Origin: an uncultured Selenomonadaceae bacterium
Lineage (GTDB): Bacteria > Bacillota > Negativicutes > Selenomonadales > Selenomonadaceae
Assembly: GCA_905234365.1 (NCBI GenBank)
Contig: CAJOHI010000007.1
Coordinates: forward strand, 11,343-75,342
DNA: 64,000 bases
Direction of reading: 5' to 3'
The position numbers were made by a program, and so were the translations under genes. Positions 1 to 64,000 of the stretch are shown piece by piece. The notes beneath the pieces were generated by a model. That model was not told the DNA's origin. It was given only the letters and a program-made list of their open reading frames with translations, and ran no database searches. Positions within the stretch are counted from its first letter, which is position 1. Every line of letters starts with the position of its first letter.

Positions 1-1055
1 AAGGTTCAAATACATGCTTTTGAAATTCCTTACTCATTCCAATGCCGTTGTCTCTGACGTGAAATGTATAATTAGCAAAACCTTCAGGTGCTCCGACTTT
101 CTCGACAATCCTAACGCTGATTGTGCCGCCAGGTGCAGTAAATTTAAATGCGTTGCTCAAAAGATTCAGCAGCACTTGATTTAATTGCAATTTGTCACAA
201 AAAATATCTTCGTTGATGACATCAAGAGTATTAATATTAAATTTTATTCGTTTTGACTTAATATCAGACTGCACAATCGCTTTCAAATCTCGCATTATAT
301 CAGATAAATTACATTCATGCTCCTCAATGCGAACCTTTCCGCTTTCAATTCGGCTCATGTCAAGTACATCGTTAATAAGACTTAAAAGGTGTTTGCTCGA
401 CGTTAAAATTTTTGACAGATAATCCTTTACTAAGTCTTTATTATCCATGTGGTTTAATGCAAGGTTGGCAAAACCCATAATTGCATTCATCGGCGTTCTT
501 ATGTCGTGACTCATATTGTTTAAAAATGCAGTTTTTGCCTTACTTGCATGTTGCGCCTGTCTCAATGCGTCAGAAAGTAATTTATGTTGCTTTCTGTGCA
601 GTAATGTCAACGAACATTCCGATATAAGTTATCGGCGTTCCGTCTTCTCGCCTTGATAATTTGCCGGTTGCTCGATACCAGCGCCAGCCTCTGTCTTTAG
701 TCTTTAATTGATATTCAACATCATAAGTTTTGGAACCTGTATAATCTGCAATGGTGTCGTAATATTCTTTTAGTACTCGTTCTTTATCGTTTGGGTGAAG
801 TAGATTTGACCAAGATTCCAACTCATTAGGAAAATCATTTTTGTCGTTGTAACCTATCATTTGGCGAAATTCATCGCTCCAGTAAACCTTAGTCATTTTG
901 CCATTTTTATCAAAATCCATCGCCCATTTGCCGGAACCAAGCATATCGTGCATTATATTAAAAGCAAGAGACTCACGCTCCAAAAGTTCAATACGTTTCT
1001 TTTCCATAAGACATCTCCAATCTTGATTTAGTCCGCAATTTGCATTACTAATCAC
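1..1055 (-). pseudogene. PAS-HisKA-HATPase sensor histidine kinase with its frame broken near 590; the C-terminus runs off the window
   Basis: ORF 582-1055 is a PAS-type sensor ending FVDITAQKAT-stop. A frame offset by one base stays open from ~600 down to position 1. It reads RKQHKLLSDALRQAQHASKAKTAFLNNMSHDIRTPMNAIMGF (H-box), QVLLNLLSNAFKFT (N-box) and RDNGIGM (G1). The first Met of that frame lies inside the H-box and there is no RBS, so one gene with a 1-nt indel is the simplest reading. Confidence 0.6.
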
Positions 1056-1067
1056 AATTTTAAATGC

Positions 1068-3107
1068 TTAATTCATTTTATTTATGTGTTCGTTGATTGT
1101 AGATATTAAATGTGCAATATCAAAAGGTTTTGCGACGTGACTATCCATGCCGCTTTCCAAACTCATCTTTTTATCTTGTTCACGTGCATTGGCGCTGAGA
1201 GCAATTATCGGCAATGTTACGGTATCTTCGCGCCCTAATGCTCTGATTGCTCTGGTTGCTTCGTAGCCATTCATAACAGGCATTTGAATATCCATTAGTA
1301 CTAAGTCATAATAATTTTTTGAATGATTCTTTATTGCGTCAACTGCATCGCAGCCGTCCGGCACCGACTCAACTAAAAAGCCGCTTTCAGTTAAAATTGT
1401 CTCTGCCAGCATTCGATTGACTTCTATATCTTCAACGAGTAAAATTCTATATTTGCCGGCTGCTTTAAAATCTTGCTTCGATTCATTGTCAACTGATTTT
1501 GTATCTTGCGGCAATTCTTCACTTTGCACAAGTTTAAGCGGTAAATCAACAGTAAATTTGGAGCCTTCGCCTTTTTTACTCTTAACGCTGATTGAGCCGC
1601 CCATAATATCTAAAAGTTTTTTCGTAATGGAAAGACCTAGACCTGTTCCAATATATCCGGTCTGCGTTGAAGTTTCTTCACGTTCAAAGGCAGAAAAAAC
1701 TCTCTGCAAAAATTCTTCACTCATACCAATACCGTTATCTTCTATAGAAAATTCATAACGAGCGTAACCGGATTGCGAAACTCGTTTTTGGCGTGCTTTG
1801 ACTTTAATAATTCCGCCTTTATGCGTGAATTTAATTGCATTTCCAACCAAGTTTGTCATAATTCGACGGAAACGAACCACATCAATGAGAACTTCCTGCG
1901 GCGGCAAATTTATTTCCTCAACGAATGAAAGATTTTTTTCCTCAATCTGCGCTTTAAACATATCGAAAACAATATCTAACTGCTTATTTAAATCGCAGGC
2001 TTCTGTTTTAATTTCGATTTTGCCGTAGTCAATCTTGCTCATCTCTAATAAATCGTCAATGAGTGCAAGCATGTGACGATTAGATTCGTCAAGTTTTTCA
2101 AGATAGTCTGATAAAAGTTCAGGTTCATTAATGTGGCGTTTAGCAAGCGCAGTAAATCCCATAATCGCGTTCATCGGCGTTCTAATATCATGCGACATGC
2201 TGAATAGGAACGAAGCTTTAACTTCGTTTGAATGTTTTTCACGCTCAAGCGCTATTTCCATATTGAGTTTTTCCGCTAAGTCTTTCTGCAAGCGAAGAAT
2301 TTGTTCTGTCACGTCACTATAGCCCATAACAACTTGTTGATAATTTGACTCGTCTTTAATCGCGACGACGGATACTTCCATATTAATGACATTGCTGCCA
2401 ACACCTTTACATCTAAAGCTGAATTTATATGAATCTTCAGCCTGCAGTCTCTCAATAATTCGTTCTCGGCTAATTTCTTTTAAATAAAGATTCCTATCTT
2501 CTTCAATAACGTAGCGTTTAGCATATTCCGAGAAAATTATCATCCAGTCTTGTTCTTCGTTATCGCTGATATTTAGACTTTTGACGATTTCATTAAAATA
2601 GCTGTTTTGAAGTCTATACGGCCGCATGGTTCTGGTATTCAAATTTAAAAGATAAATCGAATTAAAACCTATGCTTAAACCTTCAATGACTTTTGCACGT
2701 CTTACACTTTCGGCGCGTGCCTTTCTTTGATGAGTAATGTCACGGATAAAGACAAAATACACGTCACCATATTTTTCAGTGTGGACGAGCCGACCATAGT
2801 CATCAACCCAACGCACTACGCCATCTTTACGAGTGATACGAAATTCAACATAATCCAGCTTTTTATCATTCTCTGCAATTTGATTCTTAATATTTTTTTG
2901 AACTTCTTCAAAATCTTCAGGGTAAACAAGACCTTTAAAAGTATAGCCTGTCAATTCCTTAAATTCGTCAAGTGTCTTGCAGCCAAAGATTTCTAATAAA
3001 ACGTCGTTGGCATATAAAATTTCTTCTTTATCATCAGCATGATATACAAAGAAACCACCGGGCATTTTTGCTGCAAATTCTTCTGTGTTAAAATTTGTTT
3101 CGTTCAT
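1068..3107 (-). CDS. hybrid sensor histidine kinase (PAS - HisKA - HATPase_c - REC)
   Basis: 679-aa ORF with a PAS-like N-terminus, H-box SHDIRTPMNAIMGF, N-box NLVGNAIKFT and G-boxes DNGIGM / GTGLGLSI. The C-terminal receiver reads ILLVEDIEVNR...LVLMDIQMPVMNG...VAKP. Confidence 0.9.
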   Translation of the reverse strand: MNETNFNTEEFAAKMPGGFFVYHADDKEEILYANDVLLEIFGCKTLDEFKELTGYTFKGLVYPEDFEEVQKNIKNQIAENDKKLDYVEFRITRKDGVVRWVDDYGRLVHTEKYGDVYFVFIRDITHQRKARAESVRRAKVIEGLSIGFNSIYLLNLNTRTMRPYRLQNSYFNEIVKSLNISDNEEQDWMIIFSEYAKRYVIEEDRNLYLKEISRERIIERLQAEDSYKFSFRCKGVGSNVINMEVSVVAIKDESNYQQVVMGYSDVTEQILRLQKDLAEKLNMEIALEREKHSNEVKASFLFSMSHDIRTPMNAIMGFTALAKRHINEPELLSDYLEKLDESNRHMLALIDDLLEMSKIDYGKIEIKTEACDLNKQLDIVFDMFKAQIEEKNLSFVEEINLPPQEVLIDVVRFRRIMTNLVGNAIKFTHKGGIIKVKARQKRVSQSGYARYEFSIEDNGIGMSEEFLQRVFSAFEREETSTQTGYIGTGLGLSITKKLLDIMGGSISVKSKKGEGSKFTVDLPLKLVQSEELPQDTKSVDNESKQDFKAAGKYRILLVEDIEVNRMLAETILTESGFLVESVPDGCDAVDAIKNHSKNYYDLVLMDIQMPVMNGYEATRAIRALGREDTVTLPIIALSANAREQDKKMSLESGMDSHVAKPFDIAHLISTINEHINKMN

Positions 3108-3125
3108 ATAATCACAACTCCAATT

Positions 3126-5381
3126 TTATTTAATAACACGGTTCAAAGTTTCAATCATCTTGCTCACATCAATAGGTTTAGCAATGTGGTCATTCATTCC
3201 GGCTTGTCTTGCCGCTTGAATATCTTCACTGAAAGCATTAGCCGTCATAGCAATAATTGGAATGTTAGCAAGTTTAGGATTTTCAAGTTTTCTTATCGCC
3301 TGTGTTGCCTCGTAACCATTCATAACAGGCATTTGAATATCCATTAAAACAGCATCATAATCGCCGACTTTTGACGCTGCAACTTTCTCAACCGCATCTT
3401 TACCATCGACTGCCGTATCGACAATAAAACCTGCTTGCATTAAAATCATCACTGCAATTTCTCTGTTTACTTCAATATCGTCGGCAAGCAGTAATTTTTT
3501 CGGCATATCAGCTTTAGATTCCGTTGCTTCTTTTGGATTTTCCTCAACGACGGTTTCTTCTTCCTCAACTTCGCCGATCTCAAATTTAACATTGATTATA
3601 AATTCAGTACCTTTGCCTTGCTCTGTCACTACGTCAATGGTTCCATTCATTAAATCGACAATGTTTTTTGTAATTGACATTCCTAAGCCGGTTCCTTGAA
3701 TGCCGCTGACGGTTGAGGTGCGTTCACGTTCAAAGGCTTCAAAAACTTTTTCGGCAAATTCCGGCGACATTCCAATACCGGTATCTTTTACACGCAATTC
3801 ATAAGCGCCAAATTTTTTATCATCATTTTCAAGCTGCGTCAACTTAACAGTAATTTTGCCTTCTTTCGGTGTGAATTTATAAGCATTGCTCAAAAGATTC
3901 AAAAGCACGCGATTTAAACGATTTTTGTCGCAAAGCACAAATTTATCTTTAACATTTGAAGTATCAACAGTAAAATCAATATTTTTCGTCTGCATTTGAG
4001 TCAGAAACATATCATAAACTTCGTCAATAGTTTTAACCAAATTGGTGTTAATCGGATCGAGTTCCATTTTGCCGCTTTCAATGCGTCCCATTTCCAAGAC
4101 ATCGTTAATCAATGCGAGAAGGTGCTGGCTGGACGTATCAATTTTTATAAGGAACTCTGCAATTTTAGAAGGTATACCGTCAGGACATTTCGGTCGAGTG
4201 CATGTATCGCAGTTTGACCTCAATCTTTTTGCTAATTCAACATAACCCATGATGGCATTCATAGGTGTTCTTATATCGTGGCTCATGTTAAATAAAAACT
4301 TAGTTTTTGCTTGACTGCTTTCTTCAGCGTGAATTTTTGCAGAAATTAATTCTTCTTGCTGCTGTTTAAGTTGTTCCTGCTGAGAATTAATAGTTTCCAG
4401 ATTTTCTTGAAGGCGATTTGTATAAGCCTCACGAACTTGAGAATTTCTATATTGAATAATCGTAAACAGAATCAAAAACATAACCACTAACGTTGCAAAC
4501 GTAATGGAAGCAAGCAGCCACGGACGATTCTCAACCATTTCTGAAAGTGTCATATTTTCATAACGGTGACTGATCCATTTTTTGTCGAGTTCAGCAAGTC
4601 GACCTTCCTGCTGCATTTGTATTAAAACCGCGTTGACATTGACGCGAAGCATGGTATCTTCAGGGTGCATTGCGAGAGTACCGTAAACGTGCATGACGGC
4701 GTAACTCGGAAATACATCTTCAATTTGATATTTTTCTAAAAAGACATTGCCGACCTGTATAGGACAAATAACAAACTCAAATTCGCCTTTTTTAAGTTCC
4801 TCAAACATCAACTCATAAGAATCAACGTAAGTAATTTCATCATCAAGACCAAGACCAGGCATTGGGTGCAATGAAGCGACACGGCGACCGTAAAGTTCGG
4901 CAACCGAAGAAATGGAATTATGACCATAAACTACATATTGTTTTTCAGTCGTCGGAAGTGTTGCAATTATATTTCGATTATTGATAATTAAATCGGATTC
5001 CATATTCATGATTATATCTGCTTCTTCGTCCAAAAAGTATTGATTGGCTGAAGTCCAACTCATTAGTTTTAAATCAAGGTTCATTTGCAGACGATTGGCA
5101 ATTTCGTTCATTAATTCAACATCAAGACCGGTATATTGACCATTCTCATCAATATAAGAGTATGGCGCATAATCCATGTCTGTTACAACATACAAAGTCT
5201 TATTAAAACGATTTTCTGCTTTTACTTCAACTTTAGGTGCAGATCTAAAACTATCGGACAGATAAAAATAAAATATCAGAAAAATAAGTGCTAATAACAA
5301 AGGTAATGCAAGGATTATTCGTAAAACATTACTTTTTTTATCAAAATAGCTTTTTTTAAGCATATCCGTAGAATTATTCAT
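3126..5381 (-). CDS. hybrid sensor histidine kinase with a periplasmic solute-binding (SBP_bac_3-like) sensor domain and a C-terminal receiver
   Basis: 751-aa ORF. An N-terminal TM helix is followed by YVVTDMDYAPYSYIDENGQYTGLDVELMNEIA (amino-acid-binding-protein fold) and a second TM helix. Then come H-box SHDIRTPMNAIMGY, N-box LLSNAYKFT, DTGIGM / GTGLGMSI, and receiver LLLADDIEVNR...LMDIQMPVMNG...IAKP. Confidence 0.9.
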   Translation of the reverse strand: MNNSTDMLKKSYFDKKSNVLRIILALPLLLALIFLIFYFYLSDSFRSAPKVEVKAENRFNKTLYVVTDMDYAPYSYIDENGQYTGLDVELMNEIANRLQMNLDLKLMSWTSANQYFLDEEADIIMNMESDLIINNRNIIATLPTTEKQYVVYGHNSISSVAELYGRRVASLHPMPGLGLDDEITYVDSYELMFEELKKGEFEFVICPIQVGNVFLEKYQIEDVFPSYAVMHVYGTLAMHPEDTMLRVNVNAVLIQMQQEGRLAELDKKWISHRYENMTLSEMVENRPWLLASITFATLVVMFLILFTIIQYRNSQVREAYTNRLQENLETINSQQEQLKQQQEELISAKIHAEESSQAKTKFLFNMSHDIRTPMNAIMGYVELAKRLRSNCDTCTRPKCPDGIPSKIAEFLIKIDTSSQHLLALINDVLEMGRIESGKMELDPINTNLVKTIDEVYDMFLTQMQTKNIDFTVDTSNVKDKFVLCDKNRLNRVLLNLLSNAYKFTPKEGKITVKLTQLENDDKKFGAYELRVKDTGIGMSPEFAEKVFEAFERERTSTVSGIQGTGLGMSITKNIVDLMNGTIDVVTEQGKGTEFIINVKFEIGEVEEEETVVEENPKEATESKADMPKKLLLADDIEVNREIAVMILMQAGFIVDTAVDGKDAVEKVAASKVGDYDAVLMDIQMPVMNGYEATQAIRKLENPKLANIPIIAMTANAFSEDIQAARQAGMNDHIAKPIDVSKMIETLNRVIK

Positions 5382-5491
5382 TGTAAAATCTTCTCCAAAC
5401 CGAAAGTCAAAACCTTAACGAATCATATAATTAATTATAAAGTATTGTATATTGGTTTTGCAAGTATTTTAGCAAAATAATGAAATATAAC

Positions 5492-5520
5492 TTGCATTGA
5501 TAAAATTAAAACTTTATAAT
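5492..5520 (+). promoter_or_regulatory. sigma-70-like promoter for the binding-protein gene
   Basis: TTGCAT - 17 nt - TATAAT, just upstream of AGGAGG (5538-5543). Confidence 0.4.
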
Positions 5521-5551
5521 AAATGTAAATATATTTTAGGAGGTGATCTTT

Positions 5552-6592
5552 ATGTGTAAGAGAAGTATTTCAATTCTCTTGCTGCTGACGATGATGATTG
5601 TTTCGTTAGTTGCAAGTGGCTGCGGCGATGACTCGCAGAATGCTTCAACAAATCCCAATTCTTCTGGCAACTCCGGTAAAAAATTAGTCATTTACACTTC
5701 AATGAAAGAATCACTAATTGGTGGCATAGTTACAGGATTTAAAGCGAAATATCCAGATATTGACGTGGATTATCAGTCGGCAGGCGCCGGAAAAATTATG
5801 GCAAAACTTGCTGCTGAACAACAAAGTGGTCACATTATGGCGGATATAATTTGGACAAGTGAAGTACCGGACTTTTATCAAATGAAAAATGATGGAATGC
5901 TGGAAAAATATCAACCAAACGGCTTTGAAGAACTTTTAAATCCTTTTGATGATTATGATGGCTCATTCACGGCAGCAAGATTTGGTACGCTTGGAATAGT
6001 AATTAACACTGAAAAAATCACAAAACCGCCTACAACTTGGGAAGAAATTGCAACGGACCCTGCTTATAAAAATTCTTTTGGAATAGCCGATCCTGCACTT
6101 TCCGGCACCGCTTATATGAGCGTTGCACTGCTTGAAAAAGAATTTGGCTGGGATTATCTCGTCAGATTGCATGATAATGGCGCAATTAAAAGTAAAGGTT
6201 CCGGCCGAGTTATCGACGACACTGCTACCGGCACTTTAAAGGCATGTCTTGGCGTTGATTATATAACTGCAACCAAGATTGATAAAGGTTCAACGTTGAA
6301 GATGATTTATCCAAAAGAACTTTTAATGGTTCCAAGTCCTGTTGCGATTTTGAAAAATGCAGATCATGTTGACTCAGCAAAAAAATTTATCGACTATGTT
6401 TTAACTCAAGAAGCACAGCAAAAAGTAGCTGACGCCGGAACCGTTCCTATCCGCAGCGATGTTAAGATGCCTGAGAAATACAATTTGCCGACACCGGAAG
6501 AAGCGCTGGAAAATGGAATTAAAATCAGCTATACCGAAATATTGCCTAAAAAAGAGGAGACAATTAAAAAATTCTCTGAACTCTTTAAATAA
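5552..6592 (+). CDS. ABC-transporter extracellular solute-binding lipoprotein (iron(III)/thiamine-type SBP family), orphan
   Basis: AGGAGG lies 8 nt before ATG 5552 (the track ORF starts at GTG 5543). It has a signal peptide plus lipobox LVASGC. LVIYTSMKESL...AGAGKIMAKLAAEQQSG...DIIWTSE is typical of FbpA/AfuA-like SBPs. No permease or ATPase gene is adjacent. Confidence 0.75.
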   Translation: MCKRSISILLLLTMMIVSLVASGCGDDSQNASTNPNSSGNSGKKLVIYTSMKESLIGGIVTGFKAKYPDIDVDYQSAGAGKIMAKLAAEQQSGHIMADIIWTSEVPDFYQMKNDGMLEKYQPNGFEELLNPFDDYDGSFTAARFGTLGIVINTEKITKPPTTWEEIATDPAYKNSFGIADPALSGTAYMSVALLEKEFGWDYLVRLHDNGAIKSKGSGRVIDDTATGTLKACLGVDYITATKIDKGSTLKMIYPKELLMVPSPVAILKNADHVDSAKKFIDYVLTQEAQQKVADAGTVPIRSDVKMPEKYNLPTPEEALENGIKISYTEILPKKEETIKKFSELFK

Positions 6593-6617
6593 AAACTTCC
6601 TAATCAAAATAAAAAAT

Positions 6618-6642
6618 GTCCTCTCGCAGGACTTATTTTTTT
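6618..6642 (+). terminator. rho-independent terminator after the SBP gene
   Basis: Stem GTCCT-ctcgc-AGGAC followed by TTATTTTTTT. Confidence 0.5.
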
Positions 6643-6735
6643 GGTAAAAGCGATTTTAATAATCAAAGTAAAAAAATTTGCACATTAATTGCGTTATAAT
6701 TTAATTGTAAGATTAAAAGCAAAGGAGAATGACAA

Positions 6736-7587
6736 ATGTATGTTTCAAGAGATGATTTGATTGATGTTTTTGAGGATACTGAAAAATTGTATCAAACTGA
6801 CGAGACGCTGAGAAAGTCTATTGCAGACTCAATCGCAGGCACTAAAATTTACATGGAAGGCGAGATGCCAATTTTACCGCAAAAAAAATTCACTGATAAC
6901 ACTAATGTCACAGTAAATAAGTATCGCACATTTGAAACGGCTCAATTTTTCAAACGCAAGTATCCTGAATTGAAAGTCGCCGTATTAAACTTTGCCTCAG
7001 CTACTAATCCAGGCGGCGGCGTCACTCATGGCAGTCGAGCGCAAGAAGAAGCACTTTGCCGCTGCTCAACTCTTTATCCGACTTTAAAAACTAAAACTCT
7101 CTGGAAAAAATATTACGAATTTCACCGCAATCGTCAAGATGTTCTCTATACTGACGCTTGCATTTATACGCCTGATATTTTGGTTATTAAATCTGATGAA
7201 TCAATACCTCAACGTATGCCAACTGACAAATGGATTAAAGTTGACGTTTTAACTTGTGCTGCACCGAATCTCAGAGAAATTCCTAATAAAATGAATCCAG
7301 TCAGTGATAAGACTGTTCGTGTCAGCGATAATGAACTTTTTGAAATTCACATTCAACGTGCCAAACAAATTATATCTGTTGCCGCTCATCATGACGTTGA
7401 TATTTTAATATTAGGTGCATTCGGCTGCGGTGCATTCAGCAATAAACCTAGCGTGGTTGCAAATGCTTATTCGGAAGTTATTCCCCGATTTAACGGCTAT
7501 TTCAAGGAAATTTGTTTTGCAGTATACTGTCCGCCAAAATCCGGCGACGAAAATTTCAAGGCATTTGATAAGGTTTTCAAAAAATAA
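6736..7587 (+). CDS. bacterial-type poly(ADP-ribose) glycohydrolase-like macrodomain protein (TIGR02452/DUF2263 family)
   Basis: 283 aa. NFASATNPGGGVTHGSRAQEEALCRCSTLY carries the PARG signature GGG-X7-QEE. GGAG RBS before the ATG. Confidence 0.75.
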   Translation: MYVSRDDLIDVFEDTEKLYQTDETLRKSIADSIAGTKIYMEGEMPILPQKKFTDNTNVTVNKYRTFETAQFFKRKYPELKVAVLNFASATNPGGGVTHGSRAQEEALCRCSTLYPTLKTKTLWKKYYEFHRNRQDVLYTDACIYTPDILVIKSDESIPQRMPTDKWIKVDVLTCAAPNLREIPNKMNPVSDKTVRVSDNELFEIHIQRAKQIISVAAHHDVDILILGAFGCGAFSNKPSVVANAYSEVIPRFNGYFKEICFAVYCPPKSGDENFKAFDKVFKK

Positions 7588-7968
7588 TCACTTGTCAGGT
7601 TTTTCGCCCGGAATATCTTTGATTGCGTCAACGCCTCTATGACCGGTGCGAATCCTCACAGCGTCGTTTAATTCGTAGACAAAGATTTTGCCGTCACCGA
7701 ATCTGCCTGTTTTTAAAACTTTTTGTGCCGTCTCAATAACCAACTCAACCGGCACTTCGCAAACAACAGTCTCAACTTTAATTTTTGGCACCAGGTTAAT
7801 ATCAAATTCTTTGCCGCGAAACATTTCTTTATGACCTTTTTGAAGACCGCAGCCATAAACTTGACTGACAGTCATTCCAAGTACGCCTATATCATTCAGC
7901 GCATCTTTTAATTCGTCGAGTTTTGATGGACGTGTGATAATTTCTATCTTTGTGATTTTCTGTTCCAT
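7588..7968 (-). CDS. glnK: P-II nitrogen regulatory protein
   Basis: 126 aa with a P-II fold sequence (GMTVSQVYGCGLQKG...GDGKIFVYEL...VRIRTG). It lies immediately downstream of amtB on the same strand. Confidence 0.9.
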   Translation of the reverse strand: MEQKITKIEIITRPSKLDELKDALNDIGVLGMTVSQVYGCGLQKGHKEMFRGKEFDINLVPKIKVETVVCEVPVELVIETAQKVLKTGRFGDGKIFVYELNDAVRIRTGHRGVDAIKDIPGEKPDK

Positions 7969-7989
7969 TTAATTATCCCCAATCAAAAT

Positions 7990-9231
7990 TTATAATCTGA
8001 TATTATATCCGTGTTCGCCATGCTCATATACATCGAGTCCGATAATTTCTTCGTCTTCGTCAACACGAATGGTAAAAAACTTGCTTACGAATTTGAACAG
8101 GATTATTGATCCGACAACTGCAAAAATTATTGCAACTAAAATTGAAATTAATTGAGCAATAAGTAAATCTGTTTCACCGTAGAATAAACCGTTAGCACCG
8201 TCAGGATTAATTGCTGTCGTCGCCCAAAGTCCAGTCGCGATTGCTCCCCACATTCCACCGACGCCATGAACACCAAATGCGTCAAGTGAATCATCATATC
8301 CGAAACGCTCCTTGAGAATTGCAACTGCAGTATAGCAGACAGCACCGCCGATTAATCCGATTGCGATTGACGGCAGGACATCGACAAAACCGGCAGCAGG
8401 AGTTATGGCGACTAATCCTGCAATTCCACCGGAAACTGCACCAATAACTGTTGGCTTGCCTTGACGAATCCATTCCGGCAACACCCAGCCAAGAACACCG
8501 GCAGACGCCGCAGCTTGAGTTACTACAAAAGCATTGGCAGCTAAACCATTCGCGCCGAGTGCAGAACCAGCATTAAATCCGAACCACCCAAACCAGAGAA
8601 ATGCAGCACCGATAACTGTCATTGGCACATTATGAGGAACCATAGCCGTCTTTCCATATCCGCGACGCTTTCCAAGAAGTATGCAAATTGTCAGACCACT
8701 TACACCGCTCAAAATGTGAATTACAAGACCACCTGCAAAATCTAATGCGCCGAGTTGTGCTAAAAATCCGCCGCCCCATACCCAATGCGCCATAGGATTA
8801 TAAATCAGAACTGCCCAGAGGAGCATTAAAACGGCAAAACCTGTGAATCTCATTCTTTCTGCAAAAGCACCAGTTATCAGCGCAGGTGTCAGAGCGGCAA
8901 ACATACATTGAAACGCGATAAACGCAAGTTCAGGAATTGTGCCACCTTCCAAAATATTGTATCCTACTCCGATTAATCCAAATTTTGACAAATCACCGAT
9001 TAAGCCGTTGACATCAGGACCGAAAGCCATCGTGTAGCCAATCAGTATGAACTCAACGCTGACCATTCCGAGAATAAACATTGACTGCATAATTGTCGTT
9101 AAAACATTTTTGCTGCGAACCATACCACCATAGAAAAGTGCAAGAGCCGGTGTCATTATGAAAACTAACGCGGCACTAATCAGCACCCAAGCTGTATCGC
9201 CCATATTAATTGCTGCATTATCCATGACCAA
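7990..9231 (-). CDS. amtB: ammonium transporter
   Basis: 413 aa, multi-TM, Amt family motifs (FYGGMVRSKN, DFAGGLVIH, GVHGVGGMWGA). Confidence 0.95.
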   Translation of the reverse strand: MVMDNAAINMGDTAWVLISAALVFIMTPALALFYGGMVRSKNVLTTIMQSMFILGMVSVEFILIGYTMAFGPDVNGLIGDLSKFGLIGVGYNILEGGTIPELAFIAFQCMFAALTPALITGAFAERMRFTGFAVLMLLWAVLIYNPMAHWVWGGGFLAQLGALDFAGGLVIHILSGVSGLTICILLGKRRGYGKTAMVPHNVPMTVIGAAFLWFGWFGFNAGSALGANGLAANAFVVTQAAASAGVLGWVLPEWIRQGKPTVIGAVSGGIAGLVAITPAAGFVDVLPSIAIGLIGGAVCYTAVAILKERFGYDDSLDAFGVHGVGGMWGAIATGLWATTAINPDGANGLFYGETDLLIAQLISILVAIIFAVVGSIILFKFVSKFFTIRVDEDEEIIGLDVYEHGEHGYNIRL

Positions 9232-9573
9232 ATCATCTCCGTTTGAGAATATCAGGTCGACCTATGAAGCAATTTTAATTTCAAAAACTCATTGTGTCAA
9301 TGCTTTTAAGCCTTGTATACCTTAATACACTAAAGAATATTGAATGTTGAATATTTGTATTCAATACACATTAAAATTGTGAGGTGATATATATGATTTA
9401 TGTTATATCAACATTCATGGACACCAGTATAATTTAGCGGTCTATGATGAAACTCGACTTTATCTTTCTTTGTCACTTGAGCATATGGGTTATAAACCGC
9501 TTACGATTGATAATAAAAGATTACTATAAAATAATTTATTTAAATATTTACAAGGATCTAATTTAATTATAAT

Positions 9574-12156
9574 TTATATTGCTCCAATTTCCTTTTTTGC
9601 CTGATCTTGCAATTTATATAACAAATTCAATGCTTCAATCGGCGTTAAGGTGTTTAAATCTATATTTGTAATTTGTTCCGCTAATTGTGACGAAAACAGC
9701 GTTGGCAATTGTACATTTTCACTAGCAGTTATCGGCTTATTTTTTTTTGCCGCCATTTTAACGCCTTTGCTTTTAGCCTCAAGTTCATTTAAAATTGTCT
9801 CAGCACGCTGCGTAATAGTTTTCGGAAGGCCGGCAAGTTTGGCAACTTGTATTCCATAAGATTTATCAGCACCGCCAGGCTTAATTCGACGCAAAAATAC
9901 AACGTCGTTGTCATTTTCCTTGACGGCAACACAAAAATTTTTAATCTTGCCGGATTTGTCACTGTCTGCCAAGTCAGTTAATTCATGATAATGAGTTGCA
10001 AATAAAGTTTTCGCATGCAATTTCTTTTCGATATATTCAATAACGGCTTTTGCAATGCTCATTCCGTCAAAAGTCGAAGTGCCGCGTCCAACTTCGTCAA
10101 GAATGATTAAACTGTTTTTGGTCGAATATTTTAAAATCTGTGCAACTTCATTCATCTCAACCATAAAAGTTGATTGACCGCTGACTAAATCATCACTAGC
10201 ACCTACACGGGTAAAAATTCTGTCAACTGGAGTAATGGACGCTTCACGAGCCGGAACAAATGAACCAGCTTGAGCCATTAACGTCAACATTGCAACTTGC
10301 CTCATGTAAGTTGATTTACCAGCCATATTAGGACCTGTGATAATCATAATTTCACAAGTTTTATGATTTAAATTCGTGTCGTTTGGCACAAATAAATTAT
10401 TCGTTAAAATGCGCTCAACAAGTGGATGGCGACCGTCTTTAATTTCAATGGCGCCATTAGTTCTGATTTCCGGTCTGACGTAATTATAATTTGCTGCCGC
10501 TTCCGCAAGACTCGCTGTCACATCAATTAAAGCAATTCTTCTTGCCGTATCTTGAATCTGTTCTAAATGCTGCTTAATACGATTGCGAACCTCAACAAAA
10601 AGATTATATTCAATCGCAATAATTTTTTCTTGTGCTCCAAGAATCTTAGTCTCAAAATTTTTCAGTTCTTCGGTTATGTATCTTTCGGCACCGGTTAAAG
10701 TCTGCTTGCGAATATAATGCGACGGAACTTTGTCAGCACCACTGTTTCTGACTTCAATGTAATAGCCAAAAAACTTACTGTAACCAACTTTAAGCGAACG
10801 AATACCGGTTTGATTGCGTTCTTTATTTTCGATTTCCTGAAGCATTGATTTACTGTCCATTGAAATGCGGCGGTAGTCGTCAAGTTCAGCATTGTAGCCA
10901 GGTTTTATTATTCCGCCGTCACGAATTGTGTTGCTCGGATTTTCAATAATTGCATCTTCAATCAAATTTATAATTTCATCGTAATTGCCTAAATTTCGAC
11001 AGGCAAGCAATACATCTGATTTAACTTCCTGCATAATGTTTTGAATGTCCGGCAGAGTTTTTAGCGACAATTTGAGTGCAATTAAATCAATGGCGTTTGC
11101 CGTACCGATTTCAATTTTCATCATCAACCGCTCAAAGTCGTGAACACTTTTCAGCGATTCAGAAATACTTTTACGCAGTGAAAAATTTTTAACAAATTCC
11201 TCAACCGCATCAAGTCGCCGTTCAATAGCCATAACGTCAATAAGCGGAGCTTCAAGCCAGCGCCTCAGCATTCTTGTTCCCATTGCCGTTCGCGTAAAAT
11301 CTAAAATTCCAAATAACGTATCCTTTTTACTGCCATCTTTAATGCTTCTAGTAATTTCGAGACTTTTCAGCGCCGTAGGATCTAAAATTAAACGATCAGA
11401 AATTTCTAGTCGTGTTAATTTTGAAATGTGCTTCAAATCAGTCATTACCGTTTGATGTAAATAAGTCAACATTATCGCAACCGCTTTTGCGGCAAATTCA
11501 GAGACCGGCAATTCTGATTCGTTAAAATGCTTTGTTAAAATGTCAGTTATATTTTCGCCAACATCTTCAAATTTCGTGACAGTACAATTATTGAGTTTTA
11601 ATGCAATGAATTTTTCCATTGACTTTTGAAACGGAAGACGACCTACAATCACAATTTCCGCTGCCATAAGTCTGTAAAGCTCATCAAAGATTATTTGCTC
11701 TCTGTCATCGCCGTCATAAAGTCCGTAAAAAAATTCACCGGTTGAAATATCAGAACCGACTAGAACAGCTTCAAAATCGTCAGCCATAACTAAGGCTATA
11801 TAATTATTGCTGACGTTTGAAATCGTGTCTTCAGTTAAAATCGTACCCGGTGTAACTACTTTTGTAACTTTCCGCTCAGTTAAGCCTTTTGCCTTTGGAT
11901 CTCCAATTTGATCCACTATTGCGACTTTATAACCTTTTTTAATGAGCTTTTGAACGTAGCCTTCAACGGCATGATGAGGCACTCCGCACATTGGCTCATT
12001 TTGACGATGAGTTAAAGTTAAACCTAATTCACGAGAACCAACAACGGCATCATCACCAAACATTTCGTAAAAGTCACCGAGTCGAAAAAATAAAAACGCA
12101 TCTTTAATAATTTTTTTAGCATCTAAATATTGCTGCATCATTGGCGTTACTGCCAT
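9574..12156 (-). CDS. mutS: DNA mismatch repair protein MutS
   Basis: 860 aa. N-terminus TPMMQQYLDAKK...FYEMFGDDA, Walker A GPNMAGKST, and STFMVEM / DEVGRGTSTFDG. Confidence 0.97.
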   Translation of the reverse strand: MAVTPMMQQYLDAKKIIKDAFLFFRLGDFYEMFGDDAVVGSRELGLTLTHRQNEPMCGVPHHAVEGYVQKLIKKGYKVAIVDQIGDPKAKGLTERKVTKVVTPGTILTEDTISNVSNNYIALVMADDFEAVLVGSDISTGEFFYGLYDGDDREQIIFDELYRLMAAEIVIVGRLPFQKSMEKFIALKLNNCTVTKFEDVGENITDILTKHFNESELPVSEFAAKAVAIMLTYLHQTVMTDLKHISKLTRLEISDRLILDPTALKSLEITRSIKDGSKKDTLFGILDFTRTAMGTRMLRRWLEAPLIDVMAIERRLDAVEEFVKNFSLRKSISESLKSVHDFERLMMKIEIGTANAIDLIALKLSLKTLPDIQNIMQEVKSDVLLACRNLGNYDEIINLIEDAIIENPSNTIRDGGIIKPGYNAELDDYRRISMDSKSMLQEIENKERNQTGIRSLKVGYSKFFGYYIEVRNSGADKVPSHYIRKQTLTGAERYITEELKNFETKILGAQEKIIAIEYNLFVEVRNRIKQHLEQIQDTARRIALIDVTASLAEAAANYNYVRPEIRTNGAIEIKDGRHPLVERILTNNLFVPNDTNLNHKTCEIMIITGPNMAGKSTYMRQVAMLTLMAQAGSFVPAREASITPVDRIFTRVGASDDLVSGQSTFMVEMNEVAQILKYSTKNSLIILDEVGRGTSTFDGMSIAKAVIEYIEKKLHAKTLFATHYHELTDLADSDKSGKIKNFCVAVKENDNDVVFLRRIKPGGADKSYGIQVAKLAGLPKTITQRAETILNELEAKSKGVKMAAKKNKPITASENVQLPTLFSSQLAEQITNIDLNTLTPIEALNLLYKLQDQAKKEIGAI

Positions 12157-12209
12157 TTACTCACTCTTTTCAGTAGAATTAAATGTGATTAATTCTGTAT
12201 TTATATTAC

Positions 12210-12238
12210 TTGCATTTATCCGCATTAGCGGTTAAAAT
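12210..12238 (+). promoter_or_regulatory. sigma-70-like promoter of the YgbA-like gene
   Basis: TTGCAT - 17 nt - TAAAAT, ~40 nt upstream of AAGGAG and ATG 12277. Confidence 0.35.
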
Positions 12239-12276
12239 ATAGTAATTCAATTATAAAATTTTTTAAGGAGAATATC

Positions 12277-12789
12277 ATGGGATTATTAGATAAAATTAAA
12301 AGTTTTCTTCCTAAACGCAAAGAACCTGAAATTAAAAATAATGTGCCGAAAGAAAAAGAAAATATCCGCAAGACTTTCGGCGTTTACTGTCATGGAAATC
12401 ATAATACTGAAGGCGATAAACTTTGTCCAAAATGCACTGCCTTGTTGACAACTGTATTTACAAAAATTGCTCGCTGTCCTTATGGAATTACAAAGCCGAT
12501 TTGTGAAAAATGCGAAACTCCTTGTTTTGGCGAAAAGGCAACAAATGAGTTTAGAAGCATTATGAGTTCTGCTCAACGAAAAATGCTGCTGTCTCACCCA
12601 ATGATGACTATCAAACATAAATTACAAGGTCTTGGTGCCGACTATGCAAAACAGGAACGAGATAAAAAATCAACAGACAAGCAAAAACAGGCTGAAGAAA
12701 AAGCTAAGGCAAAAATCAACAATGCAATGAAGTCGCCAAAATCTTCAAAGTCAAAAACAAAATCCAAAAATAAAAGGAAAAAAAAATAA
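12277..12789 (+). CDS. nitrous-oxide-stimulated-promoter family protein (YgbA-like Cys-rich protein) with a Lys-rich tail
   Basis: The Cys pattern CPKC...CPYGITKPICEKCETPCFGE...RKMLLSHPMMTIKHKL parallels E. coli YgbA as I recall it (C.FGEEKPACKQCPVHCY...PRMLWRHPILTVRHL). The C-terminal ~50 aa are K/S-rich. Confidence 0.65.
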   Translation: MGLLDKIKSFLPKRKEPEIKNNVPKEKENIRKTFGVYCHGNHNTEGDKLCPKCTALLTTVFTKIARCPYGITKPICEKCETPCFGEKATNEFRSIMSSAQRKMLLSHPMMTIKHKLQGLGADYAKQERDKKSTDKQKQAEEKAKAKINNAMKSPKSSKSKTKSKNKRKKK

Positions 12790-12828
12790 TATAAAATTGC
12801 AGCGCCGTTTTTATAACAGGCGTATTTT

Positions 12829-13884
12829 TTATGCAAATTTCCTTAAAATTTTATCAAATTTATCAACATCATCAATATTTGTTGCCCAACTCGTAGCAAA
12901 TCTTACAATAGTATGATTATCGTCGAATTTTTCCCAAAAGCTAAACTCAACTTCAGCGGAAAGGTTTTCTTTGACTTTATTGTTTAAAATTACAAAAATT
13001 TGGTTAGTCGGCGAATCGAATGCCAATTTATAACCGCAATCTTTGAAAATATTGCGAAGTTCATTAGCAGCGACTATTGCAGAATGACCAATTTTAAAAT
13101 ATAAATCATTCGTAAAAAGTTCGTCAAATTGAATACCTAAAAGACGACCTTTTGCAAGTAGAGCGCCGTGTTGCTTCATGATTTTAAAAAAATGCGGAAT
13201 TAAATCAGGATTTGGTATAACGACAGCTTCACCGAGAAAAGCACCACATTTTGTGCCGCCAATATAAAATACGTCGCAAAGTTCGGCAATATCTTTAAGT
13301 GATACATTATTCTTCGGACACGCAAGAGCATAGGCGAGTCTTGCACCATCAAGATACAAAGTCAAATTGTAATTACGGCATACTTTATTAATGGCTTTTA
13401 ATTCTTTAAGAGAATACAAAGTGCCATATTCCGTTGGCTGCGAAATATAAACCATTGCAGGCTCAACCATGTGATCGTGATTGTCGTCCTGTTGAAAATT
13501 TTCAATGTAACTTTTAATTTCAATGGCAGAAATTTTTCCGTAATTGTTAGGTAAATTTAATACTTTGTGTCCGCCAAATTCGATTGCTCCGGCTTCGTGA
13601 ATGCTTATATGTCCAATATCCGTAGCGACAACGCCTTGATATGATTTTAAAATTGAGTCAATGACAACGGCGTTAGTCTGAGTACCGCCATTGAGAAAAT
13701 ATACTGCAGCTTTTGGACAATCGCAGGCTTCACGAATTTTTTTGCGTGCAGATTCCGAAAACTCATCTAAACCATATCCGACAGATTTAACAAAATTAGT
13801 TTCAAGAAGGCGCTTCAAAATTGTAGGATATGCGCCTTCTAAATAATCAGATGTAAATGAAAGTTTTGACTTCAAAAAAATCAA
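12829..13884 (-). CDS. threonine aldolase / beta-eliminating-lyase family PLP enzyme
   Basis: 351 aa. SFTSDY...GGTQTNAVVI...YLDGARLA...GGTKCGA is typical of low-specificity threonine aldolases. The start is more likely TTG 13875, 9 nt after GAGG. Confidence 0.75.
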   Translation of the reverse strand: MIFLKSKLSFTSDYLEGAYPTILKRLLETNFVKSVGYGLDEFSESARKKIREACDCPKAAVYFLNGGTQTNAVVIDSILKSYQGVVATDIGHISIHEAGAIEFGGHKVLNLPNNYGKISAIEIKSYIENFQQDDNHDHMVEPAMVYISQPTEYGTLYSLKELKAINKVCRNYNLTLYLDGARLAYALACPKNNVSLKDIAELCDVFYIGGTKCGAFLGEAVVIPNPDLIPHFFKIMKQHGALLAKGRLLGIQFDELFTNDLYFKIGHSAIVAANELRNIFKDCGYKLAFDSPTNQIFVILNNKVKENLSAEVEFSFWEKFDDNHTIVRFATSWATNIDDVDKFDKILRKFA

Positions 13885-13890
13885 CCTCTA

Positions 13891-14895
13891 TTAATGCTTT
13901 AAATCATTTGGAGTAATTCTCTCTTTGAAAATTTTGTACGTCCATCCTTGATAAACCAACACAATCGGAACCAGGACAAGAGCGGCGCCTGTCATTATTG
14001 CCAATGTATGAGGTGTTGAGGCAGCGTTGTAAATCGTCAATGACCAATCCTGATTCAAATTTGATACCATGAGATTTGGAAACAATCCGGTAAACATGCC
14101 AATCGTAATTCCAACGATACTTAATGTGCTGAATATGAAAGCCGGAATTTGACGACCAAGTTTATAAGAATTAATTGATATCAAAAGGCAGATAGCTCCA
14201 ATGACAAATGGAGTATACCAAATTAAACTCTTTGTAACATTTGTTGAAAATCCGGTTGCCGCAAAGAAAACGATATAAAGAATTAAAGCAATAATGCCAA
14301 ATTGAACGCCTTTACGCTTTAATTCAAGCAGCATACTTTCATCAGAGAGCTTGAGCATTAGAAAAGCTGCGCCATGATACAAAAAGACAGCGGCAAATGC
14401 TAAACCTGCAATAATTGGATAAGGTGTCAGTAAGTCGAAGAAATTGCCTAAATAGTGCATTTTGTCATTGATTGGCAAACCTTGCAATAAATTCGCCATT
14501 GCAACACCCCAAAGAATTGCTGGCAAGAGACTGCCGAAAATTATTGCATAGTCCCAAGTTTTACGCCAATCTGAAGCCGGATATTTAGTCCGCAACTCAA
14601 ATGCAACACCACGAAGGATTAACGCTAAAAGCATAAGGAATAAGGCAAGGTAAAATGTACTAAACATCGTCGCATAGACATGTGGAAATGCCGCGAACAT
14701 TGCGCCGCCTGCCGTTATCATCCAAACTTCATTGCCGTCCCAAATAGGTCCTATTGCACGAATCAGCATTGAACGTTCATAGTCATTTTTTCCAATGAGT
14801 AACATTCCAACGCCGTAATCAAAACCTTCAAGGATAAAGAAACCGGTAAAAAGCACCACTATTAAAACGAACCAAACGATATTTAATATTTCCAT
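13891..14895 (-). CDS. cydB: cytochrome bd oxidase subunit II
   Basis: Multi-TM protein starting MEILNIVWFVLIVVLFTGFFILEGFDYGVGML (canonical CydB N-terminus). The track ORF extends to 14916. Confidence 0.9.
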   Translation of the reverse strand: MEILNIVWFVLIVVLFTGFFILEGFDYGVGMLLIGKNDYERSMLIRAIGPIWDGNEVWMITAGGAMFAAFPHVYATMFSTFYLALFLMLLALILRGVAFELRTKYPASDWRKTWDYAIIFGSLLPAILWGVAMANLLQGLPINDKMHYLGNFFDLLTPYPIIAGLAFAAVFLYHGAAFLMLKLSDESMLLELKRKGVQFGIIALILYIVFFAATGFSTNVTKSLIWYTPFVIGAICLLISINSYKLGRQIPAFIFSTLSIVGITIGMFTGLFPNLMVSNLNQDWSLTIYNAASTPHTLAIMTGAALVLVPIVLVYQGWTYKIFKERITPNDLKH

Positions 14896-14964
14896 TAGTT
14901 TAATACCACCCTTCATTTAAACTTAGATTTAAATGGCTAATGATGATTTATTTGAGCGGCTATT

Positions 14965-16383
14965 TTAAATTTCTTTTTCGGTAACAGTAGTTTTGCGAAT
15001 ATGATGAATTGCAGCGAAAAGTGCCAAAATTGCAAGCACCAAATAAATTGCTGTAAATCCTATAAGTGTCAACCAAACTTCACCAGTCGATAAATTTGGT
15101 GAAATTGCTTCTGCTGTTCGTTGAAGACCTACGACAATCCAAGGTTGACGACCTGCCTCAACAATGTACCAGCCAACTGAATTTGCAATGAATGGCAGCG
15201 GTACCAAAAATGGCAGCAATTTCAACCAGCAATAAGACAGCGACCAATATTCAAATGACCACATCGGTGTTGGAGCCGCTAAATTTTTAGGAGATTTTCT
15301 TGGTATGACGAAAAATGCAAATATAGCCGTAATAAAAACAATCGTCAACATTAAGCCGCCAATACCGACCATTGCTCTGAAACTCCAAAACATGCCTTTA
15401 ACGTCAGGAATGTAATTGCCGTTGCCATATTTTTCCATAGCTTCACTTTGCAAGTCGTTGATACCTCTAACTTCGCCATGAAAAGAATTATGAACCATGA
15501 AAGAAAACATGTAAGGAATTAAAAATTCGTCGTCATTGCGTCCAAGTTCTTTGTTAATATCAGCATAGACGGCAAAAGGCGCAGGGTCCTCAGTTTCCCA
15601 AAGAGCCTCGAATGATGCTAACTTCATTGGATTTAAATTATTGAGGTGTTGAGCATGAAAATGACCACTTCCCATAACGCCGAAAAGTCCAATCATGCAA
15701 TAGAGGACAGCAACTTTTAAAACTCTTGTGAATGCTTCGCGAGATTCTTCGTCGTGAAGGATTTTCCAAGCACAAACGGCAATGGCAACGAAACCGCCGG
15801 TCGAAATTCCGGCAAAGAGCGCATGAGGATATTCGCCAAAAACATAAGGATTAGTGATTAATGCAAAAAAATCTGTCATGACTGCGCGTCCATTTTCAAC
15901 AGCATAGCCAACAGGATGCTGCATGAATGAATTTGCAACTAGAATCCAAAATGCTGAAAGATTAGAACCGAAAGCGACAAGCCAAATACAAAGGCAATGT
16001 TTCTTTTCGCTTAGTTTATCCCAGCCAAATATCCAAATACCTAAAAAAGTCGATTCAAGGAAAAAGGCAGTCAAAGCCTCAAGAGCAAGAGGTGCTCCAA
16101 AAATATCACCCATAAACCTGGCGTACTCTGACCAGTTCATACCAAAATGAAATTCTTGAACAATACCTGTTACGACACCCATTGCAAAGTTAATCAAAAA
16201 AATTGTGCCGAAAAATTTAACGAGTTTTTTTAGTTTAATTCGTCCTTCATAACTGTCACAGTTGATGTACCAGGTTTCCAAAAGAGCAACAAAAATTGAC
16301 AGTCCGAGCGTCACCGGAACAAATAGAAAGTGATAAATTGTAGTGATTGCAAACTGCCATCTTGAAAGTAAAACAGTATCCAT
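14965..16383 (-). CDS. cydA: cytochrome bd oxidase subunit I
   Basis: The canonical N-terminus MDTVLLSRWQFAITTIYHFLFVPVTLGL begins at 16383. The track ORF extends 16 codons further, to 16431. The Q-loop and GWYIVEAGRQPW motif are present. Confidence 0.93.
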   Translation of the reverse strand: MDTVLLSRWQFAITTIYHFLFVPVTLGLSIFVALLETWYINCDSYEGRIKLKKLVKFFGTIFLINFAMGVVTGIVQEFHFGMNWSEYARFMGDIFGAPLALEALTAFFLESTFLGIWIFGWDKLSEKKHCLCIWLVAFGSNLSAFWILVANSFMQHPVGYAVENGRAVMTDFFALITNPYVFGEYPHALFAGISTGGFVAIAVCAWKILHDEESREAFTRVLKVAVLYCMIGLFGVMGSGHFHAQHLNNLNPMKLASFEALWETEDPAPFAVYADINKELGRNDDEFLIPYMFSFMVHNSFHGEVRGINDLQSEAMEKYGNGNYIPDVKGMFWSFRAMVGIGGLMLTIVFITAIFAFFVIPRKSPKNLAAPTPMWSFEYWSLSYCWLKLLPFLVPLPFIANSVGWYIVEAGRQPWIVVGLQRTAEAISPNLSTGEVWLTLIGFTAIYLVLAILALFAAIHHIRKTTVTEKEI

Positions 16384-16507
16384 AAAAATCACTTCTTTCA
16401 TTATGAAATTATTGTAATAATTATAATTCATAATCGAAATAAATGCAAAGAATTAATTTAACTCATTATGATAGTTGAAAAATAAAATTGTATAACTATT
16501 GTCTTCC

Positions 16508-16530
16508 ACCCGCATAGCGGGTAGTTTTTT
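16508..16530 (+). terminator. orphan plus-strand terminator-like hairpin
   Basis: ACCCGC-ata-GCGGGT followed by AGTTTTTT. No plus-strand gene lies upstream (see the island finding). Confidence 0.35.
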
Positions 16531-16560
16531 GTTTCGCTACGCTCAACAGGCTAAAGCCAT

Positions 16561-16633
16561 AATAAAAAAACTTCAATAAGTATGCTATACTACAAGCGTA
16601 TCAAATTGTAGAGAAAGCATAATCTTATTAAAG
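16561..16633 (-). terminator. long-hairpin rho-independent terminator of the HTH/TIR-like operon
   Basis: On the minus strand, CTTTAATAAGATTATGCT pairs with AGCATACTTATTGAAG. An inner stem CTACAA/TTGTAG is present. The hairpin is followed directly by TTTTTTTATT and lies ~100 nt after the stop at 16730. Confidence 0.5.
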
Positions 16634-16729
16634 TTTCACAATGATTATATCACTTCTATCTATACTTTGGAAGATTTTATCACTTTTATTTTTATTCTGG
16701 TTGACGTTAAGTTCAGGCGAAATGTTAAT

Positions 16730-17584
16730 TTACAATTTATTTAAATCTACATTATAACCGACACTTCTTAATTCTTTGCCTACTTGAGGTTCCCAGCCTT
16801 TTTCATATTGAATATATAATACTCCATTGATGTCGCTCGGCTTCTCAACATCACCTTCTACTAAAGCGCAAACTCTGTTACGACCTAATTTGCCAATCAA
16901 ATAACCGTGTTCAAAAATTACGTTTTGCCTTGCTCTGGGCTTCATATTTTCATAATCGGTATTAATTGTGCCACCTTTATCGCAAGGAGTGTAAAGAATT
17001 ATTCCATATCCAACATCAGTATTGTCTTCAATTTTTTCAATAATTGTTTTTCCTTGATTTGCCTGTTCGTGAAGTATTACAGGTTCCAATCCAAGTTTCC
17101 TTAAAAAATTTGATACGTCCAATTTTATTTTTTCATCATGTCCGTGTACAATGAAGACACGTTTATTATCGACAAAAGAAGTTTTCTTTTCTTGCAGTGA
17201 AGACTTAAAATTTTTCAATTCTTGCCGAACCTCCTTTAAAATTTCATTTGTGATATCGCAAACCAAATCTCTATCGTTTATGATGTCAGAGTTACTATAT
17301 GAAGATGCTATCCAAATTCCAGAAATTAAATTTTCATTATGTCTTTGCTTATTTTTAAAATCTACAAGATGTTTGATAGACTGTTCTGAGGAGACAATTT
17401 TAATGCGAGAGATTTCTGATTTATTCAAACAATAACCGTCAATTAAAAAATCTTCTTCCTTCAAGTAAGGCATTACAATTTCAGATTTAATTTCGTCTTT
17501 CGTTCGGTCTATTAAGGTCATAGAATTAATTCTTTTATTTTTTCCTGTACCTTCCGAAGTTTCAACGAGTACACTGTAGAACAT
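16730..17584 (-). CDS. unknown N-terminal domain fused to a TIR-like nucleotide-binding/NADase domain (Cap12/PycTIR-type, PF10137-like)
   Basis: 284 aa with AGGAGG 8 nt before the ATG. The C-terminal ~145 aa read VFIVHGHDEKIKLDVSNFLRKLGLEPVILHEQANQGKTIIEKIE...GIILYTP...PRARQNVIFEHGYLIGKLGRNRVCALVEGDVEKPSDINGVLY. This matches the TIR-like family pattern as I remember it, including the conserved Glu. I recognise no motif in residues 1-140. Confidence 0.75.
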   Translation of the reverse strand: MFYSVLVETSEGTGKNKRINSMTLIDRTKDEIKSEIVMPYLKEEDFLIDGYCLNKSEISRIKIVSSEQSIKHLVDFKNKQRHNENLISGIWIASSYSNSDIINDRDLVCDITNEILKEVRQELKNFKSSLQEKKTSFVDNKRVFIVHGHDEKIKLDVSNFLRKLGLEPVILHEQANQGKTIIEKIEDNTDVGYGIILYTPCDKGGTINTDYENMKPRARQNVIFEHGYLIGKLGRNRVCALVEGDVEKPSDINGVLYIQYEKGWEPQVGKELRSVGYNVDLNKL

Positions 17585-17620
17585 TTTAAATCCTCCTTAA
17601 ATCAACATTATTAAATCATA

Positions 17621-18421
17621 TCAAAAAGGAATATCAACATCAAAATTTTTGTCATCTTTTAAATCATCACGCATAAAAGCGTCAATAGAATTACGAGAAT
17701 ATGGATTAATTTTAGGACATCTTGAATCAATAACAATATTTATGTATAAAGAATCTACCATTTCAGTTAAATTTGATGAGTTTTCTCGATTGCTACAAAG
17801 GAATTCATTTCCTGTAAGAATGGAATGTAACCAAACCTCTTTTATCTGAAAATTTTTGTCTCCATCATGATAAACCGATTTTATGATATTCATAATGTAA
17901 AGTGTGACACCATTTTTTAGCCTCAGATTGAAACAAGAATCATTAATATAAGTATGGACATTAAAAGTGTTCGATTTAAATACCACTCTTTCTACATAAT
18001 CTGGAAACTCAGTTTCGCCTTCCTCATAGAAACTTTCAAAGCTGAAAAGAGGGTGATTTACATTACCATTCTTGTCTCGCTCCAAATGATTAAGGTCATA
18101 TTTTGTTTCCTTATTCCATTCCAATTTTCCGTCTATAGTATCTGAAGAAAGTTTCTGAAAAAACTTCAACAAGTAATTTTCAGTAGGCGTTAATTTTGAA
18201 AAATCGACTTTTAACAGAGCCTCTAAACTGACATTTAAGATTCTTGCAACATTCATGATAAAATCAATGCCTGGTTTGCTGCTGCCTTCCTTACTTGTTC
18301 TTGAAATATAACCTGCACTTACGCCGGCTTCCGCTTCAAGTTCACCTATCTTTTTTCCACTTTTTTTTACAAGATAATAAATATTGTTAAAAAGAAGGTT
18401 TTGATTGAAATTTTCATTCAT
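17621..18421 (-). CDS. XRE-family HTH protein with a ~190-aa uncharacterised C-terminal domain ending in the SSB-tip-like motif DVDIPF
   Basis: 266 aa with a GAGG RBS. The HTH reads YYLVKKSGKKIGELEAEAGVSAGYISRTSKEG...IDFIMNVARILNVSLEALL. I recognise nothing in the rest. The last residues are DDLKDDKNFDVDIPF-stop. Confidence 0.7.
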   Translation of the reverse strand: MNENFNQNLLFNNIYYLVKKSGKKIGELEAEAGVSAGYISRTSKEGSSKPGIDFIMNVARILNVSLEALLKVDFSKLTPTENYLLKFFQKLSSDTIDGKLEWNKETKYDLNHLERDKNGNVNHPLFSFESFYEEGETEFPDYVERVVFKSNTFNVHTYINDSCFNLRLKNGVTLYIMNIIKSVYHDGDKNFQIKEVWLHSILTGNEFLCSNRENSSNLTEMVDSLYINIVIDSRCPKINPYSRNSIDAFMRDDLKDDKNFDVDIPF

Positions 18422-18656
18422 TAGAATTATCCTCTCATTAAATTTATAATGATGTTATCATAATTTTACTAACATGTCAATATATAAAGTAAAATTTATT
18501 AAAAAGTCACTTATATTATGCTTAATTATGCGTTAGTAATAAAAAATATTCTTGTTTCCAATTTCGTAAATTATATAGGTATTAGCAAAGTTTTGGCGAA
18601 ATTTGAAGGTTAAATCGACAAAACAACATGTATTATCAGATTGAGGAGAAAAATAT

Positions 18657-20582
18657 ATGGTTACATTTTTTGAAAAATTGATAACTTTATTGAAACGGGA
18701 CAAAAGATTCATTTCAAAGGACGGAAAATTTCTGCGTAATGCTGTTTATGAATCCGCCATGAATCTTGATGAAAAACTTTTAAAAAATTTACTAGCTGAT
18801 GAAACTATAAGGAATTATTTTTTTGCAGAAGTAGACGGCATAAAAATTTTTGACAAAATAAAATTTGCTTGGGTGATTAATAATCGCCAATTTTTGCAGG
18901 ACAGTTACACTAGATTTAAAAATAAAATTGGACTCACTGACGAGAATGGAGATTTTATTTCAACTTCCGGCAAAGTAGAATTGGTTTTTCCTTACAAAGA
19001 TTGCGTACTTGAAGGCGGACAGACAAAAGACGACCAAAAGCGAAATGAAATTTTTTATAACGAACTTCTTGCACCTGATGAAATTAACAGATTGCTTTAT
19101 CCGAAAGTTTTAGTTGGTGCAAAAAGATATTCGGCTGACGGCGTTGAGACTGCGGAAAATTTTTCTGATAATGATAATTTGATTATCAAGGGAAATAATC
19201 TTATTGCCATTTCTTCGCTCCTCAAAAGATTTGAAAACAAAGTTAAATGTATTTATATTGACGTTCCTTATAACACAGGAAACGACTCTTTCGGCTATAA
19301 TGACAGATTTAATCATAGCACTTGGCTGACTTTTATGAAAAATCGCTTGGAATTGGCGAAAAAACTTCTTAATAATAGAGGAGTAATTTTTGTTCATTGT
19401 GATAATAACGAGCAAGCATACCTTAAAATTTTGATGGACGAAATTTTTGACAGAGATAAATTTGTTGAAACGATAACTGTAGTTAATAATCCTGCAGGTC
19501 GTGACTATGGCGGTATTGCAAATATGCACGAGTTTATTCATGTTTATTTGAAAAAATCTTATGATGATGCTTTATACAATATTCCTGATGAGGATAAAAA
19601 ATTTCCATATAAAGATAATCTTGGCGGTTTTGAAGTAAGAGAGTTACGAAACAGAAATACAACATTTAATGTGGAAAATCGTCCAAATTTATGTTATCCG
19701 TTTTATGTTAATCCAAATAAAAAAATTGATAATGATTTTCTGGAAGTTTCATTAGAAAAACAAAATGGATTCGTAGAAGTTATGCCGGCCAAATCAATGG
19801 GAATTCAAACCGTTTGGCGTTGGGGAAAAGAAAAATCCTCACAAAATTTAAATATAAATATTGTCGGCAAAGCAATGAGAGAAAAAAATCGCTATATGAT
19901 TGTTGAAAAATATCGTGAAAAAAGTAAAATGGCTCGTTCTGTGTGGTATGACAAAGATGTTAATTCACAAAAAGGAACAATTCATTTGAGGGAATTATTT
20001 GGAGAAAAAATTTTTAACTTCCCGAAACCTGAAGAACTCTTATCAAGAATTTTACAAATTGGATCAGAGGAAAATGATATTGTAATGGATTTTTTTCTTG
20101 GAAGCGGCACGACGGCGGCAGTTGCTCATAAAATGAAACGAAGATATATAGGTGTTGAGCAAATGGATTATATCCAAACGGTTACAGTGGAGCGCTTAAA
20201 AAAAGTTATTGGCGGTGAGCAAGGCGGCATTTCTAAAAGTGTTGATTGGCAAGGCGGCGGCTCTTTTGTTTACTGCGAACTTGCAAAACTTAATCAAAAT
20301 TTTATTGAAGAAATTGAATCAGCGAAAGATTTTGAAAAAATTTTAGCGATTTACAAAAAGATTATTTCTTTGGGCTTTGTCAGCTATAAAATTAATCCAG
20401 CGGATATTGAAGAAAATATCTCGGACTTTGCAGAGCTCTCATTTGAAAATCAGAAAAAATTTTTGCTGGAAATTCTTGATAAAAATTTGCTTTATGTAAA
20501 TTATTGTGACATTGACGATGAAGAATTTTCAATCTCGGACGCAGATAAAAAATTTACAAAAAGTTTTTATAAGGAGGATTAA
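18657..20582 (+). CDS. mod: Type III restriction-modification system, Mod (N6-adenine DNA methyltransferase, beta-class)
   Basis: 641 aa. Motif IV is [12 protein letters not shown] (DPPY-like). It precedes a variable region and motif [34 protein letters not shown]. The stop is 3 nt before res. Confidence 0.9.
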
Positions 20583-20585
20583 CCT

Positions 20586-23177
20586 GTGGCTTTTTTATAC
20601 GAAGAAATGGACGCTGTACGCAAATATGGAGGCATAGTAAATCTTCCTGAATATATAGCCGGAAATTTAAACCAAAATTTTGAGCTGCGCGATTATCAAC
20701 AAAAAGCATTTGAAAATTTTATAACCTATCTTGAAAAAAATCCTCAAAAGCCGACGCAAGTTTTATTTCACATGGCAACAGGCAGCGGAAAGACTTTAAT
20801 AATGGCCGGTCTTATGCTGTACCTTTATAAGCAAGGCTACAGAAATTTTTTGTTTTTCGTCAATCTTAAAAATGTTTTGGAAAAAACGCGAGATAATTTT
20901 TTAAATTCGACTTCTTCAAAATATCTTTTCGCCGATGAAATAATTATTGACGGCGAAAAAATTCGGATTAATGTCGTCGAAAATTTTCAGTATTCGGATA
21001 AAGACACGATAAATATTTGTTTTGTCACTACACAGAAACTTCATACAGATATGTTTTTTGTAAAGGAAAATGGAATGAGTTTTGATGACTTTGACGAGCG
21101 GAAAGTGGTTTTAATTTCCGACGAAGCTCATCACCTGAATGTAGACAAGCGAAATATGAATAAAGACGAATTGGAAAATCATAATTCTTGGGAACAGACG
21201 GTCAAAAACTTATTCAAAAGAAACTCACAAAATATTTTACTGGAATTTACTGCGACTTGTGACTTGGCGAATGAAAATATAAAAAATTTCTACGAGGATA
21301 AAATTGTTTTTAACTATCCTTTAAAAAACTTTTATGACGACAAGTACTCAAAAGATATCATTACACTTCGTTCAGATTTTTCTAAAATGGATAAAGCATT
21401 ACAAGCTCTCGTCCTTAGTCAATATAGGTTAAAAGTTTTTCAAGACAATCAATTAAGTATTAAACCTGTTATTTTATTTAAGCTTGCAACAATCGAAGAC
21501 AACAAAAATTTTATGTCCGATTTTATTTGCGAGATAAAAAAATTGAACGGTAATCGTCTGCTTGAAATCTCCAAAAAATGTAATAATGAAATTATGCACC
21601 GCGCATTTGAATATTTTTCAAAAAGCAATATTTCATTTGATATGCTTGCCGCAGAATTAAAAGATGATTTTTCGGAGCAACATTGCATTTCGGCCAATAA
21701 TGAGGACGACGCTTGTAAAAATCAACTGCTCCTCAATTCACTCGAAGATGTTGACAATCCTTACCGTGCAATTTTTGAAGTAAAAAAGCTGGACGAAGGC
21801 TGGGACGTGCTAAATTTATTTGACATTGTGCGTCTTTATGAAACAAGACAATCTGGCGGCAATAAAGTTTCACCTGTTACTATTGCGGAAGCTCAACTTA
21901 TTGGTCGCGGAGCAAGATACTGTCCGTTTAAAATTGATGAGGAACAATCGAAGTTCCAGAGAAAATTCGACGAAAATATAACCTGCGATTTGCGGACGTG
22001 TGAAACGCTTTATTATCATTGTCAAAATGATTCGCGCTATATAGCAGAATTAAAAAAAGCTCTCAAAGAAATTGGTCTTGACACTGATAAAATTATTCAG
22101 CGAAAATATATTCTCAAAGAGAGCTTTAAAAAAGATAAATTGTATAAACAAGGATTAATTTTCCTCAACGACAGAATTGAAACGAATCGCAAAGAAATTT
22201 ACGAGCTTATGCCATCTATCAGAGATACCATTTATAATTTTCAAGCTGACATGAGTTTATCAGTCTTAAATAAAATTATGTCAGACAATGCTGATGTCAA
22301 TGATAAAAAACCGGAATGGCATATCGAACGCTTTACAATAAAAGAAATTGCCGCAAAAAATTATGCGATTATAAATGAAGCCTTGATGAAATATCCAATT
22401 TATAAATTTGACACTTTAAAATCATATTTTCCAAATTTGAAGTCCACTCGGCAATTCATTACTGATGAAAATTATCTTGGCAATATCAAAATTGATATAA
22501 AAAATCTTGAACCGAAAATTTCACCTAAAGTTTTACATAACGCCGTATTCGATGTGCTTGGGAAAATATCAGATTCTATTTCAAAAATTGAAGTGATGTA
22601 TAAAGGAACAAAAGAATTTTACCCTAAAAATATAAATTCTATTTTCCACGATAAAATTGTTAAGTATTCTGAATTGCACGACGGCGGCATTGGAATATCG
22701 CAAAACGATCCTTCAGTTGACGATGATTTAAGGATTGATTTATCCGCCGAAGATTGGTACACATATACTGACAATTTCGGCACTTCTGAGGAAAAAGCCT
22801 TTGTAGCGTATTTTCGTGACCACATCAACGATTTGAAAAAAATTTACAATAAAATTTTCCTCATTAGAAATGAACGAGCATTTCATATCTATTCTTTTGA
22901 AAATGGCGAGCGTTTTGAGCCTGATTATGTACTTTTCCTTCAAAAAAATACAACTGACCAATTTGAGCAGTTGCAAATCTTTATTGAACCTAAAGGTACT
23001 CATTTGTTGGAAAAAGACGCATGGAAAGAAAAATTCTTACTAAAACTGAAAAATGAAGCTATTTCTGTGAAAACATTTGTTGATGATGTCGATTACAAAA
23101 TTTGGGGATTTTCGTTTTTCAATCGTGAGAAAACCTTGAAAAATTTTAACGAAAATTTCAGTGAACTGATTAAATAA
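20586..23177 (+). CDS. res: Type III restriction endonuclease, Res (SF2 helicase + PD-ExK nuclease)
   Basis: 863 aa with a GTG start after AAGGAGG. Helicase motif I is MATGSGKT and motif II is SDEAHH; QLIGRGAR is also present. The C-terminal nuclease-like region reads FEPDYVLF...IFIEPKG. Confidence 0.9.
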   Translation: MAFLYEEMDAVRKYGGIVNLPEYIAGNLNQNFELRDYQQKAFENFITYLEKNPQKPTQVLFHMATGSGKTLIMAGLMLYLYKQGYRNFLFFVNLKNVLEKTRDNFLNSTSSKYLFADEIIIDGEKIRINVVENFQYSDKDTINICFVTTQKLHTDMFFVKENGMSFDDFDERKVVLISDEAHHLNVDKRNMNKDELENHNSWEQTVKNLFKRNSQNILLEFTATCDLANENIKNFYEDKIVFNYPLKNFYDDKYSKDIITLRSDFSKMDKALQALVLSQYRLKVFQDNQLSIKPVILFKLATIEDNKNFMSDFICEIKKLNGNRLLEISKKCNNEIMHRAFEYFSKSNISFDMLAAELKDDFSEQHCISANNEDDACKNQLLLNSLEDVDNPYRAIFEVKKLDEGWDVLNLFDIVRLYETRQSGGNKVSPVTIAEAQLIGRGARYCPFKIDEEQSKFQRKFDENITCDLRTCETLYYHCQNDSRYIAELKKALKEIGLDTDKIIQRKYILKESFKKDKLYKQGLIFLNDRIETNRKEIYELMPSIRDTIYNFQADMSLSVLNKIMSDNADVNDKKPEWHIERFTIKEIAAKNYAIINEALMKYPIYKFDTLKSYFPNLKSTRQFITDENYLGNIKIDIKNLEPKISPKVLHNAVFDVLGKISDSISKIEVMYKGTKEFYPKNINSIFHDKIVKYSELHDGGIGISQNDPSVDDDLRIDLSAEDWYTYTDNFGTSEEKAFVAYFRDHINDLKKIYNKIFLIRNERAFHIYSFENGERFEPDYVLFLQKNTTDQFEQLQIFIEPKGTHLLEKDAWKEKFLLKLKNEAISVKTFVDDVDYKIWGFSFFNREKTLKNFNENFSELIK

Positions 23178-23291
23178 AAGTATCGAAAAATTTTATTTAA
23201 GTTCGAGAACAAATTACTAAATTATTGACAAATGTGCCGGATAAATCCAACTAAAGCCTAAAACATTCATTCATAATTGCCAAAGAAATTG

Positions 23292-24329
23292 TCAACGATT
23301 ACTTTGCTTGTCTAAAAGATAGGAGCCAATCTGCATGCTGTAGAGGATTGATATATTGAAAAAGAACGTTGCCAATGCCGCACTGTCACCGACTTTGGAA
23401 AATTCTTCACGAATTATATCGTCAAGCAATGCTGCTGAAAATTTTTTGTAAACAATAAATAAATGTCTAAAAATATCTTGAGTAATGGCATCGAGAGCAA
23501 GATATTTTACTTCGGGATGCTGCTTGTAAAATTCAAGCCCGCTTAAAAATTTATCACAACAGGAAAAACTTGTCGCTAGTGATCTGATCCATTTTTTGAT
23601 GTATGAAGTTGTATCTTCTCTGCTGTGCAGAATTGAATTTGGACGATAGCGATAAATATTCACAGGATCAGGAAATTTTACAAAACGCTTGGCACAGGAC
23701 AGACAATAAATAGTAAAAACTAAATCTTCATTATTGAGAGTCAAAGGATAATTAATATTATTTTCGATCATAAATTCGCGACGCATTAATTTTGACCATG
23801 CTGTCCAAACATATCTCTGATCGTGAAAATTTTTAATTCTTTTGGTGATATTTTCGGTTTCTAAAGTCGGTACAGTAACATATCCATCAGGCTTAAAACT
23901 CTTTACAGTCAAAGTTGCACCTTTTAAATGAGGAGTGTCGGAAGTAAAAAATTTTTCACATTGAACAATATCCGCATTAAATTTTTCTGCAACTGTATAG
24001 AGCAATTCAAGTGCATTTTTTATAATTAAGTCATCACTGTCAAGGAAGAATAAATATTTTCCGCAAGCGTAATTCATGCCGATATTTCGTGGTACAGCAC
24101 AACCGCCAGAATTTCTTTCCGATTCAATAAGTCTGAGTTTTCCGTTGAATTTTGGAAGATAATCTTGCACAACATTTCTGCTGTTATCTGTCGAACAATC
24201 ATCAACAATGATGACTTCAAAATCCTGAAAAGTCTGACACAAAAGGCTGTCGAGACATTCACCGACATATTTTTCAACGTTATACATTGGAATTACAACG
24301 GAAATTTGAGGAATATTTTTTTCGTTCAT
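23292..24329 (-). CDS. family 2 glycosyltransferase
   Basis: ISVVIPMYNVEKYVGECLDSLLCQTFQDFEVIIVDDCSTDNS and LFFLDSDD (DXD). Confidence 0.9.
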   Translation of the reverse strand: MNEKNIPQISVVIPMYNVEKYVGECLDSLLCQTFQDFEVIIVDDCSTDNSRNVVQDYLPKFNGKLRLIESERNSGGCAVPRNIGMNYACGKYLFFLDSDDLIIKNALELLYTVAEKFNADIVQCEKFFTSDTPHLKGATLTVKSFKPDGYVTVPTLETENITKRIKNFHDQRYVWTAWSKLMRREFMIENNINYPLTLNNEDLVFTIYCLSCAKRFVKFPDPVNIYRYRPNSILHSREDTTSYIKKWIRSLATSFSCCDKFLSGLEFYKQHPEVKYLALDAITQDIFRHLFIVYKKFSAALLDDIIREEFSKVGDSAALATFFFNISILYSMQIGSYLLDKQSNR

Positions 24330-24350
24330 TTAAATTCCTCCGCCGAAAAA

Positions 24351-24976
24351 TTATTTTTTTACTTTGCACCTGTCATAAAGGTCTTGTGTATAAGGATTTA
24401 AAATATCTTTATTTGAATCGCTAATAAAAAGTTCAGGATTTAAGTCGCCATAATATTTTTCGCCTTTTACAATGTAGTAAAGCATATCAGCTACACGATA
24501 TAGAACAATATTTGTTCCAACCGGCGGAAACGGTTCCAAATCATTTCCGTTAAATTGACCAAGCACGGAATCCATTTCCATAGAATTGATATTGCTGTCA
24601 ACAGTCGCACGAATCATAAATCTTGCACGATGTGAACCGTCTTCTTGTTTTGTTTTGTAAAAAATAGCAAATTCATACATGCCGTAAAATTCACAAGTGA
24701 TAATAAAACGTCCATCAGGTAAATCGCCATATTTAATAGTTTTATAATCGAGATAATGTGTTTTTTTGTTTGGAAACAGAGGCGAAGCGCAACCTGCAAA
24801 AATAATTTTTGGATCACCATTCAAAAACCAATCTCATCAACAAAAATATGCGGCGAAGTTTCGACAGGTTTTGCCGCTGCTAAGTTAAAAATGAAAAATT
24901 CCGTAAGAACAATAAAAAATATAAACCGTAAAAGATTAGTAGCAAACATTTTTAAAAATAATTTTTGAATTGACAT
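24351..24976 (-). pseudogene. secreted hypothetical protein whose signal peptide is separated from the mature part by a frameshift at a T5 run
   Basis: AGGTG RBS plus ATG 24976 opens a 51-codon ORF, MSIQKLFLKMFATNLLRFIFFIVLTEFFIFNLAAAKPVETSPHIFVDEIGF-stop (24821-24823). The 157-aa ORF (24351-24824) begins at an RBS-less TTG one base out of frame. One extra T in the run at 24823-24827 fuses them as ...EIGFLNGDPKIIF. Confidence 0.5.
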
Positions 24977-25106
24977 AAAATCACCTCTGCTTTCTTATTT
25001 GCTCCATTTTATCATAGGAAATGGCATTTTGCAATTATAATAAATCGAAAAATCTTAGTAGTACGGGCAGCAAGAAAACTTGATATCATTAATGAGTTTC
25101 AAAATT

Positions 25107-26387
25107 TTAATTAATTGAGTCAAATTCAAATTTCGGATTGAAAAACTTCGCAAATGGTGAAGACTGCCATCTGGAATTTATTTTTTGCTCAATATCATTA
25201 ATTTCTTCAATGTGAGTTTCCGGCATCAAAATTAAAAATTGCTTCTTGCCATTTTGAGTTACACAATCACTTGGTTGTAAACTATTTAGGAGTAACTCGC
25301 GGAACCCGTCAAGCGCATCGGAATTTTCAGTATTGAGAGTAATCTGCATAATTTGAACATCTCTCTTATAATTACGTACCAATCGAACAAACATTCGATA
25401 AATTTCCTTAAAACCATTAATTTCAACAAAATATGCTCCATTACTAATTATTCTTTCGCCAAGAATCAACTGCATATCTAAAAGTTTTTTTCTATCAGAT
25501 TGATTAATATCTTCATCGCCATAAAATGAACAGCTATGTTTGCCTGTTTGCTTTGCTTCATATAATGCCCTATCTGCTTTTTTATACAAAATTGAAAAAT
25601 CTGTTCCATCACTTGGAATAAACACAGCTCCCATTGATGCGCCAAATGGAATATTTATATCTTTTCCTATAATTTCTTTGGCAGCGGCCGATATTTTTTC
25701 ATTAAGGAAAATTGCTTTTTCAATCACTTTCGATTCATCTTGAATATTTTGACAAAATACAATAAATACATCGCTGCCCATTCTTCCGGCTAAATCAGAA
25801 GCATAAATTGTTTCTTTAATCAGTTCTGCAAAACGAATTAATATTTTGTCTCCTACATCATGTCCATAGAGATCATTGACAAGTTTAAAAGAGTCAAGGT
25901 CAATTATCATCAAAACACCCGGATGTTTTCGACAAGATTCACTAATTTTTTGTTGAGAGGCAGTTTTATTCAAAAGCCCTGTTAAAGCGTCTATATCAAC
26001 AGCTTGTTTAAGTCCGCGAATTTTATTTGAATTACGCAGAACATTTTGGATCCTACGAATCAAAACGTCCGATTTAAAAGGCTTATGAATATAATCGTCA
26101 ACGCCTATATCAAAACCTCGTCGCTCACTATCTGAATCTTCATCTGCTGTCATAAAAATTATGGGCACATGATCAAAATTTTTTTCTCGCAAAATTCGAT
26201 GAAGTTCATAACCGTTCATTTCTGGCATCAATAAGTCAGAAAGCACCAAATCAGGTTTTTCTGTCTCAAAAATCGTTAAAGCCTCTTTGCCTGATGAGGC
26301 CGTGACGGTCTGAAAATGTTTTGAGACTATTATTGATGCTAGTCTAAGCATTACAGGATCATCATCTACTATTAAAACCTTTTGCAC
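25107..26387 (-). CDS. response regulator: REC + degenerate GGDEF domain + uncharacterised C-terminal domain
   Basis: REC reads VLIVDDDPVMLRL...DLVLSDLLMPEMNG...IHKP. The GGDEF-domain core is DALTGLLNK...DLDSFKLVNDLYGHDVGD, but the signature reads GRMGSDVFIVF (GSDVF instead of GGDEF/GGEEF). Confidence 0.85.
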   Translation of the reverse strand: MQKVLIVDDDPVMLRLASIIVSKHFQTVTASSGKEALTIFETEKPDLVLSDLLMPEMNGYELHRILREKNFDHVPIIFMTADEDSDSERRGFDIGVDDYIHKPFKSDVLIRRIQNVLRNSNKIRGLKQAVDIDALTGLLNKTASQQKISESCRKHPGVLMIIDLDSFKLVNDLYGHDVGDKILIRFAELIKETIYASDLAGRMGSDVFIVFCQNIQDESKVIEKAIFLNEKISAAAKEIIGKDINIPFGASMGAVFIPSDGTDFSILYKKADRALYEAKQTGKHSCSFYGDEDINQSDRKKLLDMQLILGERIISNGAYFVEINGFKEIYRMFVRLVRNYKRDVQIMQITLNTENSDALDGFRELLLNSLQPSDCVTQNGKKQFLILMPETHIEEINDIEQKINSRWQSSPFAKFFNPKFEFDSIN

Positions 26388-26619
26388 CTAAATACACCTC
26401 ACTTAAAATTTTTTAGTCTATGATTTTAATTTTTATTACATTTACGCCACGTTTAATGTTTCAGAACACATACTTTTTATTCGATTATATTAAAATATCA
26501 GTTTAATTTCAAGTATCATTATATTAACTCTGAAAATTATTTTTTGAGGTATGGTATTTAAATAATTGGAAATAAAAAAGCGGAAGAAGTCCGACTTTTC
26601 TCCCGCTCTTAGTTTGTGA

Positions 26620-26925
26620 TTATTTCTTCGTTGATTGACTGTACGTTAGTTTCGCAATTTGATTGTCATGATTTACATTTTCAGCGTAGTCAAAGTGATA
26701 ATCGACTGCAATTTCTGTCTTAGTATCCAAAATTGAATCCAATTTCGAATTGAAGTTATCGTCTTCAAAGAGTTCAGCGTAACTTCTTTCGGCCTCGATG
26801 TTAAGCGTTTTATCAACAGCATTCAGCAATGTGATTGAGCCTTTACCGACAGTTAAAATGACATCATTTCCGACGGTTGACTGAGTATAAGTGCTGTCGG
26901 TAATTTTTATTTTATCTGTAAAACT
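26620..26925 (-). pseudogene. 3' remnant of an RTX-like adhesin paralogue
   Basis: DKIKITDSTYTQSTVGNDVILTVGKGSITLLNAVDKTLNIE...EDDNF...LDSIL parallels the C-terminus of the 41276-44702 protein (DKIQIDSSYSTQVSGQDVIIKVGSGSITLKDAIDKKLNID...QDDNF). The last ~45 codons are ~90% identical at DNA level to 40557-40694. The upstream part of the track ORF overlaps the metN promoter and start and has no homology. Confidence 0.6.
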
Positions 26926-26931
26926 GAAAAG

Positions 26932-26961
26932 TTGACTTATATGTTTTATAAGTGTTATAAT
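26932..26961 (+). promoter_or_regulatory. sigma-70 promoter with extended -10 for metNI
   Basis: TTGACT - 18 nt - TATAAT, preceded by TGT (TGnTATAAT). GGAGG at 26980-26984. Confidence 0.5.
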
Positions 26962-26997
26962 CTTCACATATTTTAAATTGGAGGTTTTAACCATATA

Positions 26998-28071
26998 ATG
27001 ATTAAACTCTCTCATATTGAAAAAACTTATGATAGTCCTTCTGGCCCGGTTAAGGCACTCAAAGGAATTGACTTAACGATTGGACGCGGTGAAATTTTTG
27101 GAATTATCGGCCTCAGCGGTGCCGGTAAATCAACTTTGATTCGTTGTATTAATATGTTAGAACGTCCAACAAGCGGAAAAGTAATTGTTGACGGCAAAGA
27201 TTTAACAGCGATGTCAGATTCTGAACTTCGAGAAATGCGTAAACAGATTGGAATGATTTTTCAGCATTTCAATTTGCTTTCGAGTGCAACGGTTTACGAC
27301 AATGTGGCATTTCCATTGCGACTTGCAAATGTCAGCGAAAAAGATATTAAATTAAAAGTTGAGCCACTATTAAATCTCGTCGGTCTGTCGGATAAGTCAA
27401 ATCAATATCCTTCACAACTCAGCGGTGGACAAAAGCAGCGAGTTGGAATTGCAAGAGCTTTAGCAAGTGATCCTAAAGTTTTACTTTGTGATGAAGCTAC
27501 AAGTGCACTTGATCCTCAAACAACGAAGTCAATTTTGGATTTAATTAAGGACATTAACGAAAAATTGGAATTGACGGTTGTTGTCATAACTCACGAAATG
27601 CAGGTTATCAAGGACATCTGCGACAAAGTAGCGGTAATTTCAAATGGCGTAATTGCAGAACAAGGTAGCGTTGTTGACGTTTTTATAAATCCGCAGCAAG
27701 CAATCACAAAAGAATTTATCAGCGTTTTGTTGTCAAACGAATTGCCGGCAGCCTTTAGAGGAAATAAAATATCCCAAGAGGAAACTACAGGAAGTCTTTT
27801 GCTCTTGAGATTGACATTTTTAGGCGAAACCGCTGACAATCCGGTTATTGCCGGAATGATTCGCGAAGCAACGGGTGTTGATGTAACTTTACTATTTGGA
27901 AATTTGGATCAAATTCACGGAATACCTTTTGGACGAATGATCATCGGACTTTCCGGCGATAAAAGCGAAGTTGACAAGGCAATGAACTTTTTAAAGCACG
28001 AAGATTTAAAGCTGGAGGTGATTGGTTATGTTGAACGACGCTATTCCGCTTTTGACAAAGGCGCTTGGTGA
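26998..28071 (+). CDS. metN: methionine ABC transporter ATP-binding protein (with C-terminal NIL domain)
   Basis: 357 aa with Walker A GLSGAGKST, signature LSGGQKQRV and Walker B LLCDEATSALD, plus a C-terminal NIL-type regulatory domain. Confidence 0.95.
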   Translation: MIKLSHIEKTYDSPSGPVKALKGIDLTIGRGEIFGIIGLSGAGKSTLIRCINMLERPTSGKVIVDGKDLTAMSDSELREMRKQIGMIFQHFNLLSSATVYDNVAFPLRLANVSEKDIKLKVEPLLNLVGLSDKSNQYPSQLSGGQKQRVGIARALASDPKVLLCDEATSALDPQTTKSILDLIKDINEKLELTVVVITHEMQVIKDICDKVAVISNGVIAEQGSVVDVFINPQQAITKEFISVLLSNELPAAFRGNKISQEETTGSLLLLRLTFLGETADNPVIAGMIREATGVDVTLLFGNLDQIHGIPFGRMIIGLSGDKSEVDKAMNFLKHEDLKLEVIGYVERRYSAFDKGAW

Positions 28072-28681
28072 AACCGTTTACATGGTTGTCGTATCAATGG
28101 CGATCGCAACAGCACTCGGCATACCTCTAGGCGTACTTCTTAACGTGACAAGCAAAGGTCAAATCCTCGAATCGCCAATTTTAAATAAAATCGTTGGCTC
28201 AATCGTCAACGCAATAAGGTCGATACCGTTTATAATTTTAATGGTTGCAATTATTCCGTTTACCAGGTTAATTGTAGGCAGCGCGATTGGAACAACGGCA
28301 GCAATGGTGCCACTCGTCATTGCCTCAATACCGTTCATTGGCAGACAAGTTGAAACCTCACTTAAAGAAGTGCCTTACGGTTTAATCGAAGCAGCACTTG
28401 CTATGGGCGCAACACCGTTTCAGATTATCACAAAAGTTTTACTGCCGGAGTCAATGCCTTCAATCGTTGCACAACTCACGACGGTTATAATCGCACTTGT
28501 TGGCGAATCGGCAATGGCAGGTGCTATTGGCGGCGGAGGCTTAGGTGATTTGGCAATTCGTTATGGTTATCAGCGTTTTAGACCGGACATTATGATTGCA
28601 ACGGTAATTGTATTGATTGTACTGGTGCAGCTTGTTCAATTCGCCGGTAACAGACTTGCTCAAAGACTCAATAAAAAGTAA
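28028..28681 (+). CDS. metI: methionine ABC transporter permease
   Basis: Multi-TM protein with the EAA-type loop EAALAMGATPFQIITKVLLPE. ATG 28028 overlaps the metN end (the track ORF starts at TTG 28022). No metQ follows. Confidence 0.95.
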   Translation: MLNDAIPLLTKALGETVYMVVVSMAIATALGIPLGVLLNVTSKGQILESPILNKIVGSIVNAIRSIPFIILMVAIIPFTRLIVGSAIGTTAAMVPLVIASIPFIGRQVETSLKEVPYGLIEAALAMGATPFQIITKVLLPESMPSIVAQLTTVIIALVGESAMAGAIGGGGLGDLAIRYGYQRFRPDIMIATVIVLIVLVQLVQFAGNRLAQRLNKK

Positions 28682-28685
28682 TTTA

Positions 28686-29978
28686 TCATTCTTGCCAAGT
28701 AAATTCCATTGCGCCAATATGAACTGTCATACCTTCTTTTATTCCGCGTTCTTTTAAAAGGCTGTCAAGATTTTTCATTCGCCAAATATATTGAAAGCGC
28801 CTTAAACCTTCGTCATTGTCAAAATTTGTCATGGCAACAATTTTTTCGAGATTTTTATTAATTACTATAAAGTCTCCAGCATCGTTGCGTTTAATTTCAA
28901 CAATGTCCGCTTCAACATCTTCATTGACATCAAACACTTTAACCTCATCTGTGTTGATTGTATCTTCAAATTTCTCAGCATTTTCCTCAAGCCAAGTGCC
29001 GACATAATTCATCAATTCATCAACGCCGGCATGAGTAACCGCACTTATTGCAAAAAATTTTATATCGCTGTCCTCAGCAAGTTTTTTTAATTCTGCAAGG
29101 TTTTCATCTGCTGAAGGAATGTCGATTTTATTGGCAACTAAAATTTGAACTCGCTCTGAAAGTTTAGCGCTGTACTTTTTAAGTTCAGCGTTAATTTTAT
29201 GAAAATCTTCAACAGGATTTCGACCTTCAATTCCGGAAGCATCGACAAGGTGTAAAATTAATTTAGTTCTCTCAATGTGCCTCAAGAAGTCATGACCGAG
29301 ACCAACGCCATCGGCTGCACCTTCGATAAGTCCAGGAATATCAGCAATGACAAAAGATTTTTCGTAGTCCGTTTTTACAACACCTAAAACCGGTGTCAGT
29401 GTCGTAAAGTGATAATCGGCAATTTCGGGACGAGCATCAGATACCGCCGCAATTAAACTCGATTTACCAACACTTGGATAACCGACAAGACCAACATCAG
29501 CAAGCAGTTTCAGTTCCAAAAGCAGCTCTCTTGTCTCACCTGGCTCACCAAACTCTGCAAAAGTAGGCGCACGTCGAGCAGCACTCTTGAATTTGGCATT
29601 TCCGCGACCACCGCGACCACCTTTAGCGATAACTGCCTGCTGATCTATTTTTGTCAAGTCTGCCAATACTTCACCGGTTGCGGCGTCTTTGATAATTGTA
29701 CCGGCAGGAACTTTTATAAAGCACGGTTCCGCATTTTTGCCAAATTGATTTTTAACATCACCGTTGCCGCCATTTTCGCCTTTAAAATTGCGCTTGTATC
29801 GAAAATTCAGCAACGTATTTAAATTTTTGTCAACGACAAATACTATATCGGCACCACGTCCGCCGTCGCCACCATTTGGACCACCTTTTGGAACGTATTT
29901 TTCACGACGAAACGATGATTTTCCATTGCCGCCGTCGCCTGCCTTAACACTAATTTTTGTTCTATCAATAAATTGCAT
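28686..29978 (-). CDS. obg: GTPase Obg/CgtA
   Basis: Gly-rich Obg fold (GDGGNGKSSFRREKYVPKGGPNGGDGGRG), G1 GYPSVGKSS, and a C-terminal OCT/TGS-like domain. Confidence 0.97.
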   Translation of the reverse strand: MQFIDRTKISVKAGDGGNGKSSFRREKYVPKGGPNGGDGGRGADIVFVVDKNLNTLLNFRYKRNFKGENGGNGDVKNQFGKNAEPCFIKVPAGTIIKDAATGEVLADLTKIDQQAVIAKGGRGGRGNAKFKSAARRAPTFAEFGEPGETRELLLELKLLADVGLVGYPSVGKSSLIAAVSDARPEIADYHFTTLTPVLGVVKTDYEKSFVIADIPGLIEGAADGVGLGHDFLRHIERTKLILHLVDASGIEGRNPVEDFHKINAELKKYSAKLSERVQILVANKIDIPSADENLAELKKLAEDSDIKFFAISAVTHAGVDELMNYVGTWLEENAEKFEDTINTDEVKVFDVNEDVEADIVEIKRNDAGDFIVINKNLEKIVAMTNFDNDEGLRRFQYIWRMKNLDSLLKERGIKEGMTVHIGAMEFTWQE

Positions 29979-30061
29979 ATAATCCTCCTAAATGACTATT
30001 TTTGAAAAAATCGTTTTAAATCGTATCAAGATTTTATTACTTTGTCAATTCAAAGTTGATC

Positions 30062-30691
30062 TCAAATTTTTATATTTGACTTTATAATATCAAATTTTTT
30101 CTGACCAATACCGCGTACATTTTGTATTTCTTCAATGGACTTAAATAAACCGTTGTCATGCCTGTATTCAATTATTCTCTCCGCCATCTTTGGACCTATA
30201 CCTTTTAGCGTTTGCAATTCTTCTAAATTTGCAGTATTAATATTAACCATTGTGTCATTGATTTTTGACTCTTTATTGCTGCTGTTGGTTGAAATATTTT
30301 CATCATCACTTTCAATACTTTTGATAACTTTTTCCGGAATACGAATATGTTGACCGTCGGATATAGTTTCCGCCATATTAAAATTATCAATATCGGCCGT
30401 CGGAAGGAGACCATCGCAAGCATTGACGGCATCGGCAACTCTCAAGTTATCTTTGCTGCTTGACAGCTCAACCATTCCAGGCTTATTGACTGCACCTGTA
30501 ACGTATACAAAAATGGTTTTGCTCGGTATCTCGGTTAAGTTTTCATCTTCGATTGAATTTGAATTAGCACTGCTTAGATTAACATAATCGTCGTCATTGG
30601 GAATAAAACTATAACCTATTATCAAAAAAGCAAACACCAATAAAAGTATCATTGAAGGTTTAAACATTGGCAAAATCAACACCTCCGTCAA
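30062..30691 (-). CDS. comEA: ComEA family DNA-binding competence protein (SLBB + tandem helix-hairpin-helix)
   Basis: N-terminal TM helix, SLBB-like IFVYVTGAVNKPGMVEL, and C-terminal NINTANLEELQTLKGIGPKMAERIIEYR...IRGIGQKKF. Confidence 0.8.
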   Translation of the reverse strand: MTEVLILPMFKPSMILLLVFAFLIIGYSFIPNDDDYVNLSSANSNSIEDENLTEIPSKTIFVYVTGAVNKPGMVELSSSKDNLRVADAVNACDGLLPTADIDNFNMAETISDGQHIRIPEKVIKSIESDDENISTNSSNKESKINDTMVNINTANLEELQTLKGIGPKMAERIIEYRHDNGLFKSIEEIQNVRGIGQKKFDIIKSNIKI

Positions 30692-30787
30692 GAATTTATC
30701 AAGTCATCAAATATTGTTTATACTAAAAAGCCATGAAGTTTTTTATCACTTCACAGCTTATAGTTAATGACTTATATTATGATCCGA

Positions 30788-32200
30788 TTAAATTGTATGC
30801 AGTTGAATTGAACTTGTACCGCCTTCACCATATTTAATGCCGGAAGTCAAAACTACTAAGTCACCTTTTTTAACAATGCCGTGTTCCGTTGCACTTTTTG
30901 CAGAAAATCTTATCATTTCGTCCGGATTCATCCAAGGTACACCAGGAATTGTAAAGACTCCCCAACGTAAATTCAAATGACGTGCAACCATGTAATTTGG
31001 CGCAAATGCAATGATATCAGCTTTCGGACGATATTTTGATACTATGCGAGTTGTATAACCGGATTTTGTCGGCGTGATAATTGCCTTAGCGTCAAGTTCA
31101 TAAGCAAGTTGAACGGTAGCATGAGCGATTGCGTCAGTTTTTGAATATTTATGACCGAGACCCTTAGTCAAGAAAATTTCTTTGTATTCGAGTGATTCTT
31201 CCATACGCAGTGCAATACGATTCATAGTTGCCGCAGCTTCAACAGGATGCTTGCCGCTTGCCGTTTCACCACTGAGCATTATAGCATCAGCACCATCAAG
31301 GATTGCATTACCAACGTCAGAAACTTCAGCACGAGTCGGACGAGGATTTTCTGTCATTGATTCAAGCATTTGAGTTGCAACAATAACCGGCTTTCCTGCC
31401 TCATTGCACTTTTTGATAATCTCTTTCTGAATGATAGGAACATCTTCCGCCGGAATTTCAACGCCTAAGTCACCGCGAGCAACCATTATTCCGTCAGAAG
31501 CAGCAATAATTTCGTCGATATTTTTAACACCTGCAAGATTTTCAATCTTCGGAATGATTTCCATATGGCCGCCATGTTTTGCAATTAAATTGCGAATTTG
31601 CTCAACATCAGAAGCACGCTGAATAAATGAAGCGGCAACAAAATCCATATCATTTTCAATGCCGAAAATTAAATCTTTCTCGTCTTGTTCGCTAATTGCC
31701 GGAAGTCCAAGTTCAACACCAGGCGCCGCAACACGTTTGCGAGTAGACATTTTACCGCTGTTGAGAATTTTTGTCACGATGTCTTTGCCTTGAATTTCTT
31801 CGACAAGGATTTCAACGAGACCGTCAGAAAGCAAAAGTTTATCTCCAGGTTTAACTTCGCTGTAAAGCAATTTGTGACTTACTCCAACATGAGTTTCGTC
31901 GCCAGGTTCATCGGATTGCGTAAGGATAAATTTATTACCGGCAACAAGATTGACGCTGCCGTCTTTAAACTCACCAAGACGCATTTCAGGACCTTTTGTA
32001 TCAAGGATTAAAGATATGACCTTTTTTGACTTCTTTGCAGCTTCACGGACACGATTAATGCGTTTAAGGTGTCCTTCATGATCGCCATGAGAAAAGTTAA
32101 AGCGAGCGCAGTTCATACCGTTTTCAATGAGCTTTTCGACGACACCTTCCGCGTCAGTAGCCGGACCTTGTGTACAAATAATTTTTGTCTTTTTCAGCAT
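30788..32200 (-). CDS. pyk: pyruvate kinase
   Basis: 470 aa: TKIICTQGPA...GMNCARFNFSHG...MVARGDLGVEIP... Confidence 0.97.
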   Translation of the reverse strand: MLKKTKIICTQGPATDAEGVVEKLIENGMNCARFNFSHGDHEGHLKRINRVREAAKKSKKVISLILDTKGPEMRLGEFKDGSVNLVAGNKFILTQSDEPGDETHVGVSHKLLYSEVKPGDKLLLSDGLVEILVEEIQGKDIVTKILNSGKMSTRKRVAAPGVELGLPAISEQDEKDLIFGIENDMDFVAASFIQRASDVEQIRNLIAKHGGHMEIIPKIENLAGVKNIDEIIAASDGIMVARGDLGVEIPAEDVPIIQKEIIKKCNEAGKPVIVATQMLESMTENPRPTRAEVSDVGNAILDGADAIMLSGETASGKHPVEAAATMNRIALRMEESLEYKEIFLTKGLGHKYSKTDAIAHATVQLAYELDAKAIITPTKSGYTTRIVSKYRPKADIIAFAPNYMVARHLNLRWGVFTIPGVPWMNPDEMIRFSAKSATEHGIVKKGDLVVLTSGIKYGEGGTSSIQLHTI

Positions 32201-32306
32201 AAATTAACAAACCTCCTGACTTTATTTGAATTAAAGTTTATTTGTTATATTATACAATATTTTCTGACAATTACAATTAAAAATTTCAATTACGTTCATA
32301 CAAATA

Positions 32307-33392
32307 TTACTTATCTATTGGAATTGCATAAAGTACAGTTTCAGCAGATGAATAAGAATGATGTCTAAGAAAGAATTTGTATTTCTTTTTCTTAGTTTCA
32401 AATTGCTTTGCATAATTGTAAATATCTATAATATCGTTTTTTCTATGATATGTGCATACTGCAAGTTTAGGCATATTATTTTTTATTGTCTTCTCACTGC
32501 CTTTGAGAGCCTCTAACTCACTGCCCTCAATGTCCATCTTGATGAAAGTTACTTTTTCATCTTTAACTATATCGTCAATAGCATAAACTTCTATTTTATT
32601 ATTTGTTGTTGAATAAGAAATACTTGAAGTTGTTGGAGAAGCCGAATTTACATCAAAATACAATGTGTCTCTTTTACTCCATACCCCCCCCCTTATAACC
32701 TCAATATCCCTCATGTTGTCAGTGTTTTTTCGTAACATTGCTATATTATTTTCTAAAGGTTCAAAAGCAAAAATTTTTTTATAATTGTCATTTACAAATT
32801 CATCATATTTTAATATGGTGTCACCATTAAAAGCACCACAGTCAACATAAATTTCTTCATGAGGATTAATATTATAAGTTAACTCGTTAAAATATTGATT
32901 CTCACAAGAAACGTTTATTATATCTTCACATTCTCCAGTAGATTTTGCTTTTACTAGGGCTTTTAACGTTCTTTTTGAAAGACCATCGCCCAATGAAGTT
33001 GACATTTCAGACAATATATCATTGTTTTCACTAAGCCATTCTTCGTTCCAAGACCAAGTCCAAGCTGCATTCCAAATTATATATATTTTTTTATAACGCA
33101 TTAACGCAGGATTATTTTTCATTATTATCTTTGACTTTAAAATATTAATAAAACCATTAACTAAACTGTAATTATCAAAATCGTCAATAAAATTTGCTAT
33201 ATTTTCGACCTTAACATCATCAATAAAAGTATTAGGTTTATAATATGCTTCATCAACAACAAAAGCCGCAGTTGTTATCCCATTGTTAAATAAAAAATCT
33301 TTAATCTCTTTAGAAACAACAGAGTTTCCATAAATTAAAACAGGCTTATTTAATTTTTTTAATTCAGCAATAGTTTCTCTTTCACTCAACAT
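32307..33392 (-). CDS. FkbM-family SAM-dependent methyltransferase containing an in-frame G9 tract
   Basis: FkbM core YVDCGAFNGDT...FAFEPLENN...IKMDIEGSELEAL. GGAGG lies 7 nt before ATG 33392 (the track ORF runs to 33437 and would overlap fliI). Confidence 0.85.
   Translation of the reverse strand: MLSERETIAELKKLNKPVLIYGNSVVSKEIKDFLFNNGITTAAFVVDEAYYKPNTFIDDVKVENIANFIDDFDNYSLVNGFINILKSKIIMKNNPALMRYKKIYIIWNAAWTWSWNEEWLSENNDILSEMSTSLGDGLSKRTLKALVKAKSTGECEDIINVSCENQYFNELTYNINPHEEIYVDCGAFNGDTILKYDEFVNDNYKKIFAFEPLENNIAMLRKNTDNMRDIEVIRGGVWSKRDTLYFDVNSASPTTSSISYSTTNNKIEVYAIDDIVKDEKVTFIKMDIEGSELEALKGSEKTIKNNMPKLAVCTYHRKNDIIDIYNYAKQFETKKKKYKFFLRHHSYSSAETVLYAIPIDK
32684..32692. repeat. homopolymeric C9 (G9 on the coding strand) inside the FkbM gene
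   Basis: Counted directly: ata-ccccccccc-ttataacc. It codes VIRGGVW. This is one of only two G/C runs longer than 5 that I found in the window. Confidence 0.95.
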
Positions 33393-33417
33393 AAAATTAC
33401 CTCCATAATTAAAATTC

Positions 33418-34755
33418 TCAAGTATTATTGCCTGCAATGGCTATTAATTTTTTTTCGGTATTTTGATAAGTATCAACTTCAAAAATACCTTGCACTAAAA
33501 ATTCATTTATTTTATCAATCTTTGCTATTGCCGAATCAATCCGCTTACTGGAGCCTTTAACATAAGCACCGATATGAATTAAATCTTCAGCGTCTTTATA
33601 AACCGCCATTAAAGCACGCATATTTTGAGCTGCTTGTAAATGTTTTTTAGTTACGACTTCATTCATAACACGGCTGACACTTGCAAGCACGTCGATTGCC
33701 GGAAAGTGATTTTGTGCGGCGATTGAGCGACTCAAAACGATATGACCGTCGAGTATTGAACGAACGGCATCGGCTATTGGTTCATTCATATCATCGCCGT
33801 CAACCAATACGGTATAAATTCCTGTGATTGAACCGGTATCGGAAGTTCCGGCACGTTCCAAAAGTCGAGGCAATAAAGCAAAAACGGAAGGCGTATAACC
33901 TCTGGTTGCCGGCGGTTCGCCAATCGTTAAGCCAACTTCACGTTGCGCCATTGCAAAACGTGTTACCGAATCCATCATCAAAATAACTTTATGCCCTTGA
34001 TCTCTAAAATATTCGGCGATAGCTGTACCTGTCATTGCGCCTTTAATTCTGACGAGTGCCGGCTGGTCTGAAGTTGCAACGACGACGACGGAACGTTTTA
34101 AACCTTCCTCGCCTAAATCGCGTTCAATAAAGTCACGAACCTCACGACCACGTTCACCAACTAAAGCAATAACACTGATGTCGGCTTCCGTATTTCTTGC
34201 GATCATCGAAAGCAGAGTTGACTTACCAACACCGGAACCTGCCATAATTCCAATTCGCTGACCGTCACCTAAAGTCATTAAACCGTCAATCGCTCTGACG
34301 CCGACATATAGTGATTGATTTATTCTTGGACGTGTCAAAGGCGGCGGCGGCGGTGCCATGAGAGGATATTCAATCTTGCTAAAAATCGGACCTTTGCCGT
34401 CCATTGGATTACCGAGACCGTCAAGAACTCTGCCTAATAATTCGTCACCAACTTTGACCTGCAACATTTTTTGCGCCGCTATAACTTCACAACCTGGACC
34501 TACGCCTTGCATTTCACCAATCGCCATGAGCATGACAAAACCTTCACGAAAACCGACGACTTCAGCAGGTATTGGCGGATAAGTCTCAACTTTTGAAATA
34601 ACATAACACAATTCGCCAACACTGACAGGCGGACCTTGTGACTCAATGACGAGACCGACAACTTGAGTGACTTTGCCGGTGAGTTTAATTGTCCTTGCAT
34701 CTTTTATGACATCTATCAGCTTTTCTAAATTAATATCATTTTTAATCTTCGCCAT
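33418..34755 (-). CDS. fliI: FliI/YscN-family type III (flagellar) export ATPase, without neighbouring fliH/fliJ
   Basis: Walker A GSGVGKST, then VIALVGERGREV...MMDSVTRFAMAQREVGL...PSVFALLPRLLERAG. AGGTGA RBS plus ATG 34755 (the track ORF starts at GTG 34764). Confidence 0.85.
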   Translation of the reverse strand: MAKIKNDINLEKLIDVIKDARTIKLTGKVTQVVGLVIESQGPPVSVGELCYVISKVETYPPIPAEVVGFREGFVMLMAIGEMQGVGPGCEVIAAQKMLQVKVGDELLGRVLDGLGNPMDGKGPIFSKIEYPLMAPPPPPLTRPRINQSLYVGVRAIDGLMTLGDGQRIGIMAGSGVGKSTLLSMIARNTEADISVIALVGERGREVRDFIERDLGEEGLKRSVVVVATSDQPALVRIKGAMTGTAIAEYFRDQGHKVILMMDSVTRFAMAQREVGLTIGEPPATRGYTPSVFALLPRLLERAGTSDTGSITGIYTVLVDGDDMNEPIADAVRSILDGHIVLSRSIAAQNHFPAIDVLASVSRVMNEVVTKKHLQAAQNMRALMAVYKDAEDLIHIGAYVKGSSKRIDSAIAKIDKINEFLVQGIFEVDTYQNTEKKLIAIAGNNT

Positions 34756-35047
34756 TAGAATCACCTAATTATTTTTGAATTATCTAACAATTATTTTATC
34801 ACATCACAAGTGAAAGTCAATGAGGAATATTTAATTTGTATTGGCGAATCACATTAAAATTGTTTCTAAAAAAATTAATCAACCATTAATTTGACGATTA
34901 AAAAATTTTTTATCAACACTTTTAAATTTTGGAATTTGCGACAAAGAAATTTTTTTAATTAATCAATATTGCAGGTATGCAGATTGAAACGTCGAATATT
35001 TTTGAAAACAAAAGATTGATTTAAAATGGAAAGGCGGTTTTTAAAAT

Positions 35048-35632
35048 ATGATTAAAAGAGCACTTATAAGTGTGTCAAAAAAATTTGGCGTAGTTGAATT
35101 TGCAAAAAAACTCGTCAAGGCGAATATCGAGATCATCAGTACCGGTGGAACTATGAGAGCACTTAGAGCGGCAGGTGTTCCTGTAACTTATGTCAGTGAT
35201 TTGACAGGCTTTCCTGAAATTATGGACGGCAGAGTTAAAACCCTCAATCCGGCAATTCATGGTGGTATTTTAGCGGTTCGCGATAATCCTGAGCACGTCA
35301 AGCAAATGGAAGAAAACAATATTAAACCTATTGATATGGTTGTTGTCAATCTCTATCCGTTTAAGGAAACGGTTGCAAAGCCAAATGTAACAATGGAAGA
35401 AGCCATCGAAAATATTGATATTGGCGGTCCGGCAATGATAAGAGCAGCGGCAAAAAATTTTAAGTATGTGACAGTTATTACTGATCCAGATCGCTACGAT
35501 ACAGTTGCCGATATGATTGCAAAAGATGGCAATGTCAGTTACGATTTCAGATATAAACTTGCGCTTGAGGCATTTGCTCATACTACTGATTATGATGCTG
35601 CAATTACTAAATATTTAAGTGAGAAATTATGA
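35048..35632 (+). CDS. purH: IMP cyclohydrolase (PurH N-terminal MGS-like domain only; no AICAR formyltransferase domain)
   Basis: 194 aa: [10 protein letters not shown]...STGGT...[28 protein letters not shown]...VVVNLYPF...[15 protein letters not shown]. The ORF stops at the position where bifunctional PurH continues into the AICARFT domain. Confidence 0.85.
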
Positions 35633-35811
35633 GAGAAGTATTTTTTTTACTGCTGGTGTTTTCAATTCTCAGCGTTATGGCGTGCGTTACGGCGTTCACT
35701 TTATCAAGTCTGGTAAAAATAAAAATACCGACTAAAAAGGTTATTCGTGTAGCGATTGGCAGTGTAATTGTGTTTGTCATTTCGACAATTCTCATGGTCT
35801 TAACAAAATAA
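35629..35811 (+). CDS. small hydrophobic protein (two predicted TM helices)
   Basis: 60 aa. The ATG overlaps the purH stop (ATGA). Two hydrophobic stretches. No homology recognised. Confidence 0.35.
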
Positions 35812-35823
35812 AATGGTGTTGAT

Positions 35824-36651
35824 ATGTCAAGTGAAATAACAATTTTACTCGAAAACACAAAACTAGAGCAGTCTAAATTTAAAATTGAACATGGATTATC
35901 ACTTTATGTAAAAACTTCAAGGTCAACATTTATTTTTGATTGCGGACAAACAGCTATATTTTGTTCAAATGCTGCGTTAATGAATGTTGATTTATTAAAA
36001 GTTCAATTCGTTGTGTTGAGTCATTCTCATTACGATCATGCTGCCGGATTTCCAAAATTGCTGCAATTCGTTACGCCTTCAATGCTTTATATTGGCAATA
36101 ATTTTTGGCGCGAGAAATTCTCTTACGATTCGGACAACAATAATTATAAATATCGTGGCTGCGGTTTCACGGCATTTGATTTGGAACGTTGGAACATCAA
36201 ACAAAATATTTGTAATGATTTAATTAAACTTGACGACGATGCTTGGCTAATTGGAAATATCAACAAAAAATATTCATTTGAGACGATTCCGAAAAAATTT
36301 GTTTGCGGCAAAGATAAGCGGCAAGATGATTTCAGTGATGAGATTGTTTTGGTGCTGCGTGAAGGTCATGGCGTTGCTGTAGTTACCGGCTGCGCTCATA
36401 ACGGCATTTTGAATATTGTTGCAATCGTTCAGCAGAGATTAAATTTGCCGGTTAAAAGTGTTATTGGCGGCATACATTTAAGTGGCGTAAATATCGAACG
36501 AATTGACAAGACATTAAATGAACTCAAAAAATTTGGCGTTAATCGTCTTGCGCTTTGTCATTGTTCCGGTGATGAAGTGCAAAAACGCATTAAAAATTAC
36601 GACTTCAAAAATTATAAAATTTCAACAGGCTCAATAATAAATCTTGAGTAG
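35824..36651 (+). CDS. MBL-fold metallo-hydrolase (COG1237-like)
   Basis: 275 aa with HxHxDH motif LSHSHYDHAAG and, later, VVTGCAHNG. Confidence 0.8.
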   Translation: MSSEITILLENTKLEQSKFKIEHGLSLYVKTSRSTFIFDCGQTAIFCSNAALMNVDLLKVQFVVLSHSHYDHAAGFPKLLQFVTPSMLYIGNNFWREKFSYDSDNNNYKYRGCGFTAFDLERWNIKQNICNDLIKLDDDAWLIGNINKKYSFETIPKKFVCGKDKRQDDFSDEIVLVLREGHGVAVVTGCAHNGILNIVAIVQQRLNLPVKSVIGGIHLSGVNIERIDKTLNELKKFGVNRLALCHCSGDEVQKRIKNYDFKNYKISTGSIINLE

Positions 36652-36661
36652 GTGATTTAAC

Positions 36662-37303
36662 ATGAATTTAAAATTTCATAAGGCGGCATTGGCTTTAATT
36701 ATGTCGTCAAGTTTTTGTTTAACTTATAATGTCGAGGCTTCTTCAGTGCCAAGTGATGCTTCAAAATACAAAGGACACTATTACAAAGTTTATAATCGCT
36801 CATTAAATTGGCATGATGCAAAGAGTTATTGCGAAAATAAAGGTGGACACCTTGTAACAATAACCTCTTTAGGTGAGCAAGATTTTGTTGCCGATTTGAT
36901 AGCTGAGGACGGCAATAAAAATTGTTATTGGCTTGGCGGTCATAAAAGCAGCAAAGGTATTTGGCGCTGGGTTACGAATGAGCCTACGCCTTATGCTAAT
37001 TGGGCTAAAGGTCAGCCGGACAATTACACTGACGAAGAAGATTGCGTAATGATGTATCGCCGCAAAAATCCTGCATCTTCCAGCAGTATTGGACAATGGA
37101 ATGACATCTGCTGGGATGGAAACTGCAATAACGAAGACTTCTTTGGCGTTCGTAATTTTGGCTTTATTTGTGAATGGGATTCTAAGAGCGGTCCAAACGG
37201 CAGATACAATCGAAATGATGATGACGATTATGATGACTATGACGACGATGATAATTATAACAGGAATCACAGGCATAGAAGCAGACATGACAGATGGTGG
37301 TAA
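36662..37303 (+). CDS. secreted C-type lectin domain protein with QPD/WND sugar-binding motifs and a D/Y-rich then basic tail
   Basis: Signal peptide MNLKFHKAALALIMSSSFCLTYNVEA. CTLD landmarks are WHDAKSYCENKGGHLVTITS, CYWLGG, GQPDN, EDCVMM, QWNDICW and FICEW. The tail reads NDDDDYDDYDDDDNYNRNHRHRSRHDRWW. Confidence 0.8.
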   Translation: MNLKFHKAALALIMSSSFCLTYNVEASSVPSDASKYKGHYYKVYNRSLNWHDAKSYCENKGGHLVTITSLGEQDFVADLIAEDGNKNCYWLGGHKSSKGIWRWVTNEPTPYANWAKGQPDNYTDEEDCVMMYRRKNPASSSSIGQWNDICWDGNCNNEDFFGVRNFGFICEWDSKSGPNGRYNRNDDDDYDDYDDDDNYNRNHRHRSRHDRWW

Positions 37304-37337
37304 ATTAATTAGTTATGATGAATTGAGGTAGATTGAA

Positions 37338-38603
37338 TTGAATATTTTAATAATTGGCAGCGGTGGACGTGAACACACATTAGCCTGGAAAATTTCGCAA
37401 AGTTCAAAATGTGAGAAACTCTACGCAATACCTGGCAATCTTGGAATTGCAGAAGTCGCCGAATGTATTGAAGGAATTTCAATTAACGATAATTCAGCAG
37501 TTATTGATTTTGCAAAAAGTCACGAGATTGGCTTAGTTGTGATTGGACCGGAAGCGCCGCTAGTCAATGGTTTAGTTGATGATTTGACAGCAGCAGGTAT
37601 CAAGGCATTTGGACCAACAAAGGCTGCTGCACAAATTGAAGGCTCGAAGATTTTTGCTAAGAACTTGATGAAAAAATACAATATTCCAACGGCTACTTAT
37701 GAAATTTTCGACGACGTTAATAAAGCATGCAGATATATTAAGGCGGCAGGTACTCCGATTGTTGTCAAAGCTGACGGACTTGCGGCAGGCAAAGGCGTTA
37801 TCGTTGCACAGACAGTTGACGAGGCGATTAATGCTGTCTTTGAAGTCATGGAGCAAAAGTCTTTTGGTGAGGCCGGCAGTCGAATTGTGATTGAGGAATT
37901 TATGGACGGCGAAGAAGCCTCTGTTTTAGCCTTTACAGACGGCAAAACAATCATTCCTATGGTTCCGTCGCAGGATCACAAGCGAGTCAATGACGGCGAT
38001 AAAGGACTTAATACCGGCGGCATGGGTGCATATGCTCCGGCACCGATTATGACTGAAGAAATTCTCAAAAAAGCGGAAGATAAAATTTTAAAACCGACTA
38101 TTGCTGCAATGTCCAAAGAAGGAATTAATTATAAAGGCTGTCTCTATGCAGGTTTGATGATTGTCAACGGTGAGCCTAAAGTTGTCGAATTTAATGCACG
38201 ATTTGGCGATCCTGAAACTCAAGTTGTATTGCCACTTTTGGAAAATGATTTAGTTGATATAATGCTTGCCTGTATCGAAGAAAATCTTGACACTCAAAAA
38301 ATAGAATGGTCTTCTGACAGCGCAGTTTGCATAGTGTTGGCTTCCGGCGGGTATCCTCAAAATTATAAAAAAGGCTTTGAAATTGACGGAATTAACAAGG
38401 CTAAGGCTTTAGGCAATTTGATTTTTCATGCAGGCACGGCTAAGGCTGGTAATAAAATTGTTACGAACGGTGGCAGAGTGCTGGGCGTCGTTGCAAGAGC
38501 TGACAATATTAAATCTGCTGTCGATAAGGCATATAAAGGCGTTGAAGTGATTCATTTTGATAATATGCACTTCAGAAAAGACATTGCTTATCGTGCATTA
38601 TAA
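37338..38603 (+). CDS. purD: phosphoribosylamine-glycine ligase
   Basis: 421 aa with a TTG start. NILIIGSGGREH...VVKADGLAAGKGV...EFNARFGDPE. Confidence 0.97.
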   Translation: MNILIIGSGGREHTLAWKISQSSKCEKLYAIPGNLGIAEVAECIEGISINDNSAVIDFAKSHEIGLVVIGPEAPLVNGLVDDLTAAGIKAFGPTKAAAQIEGSKIFAKNLMKKYNIPTATYEIFDDVNKACRYIKAAGTPIVVKADGLAAGKGVIVAQTVDEAINAVFEVMEQKSFGEAGSRIVIEEFMDGEEASVLAFTDGKTIIPMVPSQDHKRVNDGDKGLNTGGMGAYAPAPIMTEEILKKAEDKILKPTIAAMSKEGINYKGCLYAGLMIVNGEPKVVEFNARFGDPETQVVLPLLENDLVDIMLACIEENLDTQKIEWSSDSAVCIVLASGGYPQNYKKGFEIDGINKAKALGNLIFHAGTAKAGNKIVTNGGRVLGVVARADNIKSAVDKAYKGVEVIHFDNMHFRKDIAYRAL

Positions 38604-38627
38604 AATTAATATTTGGAGTGATTTAAA

Positions 38628-39770
38628 ATGTTTGATGTAATTATAATCGGTGCCGGATTTGCCGGTTCAGTTTTGGCGGAAAGATTCGCAACACAGCAAA
38701 ATAAATCTGTCCTGCTCATTGAACGCCGTAATCATATTGGCGGTAATTGCTATGATGAGCGTGATGATAACGGTGTTTTAATTCATAAGTACGGTCCGCA
38801 TTTACTTCACACTGACGATGAAGAAGTTTGGAAATATCTTTCGCAATTTGCTAATTGGGACGTTTATCATCATCACGTTCAGGCAATGATTGACGGTCAA
38901 ATTGTTCCTCTGCCTTTTAACTTGAATACTCTGCATAAACTTTTTCCGACGCCGCTTGCAAATAAACTTGAATCAGCATTGCTTAATCGCTACGATTATA
39001 ATTCAAAAGTGCCAATCCTCAAGTTGAAACAATCTACGGATAAAGATTTGCGTTATCTTGCTGATTATGTCTATGAGAAAGTTTTCCTGCATTATACTGA
39101 AAAACAATGGGGACTTTCACCGGAAAATATTGAAGGTGCCGTAACTGCTCGCGTACCTGTTTTCGTCGGCCGTGATGACAGATATTTTAACGACAGATTC
39201 CAAGCTGTACCTACAAAAGGCTATACCGAACTTTTCAAGAAAATGCTGAATCACAAAAATATTAAAATTTTACTCAACACCAGATTCAACGAACTTATGA
39301 GAGTTGACGGCGATAAAATTTTCTTCCTGGATCAACCTTTTGACGGTCAAGTAATTTACACCGGTCAACTTGATGAACTTTTCAACGAAAAATTTGGTTC
39401 TCTGCCTTACAGAAGTATTGATATGAAATTTGAAATTGTAGACACTGAAAATTATCAGCCTGCAGCGGTTGTCAACTATCCGAACAATTATGATTTTACG
39501 CGAATCACCGAATTTAAAAAGATTCATCCTATTAAATCAATTACGACAACAATTTTAAAAGAATATCCGCAGGATTATGTACCTGGAAAAAATACGCCAT
39601 ATTATCCAATTTTCACCGAAGAAAATCAAAAACGCTATGAGCAATATGCCTCAGCAGTCAAAGAAGTTAAAAATTTAACTGCCGTTGGTCGACTTGCTGA
39701 ATATCGTTATTACGATATGGACGACATTGTTAAACGTGCGCTTGATGTGTTTAAAACTTTCGGCGAATAA
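38628..39770 (+). CDS. glf: UDP-galactopyranose mutase
   Basis: FDVIIIGAGFAGSVLAERFA...IGGNCYD...HKYGPHLLHT...GRLAEYRYYDMD. Confidence 0.95.
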   Translation: MFDVIIIGAGFAGSVLAERFATQQNKSVLLIERRNHIGGNCYDERDDNGVLIHKYGPHLLHTDDEEVWKYLSQFANWDVYHHHVQAMIDGQIVPLPFNLNTLHKLFPTPLANKLESALLNRYDYNSKVPILKLKQSTDKDLRYLADYVYEKVFLHYTEKQWGLSPENIEGAVTARVPVFVGRDDRYFNDRFQAVPTKGYTELFKKMLNHKNIKILLNTRFNELMRVDGDKIFFLDQPFDGQVIYTGQLDELFNEKFGSLPYRSIDMKFEIVDTENYQPAAVVNYPNNYDFTRITEFKKIHPIKSITTTILKEYPQDYVPGKNTPYYPIFTEENQKRYEQYASAVKEVKNLTAVGRLAEYRYYDMDDIVKRALDVFKTFGE

Positions 39771-39787
39771 CCGGAGGCTGAATTAAT

Positions 39788-40555
39788 TTGGACGTAAAAA
39801 TTTTAGTTGCTACGCATAAGGAATATTGGCTGCCGAATGAAGATGTTTATCTTCCAATTCACGTTGGCTGCACAGGACAGGCTAAGTTTGGATTTGTTGG
39901 CGATAATACCGGTGATAACATTGCCGAAAAAAATGCTAACTATTGTGAGTTGACCGGTTTATATTGGGCATGGCGAAATTTAGATTGCGAATATTTAGGC
40001 TTGTGTCATTATCGTCGTTATTTTGGACATAAGAATTATTTTGACGGCACTGAAAAATTGAAGCAAAAAATTTTTCAACGTGCGGATTACGAAAAACTTC
40101 TGGAAGAAAACGAAATTATCTTGCCATATCAACGGCGATACTATATTGAGACCGTACGCAGTCAATATGAACATGCTCACAGCGCTCGTGATTTGGAGCA
40201 AATTGAAGATATTATTGCAAAACATCATCCGGATTATTTAAGGTCATTTCGTGCAGTAATGAATCGGCGAAAGCTGCATTTGTGGAATATGTTTGTTATG
40301 AAAAAAAATATGCTTGATTCGTATTGCAGTTGGCTTTTCGATATATTGTTCCGCTATGAAAAATGGATGGACGAACATAACTTGAGTGAGCAAAAGTGGC
40401 GTTTATTCGGTTTCATTTCTGAGCGACTTTTAGATGTTTGGCTGTTTGGCAAGAATTTAAAAAAAGCAGAAGTTGACGTGGTTATGTTGGAAAAAATTAA
40501 CTGGTTCAAAAAAGGCAGTGATTTTCTGCGTCGTAAATTCTTTGGACGCTCATGA
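39788..40555 (+). CDS. DUF4422-family glycosyltransferase (galactofuranosyltransferase-like)
   Basis: ILVATHKEYWLP...YLPIHVG...NANYCELTGLYWAWRN...LGLCHYRRYF. It follows glf by 17 nt. Confidence 0.8.
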   Translation: MDVKILVATHKEYWLPNEDVYLPIHVGCTGQAKFGFVGDNTGDNIAEKNANYCELTGLYWAWRNLDCEYLGLCHYRRYFGHKNYFDGTEKLKQKIFQRADYEKLLEENEIILPYQRRYYIETVRSQYEHAHSARDLEQIEDIIAKHHPDYLRSFRAVMNRRKLHLWNMFVMKKNMLDSYCSWLFDILFRYEKWMDEHNLSEQKWRLFGFISERLLDVWLFGKNLKKAEVDVVMLEKINWFKKGSDFLRRKFFGRS

Positions 40556-40556
40556 A

Positions 40557-40694
40557 AAGTTCAATTTGGAATTGGATTCAATTTTGGATATTAAAGCGGA
40601 AATTGCAGTTGATTATCACTTTGACTACGCTGAAAATATAAATCATGACAATCAAATTGCGAAACTAACATACAGTCAATCAACGAATAAATAA
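40557..40694 (+). pseudogene. short 3' remnant of an RTX-like adhesin paralogue
   Basis: Encodes ...FNLELDSILDIKAEIAVDYHFDYAENINHDNQIAKLTYSQSTNK-stop. It is ~90% DNA-identical to the reverse complement of 26620-26760. It starts right after the glycosyltransferase stop, and the rest of track ORF 40473-40694 is an out-of-frame overlap. Confidence 0.55.
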
Positions 40695-40711
40695 GTTATA
40701 AATTAGTAACG

Positions 40712-40742
40712 GAAGAAAGTTTTGGACTTCTTCTGCTTTTTT
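40712..40742 (+). terminator. rho-independent terminator conserved with the copy at 26575-26610
   Basis: GAAGAAAGT-tttgg-ACTTCTTC followed by TGCTTTTTT. Confidence 0.5.
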
Positions 40743-41073
40743 ATTTGTCAAAAATGGCATTAACAATAGTTTGGAGCATTTTGCGTTCCTTAGCGGTTGG
40801 AAACTTCGATTTAATAGTATACTTGCCGTACAAAATCATCGTCTCAAAGTCTACGGTATCCATTGCGTCGAGACAACTTTTGTCGTTTTCGAGGAGATAA
40901 TCAATCGACACGTCGAAGAAATTGGCAAGTTTTTTTATTGTCGCAATGTCCGGCTCACGAATGCCTTGTTCATAATTACTATAAGTTGATGGAAGTATAT
41001 TTATATTTTGGGCTACTTGAGCTTGAGATAATTCTTGATGTTTTCGCAAATAACGAAGTTTATCTTTAAACAT
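40741..41073 (-). CDS. XRE-family HTH transcriptional regulator, divergent from the RTX-like gene
   Basis: MFKDKLRYLRKHQELSQAQVAQNINILPSTYSNYEQGIREPDIATIKKLANFFDVSIDYLL. The start is ATG 41073; the track ORF extends to 41151 through a hydrophobic, probably untranslated leader. Confidence 0.8.
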   Translation of the reverse strand: MFKDKLRYLRKHQELSQAQVAQNINILPSTYSNYEQGIREPDIATIKKLANFFDVSIDYLLENDKSCLDAMDTVDFETMILYGKYTIKSKFPTAKERKMLQTIVNAIFDK

Positions 41074-41275
41074 ATATATCACCGTTAAGAATATTAGGTA
41101 TGAAAATATATGTTTTACACAAATTTTAATAAAATACTTGTAATTATTCAATATGTGTTGTAAAATAGAAAAAATATTTGGAATTTTTCTTGTATTTAAT
41201 GATCGAGGTGATTTATAATTAAAATAAATTTTTTGTCGTTGTTAATTTTGATTTGAAAGAAAGGTGATTTTTTGT

Positions 41276-44200
41276 ATGGCTGATATCTATAATGATACGA
41301 GTAATACCATTATTGCAGGAACTATAGAAAATAATTTTATTTATAATGCCGCTGCTGATAATGTTACTATTAATGGCGGCACAAATGAAGATACTATTTA
41401 TACTAACTATAGTCTCCATGTGTCTATCAATAGTGGCATTGGTAACGATTCCGTTTATAACTACCACAGCGACAGCGTAACCATTGATAGTGGCGACGGT
41501 AATGATTCTATTTATAATGACTATGGCGACTACATTACTATTAGTAGTGGCACTGGTAGTGATTCGATTTATAACTACTATGGCAAATATGTTACTATTA
41601 ATGGTGGTGACGATAATGATTCCATTACGAACTACTATGGTCACATAACTACTATTAATGCTGGCACTGGTGATGATTCGATTTATAATTACTACGATCA
41701 TGATGTCTCTATTGTTGGTAGCGACGGTAATGATTTCATTTATAACGAACAGGGTAATGCTATTACTGTCAATGGTGGCACTGGTAATGATTCGATTTAT
41801 AATTCCGGCAACTACGTTACTATTAATGGTGGTGACGGTAATGATTCCATTAATAATGTCGGCGACAACGTTAATATTAATGCTGGAACTGGTGACGACA
41901 TTATAAGCCTCAGCAGCCTTTTTTATTGTAATGTCATTAAATATGCCAATGGTGATGGTAATGATACTATCTATGGTTTTGATTCAAATGATACTATTAA
42001 TATTACAAATGGCGATTATTCAACGCTGGAAAGTGGCGATGATGTAATTATTACCGTTGACAATGCCTCAATGCTCCTAAAAGACGCTAAAGGCAAAGCC
42101 ATTAATATAGCTAAGGAAATAACTACCACCATTAACAATGGATTTTATATTTCAAATTATAATGAAAATACTTTGATTAGCGGCAGTGATTATAATGATA
42201 CTATCTATAATAACGCAGTTAGAAATGTAACTATTAATTCTGGTGTTGGTAATGATTATATTTATAATCACGAAGACAGTGTGATTATTGACAGTGGTGC
42301 TGGTAATGATTCTATTTATAGCGATCTTGGTCAATATGTCTCTATTGATGGTGGCGCTGGCGATGATTACATTTATAGCAACGACAACAAAAAAGTTACC
42401 ATTAATGGTAGCGAAGGTAATGATATTATACATCTTAGCAACTACTATGGTGAATATTCTTCTTCATATGGCAATATAATTAATTATTCTGATGGCGATG
42501 GTAATGATACTATCTATGGTTTTGATTCAAATGATACTATTAATATTACAAATGGCGATTATTCGACGCTGGAAAGTGGCGATGATGTAATTATCACCGT
42601 TGGAAATGGTTCAATGCTTCTCATAGACTCTAAAGGTCAAACTATTAAAATAATTAAAAGAATTAATGCCATTAACGACGAATTGTATATTTCAAATCAT
42701 AATGAAAATACTTTGATTAGCGGCAGTGATTATGATGATACTATCTATAATGACGAAGTTAGAAATGTAACTATTAATTCTGGCACTGGCAATGATTCTA
42801 TTGGTAACTCTTTCGGTCGTTATGTCTCTATTGATAGTGGTGCTGGTAGTGATTCAATTTATAACTACTATGGTCGCTATGTCTCTATAAATGGTGGTAC
42901 TGGTGATGATTCTATTGATAATAATTACGGCGACAGAGTTACTATCAATGGTGGCGAAGACGATGATTCAATTTATAATCGTCATGGTCGCTATGTCTCT
43001 ATAAATGGTAGTGCTGGTGATGATTCCATTACGAACGACTCCAGCGCCGCCAATGTTACCATAAGTGGTGGCGAAGGTAATGATTCAATTAGGAACTATG
43101 AAGGTTATGCCGCATCTATCAATGGTGGCGAGGGTAGTGATTCTATTTACAATTCCGGCAACTATGTTACTATCAATGGTGGTGTCGGTGCTGATTCTAT
43201 TTATTCTTCCGGCGACAGAGCTATTATTAATGGTGGCGACAGTAATGATTCCATTAATAATGCCGGCGACCACATCACTATAAATGGTGGTACTAATGAT
43301 GATTCAATTACGAACTACAGCGGCGATTATGTTAATATTGATGGTAGTGAAGGTAACGATATTATAAGTCTCAGCAACTATGCTCGTTACAGTATTATTA
43401 AATATGCCAATGGCGACGGTAATGATACTGTTTATGGTCTTAATTATGATGATACTGTCAATATCACAAGCGGTGATTATTCAACGCAGGAAAGTGGCGA
43501 CGATATAATTGTCAGTGTCGGCAACGGCTCAATGCTTCTAAAAGACGCCAAAGGTCAGACACTTAACATTATTGGCAACAAAGTTATTGATAACGTAAAA
43601 AGTAATTTTACTTACAACTCTAATAAAACAGCTATAACTCTCGATTCAGTTTTTAGTGGCACTCTTGATTCAACTGATTATGATTCAACAGTCAAAACGA
43701 TTGATGCAACTAAAGTCACAAAAGCAATTAACATTGTCGGAAACAGTCTTGCTAACACCATTAAAGGAACCTCAAAAGCTGACACCATTTATGGCGGTGC
43801 AGGCAAAGATGTTCTTTACGGCAATAAAGGTGCTGATTTTATCGAAGGTGGCGCCGGTGCTGATACCTTATTCGGCGGTAAAGGTAAAGATACTCTCGTC
43901 GGTGGCAATGGTAAAGATGTTTTCGTTTACTTTAACGGTGACGGCAGCGACATCATCACTGATTATACTGCCACTCAAGACAGAATTTTAATGCAGAATT
44001 TGGAGTCTATGACTTCTTCGCTGAGTGGTTCTGACGTGGTTTTGACGGTTGGCAAAGGCTCAATTACCGTTAAAGAAGGTGTCAATAAAGCAATATCATT
44101 AATTGATCCTGACGGCAATGATATTTATTTAATGCAAGGCTCAAGCGGTAAAGACAGCTTAACAGGAAGTGCAAGCAAAGATACAATTTATGGCAATGGC

Positions 44201-44702
44201 GGAGCTGATTACTTGAGTGGTTAACGGCGGAGCTGGTGCAGACTCTATTGAAGGTGGCGCCGGTGCGGATACTATTATCGGTGGCAAAGGTAAGGATACT
44301 TTGACGGGTGGCAAAGGCAAGAATGTCTACATTTACAACAACGGCGACGGTAAAGACATTATCACGGATTATAAGTCATCGGACAAAATTCAAATTGACA
44401 GCAGCTATTCAACGCAGGTAAGCGGTCAAGATGTAATTATTAAAGTCGGCAGCGGTTCAATCACACTTAAAGACGCGATCGACAAGAAATTAAATATTGA
44501 TACTTCGCTTAACTATATTGAATCTGCATGGTTTGCTCAAGATGACAATTTTATAACTGATGATATTGACTCAATCTTTGAAACTGCGACAAATAATTAC
44601 AATGTCGGAAGTATTGAAGTCTTAAATAATTCAACAGACATTTTAACTGACTTCAGGAAAAATGATCGAACGCTTGCAAATAATAGTAAGTGTCCTAAAT
44701 AA
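41276..44702 (+). pseudogene. very large RTX-like / beta-roll repeat surface protein (~1140 aa if continuous), frameshifted at 44217-44224
   Basis: AAAGGTG RBS plus ATG 41276, with no N-terminal signal peptide. It carries dozens of 18-19-aa units of the form V(T/S)I(N/D)(G/S)G.G(N/D)DSIYN. C-terminal classical nonapeptides read GGAGKDVLYGNKGADFIEGGAGADTLFGGKGKDTLVGGNGKD. Frame 1 ends GGADYLSG-stop. The next frame continues NGGAGADSIEGGAGADTIIGGKGKDTLTGGKGK to 44702. Confidence 0.7.
41954..42790 (+). repeat. intragenic tandem duplication (~540-543 bp period) within the RTX-like gene
   Basis: gatggtaatgatactatctatggttttgattcaaatgatactattaatattacaaatggcgattattc... occurs at 41954 and again at 42497. 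atttcaaat.ataatgaaaatactttgattagcggcagtgatta occurs at 42149 and 42689. A more diverged third copy lies near 43390-43570. Confidence 0.85.
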
Positions 44703-44725
44703 TTTTAATTTGATTTTCAAGTACA

Positions 44726-44756
44726 ATCTTCCAAATCGCTGGAAGATTTTTTTATT
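44726..44756 (+). terminator. rho-independent terminator after the RTX-like gene
   Basis: ATCTTCCA-aatcgc-TGGAAGAT followed by TTTTTTTATTTT. Confidence 0.6.
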
Positions 44757-44788
44757 TTACATTTCACGCAGTAAAAAATATAACTTGC

Positions 44789-44817
44789 TTGACATATTCG
44801 ACAATATTTGTTATAAA
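44789..44817 (+). promoter_or_regulatory. sigma-70-like promoter upstream of clpX
   Basis: TTGACA - 17 nt - TATAAA. This would give a ~180-nt leader before ATG 45001. Confidence 0.4.
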
Positions 44818-45000
44818 TGAATCAGAATATTTTAATGATTGGCGTTGTTAAATTGTCCATGAGTAGGAGGTGAAACCGTTACTTAATTTGTGATGTATTA
44901 ATTAAATTTTTTGTGTCCTAAAAATATCAAATTTGCAGTCTGAATCAGCAATCGGCACGATAGTTTAATTTATTTACGTATTAAATAACGGTAATATAAT

Positions 45001-46278
45001 ATGTTGAAATTCGGCGGAAGTCCTGGTGTTTTAAAATGTTCCTTTTGTGAAAAAACAGAACATCAAGTCAGAAAATTAATTGCAGGTCCACATAATGTTT
45101 ATATTTGTGATGAATGTATTGAGCTTTGCAGTGAAATTATAGAGGAAGATGACGATGACGAAGTTATTGTAGGTGATGAAATTGACTTGCCTAAGCCTAA
45201 AGAAATTTGTTCGATTTTAGACCAATATGTTATAGGACAGGCTGATGCTAAAAAAACGCTTTCGGTTGCAGTTTACAATCATTATAAGCGCATAAATCAA
45301 AAGGAAAAGCGCAATAAAAGTGATGTCGAGCTTCAAAAATCCAATATTTTAATGATTGGGCCTACAGGCTGCGGCAAAACTTTATTGGCTCAAACGCTGG
45401 CAGGTATTTTAAATGTGCCGCTTGCTATTGTCGATGCAAATTCTATGACGGAAGCCGGTTACGTTGGCGAAGATGTTGAGGATATTTTATTTTCGCTCCT
45501 TCAAGCTGCAAACGGCGATGTAGAAAAGGCGGAACGCGGCATAGTTTACATTGACGAAATTGATAAAATTGCTCGTAAAAGCGGCATGGGACGTGATATT
45601 TCCGGCGAAGGTGTCCAGCAGGCACTTTTGAAGGTCTTGGAAGGTACAAAAGTTTCGCTTATTTCTCCAAGTAGCAGCGGCGGTTTTAGACATTCGGCTC
45701 AAATGGCATCACCTATAACTATCGACACTAGAAATATCTTATTCATTTGCGGTGGCGCTTTCACTTCACTCGAAAAAGTTATTGAGAATCGTTTAAAAGG
45801 CAGTAACTTAGGATTTGGCGCAGCAGTTCAATCTAAGACTGACAAAGATGTAGGTGCCACGTTAAAAGAAGTTGTGCCGGACGATTTATTAAAGGATGGC
45901 TTAATACCTGAACTCGTTGGACGTTTGCCGATAATTGTTACTCTTGATGCTCTTGACGAAGAAGCTCTTATCGAAATTTTAACTAAGCCTAAAAATGCGC
46001 TAATTAAACAATATCAAAAACTCATGGAAATGGATGGCGCAAATCTTATATTTGAAGACGAAGCTGTTAGACTTATTGCAAAAGAGGCAATCCAAAGAAA
46101 TACCGGTGCAAGAGGACTACGCTCAATTCTTGAAAAGTTGATGCGGAACGTCATGTTTGAGGCACCGTCGGTAGATGGCAGAGCAACTTGCGTTATAACC
46201 GAAGAAGTAGTTAAAAATAATCAAGAACCGATTCTTCAGATTGACAGCAGCAAGGTTAAAAAAATTCGTAATGTTTAA
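45001..46278 (+). CDS. clpX: ATP-dependent Clp protease ATP-binding subunit ClpX
   Basis: Zinc-finger [28 protein letters not shown] and Walker A GPTGCGKT. The pore-loop region reads [20 protein letters not shown] is also present. Confidence 0.97.
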
Positions 46279-46316
46279 TTGTTATTAAATTAGGCATTAA
46301 TATGGGAGTGATATAA

Positions 46317-48629
46317 ATGGCCGAATTGGTAAGTTTGCCGCTAGTACCGCTTCGAGGAATGACAATATTTCCAAATATGATAGTACATTTAGACGTAGGC
46401 AGAGATCGTTCAGTAAGCGCACTTGAGGCGGCAATGGTAGAAGAACGTAAAATTTTTTTGGTTGCACAAAAGACAATCGACAATGAGTCTCCTGATCGTG
46501 AAGAACTTTACGAAATTGGAACTGTCTCAGAAATTAAACAGATTTTAAAATTACCGGACGGTAACATTAGGGTTTTAGTTGAAGGTCTCAATCGCGGCAT
46601 AATGGTCGGTTATCGTGAATTTGAAAATTATGCTGAAGTTGACGTTGACGTACATGAAGATCACTGGACTGAATCACTGCATATGGAAGCCTTAATTCGT
46701 GGCGTTGTGCATGAATTTGAAGATTGGGTTAAACTCAGTCGAAAAATTCCGCCGGAAACTTTCGTCGCAGTTACAATTCTTGAAGATGTTGGACGCCTTG
46801 CCGATTTGATTGCAAGTCATTTAAATTTAAAATTGGAAGATAAGCAGGCTATATTGGAATGTCTTGACGTTGAACAGAGACTTCAAAAACTCTATGAAAT
46901 TCTGGCACGTGAACTGGAAGTGCTTAAAATGGAAAACAAAATTGGTCAGCAAGTTCGCAGTCAGATGGAAAAAATTCAAAAAGATTATTACTTGCGTGAG
47001 CAACTCAAGGCAATTCATAAGGAACTTGGTGAAGATGAAGACAGAGCCGACGAAATGGCAGAATATCATAAAAGGTTAGATGAAGGCGGTTATCCTGAAG
47101 AAGTTAAAAAAGTCGTTGAAAAAGAAATGCGGCGTATGGATAAGTTGCCTTCAATGTCTCAAGAATTGAGTGTTATCCGTACTTATGTTGATTGGTTAAT
47201 GGACCTGCCTTGGCAAAAGTCAACAGAAGACATGATGGATATTGCCAACGCTGAAAAGGTTTTAAATCAAGACCACTACGGCTTAGAAAAAGTCAAAGAA
47301 AGAATTTTAGACTTTTTAGCGGTTAAAGAATTAGTGCAGGATAAGCCTTCTCCAATTTTATGTTTAGTCGGTCCGCCTGGTGTTGGTAAAACTTCTCTTG
47401 CTTCGTCGATTGCAAGGGCCATGAATCGTAAATTCGTTCGCGCTTCACTTGGCGGCATCAGAGACGAGGCGGAAATTAGAGGACATCGCAGAACCTATGT
47501 CGGCGCAATGCCTGGTAGAATTATTCAAGGTATTCGCAAAGTTGGCGCAAATAATCCTGTATTTTTGCTCGACGAAGTTGATAAAATTGGTGCAGCAGGT
47601 TACAGCGGCGATCCTTCATCGGCACTTCTGGAAGTCCTTGATCCTGCACAAAATAACACTTTCAGCGATCATTATATTGATTTGCCTTTTGACCTCTCTC
47701 ATGTTCTTTGGATCGTCACCGCTAATAATCTTGGAACGATTCCAAAGCCACTTCGTGACAGAATGGAAATTATTACACTTTCGAGTTATACTGAGGCTGA
47801 AAAATATGAAATTGCTAAACGTCATTTAACTAAGCGCCAAAAGGAAGAAAACGGATTAGCAAACGGTGATGTTTATTTCGGTGGCGGTGTACTTCAAGAG
47901 ATCGTTGCCGAGTATACTCGCGAAGCCGGCGTACGTGAGTTGGAGCGAATCATTGGCAAGGCTTGTCGTAAGGCAGCAAGAAAAATTGTTGAAGGTTCAG
48001 AAAAACCAATCAGAATTACAAAAAAGAATTTGTCAGACTTCATTGGAAAGCCTAAATTTATTCAGACTAAAGCAGAGAAAAAGCCACAAATTGGAGTATC
48101 AACCGGAATGGCCTGGACAGAAGTTGGCGGCGACATTTTACCGACTGAAGCAATAGTTTTAAAAGGCAAAGGGCAGCTTATTTTGACAGGCAAACTCGGA
48201 GATGTCATGCAAGAATCTGCACAAGCCGGCTTGACTTATGTTAGAAGCCGCTCTGATATGTTGAAACTCGAAGAAGATTTTTACGAAAAAAATGATATCC
48301 ACGTTCACGTACCTGAAGGCGCTGTGCCAAAGGACGGACCTTCCGCAGGCATAACGATGGCTACGGCGATGATTTCTGCTCTCACAAAACGAAAAGTACG
48401 CAGTGATGTTGCGATGACAGGTGAAATTACATTAAGAGGCAATGTTTTGCCGATCGGCGGTCTCAAGGAAAAAGTTTTGGCGGCATATCGTGAAGGTATG
48501 CACACGATTATTTTGCCTAAAGAAAATACTCGTGATCTGGAAGATATACCTGAAAATGTCAGAGAAAAATTAGAATTTGTGCCAGTTGAACACATGGACG
48601 AAGTTTTAAAGACCGCATTGTTAAAATAA
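46317..48629 (+). CDS. lon: ATP-dependent Lon protease
   Basis: 770 aa with the LON N-domain [15 protein letters not shown], Walker [10 protein letters not shown], and protease Ser in [14 protein letters not shown]. Confidence 0.97.
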
Positions 48630-48656
48630 AAATTTACGACACGTTTCAAATAAAAA

Positions 48657-48695
48657 ACTCTCAAAAGGTTTTTAACCAAATGAGAGTCTTTTTTG
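48657..48695 (+). terminator. rho-independent terminator after lon
   Basis: ACTCTCA - 17-nt loop - TGAGAGT followed by CTTTTTTG. Confidence 0.5.
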
Positions 48696-48717
48696 TTGCC
48701 AATATCAATTTAATAAA

Positions 48718-49536
48718 TCACCACGCAACTATCGTTATACCATTATCTTCTGCAAGTGCTACCATTTTTTCACGCTCAACTAAAAGCGTTTTATCTGCTT
48801 CAATGGCAAGCGCTGTAGCACCGGATTGTACCATAATTTCAATAGTGTGATACCCAACAGTAGGAACGTCAAAACGATTATCCTGCTTTGGTTTTGAAAC
48901 TTTCGCGACTACTGCACCGCCGTTGGCAAGTTGACCGCCGCGAAGTATACAGGCATCAGTACCTTCAATCGCCTCAAGCGCCATAACTGCACGATTTTTT
49001 ACAACGACAGTCTGACCTATGTCAAAGCGTCCCAGTTCTTTAGCAATTCTCATTCCAAATTCCAAATCTAAACGTTCTTCGTCAGTTGGTTCACGTTTTG
49101 TAATTGTGCCGCGATGTGGCATTAACTTTCTGATTAGTGCTGTCTGGTCGAAAGTCTCCATGCCTGCCTTTGCCAATTCTCTAACAAACGCCAACATTAT
49201 AGTATCATCATTTCGATCCGGCAACGACATAATTAATTGCAACATTCTTGCATCTGGTATAACTGCACCGTTAAATAATAATTCCTTAGTGACTTTTCCA
49301 ATCATTGTAATTAATCTCAAATCCTTTGACTTGAGATAATTTAAAATTGCGTCCAGTTGTGCAACGCTAATCATTTGAAAGTCATTAGCAAATTGTGCAA
49401 TTTCCGGATCAGTTGCCGGCAGCAATCCAACTGCATAAACTTCGTAACCTAATTGCCTTGCCGCTCTTGCACATTCAACAGGCAATCTTCCTGCGCCTGC
49501 TAGTATTCCAAGTTTCTCCAAAAACTTCACTCCCAA
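48718..49536 (-). CDS. lpxI: UDP-2,3-diacylglucosamine diphosphatase LpxI (DUF1009 family)
   Basis: LGILAGAGRLP...DIGQTVVVKNRAVMALEAIEGTDACILRGG...KPKQDNRFDVPTVG. Confidence 0.8.
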   Translation of the reverse strand: MGVKFLEKLGILAGAGRLPVECARAARQLGYEVYAVGLLPATDPEIAQFANDFQMISVAQLDAILNYLKSKDLRLITMIGKVTKELLFNGAVIPDARMLQLIMSLPDRNDDTIMLAFVRELAKAGMETFDQTALIRKLMPHRGTITKREPTDEERLDLEFGMRIAKELGRFDIGQTVVVKNRAVMALEAIEGTDACILRGGQLANGGAVVAKVSKPKQDNRFDVPTVGYHTIEIMVQSGATALAIEADKTLLVEREKMVALAEDNGITIVAW

Positions 49537-49540
49537 AAAT

Positions 49541-51043
49541 TTACCTTTGATAATTTCTCGAATGAAACCAAATTGTTTTTAAATCACTATACTCGTCAAA
49601 AGAATACAAAGATTTATCTTTTCCCAATCCAGACTCTTTTACTCCTCCAAATGGAGCACTATTATCATCATTACCATAACTGTTAATATGAACTAAACCA
49701 GTCTCGATATTTCTTGCAACGTAATATGCTTCATCTAAATCATCAGTCCACACTGCTCCTGCCAACCCATAATCTGATGAATTAGCAATACTTAATGCTT
49801 CATCTACACCTTCTACAGGCAAAACAACAACAACTGGTCCAAAAATTTCTTCTACAACAACTTTTGACATTATTGAAATATTACTTATAATTGTCGGTTG
49901 AATACAACAAGCTTTTTCAGAATGCAATTTTTTATTTTGAGCTTGATAAACTTCTGCACCTTCATCTTTAGCCTGTTGAATATACTTTTGAATTTTATGA
50001 TATTGTTCAGGACTGACAACACAACCTACATTATTATCAGTATCGTAAGGGTCACCCGGCACGTAACGTTCGCATTCAAGTTTCAAATACTTTATAAAAT
50101 CATTAAACTTTGACTTATCTATAATAACTCTTGAAGGTGCAGAACAAATTTGCCCTTGATTATAAAACATATTATCAGCTAATACCTTTGCAGCTTCAGC
50201 TAAATTTGAGCAATTATTTGTAACTATATAAGGTCCTTTTCCGCCACATTCCAAAGCTACTTTCTTCATATTTGATTGACCTGAATACTCCAATATTCTC
50301 TTTCCGGTTGTACTTGAACCGGTGAAAAAAATTCCACGAACATCCTTATGCAAGGCTAATGCTTTTCCAGCTACTTCCCCATATCCTGTAACAACATTAA
50401 ACACGCCTGAAGGAATACCAGCTTCCCTAGTTAAGGCAGCAACCTTTAAAATTGACAGTGAAGACTGTTCAGCGGGTTTCATAACAATAGAATTTCCCAT
50501 AAGCAACGCAGGTGCAAATTTCCAAGCAGCAACAACCAAAGGATCATTCCAAGGTGTAATGGCGCCTACAACCCCAAGAGGAACTCTGATTATAACACCA
50601 AATTCACTACCTCTCGGTGGAATTGCCTTATCATAGTATTTATCAACAGCTTCCGCAAAATAACGAACCACTTCAATAGCTTTCGGTATAGAATCGTAAA
50701 AATAATTTTGATAAGATCTTCCCGTCTCATAAGTATCCAATAAGGCAAGTTCTTCTCTATTTTTTTCCATTAAATCTGCTAATTTTAAAAGAATAATTTT
50801 CTTTTCACTGGGAGGTAACATTGACCAAGAGCCAGAATAAAAAGATTTTTTTGCAAATTCAACTGCTTTATTAACGTCAACATCATCACAAGCAGCAATT
50901 CCTGAAATAATTAAGCCATCTATAGAAGAAATTTTTTCAATTGTTTTTCTATTTTCCGCTTCAACAAATTCACCATTAATATAAGCTCTTTTTTCAATAT
51001 TTAAGTTTTCCAACTTTTTTCTGACATTCATTTTATAAATCAT
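49541..51043 (-). CDS. NAD(P)-dependent aldehyde dehydrogenase family protein
   Basis: 500 aa: ITPWNDPL, FTGSSTTGKRI, ECGGKGP, catalytic Cys in NQGQICSAPSR, and EEIFGPV. Confidence 0.9.
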   Translation of the reverse strand: MIYKMNVRKKLENLNIEKRAYINGEFVEAENRKTIEKISSIDGLIISGIAACDDVDVNKAVEFAKKSFYSGSWSMLPPSEKKIILLKLADLMEKNREELALLDTYETGRSYQNYFYDSIPKAIEVVRYFAEAVDKYYDKAIPPRGSEFGVIIRVPLGVVGAITPWNDPLVVAAWKFAPALLMGNSIVMKPAEQSSLSILKVAALTREAGIPSGVFNVVTGYGEVAGKALALHKDVRGIFFTGSSTTGKRILEYSGQSNMKKVALECGGKGPYIVTNNCSNLAEAAKVLADNMFYNQGQICSAPSRVIIDKSKFNDFIKYLKLECERYVPGDPYDTDNNVGCVVSPEQYHKIQKYIQQAKDEGAEVYQAQNKKLHSEKACCIQPTIISNISIMSKVVVEEIFGPVVVVLPVEGVDEALSIANSSDYGLAGAVWTDDLDEAYYVARNIETGLVHINSYGNDDNSAPFGGVKESGLGKDKSLYSFDEYSDLKTIWFHSRNYQR

Positions 51044-51062
51044 CTCCGTACATCAAATTAAT

Positions 51063-52174
51063 TTAAATGAAACGATCATATTCAGGAATTATTTCAATCT
51101 TATCATGATCCATTTGCATAAGACGTATTAACTCTTTGTTAGTTTCATCACGCAAACAATGAAATTGACATTTCTCTACAGGATCTAACTCCTTCATCAC
51201 TTTTTGTCGTCTTTCACTGTGCCAAATAGTTTGAATCGAATCCTGCTTTGCATCTCCAACACAGAAATTTTTCTTGCCACGCCAATATGGACAAACATAA
51301 ACTCCGGAAGGACAAATCAACGTACGAAGATATGCTGCAGGACAAAAATGATAATCTTTTTCTTGAGAAGATTTTACACAATTCAAAGAATCATTCAAAT
51401 TAATAGCAGTTATGATTTTAAAGTTGTCAGTTTCTAATTCGTATAAACGTTTAATTTCAATTTTAGCCTCATTCATACGCTCTTGCGAATGGCGAACTAA
51501 TGAATGTACCCCCCCCCTACGTAGTTGTAACTTGGCTTTATTTCAATATAATCGCAGCCAATTTGCTTTGCAAGTACCGCTGCATCATAAATTTCTGATA
51601 TATTAGATTGTATACCAAATCCATCAGCTTCCGTGCGAATCAAAAAAGAAAAACCCAAATTTCCTCTTTTAATTTTTGCTAAATTTTTCATTCCTTCTAT
51701 TATGTGATTAAACGTAGATTTACCATCTTTTGTTGGTCTTAATTTACCGAAAGTTTCAGATGTTGCAGCATCCATTGATACTCTAGTCCAGCTTGCATAC
51801 TCAGCTATTTCATTCAAATATTTTGGTATGAAGTACCCATTTGTTGTTATACCTATTTTTATATCATGTGTTCCAAAGAATTTTATAAGTTCTCCGACTG
51901 CAGGATGTGCTAATGGCTCACCACCGCCAATTAGTATAACAGCTTTTACACCAAGGTCATATAATTCTTGTGCTAAATTCATCAAACGTTCCCTTGAAAA
52001 CGAAGTGCTGTTGCTTACTAAATCTTCACTTATGCAACCCGGACAAGCAAAATTACATACTTCTGTAGTATCCAATTCTACTACCAAAGGATTGCATTTC
52101 CATTTTTCATTTTGAAGTTGATTAACAACAAATTTTTGTTTTAATTTCCTAATAATATTCATTTTTTGTGGCAT
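51063..52174 (-). pseudogene. radical SAM enzyme with a Cys-rich C-terminal domain, split by a G9 tract (candidate phase-variable gene, OFF as sequenced)
   Basis: The N-part (51497-52174) carries CNFACPGC (CX3CX2C) and GGGEPL and ends ...SYNYVGGGYIH-stop just after G9. The C-part (51063-51476) carries CPAAYLRTLICPSGVYVCPYWRG...C...CQFHC. One extra G gives a continuous frame, ...YVGGGVHSLVRHSQERMNEAKIEIK... Confidence 0.75.
51509..51517. repeat. homopolymeric C9 (G9 on the coding strand) at the radical-SAM frame break
   Basis: Counted directly: tgaatgta-ccccccccc-tacgtag. Confidence 0.95.
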
Positions 52175-52186
52175 AAAATAACCTCA

Positions 52187-53362
52187 CTAAATATAAATAA
52201 CTTTTACTAAATCGGTAATTCTATTAATTTTATCTAACATTTCTTTCTCGCTATCGAATTTCAAAAATAAAACACCCAATTTATCTTTTAAATAATTTTC
52301 TATTTTGTACCCGGATTTCCACCATATAAATTTATCATATATATTATTTTTTATATCTTCTGAAATTATAACATCTTTTACTATGCCGTTTCGATCTCCC
52401 ATAATGCAGTGGCGACCACCATAACGTTGCGGTTCATACATTAAATAATTCTCAATCGGCATTCCACTTTCGGCTCGAACTATCATTTCAGACCAAGGGA
52501 TATCGCGAGCATATTCAACTGGTAAAGAATAAAAATCACCAGAACATCTGCGAGTTATTTCTATAATATAAGGTGTATTATTACTCAAGATATATTGAGC
52601 ATGAAAAATCCCATCAACTAGCTTTAATTCTTGTGCCAACTTTTCCATATCAAAAATCAAAATATTTTTATATTCTTCTATGTTAGTTGCTGGTCCAGCT
52701 GAAGAAGAAATAAGATAAGGATTTTTATAAGTATATTCATTGTCACTGAAGAAAGCTACGATTTTTTGATTTACAATAAAAGTTGAAAAACTGTGCATAG
52801 TACCAAATAAAAAAGGTTCAACAACAATAGTATTAACTCTTGTCATTTGAAAAGCCTTAATTATTGCTTGCTTCATTTCTTCATTATTGTTTGCTCTTGA
52901 GATACCCTTACCACCAGTTAAATCCACAGGTTTCACGATCACAGGATATTGAATTGAAGAAATTGCCTTATTTGTTTCTTCTACAGAATGAAAACTTTGA
53001 GCAATTGGAGAATGAATATTATATTTTTTAGTAATTTGTCGAAATGTATCTTTATGATGCAATTTATAAGTAGTTTCAAAGGAGTCATGACCAGGAAGAT
53101 TCATTTTTTCTGCAACATAGGATGCAGTTATAATGCCAAAATCATTTGCACATGAACAAATTGCATCAATTTTTAAATCTTTTGCCACTTCTAAGACTTT
53201 TTCTTTATCAGAAAAATCTACTTTATAATATTCATCAGAATATGAATGTCCAATTAGACTTGGATCATTTCCTGCAGTGATCACATGAAAACCCAATTTT
53301 TTGCCAGCTTCAATTAATGGTATATCAGAATGACTACCATTCAAAATTAATAATTTTTTCAA
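52187..53362 (-). CDS. ATP-grasp domain protein (carboxylate-amine ligase-like)
   Basis: 391 aa with a TTG start 7 nt after AAGGTGA (the RBS overlaps the lpxA stop). YPVIVKPVDLTGGKGIS...VVEPFL...IIEITRRCSGD is an ATP-grasp pattern. Confidence 0.8.
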   Translation of the reverse strand: MKKLLILNGSHSDIPLIEAGKKLGFHVITAGNDPSLIGHSYSDEYYKVDFSDKEKVLEVAKDLKIDAICSCANDFGIITASYVAEKMNLPGHDSFETTYKLHHKDTFRQITKKYNIHSPIAQSFHSVEETNKAISSIQYPVIVKPVDLTGGKGISRANNNEEMKQAIIKAFQMTRVNTIVVEPFLFGTMHSFSTFIVNQKIVAFFSDNEYTYKNPYLISSSAGPATNIEEYKNILIFDMEKLAQELKLVDGIFHAQYILSNNTPYIIEITRRCSGDFYSLPVEYARDIPWSEMIVRAESGMPIENYLMYEPQRYGGRHCIMGDRNGIVKDVIISEDIKNNIYDKFIWWKSGYKIENYLKDKLGVLFLKFDSEKEMLDKINRITDLVKVIYI

Positions 53363-53374
53363 TCAAACATCACC

Positions 53375-54172
53375 TTAATTTCCATCTTCGCGTCTTTCAC
53401 GGCAAATACCGCGTTCTGCGTTTCTCAAAAATCTCAAGAAGTGCTCAACTTCTTCACATGAGTCAACTTCCTGCTCAATAACCGCGATCGCTTCAGTAAG
53501 AGTCAATCCTGAACGATAGAGGATTTTATAAGCCTTTTTAATATTGTGTCTCGCCTCAAGTGGAATACCTGCACGCGAAATGCCAACGCTGTTAAGTCCG
53601 ACAACTTTGGCCGGATGACCGTCAACAATCGTATAAGGCACAACGTCCTGGACAAGTTTACTCATTCCACCGACCATTGCATTGCGTCCGATTTTAACAA
53701 ATTGATGAACTCCCGCCATTCCGCCAATTACAACTCTGTCTTCAACGATTGCATGACCGGCACAGCTTGCCAAATTACTCATTATAACATGATTGCCAAG
53801 AATACAGTTATGAGCAACGTGTATATAAGCCATTAACAGACAATCATTGCCAATGCGCGTTTCATTTTCTTCGCCGGTTGCACGATGAATTGTTGCACCT
53901 TCACGAATTACAGTTCTGTCTCCGATAAAAGTGTAACTTTTTTCGCCTTTGAATTTCAAATCCTGCGGATCTTCGCCAACTGACGCAAATTGAAAAATCC
54001 TGCAGTCTTTACCGATACTTGTCCAGCCGTGAACAACTGCGTTCGGTCCGATTTTTGAACCGTCACCAATTTCAACATTGTCACCAATAACGCAATAAGG
54101 TCCAATCTCAACGTTATTTCCAATTACAGCACTTGGCGAAATCACAGCGCTTTCGTGTATATTTGCAGCCAT
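53375..54172 (-). CDS. lpxA: acyl-ACP--UDP-N-acetylglucosamine O-acyltransferase
   Basis: Hexapeptide repeats begin at IHESAVISPSAVIGNNVEIGPYCVIGDNVEIGDGSKIGP. The C-terminal helical domain reads LNSVGISRAG...AYKILYRSGL. The start is ATG 54172 (track ORF 54199). Confidence 0.93.
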   Translation of the reverse strand: MAANIHESAVISPSAVIGNNVEIGPYCVIGDNVEIGDGSKIGPNAVVHGWTSIGKDCRIFQFASVGEDPQDLKFKGEKSYTFIGDRTVIREGATIHRATGEENETRIGNDCLLMAYIHVAHNCILGNHVIMSNLASCAGHAIVEDRVVIGGMAGVHQFVKIGRNAMVGGMSKLVQDVVPYTIVDGHPAKVVGLNSVGISRAGIPLEARHNIKKAYKILYRSGLTLTEAIAVIEQEVDSCEEVEHFLRFLRNAERGICRERREDGN

Positions 54173-54444
54173 TTTTTTGCTTCCTGCCTTTACTATCATT
54201 TTTTACACCTCTCAGCTAAATTGTAGTTTTATTTTATAATCAGTAAATTTCATTGTTTTTTCACGTATAATAAAACCGCTTTTTAACTGATTTTAAGGCT
54301 TAATAATTTATTTCTTCTCACTTTATAGAGCAGATAAGCAATTATCTTTAAATAACTCTGATTATCTTTAGTTTTTATATTTTTAAGATTAAAAATTGAT
54401 TAGAATTACATTAAAATAACATTAGAAAAATTTTTATGCAATGA

Positions 54445-54885
54445 TTATAGGTCTGATTGATGTTTTAATGCAAATTTGAAATCAGCCGAAGCAACCATTT
54501 TATCATTAACATAACCGTCAGCATGAAGAACGCCAAAATCGCCGCGAACTTTTACAATCTCTGCCTTCGTGATAAGTTGATCGCCAGGTATTACAATTTG
54601 CTTAAACTTAATATTATCCATACCGCCAAAGAGTGCAATTTTACCTCTATGTTCCTCAGGATAAAGCATTGCAACGCCGCCGACTTGTGCCATTGCTTCC
54701 AAAAGAAGTACACCCGGCATTATTGGCGTATTTGGAAAATGTCCTAAAAATTGCGGCTCATTCATAGTTATATTTTTCAAACCGGTTGCTGACTTAAAAG
54801 GCTCAATTTCTAAAATTCTGTCAACTAACAACATTGGTGGTCTGTGCGGTAAAATTTTTTTAATTTCATTGATGTCTAATTCCAT
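54445..54885 (-). CDS. fabZ: 3-hydroxyacyl-ACP dehydratase
   Basis: MELDINEIKKILPHRPPMLLVDRI...FLGHFPNTPIMPGVLLLEAMAQ. AGGAG RBS before ATG 54885. Confidence 0.95.
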   Translation of the reverse strand: MELDINEIKKILPHRPPMLLVDRILEIEPFKSATGLKNITMNEPQFLGHFPNTPIMPGVLLLEAMAQVGGVAMLYPEEHRGKIALFGGMDNIKFKQIVIPGDQLITKAEIVKVRGDFGVLHADGYVNDKMVASADFKFALKHQSDL

Positions 54886-54908
54886 AATTTTCACTCCTAA
54901 ATTTAAAT

Positions 54909-55745
54909 TCAATTAAAATCAGCAAAAATCATCTTCGCAAGCTTAGTATTGAGAGCATGACCTGAAGCGGCAGCAATTATATGACCTTTGATAATTCCTG
55001 CAAGTCGCAAATCGCCAATTACGTCAAGAATTTTATGCCTTACCAATTCATCAGAATAAATTAAATCATTCAGCCAGCGTTCATCGTTATATACGATAAC
55101 ATTTTCTAAAGTGCCGCCGAGACCTAAACCCATTGAGCGCAACGCTTCAATTTCTTTTTCGTAGGCAATAGTTCGTGCAGGTGCAATTTCTTTTTCGTAA
55201 ACATCATCGTCAATAACAAAATCTTCGTATTGAATGCCGACAAGCGGATGCGGATTCACGGAAGTAAAACTGATTCGCAAACCGTCATAAGGCAGAGCAA
55301 TTATAAATCGGCGACCTTCTGAATTTAAATCATCGACGCGATAAATTTTATCAATAACAATTTCTTTACGTTCTGCTCCTTGCTCCTCAATGCCTGCCGA
55401 CTTTATGAGATTAAAAAAATCAATAGAATTGCCCATCATTACGGGAGGTTCTTCGGCGTCAAGTTCAACTATGCAGTTATCAATTTTTTGAACATGTAAT
55501 GCACTCATTAAATGCTCAATAGTAAAAACCTTTGCGCCATTTTTTTCAAGCGTTGTTGCTCTGACTGTTGTCGTTACATTCTCTGCTGCTGCTAGTATTT
55601 GCGGACTATTTGGTAAATCAACACGTTTAAAAATGATTCCGCTGTCAACAGGTGCGGATTTTAATTTCATCGTCACTTGTTGACCTGAATGTAACCCTAT
55701 ACCTGTGCAGGTTACTTCACTTTTCAACGTTGTTTGTTTTTGCAA
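54909..55745 (-). CDS. lpxC: UDP-3-O-acyl-N-acetylglucosamine deacetylase
   Basis: QKQTTLKSEVTCTGIGLHSGQ...TIEHLMSAL...HKILDVIGDL...SGHALN. AGGAGG lies 8 nt before TTG 55745 (the track ORF runs to 55766). Confidence 0.93.
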   Translation of the reverse strand: MQKQTTLKSEVTCTGIGLHSGQQVTMKLKSAPVDSGIIFKRVDLPNSPQILAAAENVTTTVRATTLEKNGAKVFTIEHLMSALHVQKIDNCIVELDAEEPPVMMGNSIDFFNLIKSAGIEEQGAERKEIVIDKIYRVDDLNSEGRRFIIALPYDGLRISFTSVNPHPLVGIQYEDFVIDDDVYEKEIAPARTIAYEKEIEALRSMGLGLGGTLENVIVYNDERWLNDLIYSDELVRHKILDVIGDLRLAGIIKGHIIAAASGHALNTKLAKMIFADFN

Positions 55746-55809
55746 TATAAATTCCTCCTGCACCAAAATTATACAATAATTTTAACATGTTCAAATTAAT
55801 AATTCAATG

Positions 55810-56739
55810 TTAATAAATATTATTCTTAAAATTATTTTTCATTTCCTCAACTTCCTCCGGTGTAAATTCCTCTCTCATTGACTTCCACCTGTCATGCAGC
55901 CAAAACCATTGCTCAGGATATTTTTTAATATGTTCTTCAATGAGCGTTGCAAGCTGCTGTGTTGTCCGCTTTATATCTTCACGCTTGTTTTTGGTTTTTT
56001 CAACATAAATTGCCGGCTGTACTATTAAAGTATGTGTGCCGTCTTCATTTCTGTGCATGAATGCCGGAAAGATAGGAACATTTTTAAATCTTGACATTGA
56101 GGCGGCACCAGGCATGTAATTTGTCGGCTCATCAAAAAAATTGACTATAACGCCGTCATGTCGATTGGTATCTTGATCCATTATGAGACCGATAAACCAG
56201 CCTTCGCCAAGCATTTCAAACATCTCACGAACTCCGCTTTTATAAGTTATGTGCATACCGATTAGAGTTCGATACTCGTTAATAAATTTATCCATGCCGC
56301 TTGACTTTTGCTTCTTCGCAACGCCAACAAGAGATATTCCATATTGAGCAAAGGCGCCGCCCATGAGTTCCCAATTATCGCTGTGACAAGTTGCAATTAC
56401 CGCTCCTTTGCCTTCACGATTCGGCGAATTGATATAATCTGTCAAATAGTGCAGACCTTCAATTTTAACGTGAGATTCCATTTTATCTTTGAGAACCGGA
56501 AAGCGTAAAACTTCAAAAAGTATTGATCCGAATTGTACAGCACTTGCCTTTGAAATTCGTTCTGCTTCAGTGTCATCAACTTTCAAGCAGCGTTTAATAT
56601 TTTCATGTGACATCTTCTTTCGGCGTTTAGGTAAAAATGGCCAGATAATCTGTGCAATTAACCAGCCGATTTTTTGACATAACGACCAAGGTAATAAGCA
56701 AACAATTTTACTAATCAACATTACAAAATAATATGACAA
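55810..56739 (-). CDS. lipid A biosynthesis (Kdo)2-lipid IVA acyltransferase family protein (LpxL/HtrB-like)
   Basis: 309 aa with an N-terminal TM helix and the catalytic HSDNWE (HX4E) motif. PEQWFWLHDRWK is typical of this family. Confidence 0.8.
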   Translation of the reverse strand: MSYYFVMLISKIVCLLPWSLCQKIGWLIAQIIWPFLPKRRKKMSHENIKRCLKVDDTEAERISKASAVQFGSILFEVLRFPVLKDKMESHVKIEGLHYLTDYINSPNREGKGAVIATCHSDNWELMGGAFAQYGISLVGVAKKQKSSGMDKFINEYRTLIGMHITYKSGVREMFEMLGEGWFIGLIMDQDTNRHDGVIVNFFDEPTNYMPGAASMSRFKNVPIFPAFMHRNEDGTHTLIVQPAIYVEKTKNKREDIKRTTQQLATLIEEHIKKYPEQWFWLHDRWKSMREEFTPEEVEEMKNNFKNNIY

Positions 56740-56774
56740 AAAATTTTTCTCTCCTCAATAAAATTATTAAAAAC

Positions 56775-57533
56775 TCAAATTTGGTTGCAGAATTTCAGAA
56801 CATCTTCAAAAGTCGATACAACATTATCATAATGAAATTTTGGGCGATCAATCAAAACAACCGGCAAATTTAATTTTTCAGCAGCTATAATTTTTGTATC
56901 AACACCGCCAATCTGTCCGCTGTCTTTGCTGACGATAACTTCGGCACCATAATGTTTGAAAAGCTCAATATTTAACTCAACTGAAAATGCTCCTTGCATT
57001 GCAACAATATTTTTTGGTGTCAGTCCAAGACTCTCACATAACGTTAAAACCTCAGCTGTCGGTAAAATACGTGCAATTAAGTTACAATTTTTAAGTGCCG
57101 GTGAATCAACAAAAATTTTAAGGTTGCGGCTTCCAATAGTCAGAAAAATATTTTTGCCAAGCTGAGACGCTTTAATAGCTGCCGATTCGTAATTGTCAAC
57201 ATGAAAAATTTTATCATAATTCATCGACAATGATTCACGCTCATAACGAATATAATAAACATTTGCCCTGTGACAAGCTGTCATTGCATTTTGAGAAATA
57301 TTAACGGCATAAGGATGACTTGCATCAACCAGAACTTTAATATTATTATTTAAAAGAAGCTCAACCAATTCATTTTCGTCGAGCTTTTTATTAATTATCT
57401 TTATTCCGTTGTACTGCAAAAGTAAAGTTTTTCCATAGTCACTGATAACTGAAGCCGTGACTTCAAATCCATTATTAAGCAAAAAACCTGCAAGCTCACG
57501 ACCGTCCTCAGTACCTGCTATAACAAATATCAT
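56775..57533 (-). CDS. cbiJ: (cobalt-)precorrin-6A reductase
   Basis: 252 aa: IFVIAGTEDGRELA...VDASHPYA...TIGSRNL...ARILP...MQGAFS...VSKDSG..GG..K. It is isolated from any other cobalamin gene in this window. Confidence 0.75.
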   Translation of the reverse strand: MIFVIAGTEDGRELAGFLLNNGFEVTASVISDYGKTLLLQYNGIKIINKKLDENELVELLLNNNIKVLVDASHPYAVNISQNAMTACHRANVYYIRYERESLSMNYDKIFHVDNYESAAIKASQLGKNIFLTIGSRNLKIFVDSPALKNCNLIARILPTAEVLTLCESLGLTPKNIVAMQGAFSVELNIELFKHYGAEVIVSKDSGQIGGVDTKIIAAEKLNLPVVLIDRPKFHYDNVVSTFEDVLKFCNQI

Positions 57534-57547
57534 GTGTAAAACTCCAA

Positions 57548-58717
57548 TTACACTTCGTTTTCAAGAATCTCAAAGTGTTTTTCGTAGAGATAATCAATTA
57601 AGTCGCGATCTTTTTCTTTGTTGACGTTTTCATCATATTCGTCGCTGATTTCTTCAAGATAAGGCACAGAATTTTCGTATTCGTAGGCGATTTGCTCAAA
57701 ATGTTCTTCGATCTTTCCATTTTCAATGCCAAGATTTTCTGTCATGACTTCTTCAAGGCGCTCAATATTCGGCAGCATATAGCTTACACCGTTGATATAA
57801 GCCCAATATCCCGGAACAATGCCGGTCTTTAAGCCGTCGCTGCTGTCTTCAGCATTTTTGAGCGTTTTTGCAATTTCAATCATCTGACTGACTGATAAAT
57901 CAGTACGGACAGCTTTTCTTGCCTCTTTGATAATTTCCGGCAATTTAATAACCATTGAAGGACTACTCAATTTGTCAAAACAAGCGCGTATAAAATTCTG
58001 CTGACGTCTGACACGTCCGGCATCGCCTTCTTCGTCACGATAACGAACATAAGTTACCGCCGTTTTTCCGTCCATGTGTTGCAAGCCAGGTTTTAAATCA
58101 ATAACCAGTCCGCCGTCATCGTCCCAAGGATCTTCGTACTGCATGCGCTTTTCAACGTCAATATCAATGCCGCCAATTGCATCAATCATATCAACAAATG
58201 AGTGAGTATTAACAATCACATAATGATTAATGTCAATTCCGAGAAACTGCTCAACCGTATTTTTGGATAATTTTTCGCCGCCGTAAGCATAAGCCGCATT
58301 AATTTTGTCATAGCCGTGACGCTTTATTTTGACTCTCGTATCACGAGGAATTGACAAAAGTGAAACGCTGTCCTGATTTGCGTCAAAAGAAGCAACTATT
58401 AACGTATCTGAACGGCCAACATCTTCGTTGCGCTCATCAACACCCATTAACATTATATTCAAACGCTCAGTGCTAGTTGGAGCGGTTTTTACAATATCAT
58501 TCAATGACTCTTTACTATTATTTTTGAATTGCTGTATAACTGTCATTTTCTGCGTTGAAATTTCCGGAAAGCTGAAATGGTTAAAATCGAAGCCTACGTA
58601 AAAAAGTAGTGAAGCCGCAGCAATACCAGCACTTGCAAACAGCATTTTAATTTTTTTATTCCGACGAGCAATTTTTTCACGCCTTTGAGCCATTCTCGTT
58701 CTTGGAGCACCAGTCAT
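57548..58717 (-). CDS. LCP (LytR-CpsA-Psr) family glycopolymer transferase
   Basis: N-terminal TM anchor, then NIMLMGVDER...GRSDTLIVASFD...VSLLSIPRDTRV...KINAAYAYGG. Confidence 0.88.
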   Translation of the reverse strand: MTGAPRTRMAQRREKIARRNKKIKMLFASAGIAAASLLFYVGFDFNHFSFPEISTQKMTVIQQFKNNSKESLNDIVKTAPTSTERLNIMLMGVDERNEDVGRSDTLIVASFDANQDSVSLLSIPRDTRVKIKRHGYDKINAAYAYGGEKLSKNTVEQFLGIDINHYVIVNTHSFVDMIDAIGGIDIDVEKRMQYEDPWDDDGGLVIDLKPGLQHMDGKTAVTYVRYRDEEGDAGRVRRQQNFIRACFDKLSSPSMVIKLPEIIKEARKAVRTDLSVSQMIEIAKTLKNAEDSSDGLKTGIVPGYWAYINGVSYMLPNIERLEEVMTENLGIENGKIEEHFEQIAYEYENSVPYLEEISDEYDENVNKEKDRDLIDYLYEKHFEILENEV

Positions 58718-58859
58718 TTTAAAATTACCTCCGCTGAAAAATACAATTTATAATTCCAACAATGTTATATAACAAAATTGTGGCAATTACATGAAAAATC
58801 GGTGTAATTTTAAATTTTTTTATGCTCGCAAGTTAAAAATTATGTGCTGAGGTACAATT

Positions 58860-59300
58860 TTAAAAATGATTTTCGAGACGTTGTTTAGCAAGCAGTTCAA
58901 ATTTTCCAATGCCAAAGTTTACATAAGGTTTTATTGCAATTCCGCCGCGAACGCTGAAATTACCAATCACTTCAATATAACGCGGTTCCAAAAGTTTTAT
59001 CAAATCGGTTGCAATAGTATTTACAACATCTTCATGAAATGTGCCAAAATTTCTGAAACTCGTCAAGTAAAGTTTTAAACTCTTGCTTTCGACGAGTTTT
59101 TTATTTGGAATGTAGCTTATTATAATGGTTGCAAAATCCGGCTGACGAGTTATAGGACAAACGCAAGTAAATTCTTCGCAAGTGAGTTTAACAAAATAAT
59201 CACGCTCCGAATTTTTATTTTCAATTGCTTCCAAAACTTCCGGAGTGTAATTGTATACGTAATTTGTTTCATTTCCTAAACTTTTGAGATTATTTGACAT
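58860..59300 (-). CDS. queF: NADPH-dependent 7-cyano-7-deazaguanine (preQ0) reductase
   Basis: [55 protein letters not shown] before ATG 59300 (the track ORF runs to 59336). Confidence 0.93.
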
Positions 59301-59329
59301 AAATAAAATGCACCTCCAATAAATTGAAA

Positions 59330-61093
59330 TTAACATTCCGAAGCAACTGACTGCTCAAAATAAACAGGCGAATTTTCTTCAACAATGATTTTTTCCTCAA
59401 TGTACGGCGATAAAAATTTATCTTCAAACGCAGCAGCCGGTTCAGGTCGCCCAAAGAGATAGCCTTGAATTACATCAGCGTGACACTGATTTTTAAGTAA
59501 TTCATATTCGTTAATATTTTCGACGCCTTCAATGCAAGTCTTAATTCCAATACTATGACAGAGCATTATTGTATAATGAATCAGTCGGCAGTCAAATTCA
59601 GATTCCAGAATATGTTCGACAAAGGCTCTATCAATCTTAACAATATCGCAGCTCAAATACTTCATTGAAGCAAGCGAGGAATTTCCTGTACCAAAATCGT
59701 CTATGGCAATTTTAATGCCTTGCCGTCGAAAGTCGTCGAACTGCCTGTTTACAAATGACCAATCTGCAACAATTTTACTCTCAGTCAACTCAAGTATGAT
59801 AGCATCCGAAGGCACTTTATAACGCTTTAAACAATCAAAAACAAAATCTTGAAAACTCAAATCTTTAAGCTGATCGTAACTTAAATTAATGCTGATTTTA
59901 AAATTTGAAATGATTTTTCGCCAGCGTTTTACAATTTTAATCGCTTCCTCAATTACCCAGCGACCAACCGGTAAAATTAACTTCGTCTCCTCAAGAATTG
60001 GAACAAATTCCGTTGGCGAAACCATTTTGCCTTTCGGATTTCGCCATCTTAACAACGCTTCAGCAGCAATTAAACGCCTGGTATTTGTTGCAATTTGCGG
60101 TTGAAAATAAATTTCAAAATCCGTACAGTTATTTTCAACACTTCTGCGAAGATATTCACGTATATAAAGAGACCGAACCCAACGATTATATTGTTCTTTC
60201 GTGAAAATGACGTTGCGATTTTTTCCTTCACGCTTTGCAAGGTCCATTGCCGCTTCTGCGTGTTTGTGAAGTACAAGATATTCGCGACCGGATTGAGGAT
60301 AAAAAACAGTTCCGGAAGAAATTGTGCAAAAGAAAGAACGACCATTTACAACGACAGGATTTAACAATGCCTTTTGAATATTTGAAAACAATTCGTTAAT
60401 ATCTGCCTCAACGGCACCGGGCAATACGACGGCAAAAGTGTCGCCATCGAGCTTGAAAAGTTTTAAACTATACGGCAGAATTGCAGAAACCGTGTTAGCA
60501 ACATGGCGCAAAACTAAATCACCGACTGCGCGATTGTGTGCCTCGTTAATCGTCTTAAAATTATCCAATCCGAACAGAAAAATAGCGCCGCCAATATTTT
60601 GCTCACGACAATTAATAAGTGCAAAATTGACTTCCTGCTCAAATTGATATTTGTTGAGTAAACCCGTAACTTCGTCAGCAGAATTTTGCGTTGCCATTTT
60701 ACTCATAATACCGAAAAAAATAATTGCCTCACCGTTGCTGTCGAAACCAAGTTTTGCTCTCGTACGTATCCAAATATATTTTCCTTTGCGATTTCTAATT
60801 CTGTTTTCCGTAACAAATTCCGGCGGATCATGATTTAACATTGTATTTTCAAAACCAATTATATAATCCGGCTGTTCTTCCTTGTGAATGAGCGGAAACC
60901 AATATTCACTAGTGCTGTTGATAATTTCGCTAGGCAAATTAAAATCCGAAACCAGGTTAGGTGTCACAAGTATCGTATTTGTCTTGAGATCAACCATAAA
61001 CATATAATCATTTGTTACGCTCTTAAACACGTCAAATAAAAATTTAAAACGGCTTAAAGTTGGCGTTAGTGCTGCACGATAATTTTTTTTCAT
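59330..61093 (-). CDS. PAS - degenerate GGDEF - EAL protein (probable c-di-GMP phosphodiesterase)
   Basis: The GGDEF signature position reads [11 protein letters not shown] (DGDTF). The EAL domain is intact: [36 protein letters not shown]. Confidence 0.88.
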
Positions 61094-61323
61094 ACAATTT
61101 CTAGCAGCTTAATTATAAAAATGCCGCAACCTCCTTATTTATTATTTTTCTGACATTCATAACTTTATATAATTTTAACGTTTAACTATCATTAATGTCA
61201 AGGTTATAATAAAATACTTTTTGGTTTTTAATTTTTTTATTGCCAATTTCAAAATTATTTCAGAAATAATTTGCGTAGATTTGAAATAAGTTTTATAATA
61301 AGTCAAATGAGAGGAGCGAGTTT

Positions 61324-61719
61324 ATGCAAAAATTTTTTCTTCAATTTGTTTTGATTGCAATAATTTTTACTGCGATTAATTTTCCTGTATGTTCTGCAAA
61401 AAATTTTACTTTTGTTGATGCTGAAGATGAAACAGGTTATTACGTTGACAAAGACACCGTTAAAATTGAAAGTTCTGAATCAATCGCGGCAACTATCGCT
61501 GTAGTTAAGGCAAACCTGAATAAAATGTATGTCTATAACGTGAGAATCAATCATAAAAATCAAACATATCAAATAAATTCGTCAAAAATTATGGAATATG
61601 ACAGCCAAAATGTTATAGAAACAAATGATAATGTCAGACCGTTTAGACCTTATGCGCCAAAATCGGAAATGGCAGAGTTGGTTAATTTTGTTCTATACGG
61701 CGACGACTTGATTAATTAG
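61324..61719 (+). CDS. hypothetical exported protein
   Basis: 131 aa with a GAGGAG RBS and signal peptide MQKFFLQFVLIAIIFTAINFPVCSA. No recognised domain. Confidence 0.55.
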   Translation: MQKFFLQFVLIAIIFTAINFPVCSAKNFTFVDAEDETGYYVDKDTVKIESSESIAATIAVVKANLNKMYVYNVRINHKNQTYQINSSKIMEYDSQNVIETNDNVRPFRPYAPKSEMAELVNFVLYGDDLIN

Positions 61720-61839
61720 CAGTGTTTTATGGTTAATTCTCCGTTAAAAATCGTAACGTAAATTTAACAAATCGGTAAATTTTGAAATTATAATCTTAAA
61801 AAAATTAATATTAAAATCATGAATGAGGAATTTTTAACA

Positions 61840-63363
61840 ATGAAAAAACTTTTTGCAATAATTACAGCTATTATAACTTTATGTCCTACAGCGACATTTG
61901 CAAAATACCGCTCAAATTCGGATACCGGCGTTGAAATTTTAGATTACATTGAAAATCGTCGGCGCGAAGAACGTGATAATCGATTGACTGAAGAACAGCA
62001 AAAGTTACTTGAGGACATTGATAAAGCTAAGGAACGGTTGCCTAATCCGAGCAGCGATAAGAATCAAGAATCGACTGCCGCACCTGCGATATTTGAAGGC
62101 GATAATTTAACTTACAATGCTGAAACCGGAGAATTTGTTGCAACCGGCAAAGTTGACATAATTCAAATTGACGGTCATAGATTCCAAAGTATCGAGGCTT
62201 TCGGCAATACAAAAGAGCAGGTAGTCAGAATACCAAGCAAGGCTCATGTTTTGCAGCTTACACCTGATGCGCCGCGTGTGACTCTCGACGGTTATCGAAC
62301 TGTTTACAATTACGGCACTAAGTCCGGCACAATGGGTGCCGCTCGTGGTAAAGTTGGAGAATATTATATCAGCGGCAAGAGATTTGAGTTTTATCCCGAT
62401 CATATTGTTGCTTATGACGCTTATCAGACAAAATGCGGCGCTCAAAGACCCGATTATAAAGTCAGCGCAAAAAAAATGGAAATTTGGCCGGAACAAGTCA
62501 TTAAAATGTATGATATTAAATTTTGGCTCAAAGATAACATAATTGGCACAAAAGATTACGACGAAAGAAAAATTGACGAATCGACAGAAAATAATTTTCC
62601 AAAAGTCGGTTACAATAAGGATCATGGCGCTTATGTTGAGCAAAGGTTTGAATATCCGATTGTCAAACATTTAAAAGGCGTTGCAAATGCTCACGTTGAA
62701 ACTAAAAAAGGTATTCGCAGCAATGCTGAAATTAGATACGACAACAGGAATTTTAGAAGCCGTCTTGTCTACGGTTTCTACGATGACAGCGACAATATCT
62801 GGATTCAAAAGGAACCTTCGCTGATTTTACATTATGGTCGTCATTTCGGCGGATTGCCGGTATCTTACGGATTAAATTACGAAATTGGTCATTGGCGTTC
62901 GGAAAAAGTTGCAAGTACTCACCAAAAATACGAAGCAGGTTTAAGTCACGATCCGATATGGCTCGGCAGATATGTAATGCTGCTTCATACGAGTTATACG
63001 ATTACAAAGGAAAGCGCAAACGATTCAACCGTAAAAGGTATGAATTATGATGCCGTAATGGGTAGAGAATTTGACGAGCGCTTTGCCGCATTTGCCGGTT
63101 ATCATTACAGAAAGAGTACCACAAAAAATTCTTTGTTTGATTTCGATAATGACGACTATTCAAGAAAATTTGAAACCGGTTTCAGTTATAAACTTGATGA
63201 CAAAAATCGCGTTGTAGTTGGTCTCGAATTTGACACAGACGAAGGCAGCCTTAAAGATGTGGACTATTATTGGTATCATGATTTGCATTGTTCGCAGTTA
63301 ATCATGCGCTATCGTGAAAAGCGTGATAAATTTGAAGCTCATTGGCAGTTTACGCCATGGTAA
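61840..63363 (+). CDS. outer-membrane beta-barrel protein with an OstA/LptD-like N-terminal region (putative LptD)
   Basis: Signal peptide MKKLFAIITAIITLCPTATFA. IFEGDNLTYNAETGEFVATGKVDIIQ resembles the OstA fold. Alternating-pattern strands follow, with a C-terminal aromatic end ...HWQFTPW. GAGGA RBS before ATG 61840. Confidence 0.5.
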   Translation: MKKLFAIITAIITLCPTATFAKYRSNSDTGVEILDYIENRRREERDNRLTEEQQKLLEDIDKAKERLPNPSSDKNQESTAAPAIFEGDNLTYNAETGEFVATGKVDIIQIDGHRFQSIEAFGNTKEQVVRIPSKAHVLQLTPDAPRVTLDGYRTVYNYGTKSGTMGAARGKVGEYYISGKRFEFYPDHIVAYDAYQTKCGAQRPDYKVSAKKMEIWPEQVIKMYDIKFWLKDNIIGTKDYDERKIDESTENNFPKVGYNKDHGAYVEQRFEYPIVKHLKGVANAHVETKKGIRSNAEIRYDNRNFRSRLVYGFYDDSDNIWIQKEPSLILHYGRHFGGLPVSYGLNYEIGHWRSEKVASTHQKYEAGLSHDPIWLGRYVMLLHTSYTITKESANDSTVKGMNYDAVMGREFDERFAAFAGYHYRKSTTKNSLFDFDNDDYSRKFETGFSYKLDDKNRVVVGLEFDTDEGSLKDVDYYWYHDLHCSQLIMRYREKRDKFEAHWQFTPW

Positions 63364-63399
63364 ATTTTTAATCCGGAATATGAATTATTTGGGGGTATA

Positions 63400-64000
63400 G
63401 TGTTGCAGAAATTAACATCATTAATAAAAAAGATGCTGGACAGAAAAATTTTAGTAATTGGCGATATGGTTGCTGATGTATATCTTACCGGAAATATTGG
63501 CAGAATTTCACGTGAAGCGCCGGTTTTAATACTTGACAACGTTGAGGAAAAAATCGTCGCAGGCGGTGCAGCTAATGTTGTTGCTAATGTTGCAACTCTT
63601 GGCGGTGAAGTTCACGCTGTCGGAGTTATAGGCGACGATAAACACGCTGAAGGACTTCGCAAAATCTTAGACTATTTTGAAGTTCACACCGAGGGCCTCG
63701 TAAATGATCCAAATCGTCCAACAGTTTCAAAGACCAGAGTTATCGCCGGCGGCAGAGCTACAGTTAGCCAGCAAATTGTCCGCATTGACAGAGAGAGTAA
63801 GGAACCAATTTCCAAAAAGTTGGAAGCAGAGTTAATTTCAAAGATTGATAAAATTTTGCCAAATGTTGAGGGTATAGTTTTAAGTGATTATGGCAGCGGC
63901 ACAATTACTGAAGGTGTCAAAAAATGGCTGATTCGTTATGCTGCTCAAAATAAAATTCCAAGCATTGTTGATTCACGCTACGATATCGGACGCTTTGAAG
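63400..64000 (+). CDS. D-glycero-beta-D-manno-heptose-7-phosphate kinase (RfaE domain I / PfkB family), 3' end outside the window
   Basis: The frame is open from GTG 63400 / TTG 63403: KILVIGDMVADVYLTGNIGRISREAPVLILD...AGGAANVVANVATLGGEV...KTRVIAG. GGGGG lies upstream as a possible RBS. Confidence 0.7.
   Translation, partial: MLQKLTSLIKKMLDRKILVIGDMVADVYLTGNIGRISREAPVLILDNVEEKIVAGGAANVVANVATLGGEVHAVGVIGDDKHAEGLRKILDYFEVHTEGLVNDPNRPTVSKTRVIAGGRATVSQQIVRIDRESKEPISKKLEAELISKIDKILPNVEGIVLSDYGSGTITEGVKKWLIRYAAQNKIPSIVDSRYDIGRFE

Follow-up and report, generated by a model that had tools for sequence, protein, structure and literature searches.

The closest catalogued relative of the locus described here is PDC-S35, a single-gene phage defence candidate which is one of 145 single- or multi-gene PDCs and holds candidate status only (Payne et al., bioRxiv 10.1101/2024.01.29.577857). 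Characterised TIR domains of the PF10137 type are oligomerisation-activated NADases (bioRxiv 10.64898/2026.04.30.722052). Searches of open-access papers and bioRxiv preprints returned no paper for PDC-S35 in full text and no direct precedent for defence tests of stand-alone PF10137 proteins, which in both cases is weak evidence of absence. We infer both defence and NADase activity for the member described here. It is encoded in a 64,000-nucleotide stretch of DNA from an uncultured Selenomonadaceae bacterium (the window). Our main reading, to which we assign a probability of roughly 0.6, is that the locus holds a stand-alone CAP12-type TIR NADase (PDC-S35) under an autoregulated, prophage-derived XRE-HTH repressor.

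The features of the locus are collected in Table 1. Both ORFs have many homologues. The RBS of the TIR gene lies 8 nt upstream of its ATG, and the ATG of the HTH gene is preceded by GAGAGGA, its own RBS. No terminator was observed in the sequence between the two genes. A weak match to a promoter (17643-17615) overlaps both the end of the HTH gene and the spacer and could allow independent transcription of the TIR gene; matches of this kind are about as frequent in the region as chance predicts (16 observed vs 14.3 expected). The hairpin 3' of the TIR stop codon was retained in the centroid fold, with a z-score of only -1.7 for the 201-nt stretch; a simple G+C-based terminator scan did not detect it because its stem contains too few G-C pairs. 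On the other side, 235 bp (18422-18656) separate the HTH gene from mod. The Type III mod-res pair is a neighbour of the two genes, and a functional link to them is only a candidate. An identical locus (L025) was observed in the assembly of another sample. The GC content of the islet is 29-33%, as against 36-41% in its flanks. The initial annotation had described two minus-strand genes 36 nt apart, each with its own RBS, closed by a hairpin and T7 run and diverging from mod-res within a defence islet, and this layout was confirmed throughout.

Table 1. Features of the HTH-TIR locus and its Type III R-M neighbour (window coordinates)
Feature	Position	Strand	Basis
TIR gene (PDC-S35-family stand-alone TIR protein, 284 aa)	16730..17584	-	ORF listing, PADLOC, AF2
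N-terminal small alpha/beta domain, aa 1-66 (beta-beta-alpha-beta-beta-beta), family-specific	17387..17584	-	pLDDT 82-97
Helical linker, aa 70-133, with long helix 112-133	17186..17377	-	AF2 secondary structure
CAP12/Pycsar-type TIR domain, aa 142-275	16760..17161	-	PF10137, profile match, Foldseek
Catalytic Glu E225 of NVIFEHG	16910-16912	-	alignment
Intercistronic spacer, 36 nt, RBS AGGAGG at 17592-17597	17585..17620	-	sequence
XRE-HTH regulator gene, 266 aa	17621..18421	-	ORF listing, homologues, AF2
XRE/Cro-C1-type HTH DNA-binding domain, aa 7-71	18209..18403	-	family profile, Foldseek, PHROG
C-terminal domain, aa 79-250 (long helix, 7-8-stranded antiparallel sheet, two helices)	17672..18187	-	AF2 model
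Disordered acidic tail ending DVDIPF, SSB C-terminal tip-like	17624..17671	-	pLDDT 44-62
Promoter: TTGACA, 17 nt, TG-extended TAACAT	18452..18496	-	promoter scan
Candidate operator: perfect 9-bp inverted repeat AATTTTACT-N17-AGTAAAATT bracketing -35	within 18452..18496	-	repeat search
Long AT-rich hairpin + U7, terminator-like, closing the bicistronic unit	about 16561..16633	-	sequence and RNA fold
Divergent Type III R-M: mod 18657-20582, res 20586-23177	18657..23177	+	PADLOC MTase_III 5.6e-182, REase_III 2.9e-123

Sequence comparison places the TIR protein in the PDC-S35 family. PADLOC model PDLC05007 (PDC-S35) matched it end to end (E 2.7e-101, 336.9 bits; residues 1-284 vs profile positions 1-277 of 278), and four more PDC-S35 models gave E-values from 1.7e-81 to 4.4e-45. 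The Pfam profile CAP12-PCTIR_TIR (PF10137) matched residues 142-261 at 1.8e-41 and 141.3 bits (gathering cut-off 24.7) over positions 1-118 of 119, and E225 was invariant across 28 aligned homologues, consistent with the C-terminal CAP12/Pycsar-type TIR domain and conserved Glu recognised in the initial annotation. A profile match to the Cap12 TIR-STING structure 9lmq (3.2e-7) aligned NVVFEHG to NVVFEFG. The AF2 model (pLDDT 86) matched the SfSTING TIR domain 7un8 in Foldseek (E 1.3e-5), and the whole chain retrieved only TIR or CheY-like flavodoxin folds. The N-terminal domain matched no Pfam or NCBIfam family, in keeping with the earlier remark that the first part of the protein resembles nothing known. 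It is conserved across phyla, with Y3, D26, P39, G50 and R60 invariant in the homologue alignment (A2), in which the helical linker varies in sequence and length, and is presumed to be a sensor or assembly domain. A protein search with residues 1-135 as sole query returned no match; this reflects a word-index limit, because the full-length matches clearly share the domain.

The partners which define other TIR systems were looked for in L025, the identical locus, among the genes called up to 8 kb on either side, and their absence, claimed earlier, was borne out. There was no CD-NTase or SAVED/STING Pfam family of the kind found in CBASS, no Pycsar cyclase, no ThsA-like neighbour as in Thoeris, and no retron RT. 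The TIR domain itself is of the PF10137 type and not the PF08937 type of Thoeris. The PycTIR HMM (2.9e-7) and the NCBIfam Cap12 equivalogs (43.8 and 34.8 bits, cut-off 450) matched the TIR part only. The locus had been proposed to be an uncatalogued system, a proposal that assignment to a named system would undo. Since the TIR gene matches PDC-S35, this has in part happened: the effector was already listed, albeit as a candidate, and the listing covers the TIR gene only. The locus thus reads as a regulated variant of a listed single-gene candidate and not an uncatalogued two-protein system.

The HTH of the second protein scored 18 bits as a single sequence against PF01381, under the Pfam cut-off of 23, but its family profile matched SinR structures (3qq6) at 5.7e-8, upholding the XRE assignment. 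The transcriptional regulator family phrog_8 matched at 6.7e-7, and Foldseek placed the model on SinR and P22 c2 with TM 0.76-0.81 on target. The AF2 model of the whole protein has a pLDDT of 85 and a pTM of 0.78. In a whole-chain PDB search nothing beyond the HTH was retrieved at E<=0.001, and the C-terminal domain, earlier described as being of unknown fold, was without a solved-structure match. SaPI2 Stl, cyanase and HppE were rejected as fold relatives (probability 0.4-0.9, rmsd >13 A, TM ~0.2). A full-length relative was found in BFVD, the Siphoviridae protein A0A8S5MN69 (4e-11).

The HTH family is small, with 202 homologous clusters in Bacillota; the C-terminal domain alone as query retrieved 225 representatives among 1.84 billion proteins, and the HTH was N-terminal to this domain in all members examined. 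At about 100 other loci the gene belongs to the early region of prophage-like elements, with phrog_4031, a sigma-like gene, DUF2800, an Enc34-type SSB and PolA as neighbours. The accessory genes just 3' of the HTH-family gene vary at such loci (LmuA-like, PDC-M48B, PD-T4-1-like with HNH, Schlafen). A role for the HTH protein as the control (C) protein of the Type III R-M system was rejected, there being no Control_protein HMM match and the approximately 100 family loci having prophage and not R-M contexts.

The acidic tail of most family members copies the SSB C-terminal tip (DDxIPF/LPF), which was unexpected; the SSB-Ct sequence is DDDIPF (PMC5872125). A C-terminal [LIVMFY]-P-F was present in 97 of 120 family representatives, the last 20 residues carrying a mean of 7.5 acidic vs 0.8 basic residues, and only one of 554 neighbouring ORFs had such a tail. 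We found no direct precedent for SSB-Ct mimicry in regulators among open-access papers and bioRxiv preprints, which is weak evidence of absence.

Relatives of the TIR protein are far more widespread, with 7,761 homologous clusters scored among 8,000 candidates and spread over several phyla. Six of them (75, 67, 65, 61, 56 and 52% identity) were inspected, and none had an HTH partner. They lie inside or directly after Type I, MmeI-type or BREX systems, often with AbiH next. An hsdS-TIR arrangement was seen in L118 and L120-122 and an MmeI-TIR arrangement in L123-124; in L114 the gene is inside a Type I operon, and in L117 between BrxC and PglX. Only 2-8 nt separate such embedded genes from the upstream gene. 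This repeated embedding, together with the Type III R-M system next to the window copy and the precedent of PrrC/EcoprrI, would suit a PrrC-like guard or back-up, in which the TIR protein keeps watch over the neighbouring restriction or BREX system and is set off once that system has been disabled by an anti-restriction protein of a phage, while the role of the HTH protein is limited to setting expression. We consider this unlikely, since the TIR gene of the window diverges from mod-res and has its own promoter, and the paired genes of L024 and L128-130 adjoin non-R-M genes, i.e. a PD-T4-4_A-like ATPase and a mad8-like gene. The embedding could also be accounted for by the genomic-sink idea.

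In one HTH subclade, each of the four members is tightly coupled to a downstream gene, and in three of them this is a PDC-S35 TIR gene. The pair is found in three diverged lineages (the window, L024 and L126-130) with gaps of 27-49 nt. HTH identities among the pairs are 53% (window to P0224) and 65% (P0224 to P0188), and those of the TIR proteins 59% (window to P0018) and 73% (P0018 to P0032). Because it recurs in three diverged lineages, the pair is a real, conserved operon variant. Congruent divergence of this kind is also expected of a co-evolving two-component system, in which the HTH C-terminal domain would sense infection and be needed to activate or release the TIR protein, making the pair the functional unit; the tight gaps point the same way, and a domain without a solved-structure match could be the sensor. 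We nevertheless hold such a system to be improbable. The nearest TIR relatives (75, 67 and 65% identity) are without the HTH gene and lie instead after hsdS or before AbiH, the closest HTH relative (72% identity, L027) is coupled to an unrelated 383-aa gene, no TIR gene lies within 5-6 kb of the HTH-family gene at any of 103 independent loci, and the PADLOC model for the TIR protein is that of a single-gene candidate. The 383-aa gene was rejected as a sharer of the TIR-family N-domain (hhalign probability 0.4%).

These observations divide what had been proposed for the pair. Its co-occurrence is real in three lineages, that of the window included, but does not extend to the 103 HTH loci or the six TIR relatives, and the HTH protein is not a defining partner. 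Of the self-contained sensor-effector module that had been envisaged, the effector stands as a self-contained candidate, while the HTH protein fits a regulator and not a sensor component. A regulator with a self-sufficient effector, rather than a sensor with an effector, fits best.

Upstream of HTH-family members we observed repeated GTAAA motifs and a strong conserved promoter, with the layout TTGAC-N8-GTAAA-N4-TGATAtTAT being conserved 5' of most of them. This motif conservation makes the inverted repeat around the -35 element a candidate operator. Taken with the workings of XRE repressors and of the immune-operon controllers CapH, CapW/BrxR and CapS, it suggests that the HTH protein would repress its own operon. 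A candidate autoregulatory operator, a regulator encoded ahead of a toxic enzyme and a disordered C-terminal tail that could serve as a degron would also be expected of a Type II toxin-antitoxin-like pair, in which the HTH protein represses the operon and also neutralises the TIR protein by binding it directly, the NADase being set free once the labile antitoxin is lost. That is very unlikely, as the HTH family is mostly without a toxin neighbour, TIR-family members are viable where no HTH gene accompanies them, and a protein of 266 aa whose C-terminal domain is large and folded would be an atypical antitoxin. There is still less to recommend a decayed prophage edge, an HTH gene and superinfection-exclusion moron left after prophage loss and paired without present regulatory meaning, for although the family is prophage-borne with variable accessory genes just 3' and the islet is low in GC, both ORFs, the promoter, RBSs and terminator are intact, the locus is identical in the other sample's assembly, the islet flanks hold no other phage genes, and a search for direct att-like repeats bounding the islet gave only short AT-rich chance matches.

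Under our main reading, a stand-alone TIR NADase with an autoregulated repressor, the 284-aa protein would be a single-polypeptide candidate abortive-infection effector in which a helical linker joins the N-terminal alpha/beta domain to a CAP12-type TIR NADase domain. Analogy with Cap12, TIR-STING, PycTIR and amoeba TirC suggests that monomers of the TIR domain would show no activity. Once the N-terminal part has sensed a trigger, oligomerisation may follow, by which the TIR domain would become an NAD+ hydrolase, and the resulting depletion of NAD+ would arrest the infected cell. Here and in two related lineages, the gene has come to lie immediately 3' of the gene for an XRE-HTH regulator of prophage origin. 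The most likely binding sites of this regulator are those of GTAAA type that surround the -35 element of its own promoter; it would autorepress the bicistronic transcript and so hold the toxic NADase at a low level until some signal lifts the repression.

If the TIR gene protects alone, PDC-S35 would become a widespread single-protein NADase defence of more than 7,700 clusters in several phyla, with a new sensor domain of ~66 aa whose trigger could be sought. The version in the window is naturally regulated, with a clear promoter and a candidate operator, and is well suited to studying how a TIR protein that is toxic and stands alone stays silent. The more original lead is the regulator, of a prophage-borne XRE family with a C-terminal domain lacking a solved-structure match and an SSB-tip-like tail, which is encoded at a slot used by prophages for variable defence genes. 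If the tail engages SSB partners, phage replication and recombination proteins would be linked to transcriptional control of immunity or lysogeny. As a doubtful extension, the HTH protein may represent an undescribed family of controllers of mobile-element and defence genes, whose disordered acidic tail, mimicking the SSB tip (DD[DE][IL]PF), would be a decoy for the SSB interactome or report on it. SSB-docking proteins (recombinases, helicase loaders, nucleases) made by a phage that infects or is induced, or a change in SSB-tail availability caused by ssDNA, would then titrate the regulator off its operator and switch on the TIR NADase cargo. If true, such control would add a fourth kind, new in mechanism, to the "controllers of adjacent pathways" and would link replication-fork protein traffic to immune gene expression.

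Compared with known systems, the locus is closest to PDC-S35, with which it shares a full-length HMM match and the same architecture of N-domain plus TIR. The candidate set was defined by embedding in BREX, DISARM or Type I R-M systems, and homologues do lie within Type I R-M and BREX loci, whereas the window gene adjoins a Type III R-M system without being embedded, follows an XRE-HTH regulator gene and is driven by a promoter of its own. With CBASS Cap12/TIR-STING and Pycsar PycTIR it shares the PF10137 TIR subfamily, the Glu motif NVVFE-G and the fold (7un8, 9lmq), and by analogy oligomerisation-dependent NAD+ hydrolysis is expected of it. It differs from them in being without a CD-NTase or cyclase and without a STING, SAVED or transmembrane sensor domain, the sensor part being an undescribed ~66-aa domain N-terminal to the TIR. 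CapH+CapP, CapW/BrxR and CapK+CapS resemble the locus in placing the gene of a DNA-binding repressor at the promoter that serves an immune gene of potential toxicity, and in the modular use of one regulator family with different cargo. The similarity to the capH HMM is weak (E 0.0086) and restricted to the HTH, since this model of ~100 positions misses the 190-aa C-terminal domain. Unlike these systems, the window has no CapP protease (no peptidase gene within +/-8 kb of L025), WYL domain or kinase partner, and its HTH family, with a different C-terminal domain, is mainly prophage-derived, bears an SSB-Ct-like tail and is a regulator by inference. Finally, although there is no prophage in the window and the HTH protein is only putatively a phage immunity repressor, the locus resembles morons of the lambda cI-rexAB type, in that a phage-type XRE regulator is co-transcribed with a candidate abortive-infection gene, and the slot just 3' of the HTH-family regulator holds variable accessory genes.

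The HTH and TIR genes were confirmed as minus-strand ORFs 36 nt apart, each with its own ribosome binding site (AGGAGG 8 nt 5' of the TIR ATG, a GAGAGGA-type site before the HTH ATG), as the initial annotation had described. RNA folding recovered the hairpin and T-run that it had placed after the pair as a terminator, which a G+C-based terminator scan did not pick up, and its divergent Type III mod-res genes across an AT-rich gap of 235 bp were also confirmed. The -35 of the predicted HTH-TIR promoter is bracketed by a perfect 9-bp inverted repeat, AATTTTACT-N17-AGTAAAATT. The pair, the Type III genes and three further genes occupy a low-GC stretch (~16500-26500; 29-33% GC vs 36-41% in the flanks), for which a search for flanking repeats and an integrase found none.

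Coordinates of features in the window and in fetched homologous loci (L numbers)
Sequence	Feature	Position	Strand	Remarks
Window	Long AT-rich terminator-like hairpin, then U7	~16561-16633	-	3' of TIR stop, RNA fold
Window	TIR gene	16730-17584	-	ORF, 284 aa
Window	HTH gene	17621-18421	-	ORF, 266 aa
Window	HTH acidic tail	17624-17671	-	predicted disordered
Window	Promoter TTGACA, 17 nt, TG-extended TAACAT	18480-18452	-	top-scoring match in 235-bp gap
Window	Type III mod	18657-20582		divergent from pair; PADLOC 5.6e-182
Window	Type III res	20586-23177		divergent from pair; PADLOC 2.9e-123
Window	GT2 glycosyltransferase	23292-24329		low-GC stretch
Window	157-aa ORF without family	24351-24824		low-GC stretch
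Window	Response-regulator/GGDEF gene	25107-26387		low-GC stretch
L006	Schlafen/AlbA_2 protein	7646-9115		variable slot
L007	LmuA-like protein	7112-7948		variable slot; L007-011
L013	Layout of variable slot and conserved module, example	3893-12159
L017	PDC-M48B, MBL-fold	6840-8326		variable slot
L020	PD-T4-1-like protein with HNH domain	7423-8979		variable slot
L024	Four-gene cluster	1-5819	-	divergent from HTH-TIR pair
L027	383-aa protein	1300-2451	+	18 nt after HTH gene P0122

The decisive result on the identity of the TIR protein was its sequence match in PADLOC-DB, where it aligned end to end with PDC-S35, a single-gene 'phage defence candidate' (2.7e-101, residues 1-284 against profile 1-277/278), and also matched four more PDC-S35 models. 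The earlier claim of a type not yet catalogued thus holds only in part: the finding is real and defence-related, and its core is, by this match, a member of an already catalogued single-gene candidate family. The novelty lies in the regulator family and in the occurrence of the TIR gene in a regulated operon. To assemble the PDC candidates, including PDC-S35, Payne et al. (bioRxiv 10.1101/2024.01.29.577857) drew on genes lying within BREX, DISARM and Type I R-M systems. We found no mention of PDC-S35 in the literature searched, and a systematic TIR survey explicitly excluded stand-alone TIR proteins.

Residues 142-261 match PF10137, the CAP12/Pycsar-type TIR family, in Pfam (1.8e-41), and the catalytic E225 is invariant among 28 aligned homologues from Bacillota, Bacteroidota and Proteobacteria, so that the C-terminal TIR-like domain and its conserved Glu stand as first read. 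The family profile matched the Cap12 TIR-STING structures 9lmq and 7un8, its NVVFEHG aligning with NVVFEFG, and the top PDB matches of the AF2 model (pLDDT 86) were the TIR domains of SfSTING and TIR-STING (1.3e-5 to 4e-4). At residues 1-66 the model confidently predicts a beta-beta-alpha-beta-beta-beta domain, in which Y3, D26, P39, G50 and R60 are invariant in the alignment, followed by predicted helices reaching residue 133. The first ~140 aa had been said to match nothing; no Pfam or NCBIfam family covers them, but within PDC-S35 they match end to end with conserved residues, and on this alignment the N-terminal part is no peculiarity of one lineage. Residues 126-279 also match phrog_16442, of unknown function (2.8e-60), and therefore phages too carry PF10137-type TIRs, with a different N-terminus.

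The TIR family numbered 7,761 clusters at E<=0.001 among 8,000 candidates scored. Contexts were looked up for six relatives, and an HTH gene upstream of the TIR gene was absent in all of them. The copy with 75% identity to the window protein either immediately follows a Type I hsdS or immediately precedes AbiH (P0002; L118, L119), and the next (P0004, 67%; L120-122) lies in an hsdR-hsdM-hsdS-TIR-AbiH array with 2 nt between hsdS and TIR. Others follow an AAA_15/21 ATPase and a 221-aa gene and precede AbiH (P0005, 65%; L110-113), follow an MmeI-type enzyme (P0020, 61%; L123-124), or lie inside a Type I operon (P0050, 56%; L114) or between BrxC and PglX of BREX (P0056, 52%; L117). Therefore the TIR effector is used alone, typically appended to restriction-type systems. 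Because of this recurrent embedding, the rival explanation that the TIR protein is a PrrC-like guard of restriction systems is attractive for the trigger. An AbiH-family gene (413-457 aa) repeatedly lies 13-17 nt 3' of PDC-S35 TIR genes (L110-113, L119-122), the couple being placed after Type I hsdS or after the ATPase and 221-aa gene; TIR and AbiH may form a recurrent cassette.

The HTH protein alone scores just below the Pfam cut-off for HTH_3, and its family profile matches SinR (5.7e-8). In the model (pLDDT 85, pTM 0.78) the first 70 residues superpose on SinR, P22 c2 and the 434 repressor; the remainder, confidently predicted, consists of a long helix, a sheet of 7-8 strands and two helices. 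At E<=0.001 this C-terminal part matched nothing in the PDB, which bears out the ~190 aa of unknown fold first noted. The family is small (202 clusters at 90% identity), and the C-terminal domain alone retrieved 225 representatives (50% identity) among 1.84 billion proteins. In members examined the HTH is N-terminal to this domain, and a full-length relative occurs in an uncultured siphovirus in BFVD (4e-11). About one third of the C-terminal-domain relatives are longer (330-400 aa; P0241-P0390, e.g. P0242, P0245, P0273), with ~100 extra residues before the HTH that have no Pfam match and are possibly a coiled coil.

The family ends in an acidic tail predicted to be disordered (pLDDT 44-62), the last 20 residues of representatives averaging 7.5 acidic and 0.8 basic. 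An [LIVMFY]-P-F ending occurs in 97 of the 120 representatives (P0121-P0240), most commonly as DDDLPF, DDSIPF or DETIPF (DVDIPF in the window), against just 1 of 554 neighbouring control ORFs. In sequence this resembles DDDIPF, the SSB C-terminal hexapeptide on which many replication and repair proteins dock (PMC5872125). The Enc34-type (DUF2815) SSBs of the HTH prophages have a conserved acidic tip of a different kind, DDDDFL[SDGA] (e.g. DDDDFLS), unlike the host-type IPF/LPF tip of the neighbouring HTH regulator (L005, L036, L052, L058, L059, L075, L078-L080, L082; C4 cluster), and the HTH tail is shortened in the two other TIR-linked lineages (…DDENCF, …DSKINF). In the limited set of literature searched, we found no transcriptional regulator described as having a tail of this kind. 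The tail may bind an SSB partner, mimic DNA on its own HTH or act as a degron; that the HTH protein is an SSB-tip-mimicking controller we consider improbable.

The 103 HTH loci fetched came from species-representative genomes (23) and metagenomes (80); none held a TIR homologue in a tblastn search with the TIR protein of the window. Synteny clustering with Pfam and PHROG scans gave a recurrent prophage-like layout, with either phrog_4031 (~630 aa) or an ExoV/Dda-like helicase encoded upstream of the HTH gene. Downstream come a 0.3-0.6-kb gap or a variable gene, often convergent, and then a sigma-70 region-4-like protein, phrog_408, a DUF2800 PD-(D/E)XK nuclease, the Enc34-type SSB and a family-A DNA polymerase (PolA). 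The slot directly 3' of the HTH gene is variable and holds defence-like genes (L001-L109). Thus the HTH protein is a prophage early-region regulator at an accessory-gene hotspot. The promoter form TTGAC-N8-GTAAA-N4-TGATAtTAT is kept across the family, often with additional GTAAA-type motifs upstream of the -35, which suggests autoregulation.

In a neighbour-joining tree of 120 HTH representatives, the window protein grouped with three others. Two precede PDC-S35 TIR genes, P0224 before P0018 (49-nt gap, L024) and P0188 before P0032 (27 nt, L126-130), whereas P0122, the closest relative (72%), precedes an unrelated protein without Pfam, PADLOC or PHROG match; with an acidic, coiled-coil-rich C-terminal half, this protein is a possible alternative cargo or effector, as yet undescribed, of the same regulator. 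Identities are congruent in the paired lineages (HTH: window-P0224 53%, P0224-P0188 65%; TIR: window-P0018 59%, P0018-P0032 73%), but the window TIR is nearer to HTH-less, R-M-embedded copies (75%, 67%) than to other paired copies (59%). Neighbours of paired loci are defence or mobile-element genes (PD-T4-4_A-like ATPase, mad8-like gene, Toprim/DnaB_C primase-helicase). The L024 cluster comprises genes of 445 aa (without match), 554 aa (mad8-like) and 518 aa (HATPase_c_3) and one faintly similar to radical-SAM proteins, and resembles a further uncharacterised operon of defence type.

The pair therefore recurs, but narrowly, and the expected co-occurrence was borne out only in these two lineages. 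An obligate two-component system would fit them, but not the TIR-less HTH loci or the HTH-less TIR relatives. The simplest reading is that a subclade of a prophage regulator came to head a small cargo cassette whose cargo is usually, not always, a PDC-S35 TIR, the TIR being independent of the regulator; a toxin-antitoxin-like pair and a prophage remnant are the remaining rivals.

Shown here are the domain identities, the catalytic residue, the anatomy of the operon and the contexts of both families; by inference, the TIR protein would be an NADase activated by oligomerisation, as are other PF10137 proteins, once its N-terminal part reads a phage cue, and the resulting NAD+ loss would abort infection. 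The HTH protein would shut down the promoter of its own gene and thereby the TIR gene as well. Such control would parallel that by C-proteins and by the immune-operon controllers CapH+CapP, CapW/BrxR and CapK+CapS; these controllers react to ssDNA or DNA damage.

Follow-up and report, generated by a model that had tools for sequence, protein, structure and literature searches.

The Arn system (PmrHFIJKLM), which places L-Ara4N on lipid A by way of undecaprenyl phosphate, is among the closest known relatives of the pathway discussed here; within the Selenomonadaceae, Pectinatus is reported to carry Ara4N on its lipid A. Another is the Fuc4NAc branch of ECA (RmlA/RmlB, WecE, WecD and WecF), with WecD as the N-acetyltransferase. 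Desosamine biosynthesis joins a 4-aminotransferase (DesI), which makes a TDP-4-amino-4,6-dideoxyhexose, to the radical-SAM enzyme DesII, whose substrate is TDP-4-amino-4,6-dideoxyglucose (PMC11434129). There is also a functional likeness to PglB2 of Neisseria, in which an ATP-grasp domain, credited with forming the N-glyceroyl amino sugar GATDH (glyceramido-acetamido-trideoxyhexose), replaces an acetyltransferase, and the Neisseria pgl genes are likewise phase-variable (PMC11130364). Amide formation in surface-glycan biosynthesis is carried out as well by the ATP-grasp amidoligases of the Campylobacter capsule glucuronamide. Finally, the contingency genes for LOS, capsule and flagellar glycosylation in Campylobacter, Neisseria and Haemophilus share with the locus described here a poly-G tract in a glycan-modifying gene, with both frames found among relatives.

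We have analyzed a window of 64 kb, the whole stretch of DNA under study, from a rumen or gut Selenomonadaceae bacterium, a diderm Firmicute. Table 1 gives the features of its lpx block.

Table 1. Features of the lpx block and of the cassette located between lpxA and lpxI (positions in the window).
Feature	Position	Strand	Evidence
LpxL-like lipid A late acyltransferase	55810..56739	-	PF03279, 170.6 bits
lpxC	54909..55766	-	PF03331, 300.5 bits
fabZ	54445..54912	-	PF07977, 103 bits
fabZ-lpxA intergenic region, 245 nt, AT-rich	54200..54444		sequence
lpxA	53375..54199	-	NCBIfam equivalog NF003657, 368 bits vs cutoff 226
ATP-grasp ligase, 391 aa, L-amino-acid-ligase-like	52187..53362	-	ATP-grasp Pfam domains over threshold
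Radical-SAM enzyme, C-terminal SPASM/twitch-like Cys-rich domain	51063..52174	-	PF04055, 72 bits; PF13186, 27 bits
G9 homopolymer tract (C9 on the + strand) in the radical-SAM gene	51509..51517	-	splits the reading frame
NAD(P)-dependent ALDH, 496-500 aa, PuuC/KauB/AldC-like	49541..51043	-	PF00171, 489 bits
lpxI (UDP-2,3-diacylglucosamine hydrolase)	48718..49536	-	LpxI_N/LpxI_C: PF17930, 119.6 bits; PF06230, 168.7 bits
Hairpin with A-run and T-run at its sides	48651..48692		fold -21 kcal/mol, 12-bp stem then UUUUUU

The gene order put forward in the preliminary description, from the LpxL-like gene through lpxC, fabZ, lpxA, ATP-grasp, radical-SAM/SPASM and aldehyde dehydrogenase (ALDH) genes to lpxI, was confirmed by the ORF listing and by Pfam and NCBIfam scans. 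The LpxL-like gene lies upstream in the lpx block, outside the cassette unit, and its best NCBIfam matches were lauroyl acyltransferase families, with scores under their cutoffs; lpxI scored 134 bits against NCBIfam LpxI, under the cutoff of 400. The gaps of 12, 12, 19 and 4 nt described from lpxA to lpxI hold for the longest ORFs, the starts of the public gene calls giving 31 and 19 nt for the last two, and all these junctions are at most 31 nt. The overlap noted between the lpxA stop and the RBS of the ATP-grasp gene is also there, the TAA overlapping AAGGTGA 8 nt ahead of a TTG start. No terminator-like sites were found between lpxA and lpxI. The hairpin, located downstream of lpxI and between the convergent lpxI and lon, is likely a bidirectional terminator that ends the unit. 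Thus the close packing claimed for the cassette and the Raetz genes stands for lpxA and lpxI, with which the cassette is presumably co-transcribed. It does not extend to the whole lpx block, because the AT-rich gap between fabZ and lpxA leaves lpxA-grasp-rSAM-ALDH-lpxI as the tight unit. Transcription of this unit probably starts in the gap, where promoter-like matches were only weak, such matches being uninformative in AT-rich DNA; no Rfam family matched the gap and its fold stability was no better than that of shuffled sequence. The genes lpxB, lpxD, lpxK and kdtA are absent from the window. The same arrangement, G9 included, was found in two independent metagenome assemblies, one 100% identical over 9 kb (L001) and the other 99.5% identical (L002).

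The radical-SAM gene is not intact. The G9 tract splits it into ORFs of 225 aa (51497-52174) and 137 aa (51063-51476), the latter carrying the SPASM fragment. A G10 or G7 tract restores the frame, and the 370-aa protein obtained with G10 keeps 120 of the 121 invariant family columns. The GGG loop encoded by the tract has low model confidence (pLDDT <50), and distant homologues without a tract write the GG motif in mixed codons. Three Selenomonadaceae lineages have 9 to 11 G at these same codons, some lengths being in frame and others out of frame: G9, off, in the window, L001 and L002; G10, off, in L008 and L009; G11, on, in L014 and L053. These orthologous off and on lengths support the earlier suggestion that the tract is a switch, and with it phase variation. 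A point against it is that no variation in tract length was seen within the population, both assemblies of the window lineage having G9. What sets the locus apart from the known contingency genes is its diderm Firmicute host and the position of the tract, in the radical-SAM gene of an operon ending in lpxI. The frameshift might also reflect inactivation by mutation, or faulty assembly, in a decaying passenger that has no switch and no current function. In the window, as in both independent assemblies of its lineage, the reading frame of the gene is indeed broken, and the 64 kb lack the partner genes. We consider this improbable nevertheless, with the ATP-grasp and ALDH genes intact, 39 of 39 invariant residues kept in the radical-SAM protein past the tract, the same codons carrying tracts in and out of frame in three lineages, and other homologues avoiding a tract there; besides, a random sequencing error would hardly give the identical G9 in separate assemblies.

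The radical-SAM protein has the CxxxCxxC motif, and four C-terminal cysteines invariant in its family suggest an auxiliary Fe-S cluster, which is typical of radical-SAM dehydrogenases. Its best Foldseek matches were SuiB, DesII, BlsE (named for blasticidin S biosynthesis) and anSME, which turns a side chain into an aldehyde by oxidation. The likeness to DesII and BlsE is only moderate (TM ~0.6), with peptide-modifying SPASM enzymes reaching equal scores. The ALDH has the catalytic motifs PWN, ECGGK and GQIC. Its best NCBIfam match was PuuC, at 495 bits and under the cutoff of 850, and its nearest PDB chains were KauB (6b4r), an aldehyde dehydrogenase family protein (5iuu, which we take to be AldC) and a gamma-glutamyl-gamma-aminobutyraldehyde dehydrogenase (4lih, presumably PuuC). 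Its nearest relatives act on small aliphatic aldehydes and amino aldehydes.

The ATP-grasp protein (AF2 model with pLDDT 88) belongs to a family of 380 clusters at 50% identity (E<=1e-30), one homologue of which (P0113) carries a fused GtrA flippase-type domain. The best Foldseek match was the uncharacterised 4dim, followed by the L-amino-acid ligases 3vot and 4wd3; after 4dim, the ligases BL00235, RizA and BacD/YwfE are its closest solved folds and sequence relatives, although the identity over the Foldseek alignments is only 13-21%. These ligases make free dipeptides, whereas the genomic partners of the trio point to an amino-sugar nucleophile. No sugar-carboxylate amidoligase appeared among 18 phmmer PDB matches or the 50 listed Foldseek matches, and by these the protein does not resemble a known enzyme of that kind. 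The scheme proposed earlier, in which a carboxylate is made and then amidated, fits the enzyme classes. PglB2 differs in having its ATP-grasp domain fused to a phosphoglycosyltransferase, and we know of no radical-SAM or ALDH partner for it.

The three proteins are 50-70% identical in amino acids to homologues in Lachnospiraceae, Desulfobacter, gammaproteobacteria and Syntrophaceae. The trio is a conserved cross-phylum module and apparently an uncharacterised one, our literature search having given no report of it. We examined 35 GTDB species-representative loci with the ATP-grasp gene, counting partners within 9 kb. A radical-SAM gene was present in 33/35 and an ALDH gene in 29/35, followed by DegT transaminases and GT2 glycosyltransferases (23/35 each) and EamA proteins (9/35); most of the loci lacking partners are truncated contigs. 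The commonest order is rSAM-ALDH-ATP-grasp. The DegT partners are WecE equivalogs (571-623 bits vs a cutoff of 375), that is, of the dTDP-4-amino-4,6-dideoxyhexose transaminase class; the GT2 partners matched PgfS and ArnC best and the EamA partners ArnF and ArnE. These ArnE/F-like flippase subunits, and large GT-C-type transferases, often accompany the trio. One cluster (L007) adds RmlB (465 bits vs 365), an RmlA-like gene and a WecF-like GT56. Throughout, the homologues sit in loci for cell-surface glycans and not in unrelated ones, in keeping with the envelope role suggested before.

Full clusters resemble Arn in their 4-aminotransferase, ArnC-like GT2, ArnE/F-like EamA and large GT-C, and in both pathways polyprenyl phosphate would carry a 4-amino sugar that is N-acylated. 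They differ in using a WecE equivalog on a dTDP-6-deoxyhexose and not ArnB, in having radical-SAM, ALDH and ATP-grasp genes in the place of ArnA, and in the absence of ArnD from most; in our window there is no Arn-like partner. With the Fuc4NAc branch of ECA they share transaminases above the WecE equivalog cutoff and, in L007, RmlB, the RmlA-like gene and the GT56. However, no GNAT acetyltransferase was found among the Pfam-listed gene calls of the full clusters L003, L004, L005 and L007; instead of a GNAT in the WecD role they have the ATP-grasp and radical-SAM genes, with or without ALDH, which implies an N-acyl group other than acetyl. The ATP-grasp gene, always adjacent, is left as the candidate N-acylating enzyme. 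As for DesI/DesII, the trio enzyme shows no significant sequence membership with DesII and has the SPASM/twitch-like Cys-rich tail; the trio clusters have no second aminotransferase, and their ALDH and ATP-grasp have no Des counterpart.

The reading that we favour, with a probability of about one half, is that the trio is a phase-variable tailoring cassette through which a surface amino sugar receives an amide-linked substituent. It would belong to a pathway that is widespread yet uncharacterised, the rest of which is seen elsewhere, and in this genome it would have been inserted and have LPS as its target. In the other genomes RmlA/RmlB would make dTDP-4-keto-6-deoxyglucose and the WecE-type enzyme would transaminate it to dTDP-4-amino-4,6-dideoxyhexose, to which the cassette would add an unusual amide-linked substituent. 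The radical-SAM enzyme, with one auxiliary Fe-S site, and the ALDH would take a C-H or an alcohol to aldehyde and carboxylate, either creating or finishing the acyl group, and the ATP-grasp enzyme would form the amide through an acyl-phosphate intermediate, presumably at the N-acyl and not at a sugar-carboxyl position. The ArnC-like GT2 would load the product onto undecaprenyl phosphate, the ArnE/F-like proteins would flip it over the membrane and the GT-C enzyme would pass the sugar to the surface acceptor. The substrates and the order of the three reactions are deduced from these enzyme classes; clusters L007/L026, L040, L041 and L043 are without ALDH and therefore the three-step order is not universal.

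The carboxylate could also lie on the sugar itself, as in the route proposed earlier or a DesII-like variant of it. The radical-SAM enzyme, by CH2OH oxidation or by a radical rearrangement of a 4-amino sugar, would make a carbonyl or aldehyde on the nucleotide sugar, the ALDH a carboxylate and the ATP-grasp enzyme an amide, giving a uronamide or a C-carboxamide-branched sugar. The commonest gene order parallels this order of reactions, the putative auxiliary cluster agrees with it, and the structural matches include BlsE, a named cytosylglucuronate decarboxylase, and DesII, which acts on a nucleotide sugar (PMC11434129). It is unlikely, given that the WecE-made 4-amino-4,6-dideoxyhexose offers no CH2OH to oxidise (nor a carboxyl, as the sugar of the Campylobacter amidoligases does), that the ALDH-less clusters would have no carboxylate, and that both the ligase, with no amidoligase among its 18 phmmer and 50 listed Foldseek matches, and the ALDH, close to small-aldehyde enzymes, have other nearest relatives. 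The trio might instead serve small-molecule metabolism unrelated to glycans, for example the oxidation and ligation of a polyamine-derived amino-aldehyde to an N-acyl polyamine or a dipeptide-like compound: PuuC and KauB are the best ALDH matches, the ligase resembles dipeptide-forming enzymes, and the Selenomonadales trio has no glycan genes nearby. We give this very little credence, as other phyla link the trio almost always to WecE, GT2 and flippase-type genes, the identity kept across phyla argues for a conserved substrate, and the ALDH falls far under the PuuC cutoff.

The trio had been proposed to make a lipid A or core modification. Its occurrence is not restricted to lipid A or LPS settings: it is found in monoderm Lachnospiraceae, Eubacterium and Ruminococcus beside YfhO-type transferases, and in glycosylation loci for pilin and flagellin, close to type IV pilin genes in proteobacteria or to flagellin and Maf genes. 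In Selenomonadales it stands alone at varying sites. Its place between lpxA and lpxI is peculiar to the window lineage; elsewhere in the order its neighbours are an MFS transporter and an unknown 318-aa protein, or an MsbA-like ABC exporter and EIIA-man. In the closest relatives it adjoins flagellar genes and an MFS transporter, or an ABC exporter, and no lpx genes. Therefore the lpx position is lineage-specific and could be incidental. The cassette GC3 (0.18-0.23) is below the mean of the window ORFs (0.303 +/- 0.048), lpxA (0.335) and lpxI (0.308), which suggests horizontal insertion. No homologues of WecE, ArnC-like GT2, EamA or GT-C were found in the 64 kb, the one tblastn match, a weak one, being to a generic GT2 near position 24000.

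The same chemistry could serve another glycan here (flagellin, pilin, S-layer, or an O-chain or capsule sugar), with the lpx operon being just a permissive, well-expressed landing site. The non-LPS acceptors elsewhere, the flagellar and transporter neighbours in the closest relatives and the recent insertion indicated by the low GC3 make this a possibility to be taken seriously, if a distinctly less probable one than an LPS target. Against it, the very short junctions and the lpxA stop/RBS overlap tie expression of the cassette to lpxA and lpxI, the insertion of a gene liable to frameshifts ahead of lpxI would carry a risk unless it were tolerated or under selection, and nothing else in the window points to another acceptor. 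Returning to the favoured reading, a self-contained cassette would have been acquired horizontally and inserted between lpxA and lpxI, and slipped-strand changes in its G tract would toggle expression, the G9 of this sequence being the OFF state. As the trio occupies other sites in relatives and is not specific to lipid A, the argument for a lipid A or core target comes only from the operon position in one lineage. It is this position, and the presumed co-transcription with lpxA and lpxI, that makes LPS (lipid A, core or O-chain) the likeliest, still putative, molecule to be decorated in this bacterium.

We have examined the genes on the minus strand around the cassette, and the ORF list together with the family scans bears out the order given in the preliminary description, from the LpxL-like acyltransferase to lpxI (see the table). 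By their profile matches the neighbours of the cassette are genuine lpxA and lpxI, the LpxI of the window scoring below the cutoff of the NCBIfam model despite having both Pfam domains. The short spacers claimed from lpxA to lpxI (12, 12, 19 and 4 nt) are found with the longest ORFs, but with the starts of the public gene calls the last two lengthen to 31 and 19 nt. The stop codon of lpxA does overlap with AAGGTGA, the ribosome-binding site of the ATP-grasp gene. Since an AT-rich gap of 245 nt splits fabZ from lpxA, the compact unit is lpxA-grasp-rSAM-ALDH-lpxI. A strong hairpin with an A run and a T run on its sides, located between lpxI and the convergent lon gene, closes the unit, inside which no terminator-like site was found. 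The search for an RNA element or attenuator in the 245-nt gap gave no Rfam match at E<=1 and a fold z-score of -0.98, and the promoter scan (44 sites versus 33.5 expected) was uninformative, the DNA being AT-rich. The genes lpxB, lpxD, lpxK and kdtA are absent from the window. The same arrangement, G9 tract included, appears in two independent metagenome assemblies (100% and 99.5% identity). Among named sequences, LpxA and Lon have close relatives in 'Selenomonadaceae bacterium' MAGs.

Coordinates of the lpx genes, the cassette and other features of the window
Feature	Position	Strand	Basis
LpxL-like acyltransferase	55810-56739	-	ORF list and family scans
lpxC	54909-55766	-	ORF list and family scans
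fabZ	54445-54912	-	ORF list and family scans
lpxA	53375-54199	-	NCBIfam equivalog, 368 bits vs cutoff 226
ATP-grasp protein	52187-53362	-	ORF list and family scans
Radical-SAM protein	51063-52174	-	ORF list and family scans
G9 tract in radical-SAM gene	51509-51517		
Aldehyde dehydrogenase	49541-51043	-	ORF list and family scans
lpxI	48718-49536	-	LpxI_N 119.6, LpxI_C 168.7 bits vs 25
Hairpin after lpxI	48651-48692		
Repeat protein, whole	41264-44702	+	
Repeat protein, first ORF (986 aa)	41264-44224	+	
Repeat protein, second ORF (161 aa)	44217-44702	+	
GLF and DUF4422 genes	38628-40555		
Second tract (C9 on +, G9 on -)	32684-32692		
FkbM-type methyltransferase ORF	32307-33437	-	PF05050
Generic GT2	23292-24329		tblastn
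Defence-type genes	16730-23177		
Type III methylase	18657-20582		
Type III helicase-type restriction subunit	20586-23177		

The first protein of the cassette belongs to the ATP-grasp superfamily of carboxylate-amine ligases, with the three-domain fold. The domain scores were 53.2 (cutoff 27) for GARS_A, 43.5 (19.8) for CPSase_L_D2 and 39.2 (23.2) for ATP-grasp_3, and the AF2 model was confident (pLDDT 88), with Foldseek E-values down to 1e-30 against ATP-grasp enzymes. Among solved structures, 4dim (an uncharacterised protein from Anaerococcus) and two L-amino-acid ligases, BL00235 and RizA, came nearest, ahead of PurT and the biotin carboxylases. This proximity to the L-amino-acid ligases (3vot, phmmer E 5.5e-13; Foldseek ranks 2-4) makes an amino-acid carboxylate the putative acyl donor, by nearness of fold and sequence only. 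The family is moderately large and taxonomically wide, with 2639 clusters at 90% identity (E<=1e-5) and 380 clusters at 50% identity (E<=1e-30); when metagenomes were scanned with the protein of the window, one distant locus came up. One homologue from a Logan contig (P0113, 52% identity) has a GtrA/DPMS transmembrane domain at its N-terminus (64 bits) and may be a natural fusion tying the ligase to the handling of polyprenyl-phosphate sugars, although an artefact of the gene call is possible because this is one sequence only.

The aldehyde dehydrogenase is full length (PF00171, 489 bits, profile positions 1-461) and its assignment to this family agrees with the catalytic motifs PWN(164), ECGGK(265) and GQIC(297), which provide the oxyanion Asn, the general-base Glu and the catalytic Cys. 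It is nearest to the PuuC, KauB and AldC-type dehydrogenases of aliphatic and amino aldehydes, with a score of 495 bits against the cutoff of 850 for the PuuC equivalog (gamma-glutamyl-gamma-aminobutyraldehyde dehydrogenase). The remaining protein of the trio has the radical-SAM cluster motif C40-x3-C44-x2-C47 (PF04055, 72.1 bits versus 29.5) and a GGGEP motif presumed to bind SAM. Its downstream ORF gives a weak SPASM match (PF13186, 27 bits versus 21.5), and 20 homologues all share four C-terminal cysteines. These suffice for one auxiliary cluster, which makes the domain twitch-like, short of a full SPASM. We assign the protein to the radical-SAM superfamily with a Cys-rich C-terminal domain predicted to bind an auxiliary Fe-S cluster, none of the curated NCBIfam subfamilies fitting it. 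The fold search, carried out with the model of an intact relative (79% identical, pLDDT 86), placed it closest to SuiB, a peptide maturase, to DesII, to BlsE (named cytosylglucuronate decarboxylase in the search results) and to anSME, which oxidizes a side chain to an aldehyde. The likeness to DesII and BlsE is at the level of the fold only (Foldseek E ~1e-13, TM ~0.6), with 42 bits for TIGR04466 (BlsE; cutoff 400) and no match to any DesII model. DesII deaminates TDP-4-amino-4,6-dideoxyglucose (PMC11434129).

The radical-SAM gene of the cassette is interrupted in the window, where the G9 tract splits it into ORFs of 225 and 137 aa. A tract of G10 would give a 370-aa protein, the same length as in the relatives, and G7 also restores the frame. 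The gene is not decayed, because the repaired protein keeps 120 of the 121 invariant positions of the family, including all 39 located after the tract. In related Selenomonadaceae loci where the trio is not at lpx genes, the tract is found at the same codons, as G10 and out of frame in L008 (11851-11860) and L009 (2997-3006), and as G11 and in frame in L014 and L053. The nearest relatives without a tract and all the distant homologues encode a GG motif there with mixed codons. The loop encoded by the tract is modelled with low confidence, which is compatible with tolerance to changes of length. The gene has the marks of a phase-variable contingency gene: a homopolymer of at least 8 nt within its coding sequence and, across three Selenomonadaceae lineages, lengths that leave it off (G9 and G10) or on (G11). 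The pattern has the credible look of a slipped-strand contingency switch, by the on and off lengths at the same codons in relatives, but the two assemblies of the window lineage both show G9 and no other length. Transcriptional slippage or ribosomal frameshifting across the tract is a possible alternative for reading the split gene. Tracts of G or C of at least 8 nt number two in the 64-kb window. The second is at codon 249 of an FkbM-type methyltransferase gene that is in frame now and adjoins the gene of a FliI-like ATPase. This methyltransferase gene may be phase-variable as well; one related glycan cluster also has methyltransferases of the FkbM type.

Other features of the window are listed for reference. 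The very large GGxGxD/DSI-type repeat protein, here in two ORFs, is a single 1148-aa gene in otherwise identical ENA contigs. The window is about 20 nt shorter than the two assemblies in this gene (one gap, 0 mismatches over 2.7 kb), which could reflect a difference between the assemblies or an indel mediated by the repeats. The defence-type genes include a CAP12-PCTIR TIR-domain protein and a Type III restriction-modification pair. Genes for a DUF4422 protein and for UDP-galactopyranose mutase (GLF), the enzyme that provides the UDP-galactofuranose donor, adjoin purD and a C-type-lectin-domain protein; with a GLF gene, this organism would be expected to have a glycan that contains galactofuranose.

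The trio is widespread outside this lineage. Each of its proteins is 50-70% identical to homologues in distant phyla, and the genes move together. We analyzed 35 loci from GTDB species representatives, counting the partners located up to 9 kb from the ATP-grasp gene. The radical-SAM gene was present in 33, the ALDH in 29, and a DegT aminotransferase and a GT2 of ~320 aa in 23 each, while small EamA proteins were found in 9; the loci without partners were mostly on short contigs. In four clusters of three phyla the aminotransferases were WecE equivalogs (571-623 bits versus a cutoff of 375), and one cluster from a gammaproteobacterium also has RmlB, a WecF-like GT56 and an RmlA-like gene. The best matches were PgfS and ArnC for the GT2, and ArnF and ArnE for the EamA proteins. 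Large membrane proteins appear in many clusters, with a YfhO domain in Lachnospiraceae and Eubacterium, and PMT-like or unclassified ones (650-723 aa) adjoining type IV pilin genes in Desulfobacter and gammaproteobacteria. One Lachnospiraceae cluster is located within a flagellin/Maf island. Accessory genes in some clusters code for B12-radical-SAM enzymes, methyltransferases and a MaoC/GNAT fusion. A B12-binding radical-SAM protein of ~650 aa was found in or beside the trio in eight species (L028, L032, L033, L036, L037, L039, L047 and L022), a recurrence that suggests further tailoring of the same substituent, perhaps C-methylation. Distant relatives of the ATP-grasp protein (32-34% identity) likewise adjoin sugar aminotransferases, one of them on a Bacteroides plasmid with an Arn-like set close by. 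A plasmid of Brachyspira hyodysenteriae has a 34%-identical ATP-grasp gene beside a DegT transaminase, a radical SAM/SPASM gene and rfb genes, and published work ties the glycan genes of this plasmid to colonisation and virulence (PMC4267127). We discarded it as the same system, its radical SAM belonging to another family and its transaminase not being a WecE equivalog; both plasmid clusters are loose analogues only. We found no literature on the module.

In the Selenomonadales the three genes follow the order grasp-rSAM-ALDH without companions, and their flanks vary by lineage. The flanks are lpxA and lpxI in the window lineage, an MFS transporter and an unknown 318-aa protein in L008, L014 and L053, and an MsbA-like ABC exporter and EIIA-man in two more loci carrying the trio (L010 and L015). 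We have not taken the MsbA-like gene of L010 as a link to LPS, because its best NCBIfam match, to MsbA, is 396 against a cutoff of 602. The Arn-like set found around homologues of other phyla (4-aminotransferase, ArnC-like GT2, ArnE/F-like flippase and GT-C) has no counterpart in the 64-kb window, where tblastn and the Pfam listings gave no WecE, ArnC-like GT2, EamA or GT-C, the sole tblastn match being an unrelated generic GT2. The GC3 of the cassette (0.18-0.23) is about 2 SD lower than that of the ORFs of the window (0.303 +/- 0.048) and below those of lpxA (0.335) and lpxI (0.308). By this difference the cassette was probably inserted horizontally, and fairly recently; at its flanks we saw neither direct nor inverted repeats of any significance. 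Given the varying flanks and the partners missing from the 64 kb, the link to lipid A is operon position alone, in one lineage. Homologues of the trio are also found in monoderms, which have no LPS. A role of the ATP-grasp protein as an ACP-independent replacement of LpxD was discarded too, since the family is common in monoderms beside WecE. The cassette is not an invention specific to lipid A; it is a mobile module that belongs to a general pathway for amino sugars.

The constant partners indicate a dTDP-4-amino-4,6-dideoxyhexose of the Fuc4N or Qui4N type. The keto sugar would come from the ordinary dTDP route, because the partners are WecE equivalogs and one cluster has RmlB and an RmlA-like gene; on the same grounds we rejected the radical-SAM enzyme as an anaerobic substitute of GnnA/ArnA giving the keto sugar. 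The 4-amino sugar would then be loaded onto undecaprenyl phosphate, flipped and passed to a surface acceptor, in a formal parallel with the Arn pathway of Ara4N. The ATP-grasp ligase would N-acylate the 4-amino group, which we infer because the clusters read in detail hold no GNAT acetyltransferase fit for the role of WecD and the ligase is always adjacent. A precedent is known from Neisseria, where a glyceramido sugar is attributed to the ATP-grasp domain of PglB2 (PMC11130364). The radical-SAM enzyme, with its auxiliary-cluster signature, and the ALDH would together convert a C-H or an alcohol to an aldehyde and this to a carboxylate, either on the free acid before the ligation or on the acyl group after it. 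The order of the reactions, their substrates and the position of the amide are likewise our inference. In the route proposed earlier, or in a DesII-like variant of it, the carboxylate is made on the sugar itself, in keeping with the common gene order rSAM-ALDH-grasp. The logic of making an acid and then amidating it is plausible, but a carboxylate on the sugar fits poorly with the 6-deoxy partner sugar, with a ligase that resembles L-amino-acid ligases, and with the existence of clusters without the ALDH (L007/L026, L040, L041 and L043).

The system is a variant of Arn- and ECA-like amino-sugar pathways and of poly-G contingency genes, around an uncharacterised enzyme trio. The earlier interpretation is partly supported: the envelope-glycan tailoring cassette and a credible switch stand, but the lipid A specificity does not, LPS/lipid A being the putative target here by operon position. 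To the complete reading we give a probability of roughly one in five: a radical-SAM-dependent, amide-substituted 4-amino-4,6-dideoxyhexose on lipid A or core, switched by the poly-G tract, the trio performing a new and widespread N-acylation of surface amino sugars. Such a decoration would be functionally analogous to Ara4N, with the ATP-grasp enzyme and the radical-SAM/ALDH oxidation replacing an acyl-CoA or ACP transferase.

If this is true, the trio marks an unstudied family of surface-sugar modifications in dozens of species of Firmicutes, Desulfobacterota, Gammaproteobacteria and other phyla. To our knowledge, radical-SAM chemistry is rare among the tailoring reactions of cell-surface glycans. 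An ATP-grasp enzyme replacing the acyltransferase on the product of WecE would widen the repertoire of N-acyl amino sugars. In this Selenomonadaceae lineage, the location of the module in a lipid A operon together with a hypermutable switch would represent an unusual case of phase variation in the envelope chemistry of a commensal diderm Firmicute, and might affect phage and antimicrobial-peptide resistance as well as host recognition.

Follow-up and report, generated by a model that had tools for sequence, protein, structure and literature searches.

A nine-G tract that divides a radical-SAM/SPASM gene of a rumen Selenomonadaceae bacterium: a probable slipped-strand ON/OFF switch with a length-variable sister tract

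Poly-G contingency loci are textbook material for Campylobacter, Helicobacter, Neisseria and Haemophilus. In Campylobacter jejuni, which is not known to have mismatch repair of the MutS/MutL type, methyltransferases and MeOPN transferases are examples of the phase-variable genes. The homopolymeric contingency locus is a classical mechanism (PMC11868660, PMC8355987, PMC6321876, PMC2831843); the poly-G phase-variable genes of C. jejuni concern the modification of the capsule, LOS and flagellar glycans (PMC8355987, PMC6321876), and the contingency loci of Neisseria and Haemophilus include, e.g., the poly-G lgt genes for LOS glycosyltransferases (PMC11868660, PMC5953494). Literature searches that combined phase variation with Selenomonas or Negativicutes found no SSR switches. 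The original prediction for the present locus had supposed that such a switch is undescribed for diderm Firmicutes, and the searches are consistent with this, although an empty search is no proof.

We analyzed a stretch of 64,000 nucleotides (hereafter, the window) from an uncultured rumen Selenomonadaceae bacterium, in which a radical-SAM/SPASM gene (51063-52174, minus strand) is split by a run of nine G's. From sequence comparison, this gene probably belongs to the classical poly-G contingency genes and is in its OFF phase. The likeness to C. jejuni is as follows: the gene contains, on its sense strand, a G tract in the range of 8-11, in an AT-rich genome that is otherwise nearly without such runs; the putative targets are accessory enzymes that decorate surface glycans, methyltransferases included; and several genes per genome appear to be independently switchable, with ON and OFF lengths found among strains. 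Unlike C. jejuni, the host is a diderm Firmicute and not a pathogen, the switched gene would encode a radical-SAM/SPASM enzyme, two tracts lie in 64 kb, and MutS is intact (mutS, 860 aa, 9574-12156, minus strand, outside the switch; 981 bits with NF003810 against a cut-off of 480). Because MutS is intact here, the slippage rate may be below that of Campylobacter. Neisseria and Haemophilus would share with the present locus the localized hypermutation of a coding repeat and the translational ON/OFF control of surface-glycan genes in mismatch-repair-proficient bacteria; they differ from it in taxon, niche and gene family, and the switching here is read from the sequence. What is new in our case is the rumen diderm Firmicute host, the intact mutS, the DesII-like radical-SAM target, and the apparently repeated gain of tracts across phyla (see below).

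The tract comprises nine C's on the plus strand at 51509-51517, and hence G9 in the mRNA, exactly where the original prediction had placed it. The coding (minus) strand reads TAC GTA GGG GGG GGG TAC ATT CAT TAG, with the nine G's corresponding to 51517-51509; the homopolymer is uninterrupted, lies inside a reading frame, and has the length of about 8 or more that marks such contingency loci. With G9, the gene is divided into a 225-aa ORF (51497-52174) and a 137-aa ORF (51063-51476), whose frames differ. Translation in the frame of the upstream part gives ...IKPSYNYVGGGYIH and terminates at 51497-51499, in agreement with the stop at 51497 that had been claimed and with the 225-aa ORF in the ORF list. 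When the tract was changed in silico to G10, the frame read ...YNYVGGGVHSLVRHSQERMNEAKIEIKRLYELE... and continued as a single 370-aa ORF up to the stop at 51063, so that the earlier translation by hand, in which one extra G gave an ORF of about 370 aa that takes in the Cys-rich 137-aa ORF, was reproduced. A single ORF was also obtained with G7 (369 aa). The other lengths gave 234 aa (G8), 225 aa (G9), 235 aa (G11) and 226 aa (G12), the stop for G8 being located 12 codons further on, again as claimed. The in-frame (ON) lengths are G10, G7 and G13, and G9 is out of frame (OFF). A change by a single unit can toggle between the full-length and the truncated product, and the full-length form matches more than 100 homologues.

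Such a run is foreign to the composition of the window. At a GC content of 36.1%, the numbers of G/C runs were 15775, 3401, 153, 11 and 1 for lengths of 1 to 5, respectively, and there were no runs of 6-8; two runs of 9 were then found, at 32684-32692 and 51509-51517, both with C on the plus strand, and the earlier count of two such runs in the window is correct. For runs of at least 9, an order-1 model predicted about 0.01 and extrapolation of the decay of the spectrum 5.6e-5, as against 2 observed. Of the A/T homopolymers of length 9, the window has one A9 and one T9. GGG accounts for 27 of the 1256 Gly codons (2.1%), and 5 of these 27 are inside the two G9 tracts; three GGG codons in succession were expected at about 1e-5. 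Because the run-length spectrum collapses and GGG is rare, the two tracts are set against a background that avoids runs of G and C. They are over-represented with respect to the composition of the genome, and the G9 tract is beyond chance.

The 225-aa ORF corresponds to the radical-SAM core, with CX3CX2C at C40/C44/C47, and the 137-aa ORF to the Cys-rich SPASM part; the SPASM domain is missing from the 225-aa G9 product. In the repaired (G10) protein, Pfam detected PF04055 (71 bits) and the SPASM domain PF13186 (25.2 bits; cut-off, 21.5). The cluster motif C40-x3-C44-x2-C47 and the Gly-rich SAM-binding motif GGGEP (83-87) are invariant, which, with PF04055 and a fold that matches radical-SAM structures (see below), places the protein among the radical-SAM enzymes, and PF13186 together with the invariant C278, C295, C336 and C340 marks a Cys-rich auxiliary Fe-S domain at the C-terminus. 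The protein has over 1000 homologues; almost all of the top 120 are about 370 aa long, their identity being 58-81% and their coverage 99-100%.

The state of the gene bears on the main rival explanation, namely, that the gene is a fixed pseudogene, in which a -1 slip (G10 to G9) would have made the OFF state effectively permanent, the function being dispensable or mismatch repair keeping reversion rare. We consider this unlikely. The intact MutS would suit it; the tract, however, is uninterrupted, and the repaired protein passes through it without a gap (YNYVGGG-VHSLVRH versus the consensus YxYxGGx-xHALVxH). In the alignment of 109 sequences (108 homologues), the repaired protein retains 83 of the 83 invariant columns, 27 of them past the frameshift and including the four Cys residues of the auxiliary domain (Cys278, Cys295, Cys336 and Cys340). 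The ratio of C-terminal to N-terminal identity was 0.833, within the 0.80-0.85 of intact homologues, i.e., the downstream part is conserved as in these. Further decay of the gene, which the original prediction had named as the mark of a fixed pseudogene, was looked for with this alignment and the identity ratio, and no lesion besides the frameshift was found. Both partner genes of the cassette (see below) are also intact, which argues in the same direction.

An AlphaFold (AF2) model of the repaired protein (pLDDT, 92.2) placed the tract in the loop that follows strand 209-213. The best fold match in the PDB with Foldseek was DesII (8hzv; E, 6e-14; TM, about 0.62), and BlsE (7vob) was matched with an E of 1e-11 and a TM of about 0.63; the other fold matches were SPASM/twitch enzymes and anSME. 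BlsE was the top PDB match by sequence profile, too. NCBIfam gave no equivalog above the cut-off for this protein (best, 72.9 bits versus 380); the matches in the NCBIfam and PDB sequence searches were weak and generic to radical-SAM enzymes, and DesII was absent from the PDB sequence matches. We thus did not assign the protein as an orthologue of DesII (TDP-sugar 4-deaminase), as it is 16-17% identical to 8hzv and the likeness is in the fold only. DesII (TDP-4-amino-4,6-dideoxy-D-glucose deaminase) and BlsE, which have the closest folds, are radical-SAM enzymes on nucleotide sugars or sugar nucleosides; besides this low identity, the protein here differs from them in being accompanied by an aldehyde dehydrogenase and an ATP-grasp ligase. 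DesI pairs with DesII, and a DegT-family aminotransferase is likewise paired with the radical-SAM enzyme in related loci. A nucleotide sugar is most likely the class of substrate for this putatively DesII-like enzyme.

The radical-SAM gene is the middle one of a three-gene cassette, all on the minus strand, between lpxA (53375-54199; NF003657, 368 bits) on the upstream side and lpxI (48718-49536; LpxI_N and LpxI_C) on the downstream side. The first gene encodes an ATP-grasp ligase (52187-53362, 391 aa, intact; Pfam GARS_A and ATP-grasp; family F2), and the third an aldehyde dehydrogenase (49541-51043, 496-500 aa, intact; PF00171, 489 bits; family F1). Among the 39 loci compared, 31 have the ATP-grasp gene next to the radical-SAM gene or close to it, and 31 have all three genes together; the aldehyde dehydrogenase gene adjoins the radical-SAM gene or lies within a few genes of it in almost every related locus. 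Where relatives have an LpxA with 90% identity, lpxI-lpxB-msbA come immediately after lpxA, and the GC content of the cassette is 29-34% versus 42-43% for lpxA and lpxI; the cassette is therefore regarded as an inserted accessory unit, and its position is poor evidence for a role in lipid A. Such a role, considered from the location between lpxA and lpxI, was rejected for these reasons and because the cassette occurs in non-lpx contexts elsewhere. Common partners in the related loci are a DegT aminotransferase, GT2, two small EamA-like membrane proteins and FkbM or other methyltransferases; a class-B radical-SAM enzyme and NeuB are further partners. This content is that of a surface-glycan modification locus. 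With the three-component glycan modification of the Arn/Gtr type (an aminotransferase, a polyprenyl-phosphate GT2 and small flippase subunits), many related loci have in common the DegT, GT2 and two small EamA-like proteins beside the cassette; the window differs in that only the three core genes stand between lpxA and lpxI, and those partners do not adjoin them. No ArnT-type or GT-C transferase was identified, and no relevant paper came up when the literature was searched for radical SAM, ATP-grasp and aldehyde dehydrogenase in combination.

The 225-aa and 137-aa G9 products were found on four contigs, and the ATP-grasp and LpxA proteins on the same number. One of them, the 180,937-bp scaffold_62 (ENA ERZ28573574; red-deer/ruminant rumen metagenome), matches the window. 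The underlying reads are from a HiSeq 2000, and the original study built from them IDBA-UD assemblies of single samples and a single MEGAHIT co-assembly in which all animals were pooled (k up to 87; PMC7820578). At the DNA level, we compared the window with two contigs of the one strain (L048 and L049), the fourth contig (20-50 kb) being represented by its G9 products; all of these are consensus assemblies. Neither contig had a SNP over 13.6-20 kb, and both are identical to the window except for an indel of 20 nt elsewhere and one contig end that diverges. Note that, being of the same strain as the window, these two were not counted as independent replicates. All four assemblies that carry the radical-SAM gene have G9; since the window and the two contigs compared represent the same strain, the agreement does not count as independent support for a stable tract, nor does it speak for switching.

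It could be supposed that G9 is a homopolymer error of sequencing or assembly, that the true tract is G10, and that the gene is intact. Homopolymers are error-prone, and the 20-nt indel by which the window differs from the two other assemblies shows that assemblies are imperfect; against this, at least three assemblies from different pipelines (the scaffold_62 reassembly, the k141 MEGAHIT contig and the window) all have G9, the HiSeq 2000 is a four-colour instrument with a low indel error, and out-of-frame tracts recur in unrelated studies (WOLF17-1/SRR4435576, SHIW14-1 and several GTDB MAGs). An error of this kind is thus very improbable. As for other lengths, the exact G7, G8, G10 and G11 products of the window gene were absent from a collection of 15 billion proteins, as were the exact G8, G9, G10, G12, G13 and G14 products of its red-deer homologue (see below), and JGI metagenomes gave no matches when scanned with the repaired protein or with a degenerate DNA pattern across the tract. 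With no product of another length on record, no direct polymorphism within a lineage was thus seen at this site.

Length variation was found at the sister tract. The second G9 run (32684-32692, minus strand) is in frame, AGG GGG GGG GTA (R-G-G-V), inside the gene for an FkbM-family methyltransferase (32307-33392, minus strand; 361 aa from the ATG at 33392; PF05050 and TIGR01444), which adjoins fliI. The predicted product of its G10 form (239 aa) was found exactly, together with a 118-aa C-terminal fragment, on contig k87_6922178 of ENA ERZ1667847 (L047). When this contig was aligned with 26614-34563 of the window, there were 0 mismatches and 1 gap, the extra G, over 7,951 bp. The single-sample assemblies have G9 here, and the independent MEGAHIT co-assembly has G10 and hence a frameshift; two assemblies of one strain thus differ solely in the length of the FkbM tract over 7,951 bp. 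This G9/G10 difference is direct evidence, at the level of consensus assemblies, of slippage in this strain. It bears on the fixed-pseudogene explanation from two sides: the radical-SAM tract is G9 in all assemblies with the cassette, even in the pooled data, where the FkbM tract has another length, as expected for a permanent lesion, but G9 is one step from ON, and a permanent OFF state is hard to reconcile with slippage of the sister G9 in this strain. By tblastn, the FkbM gene of the window is a homologue (family F9) of FkbM genes that stand beside the radical-SAM cassette in other genomes, so that both switchable genes may act in a single pathway. Genes of this family have tracts at other positions in two further loci (L031, split at a G9; L035, with G9 in frame); among the FkbM homologues, three different positions are occupied.

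Homologues of the radical-SAM gene of the Selenomonad type were then compared at two sites, i.e., site D, the codon position of the tract in the window, and site A, an N-terminal insertion site. At site D, the window has G9 (off), Red_deer_4_mag_143 has G11 (on), and a sheep-rumen contig (L064) has GGGAGGGGG (off). Red_deer_4_mag_143 is a Selenomonadaceae MAG (49% GC) with 76% protein identity and a different genomic context, and its sequence, TTC GGG GGG GGG GGC, has G11 in frame in four assemblies. The sheep-rumen sequence reads AGGGAGGGGG and is out of frame, one additional G restoring 370 aa; it has the look of a tract that is interrupted and locked in the off state. In the clade with site A (84-93% nucleotide identity), which includes ERR1278074_bin.57, SRR4435576 and ERZ27234820, the lengths were G11 (on), G10 (on), G9 (off) and G9 (off), the native N-terminus being out of frame in the G9 alleles. 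No tract is present in the two homologues that are closest to the window gene, at 81% and 79% identity. In total, a G tract was present in the radical-SAM gene of 7 of the 9 Selenomonad-type lineages (3 at site D and 4 at site A) and was out of frame in 4 of the 7, and no other G/C runs of at least 7 were found in the 40-odd kb that flank these homologues. A truncated homologue of 246 aa (P0144) was not counted, as its frameshift is located further downstream than the G-tract site; similarly, the split aldehyde dehydrogenase gene of another locus (L007) was not taken as a homopolymer case, as it has a 44-nt deletion or an assembly gap instead. The comparison of tract length in related strains, which the original prediction had proposed, thus gave mixed phases at both sites, and the tract is retained among orthologues with varying phase. 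The sheep-rumen tract, which is interrupted and out of frame at the same site, indicates that locking occurs in this gene family, which is in favor of a fixed pseudogene.

The homologues also bear on whether the G9 allele is simply recoded, i.e., expressed at a low constitutive level through slippage of the RNA polymerase or -1 ribosomal frameshifting on G_GGG_GGG, with no genetic switch. Long homopolymers are known sites of transcriptional slippage; the run is formally a slippery heptamer, and a -1 shift reaches the downstream frame. The downstream stimulatory RNA structure is, however, absent (z-score of the MFE, 0.12; 103 of 200 shuffled sequences fold at least as well), and no Rfam family was matched. 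A programmed frameshift should further conserve the out-of-frame layout, but homologues are in frame (G11, G10 and G11) or free of the tract. We therefore did not assign a programmed -1 ribosomal frameshift site, the slippery run notwithstanding, and consider recoding in general improbable.

To place the tracts in a wider context, 37 related loci from GTDB representatives beyond this group, in other phyla (394.5 kb), were surveyed. There were 10 G/C tracts of at least 9 against 1.1-1.7 expected (about six times; P, about 1e-5) and 15 of at least 8 against 4.4-6.3 expected, and in all 15 of the latter the G's are on the sense strand. The radical-SAM gene accounts for six of these 15, two of which are G10 tracts within one Sedimenticola gene; the others are in genes for FkbM and other methyltransferases, a class-B radical-SAM enzyme and NeuB. 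In four loci (L031, L032, L036 and L037), ORFs are split exactly at the tract. A broader pattern is possible, at somewhat less than even odds: a conserved glycan-modification set (a DesII-like radical-SAM/SPASM enzyme, aldehyde dehydrogenase and ATP-grasp ligase, often with FkbM or other methyltransferases, DegT, GT2 and NeuB) may recur across phyla, and sense-strand poly-G may have been gained in it repeatedly and independently, at different codons, in rumen Selenomonadales, Thiotrichaceae, Sedimenticola-type sulfur oxidisers and Syntrophaceae.

The slipped-strand ON/OFF switch of the original prediction is the best-supported reading: the tract is a compositional outlier, the gene has no other lesion, the FkbM tract exists as G9 and G10, and the homologues are in different phases, a support that is comparative in nature. 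Under this switch, slipped-strand mispairing during replication would add or remove one G at 51509-51517; G10 (or G7 or G13) would yield the full enzyme, of 370 aa for G10, and G8, G9 and G11 would yield truncated products without the auxiliary Fe-S domain. The FkbM gene would be switchable separately, with G9 ON and G10 OFF, and the population would be a mixture of surface-glycan variants. The glycan affected could be that of the LPS, the flagella or another envelope structure, and the selective agent would presumably be phage, predators or the host. We infer length variation at 51509-51517 itself from the sister tract and the homologues, rather than having seen it; an elevated rate of length change and its reversibility at this position, the substrate and the selective agent are also presumed.

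A rumen commensal with an intact MutS thus has two G9 tracts in 64 kb, one of which is known in two lengths. This is a concrete and easily testable case for the extension of SSR phase variation to non-pathogens, for which public reads are available (PRJEB34458; SAMEA5961697 and other samples from cow, sheep, reindeer and red deer), and it flags a little-studied sugar-modification pathway as a candidate surface determinant under fluctuating selection. Genes called as pseudogenes at G tracts in MAGs may be in OFF phases. If the broader pattern is true, multi-locus SSR phase variation of surface glycans would be common in non-pathogenic commensal and environmental bacteria that, at least here, bear MutS, and the apparent restriction of such genomes to pathogens would be a sampling artefact.

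The second G9 tract of the window (32684-32692, - strand) lies in frame within the gene for an FkbM methyltransferase (32307-33392, - strand), which adjoins fliI. On a contig from a co-assembly (L047; ERZ1667847 k87_6922178), this tract was G10 and the gene was split into ORFs of 239 and 118 aa; apart from the tract, no difference from the window was found across 7,951 bp. G/C runs were strongly depleted across the whole window (64 kb), with 153 runs of length 3, 11 of length 4, and 1 of length 5, and GGG accounted for 2.1% of the Gly codons. Because the relatives with 90% identical LpxA have a GC content of 51-55%, versus 36% in the window, a strong drift towards AT seems to have occurred in the lineage of the window.

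In the radical-SAM homologue on a sheep-rumen contig (L064; SHIW14-1 scaffold_114599), an interrupted tract (GGGAGGGGG; 1170-1185) was located at the same codon position as the G9 of the window's radical-SAM gene (51509-51517). The homologue was out of frame, and one additional G would restore the frame; the interrupted tract resembles what remains of a switch that has been locked off. Tracts of G8-G11 were found in genes adjoining the radical-SAM cassette in MAGs of Thiotrichaceae, Syntrophaceae, Sedimenticola, Micrarchaeota (by label), and Eubacteriaceae (L031, 9297; L032, 7438; L036, 2069; L037, 8086 and 11198; L041, 6074, 6455, and 11715; L035, 5427; L023, 7788). These tract-bearing neighbours included genes for FkbM and other methyltransferases, a class-B radical-SAM enzyme, and NeuB, and several ORFs in the cassette-bearing MAG loci were broken at their G8-G11 tract.

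The cassette of the window (ATP-grasp ligase, radical-SAM enzyme, and aldehyde dehydrogenase; 49541-53362; 29-34% GC) is an insertion between lpxA and lpxI. In the related Selenomonadaceae compared with it (L054-L063), these two genes are adjacent and are followed by lpxB-msbA; in the window, lon and clpX follow lpxI instead. Downstream of lpxB in L055, which is a related Selenomonadaceae assembled from a single sample, the msbA-like ABC transporter was split into three ORFs (4254-5948; 181, 201, and 188 aa); six other assemblies had it as one 574-aa ORF.

At around 44221, the window is without 20 nt (GATAATCAGCACTATTACCG, - strand) that are present in two other assemblies of the same strain (L048 and L049), and this absence breaks a 1148-aa RTX-repeat protein into 986 and 161 aa (ORFs 41264-44224 and 44217-44702, + strand). 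The gene has internal repeats of about 500 bp with about 82% identity; the difference could be a true deletion or an assembly difference. L049 (a k141 contig) matches the window identically as far as the start of fabZ and then diverges sharply (L049 1-760 vs window 54745-54918), with 33 differences in about 170 bp followed by unrelated repeat-like sequence; the break could be the edge of a strain-level recombination event or a chimeric junction.

C-type lectin domains are unusual among bacteria; one was found in a 213-aa protein (36662-37303, + strand; PF00059, 63.8 bits), and glf (38628-39770) and a gene with DUF4422 (39788-40555) lie close to its gene. A gene resembling adenine-specific DNA methyltransferases (18657-20582, + strand; 641 aa) is followed by an 863-aa ORF (20586-23177, + strand) with no family match. 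The two, in which no repeat tract was seen, may form a restriction-modification pair similar to type III. An intact mutS (9574-12156, - strand; 981 bits) is also present. Mismatch repair is probably functional in this organism, in contrast to Campylobacter and Helicobacter, in which poly-G switching is best known.
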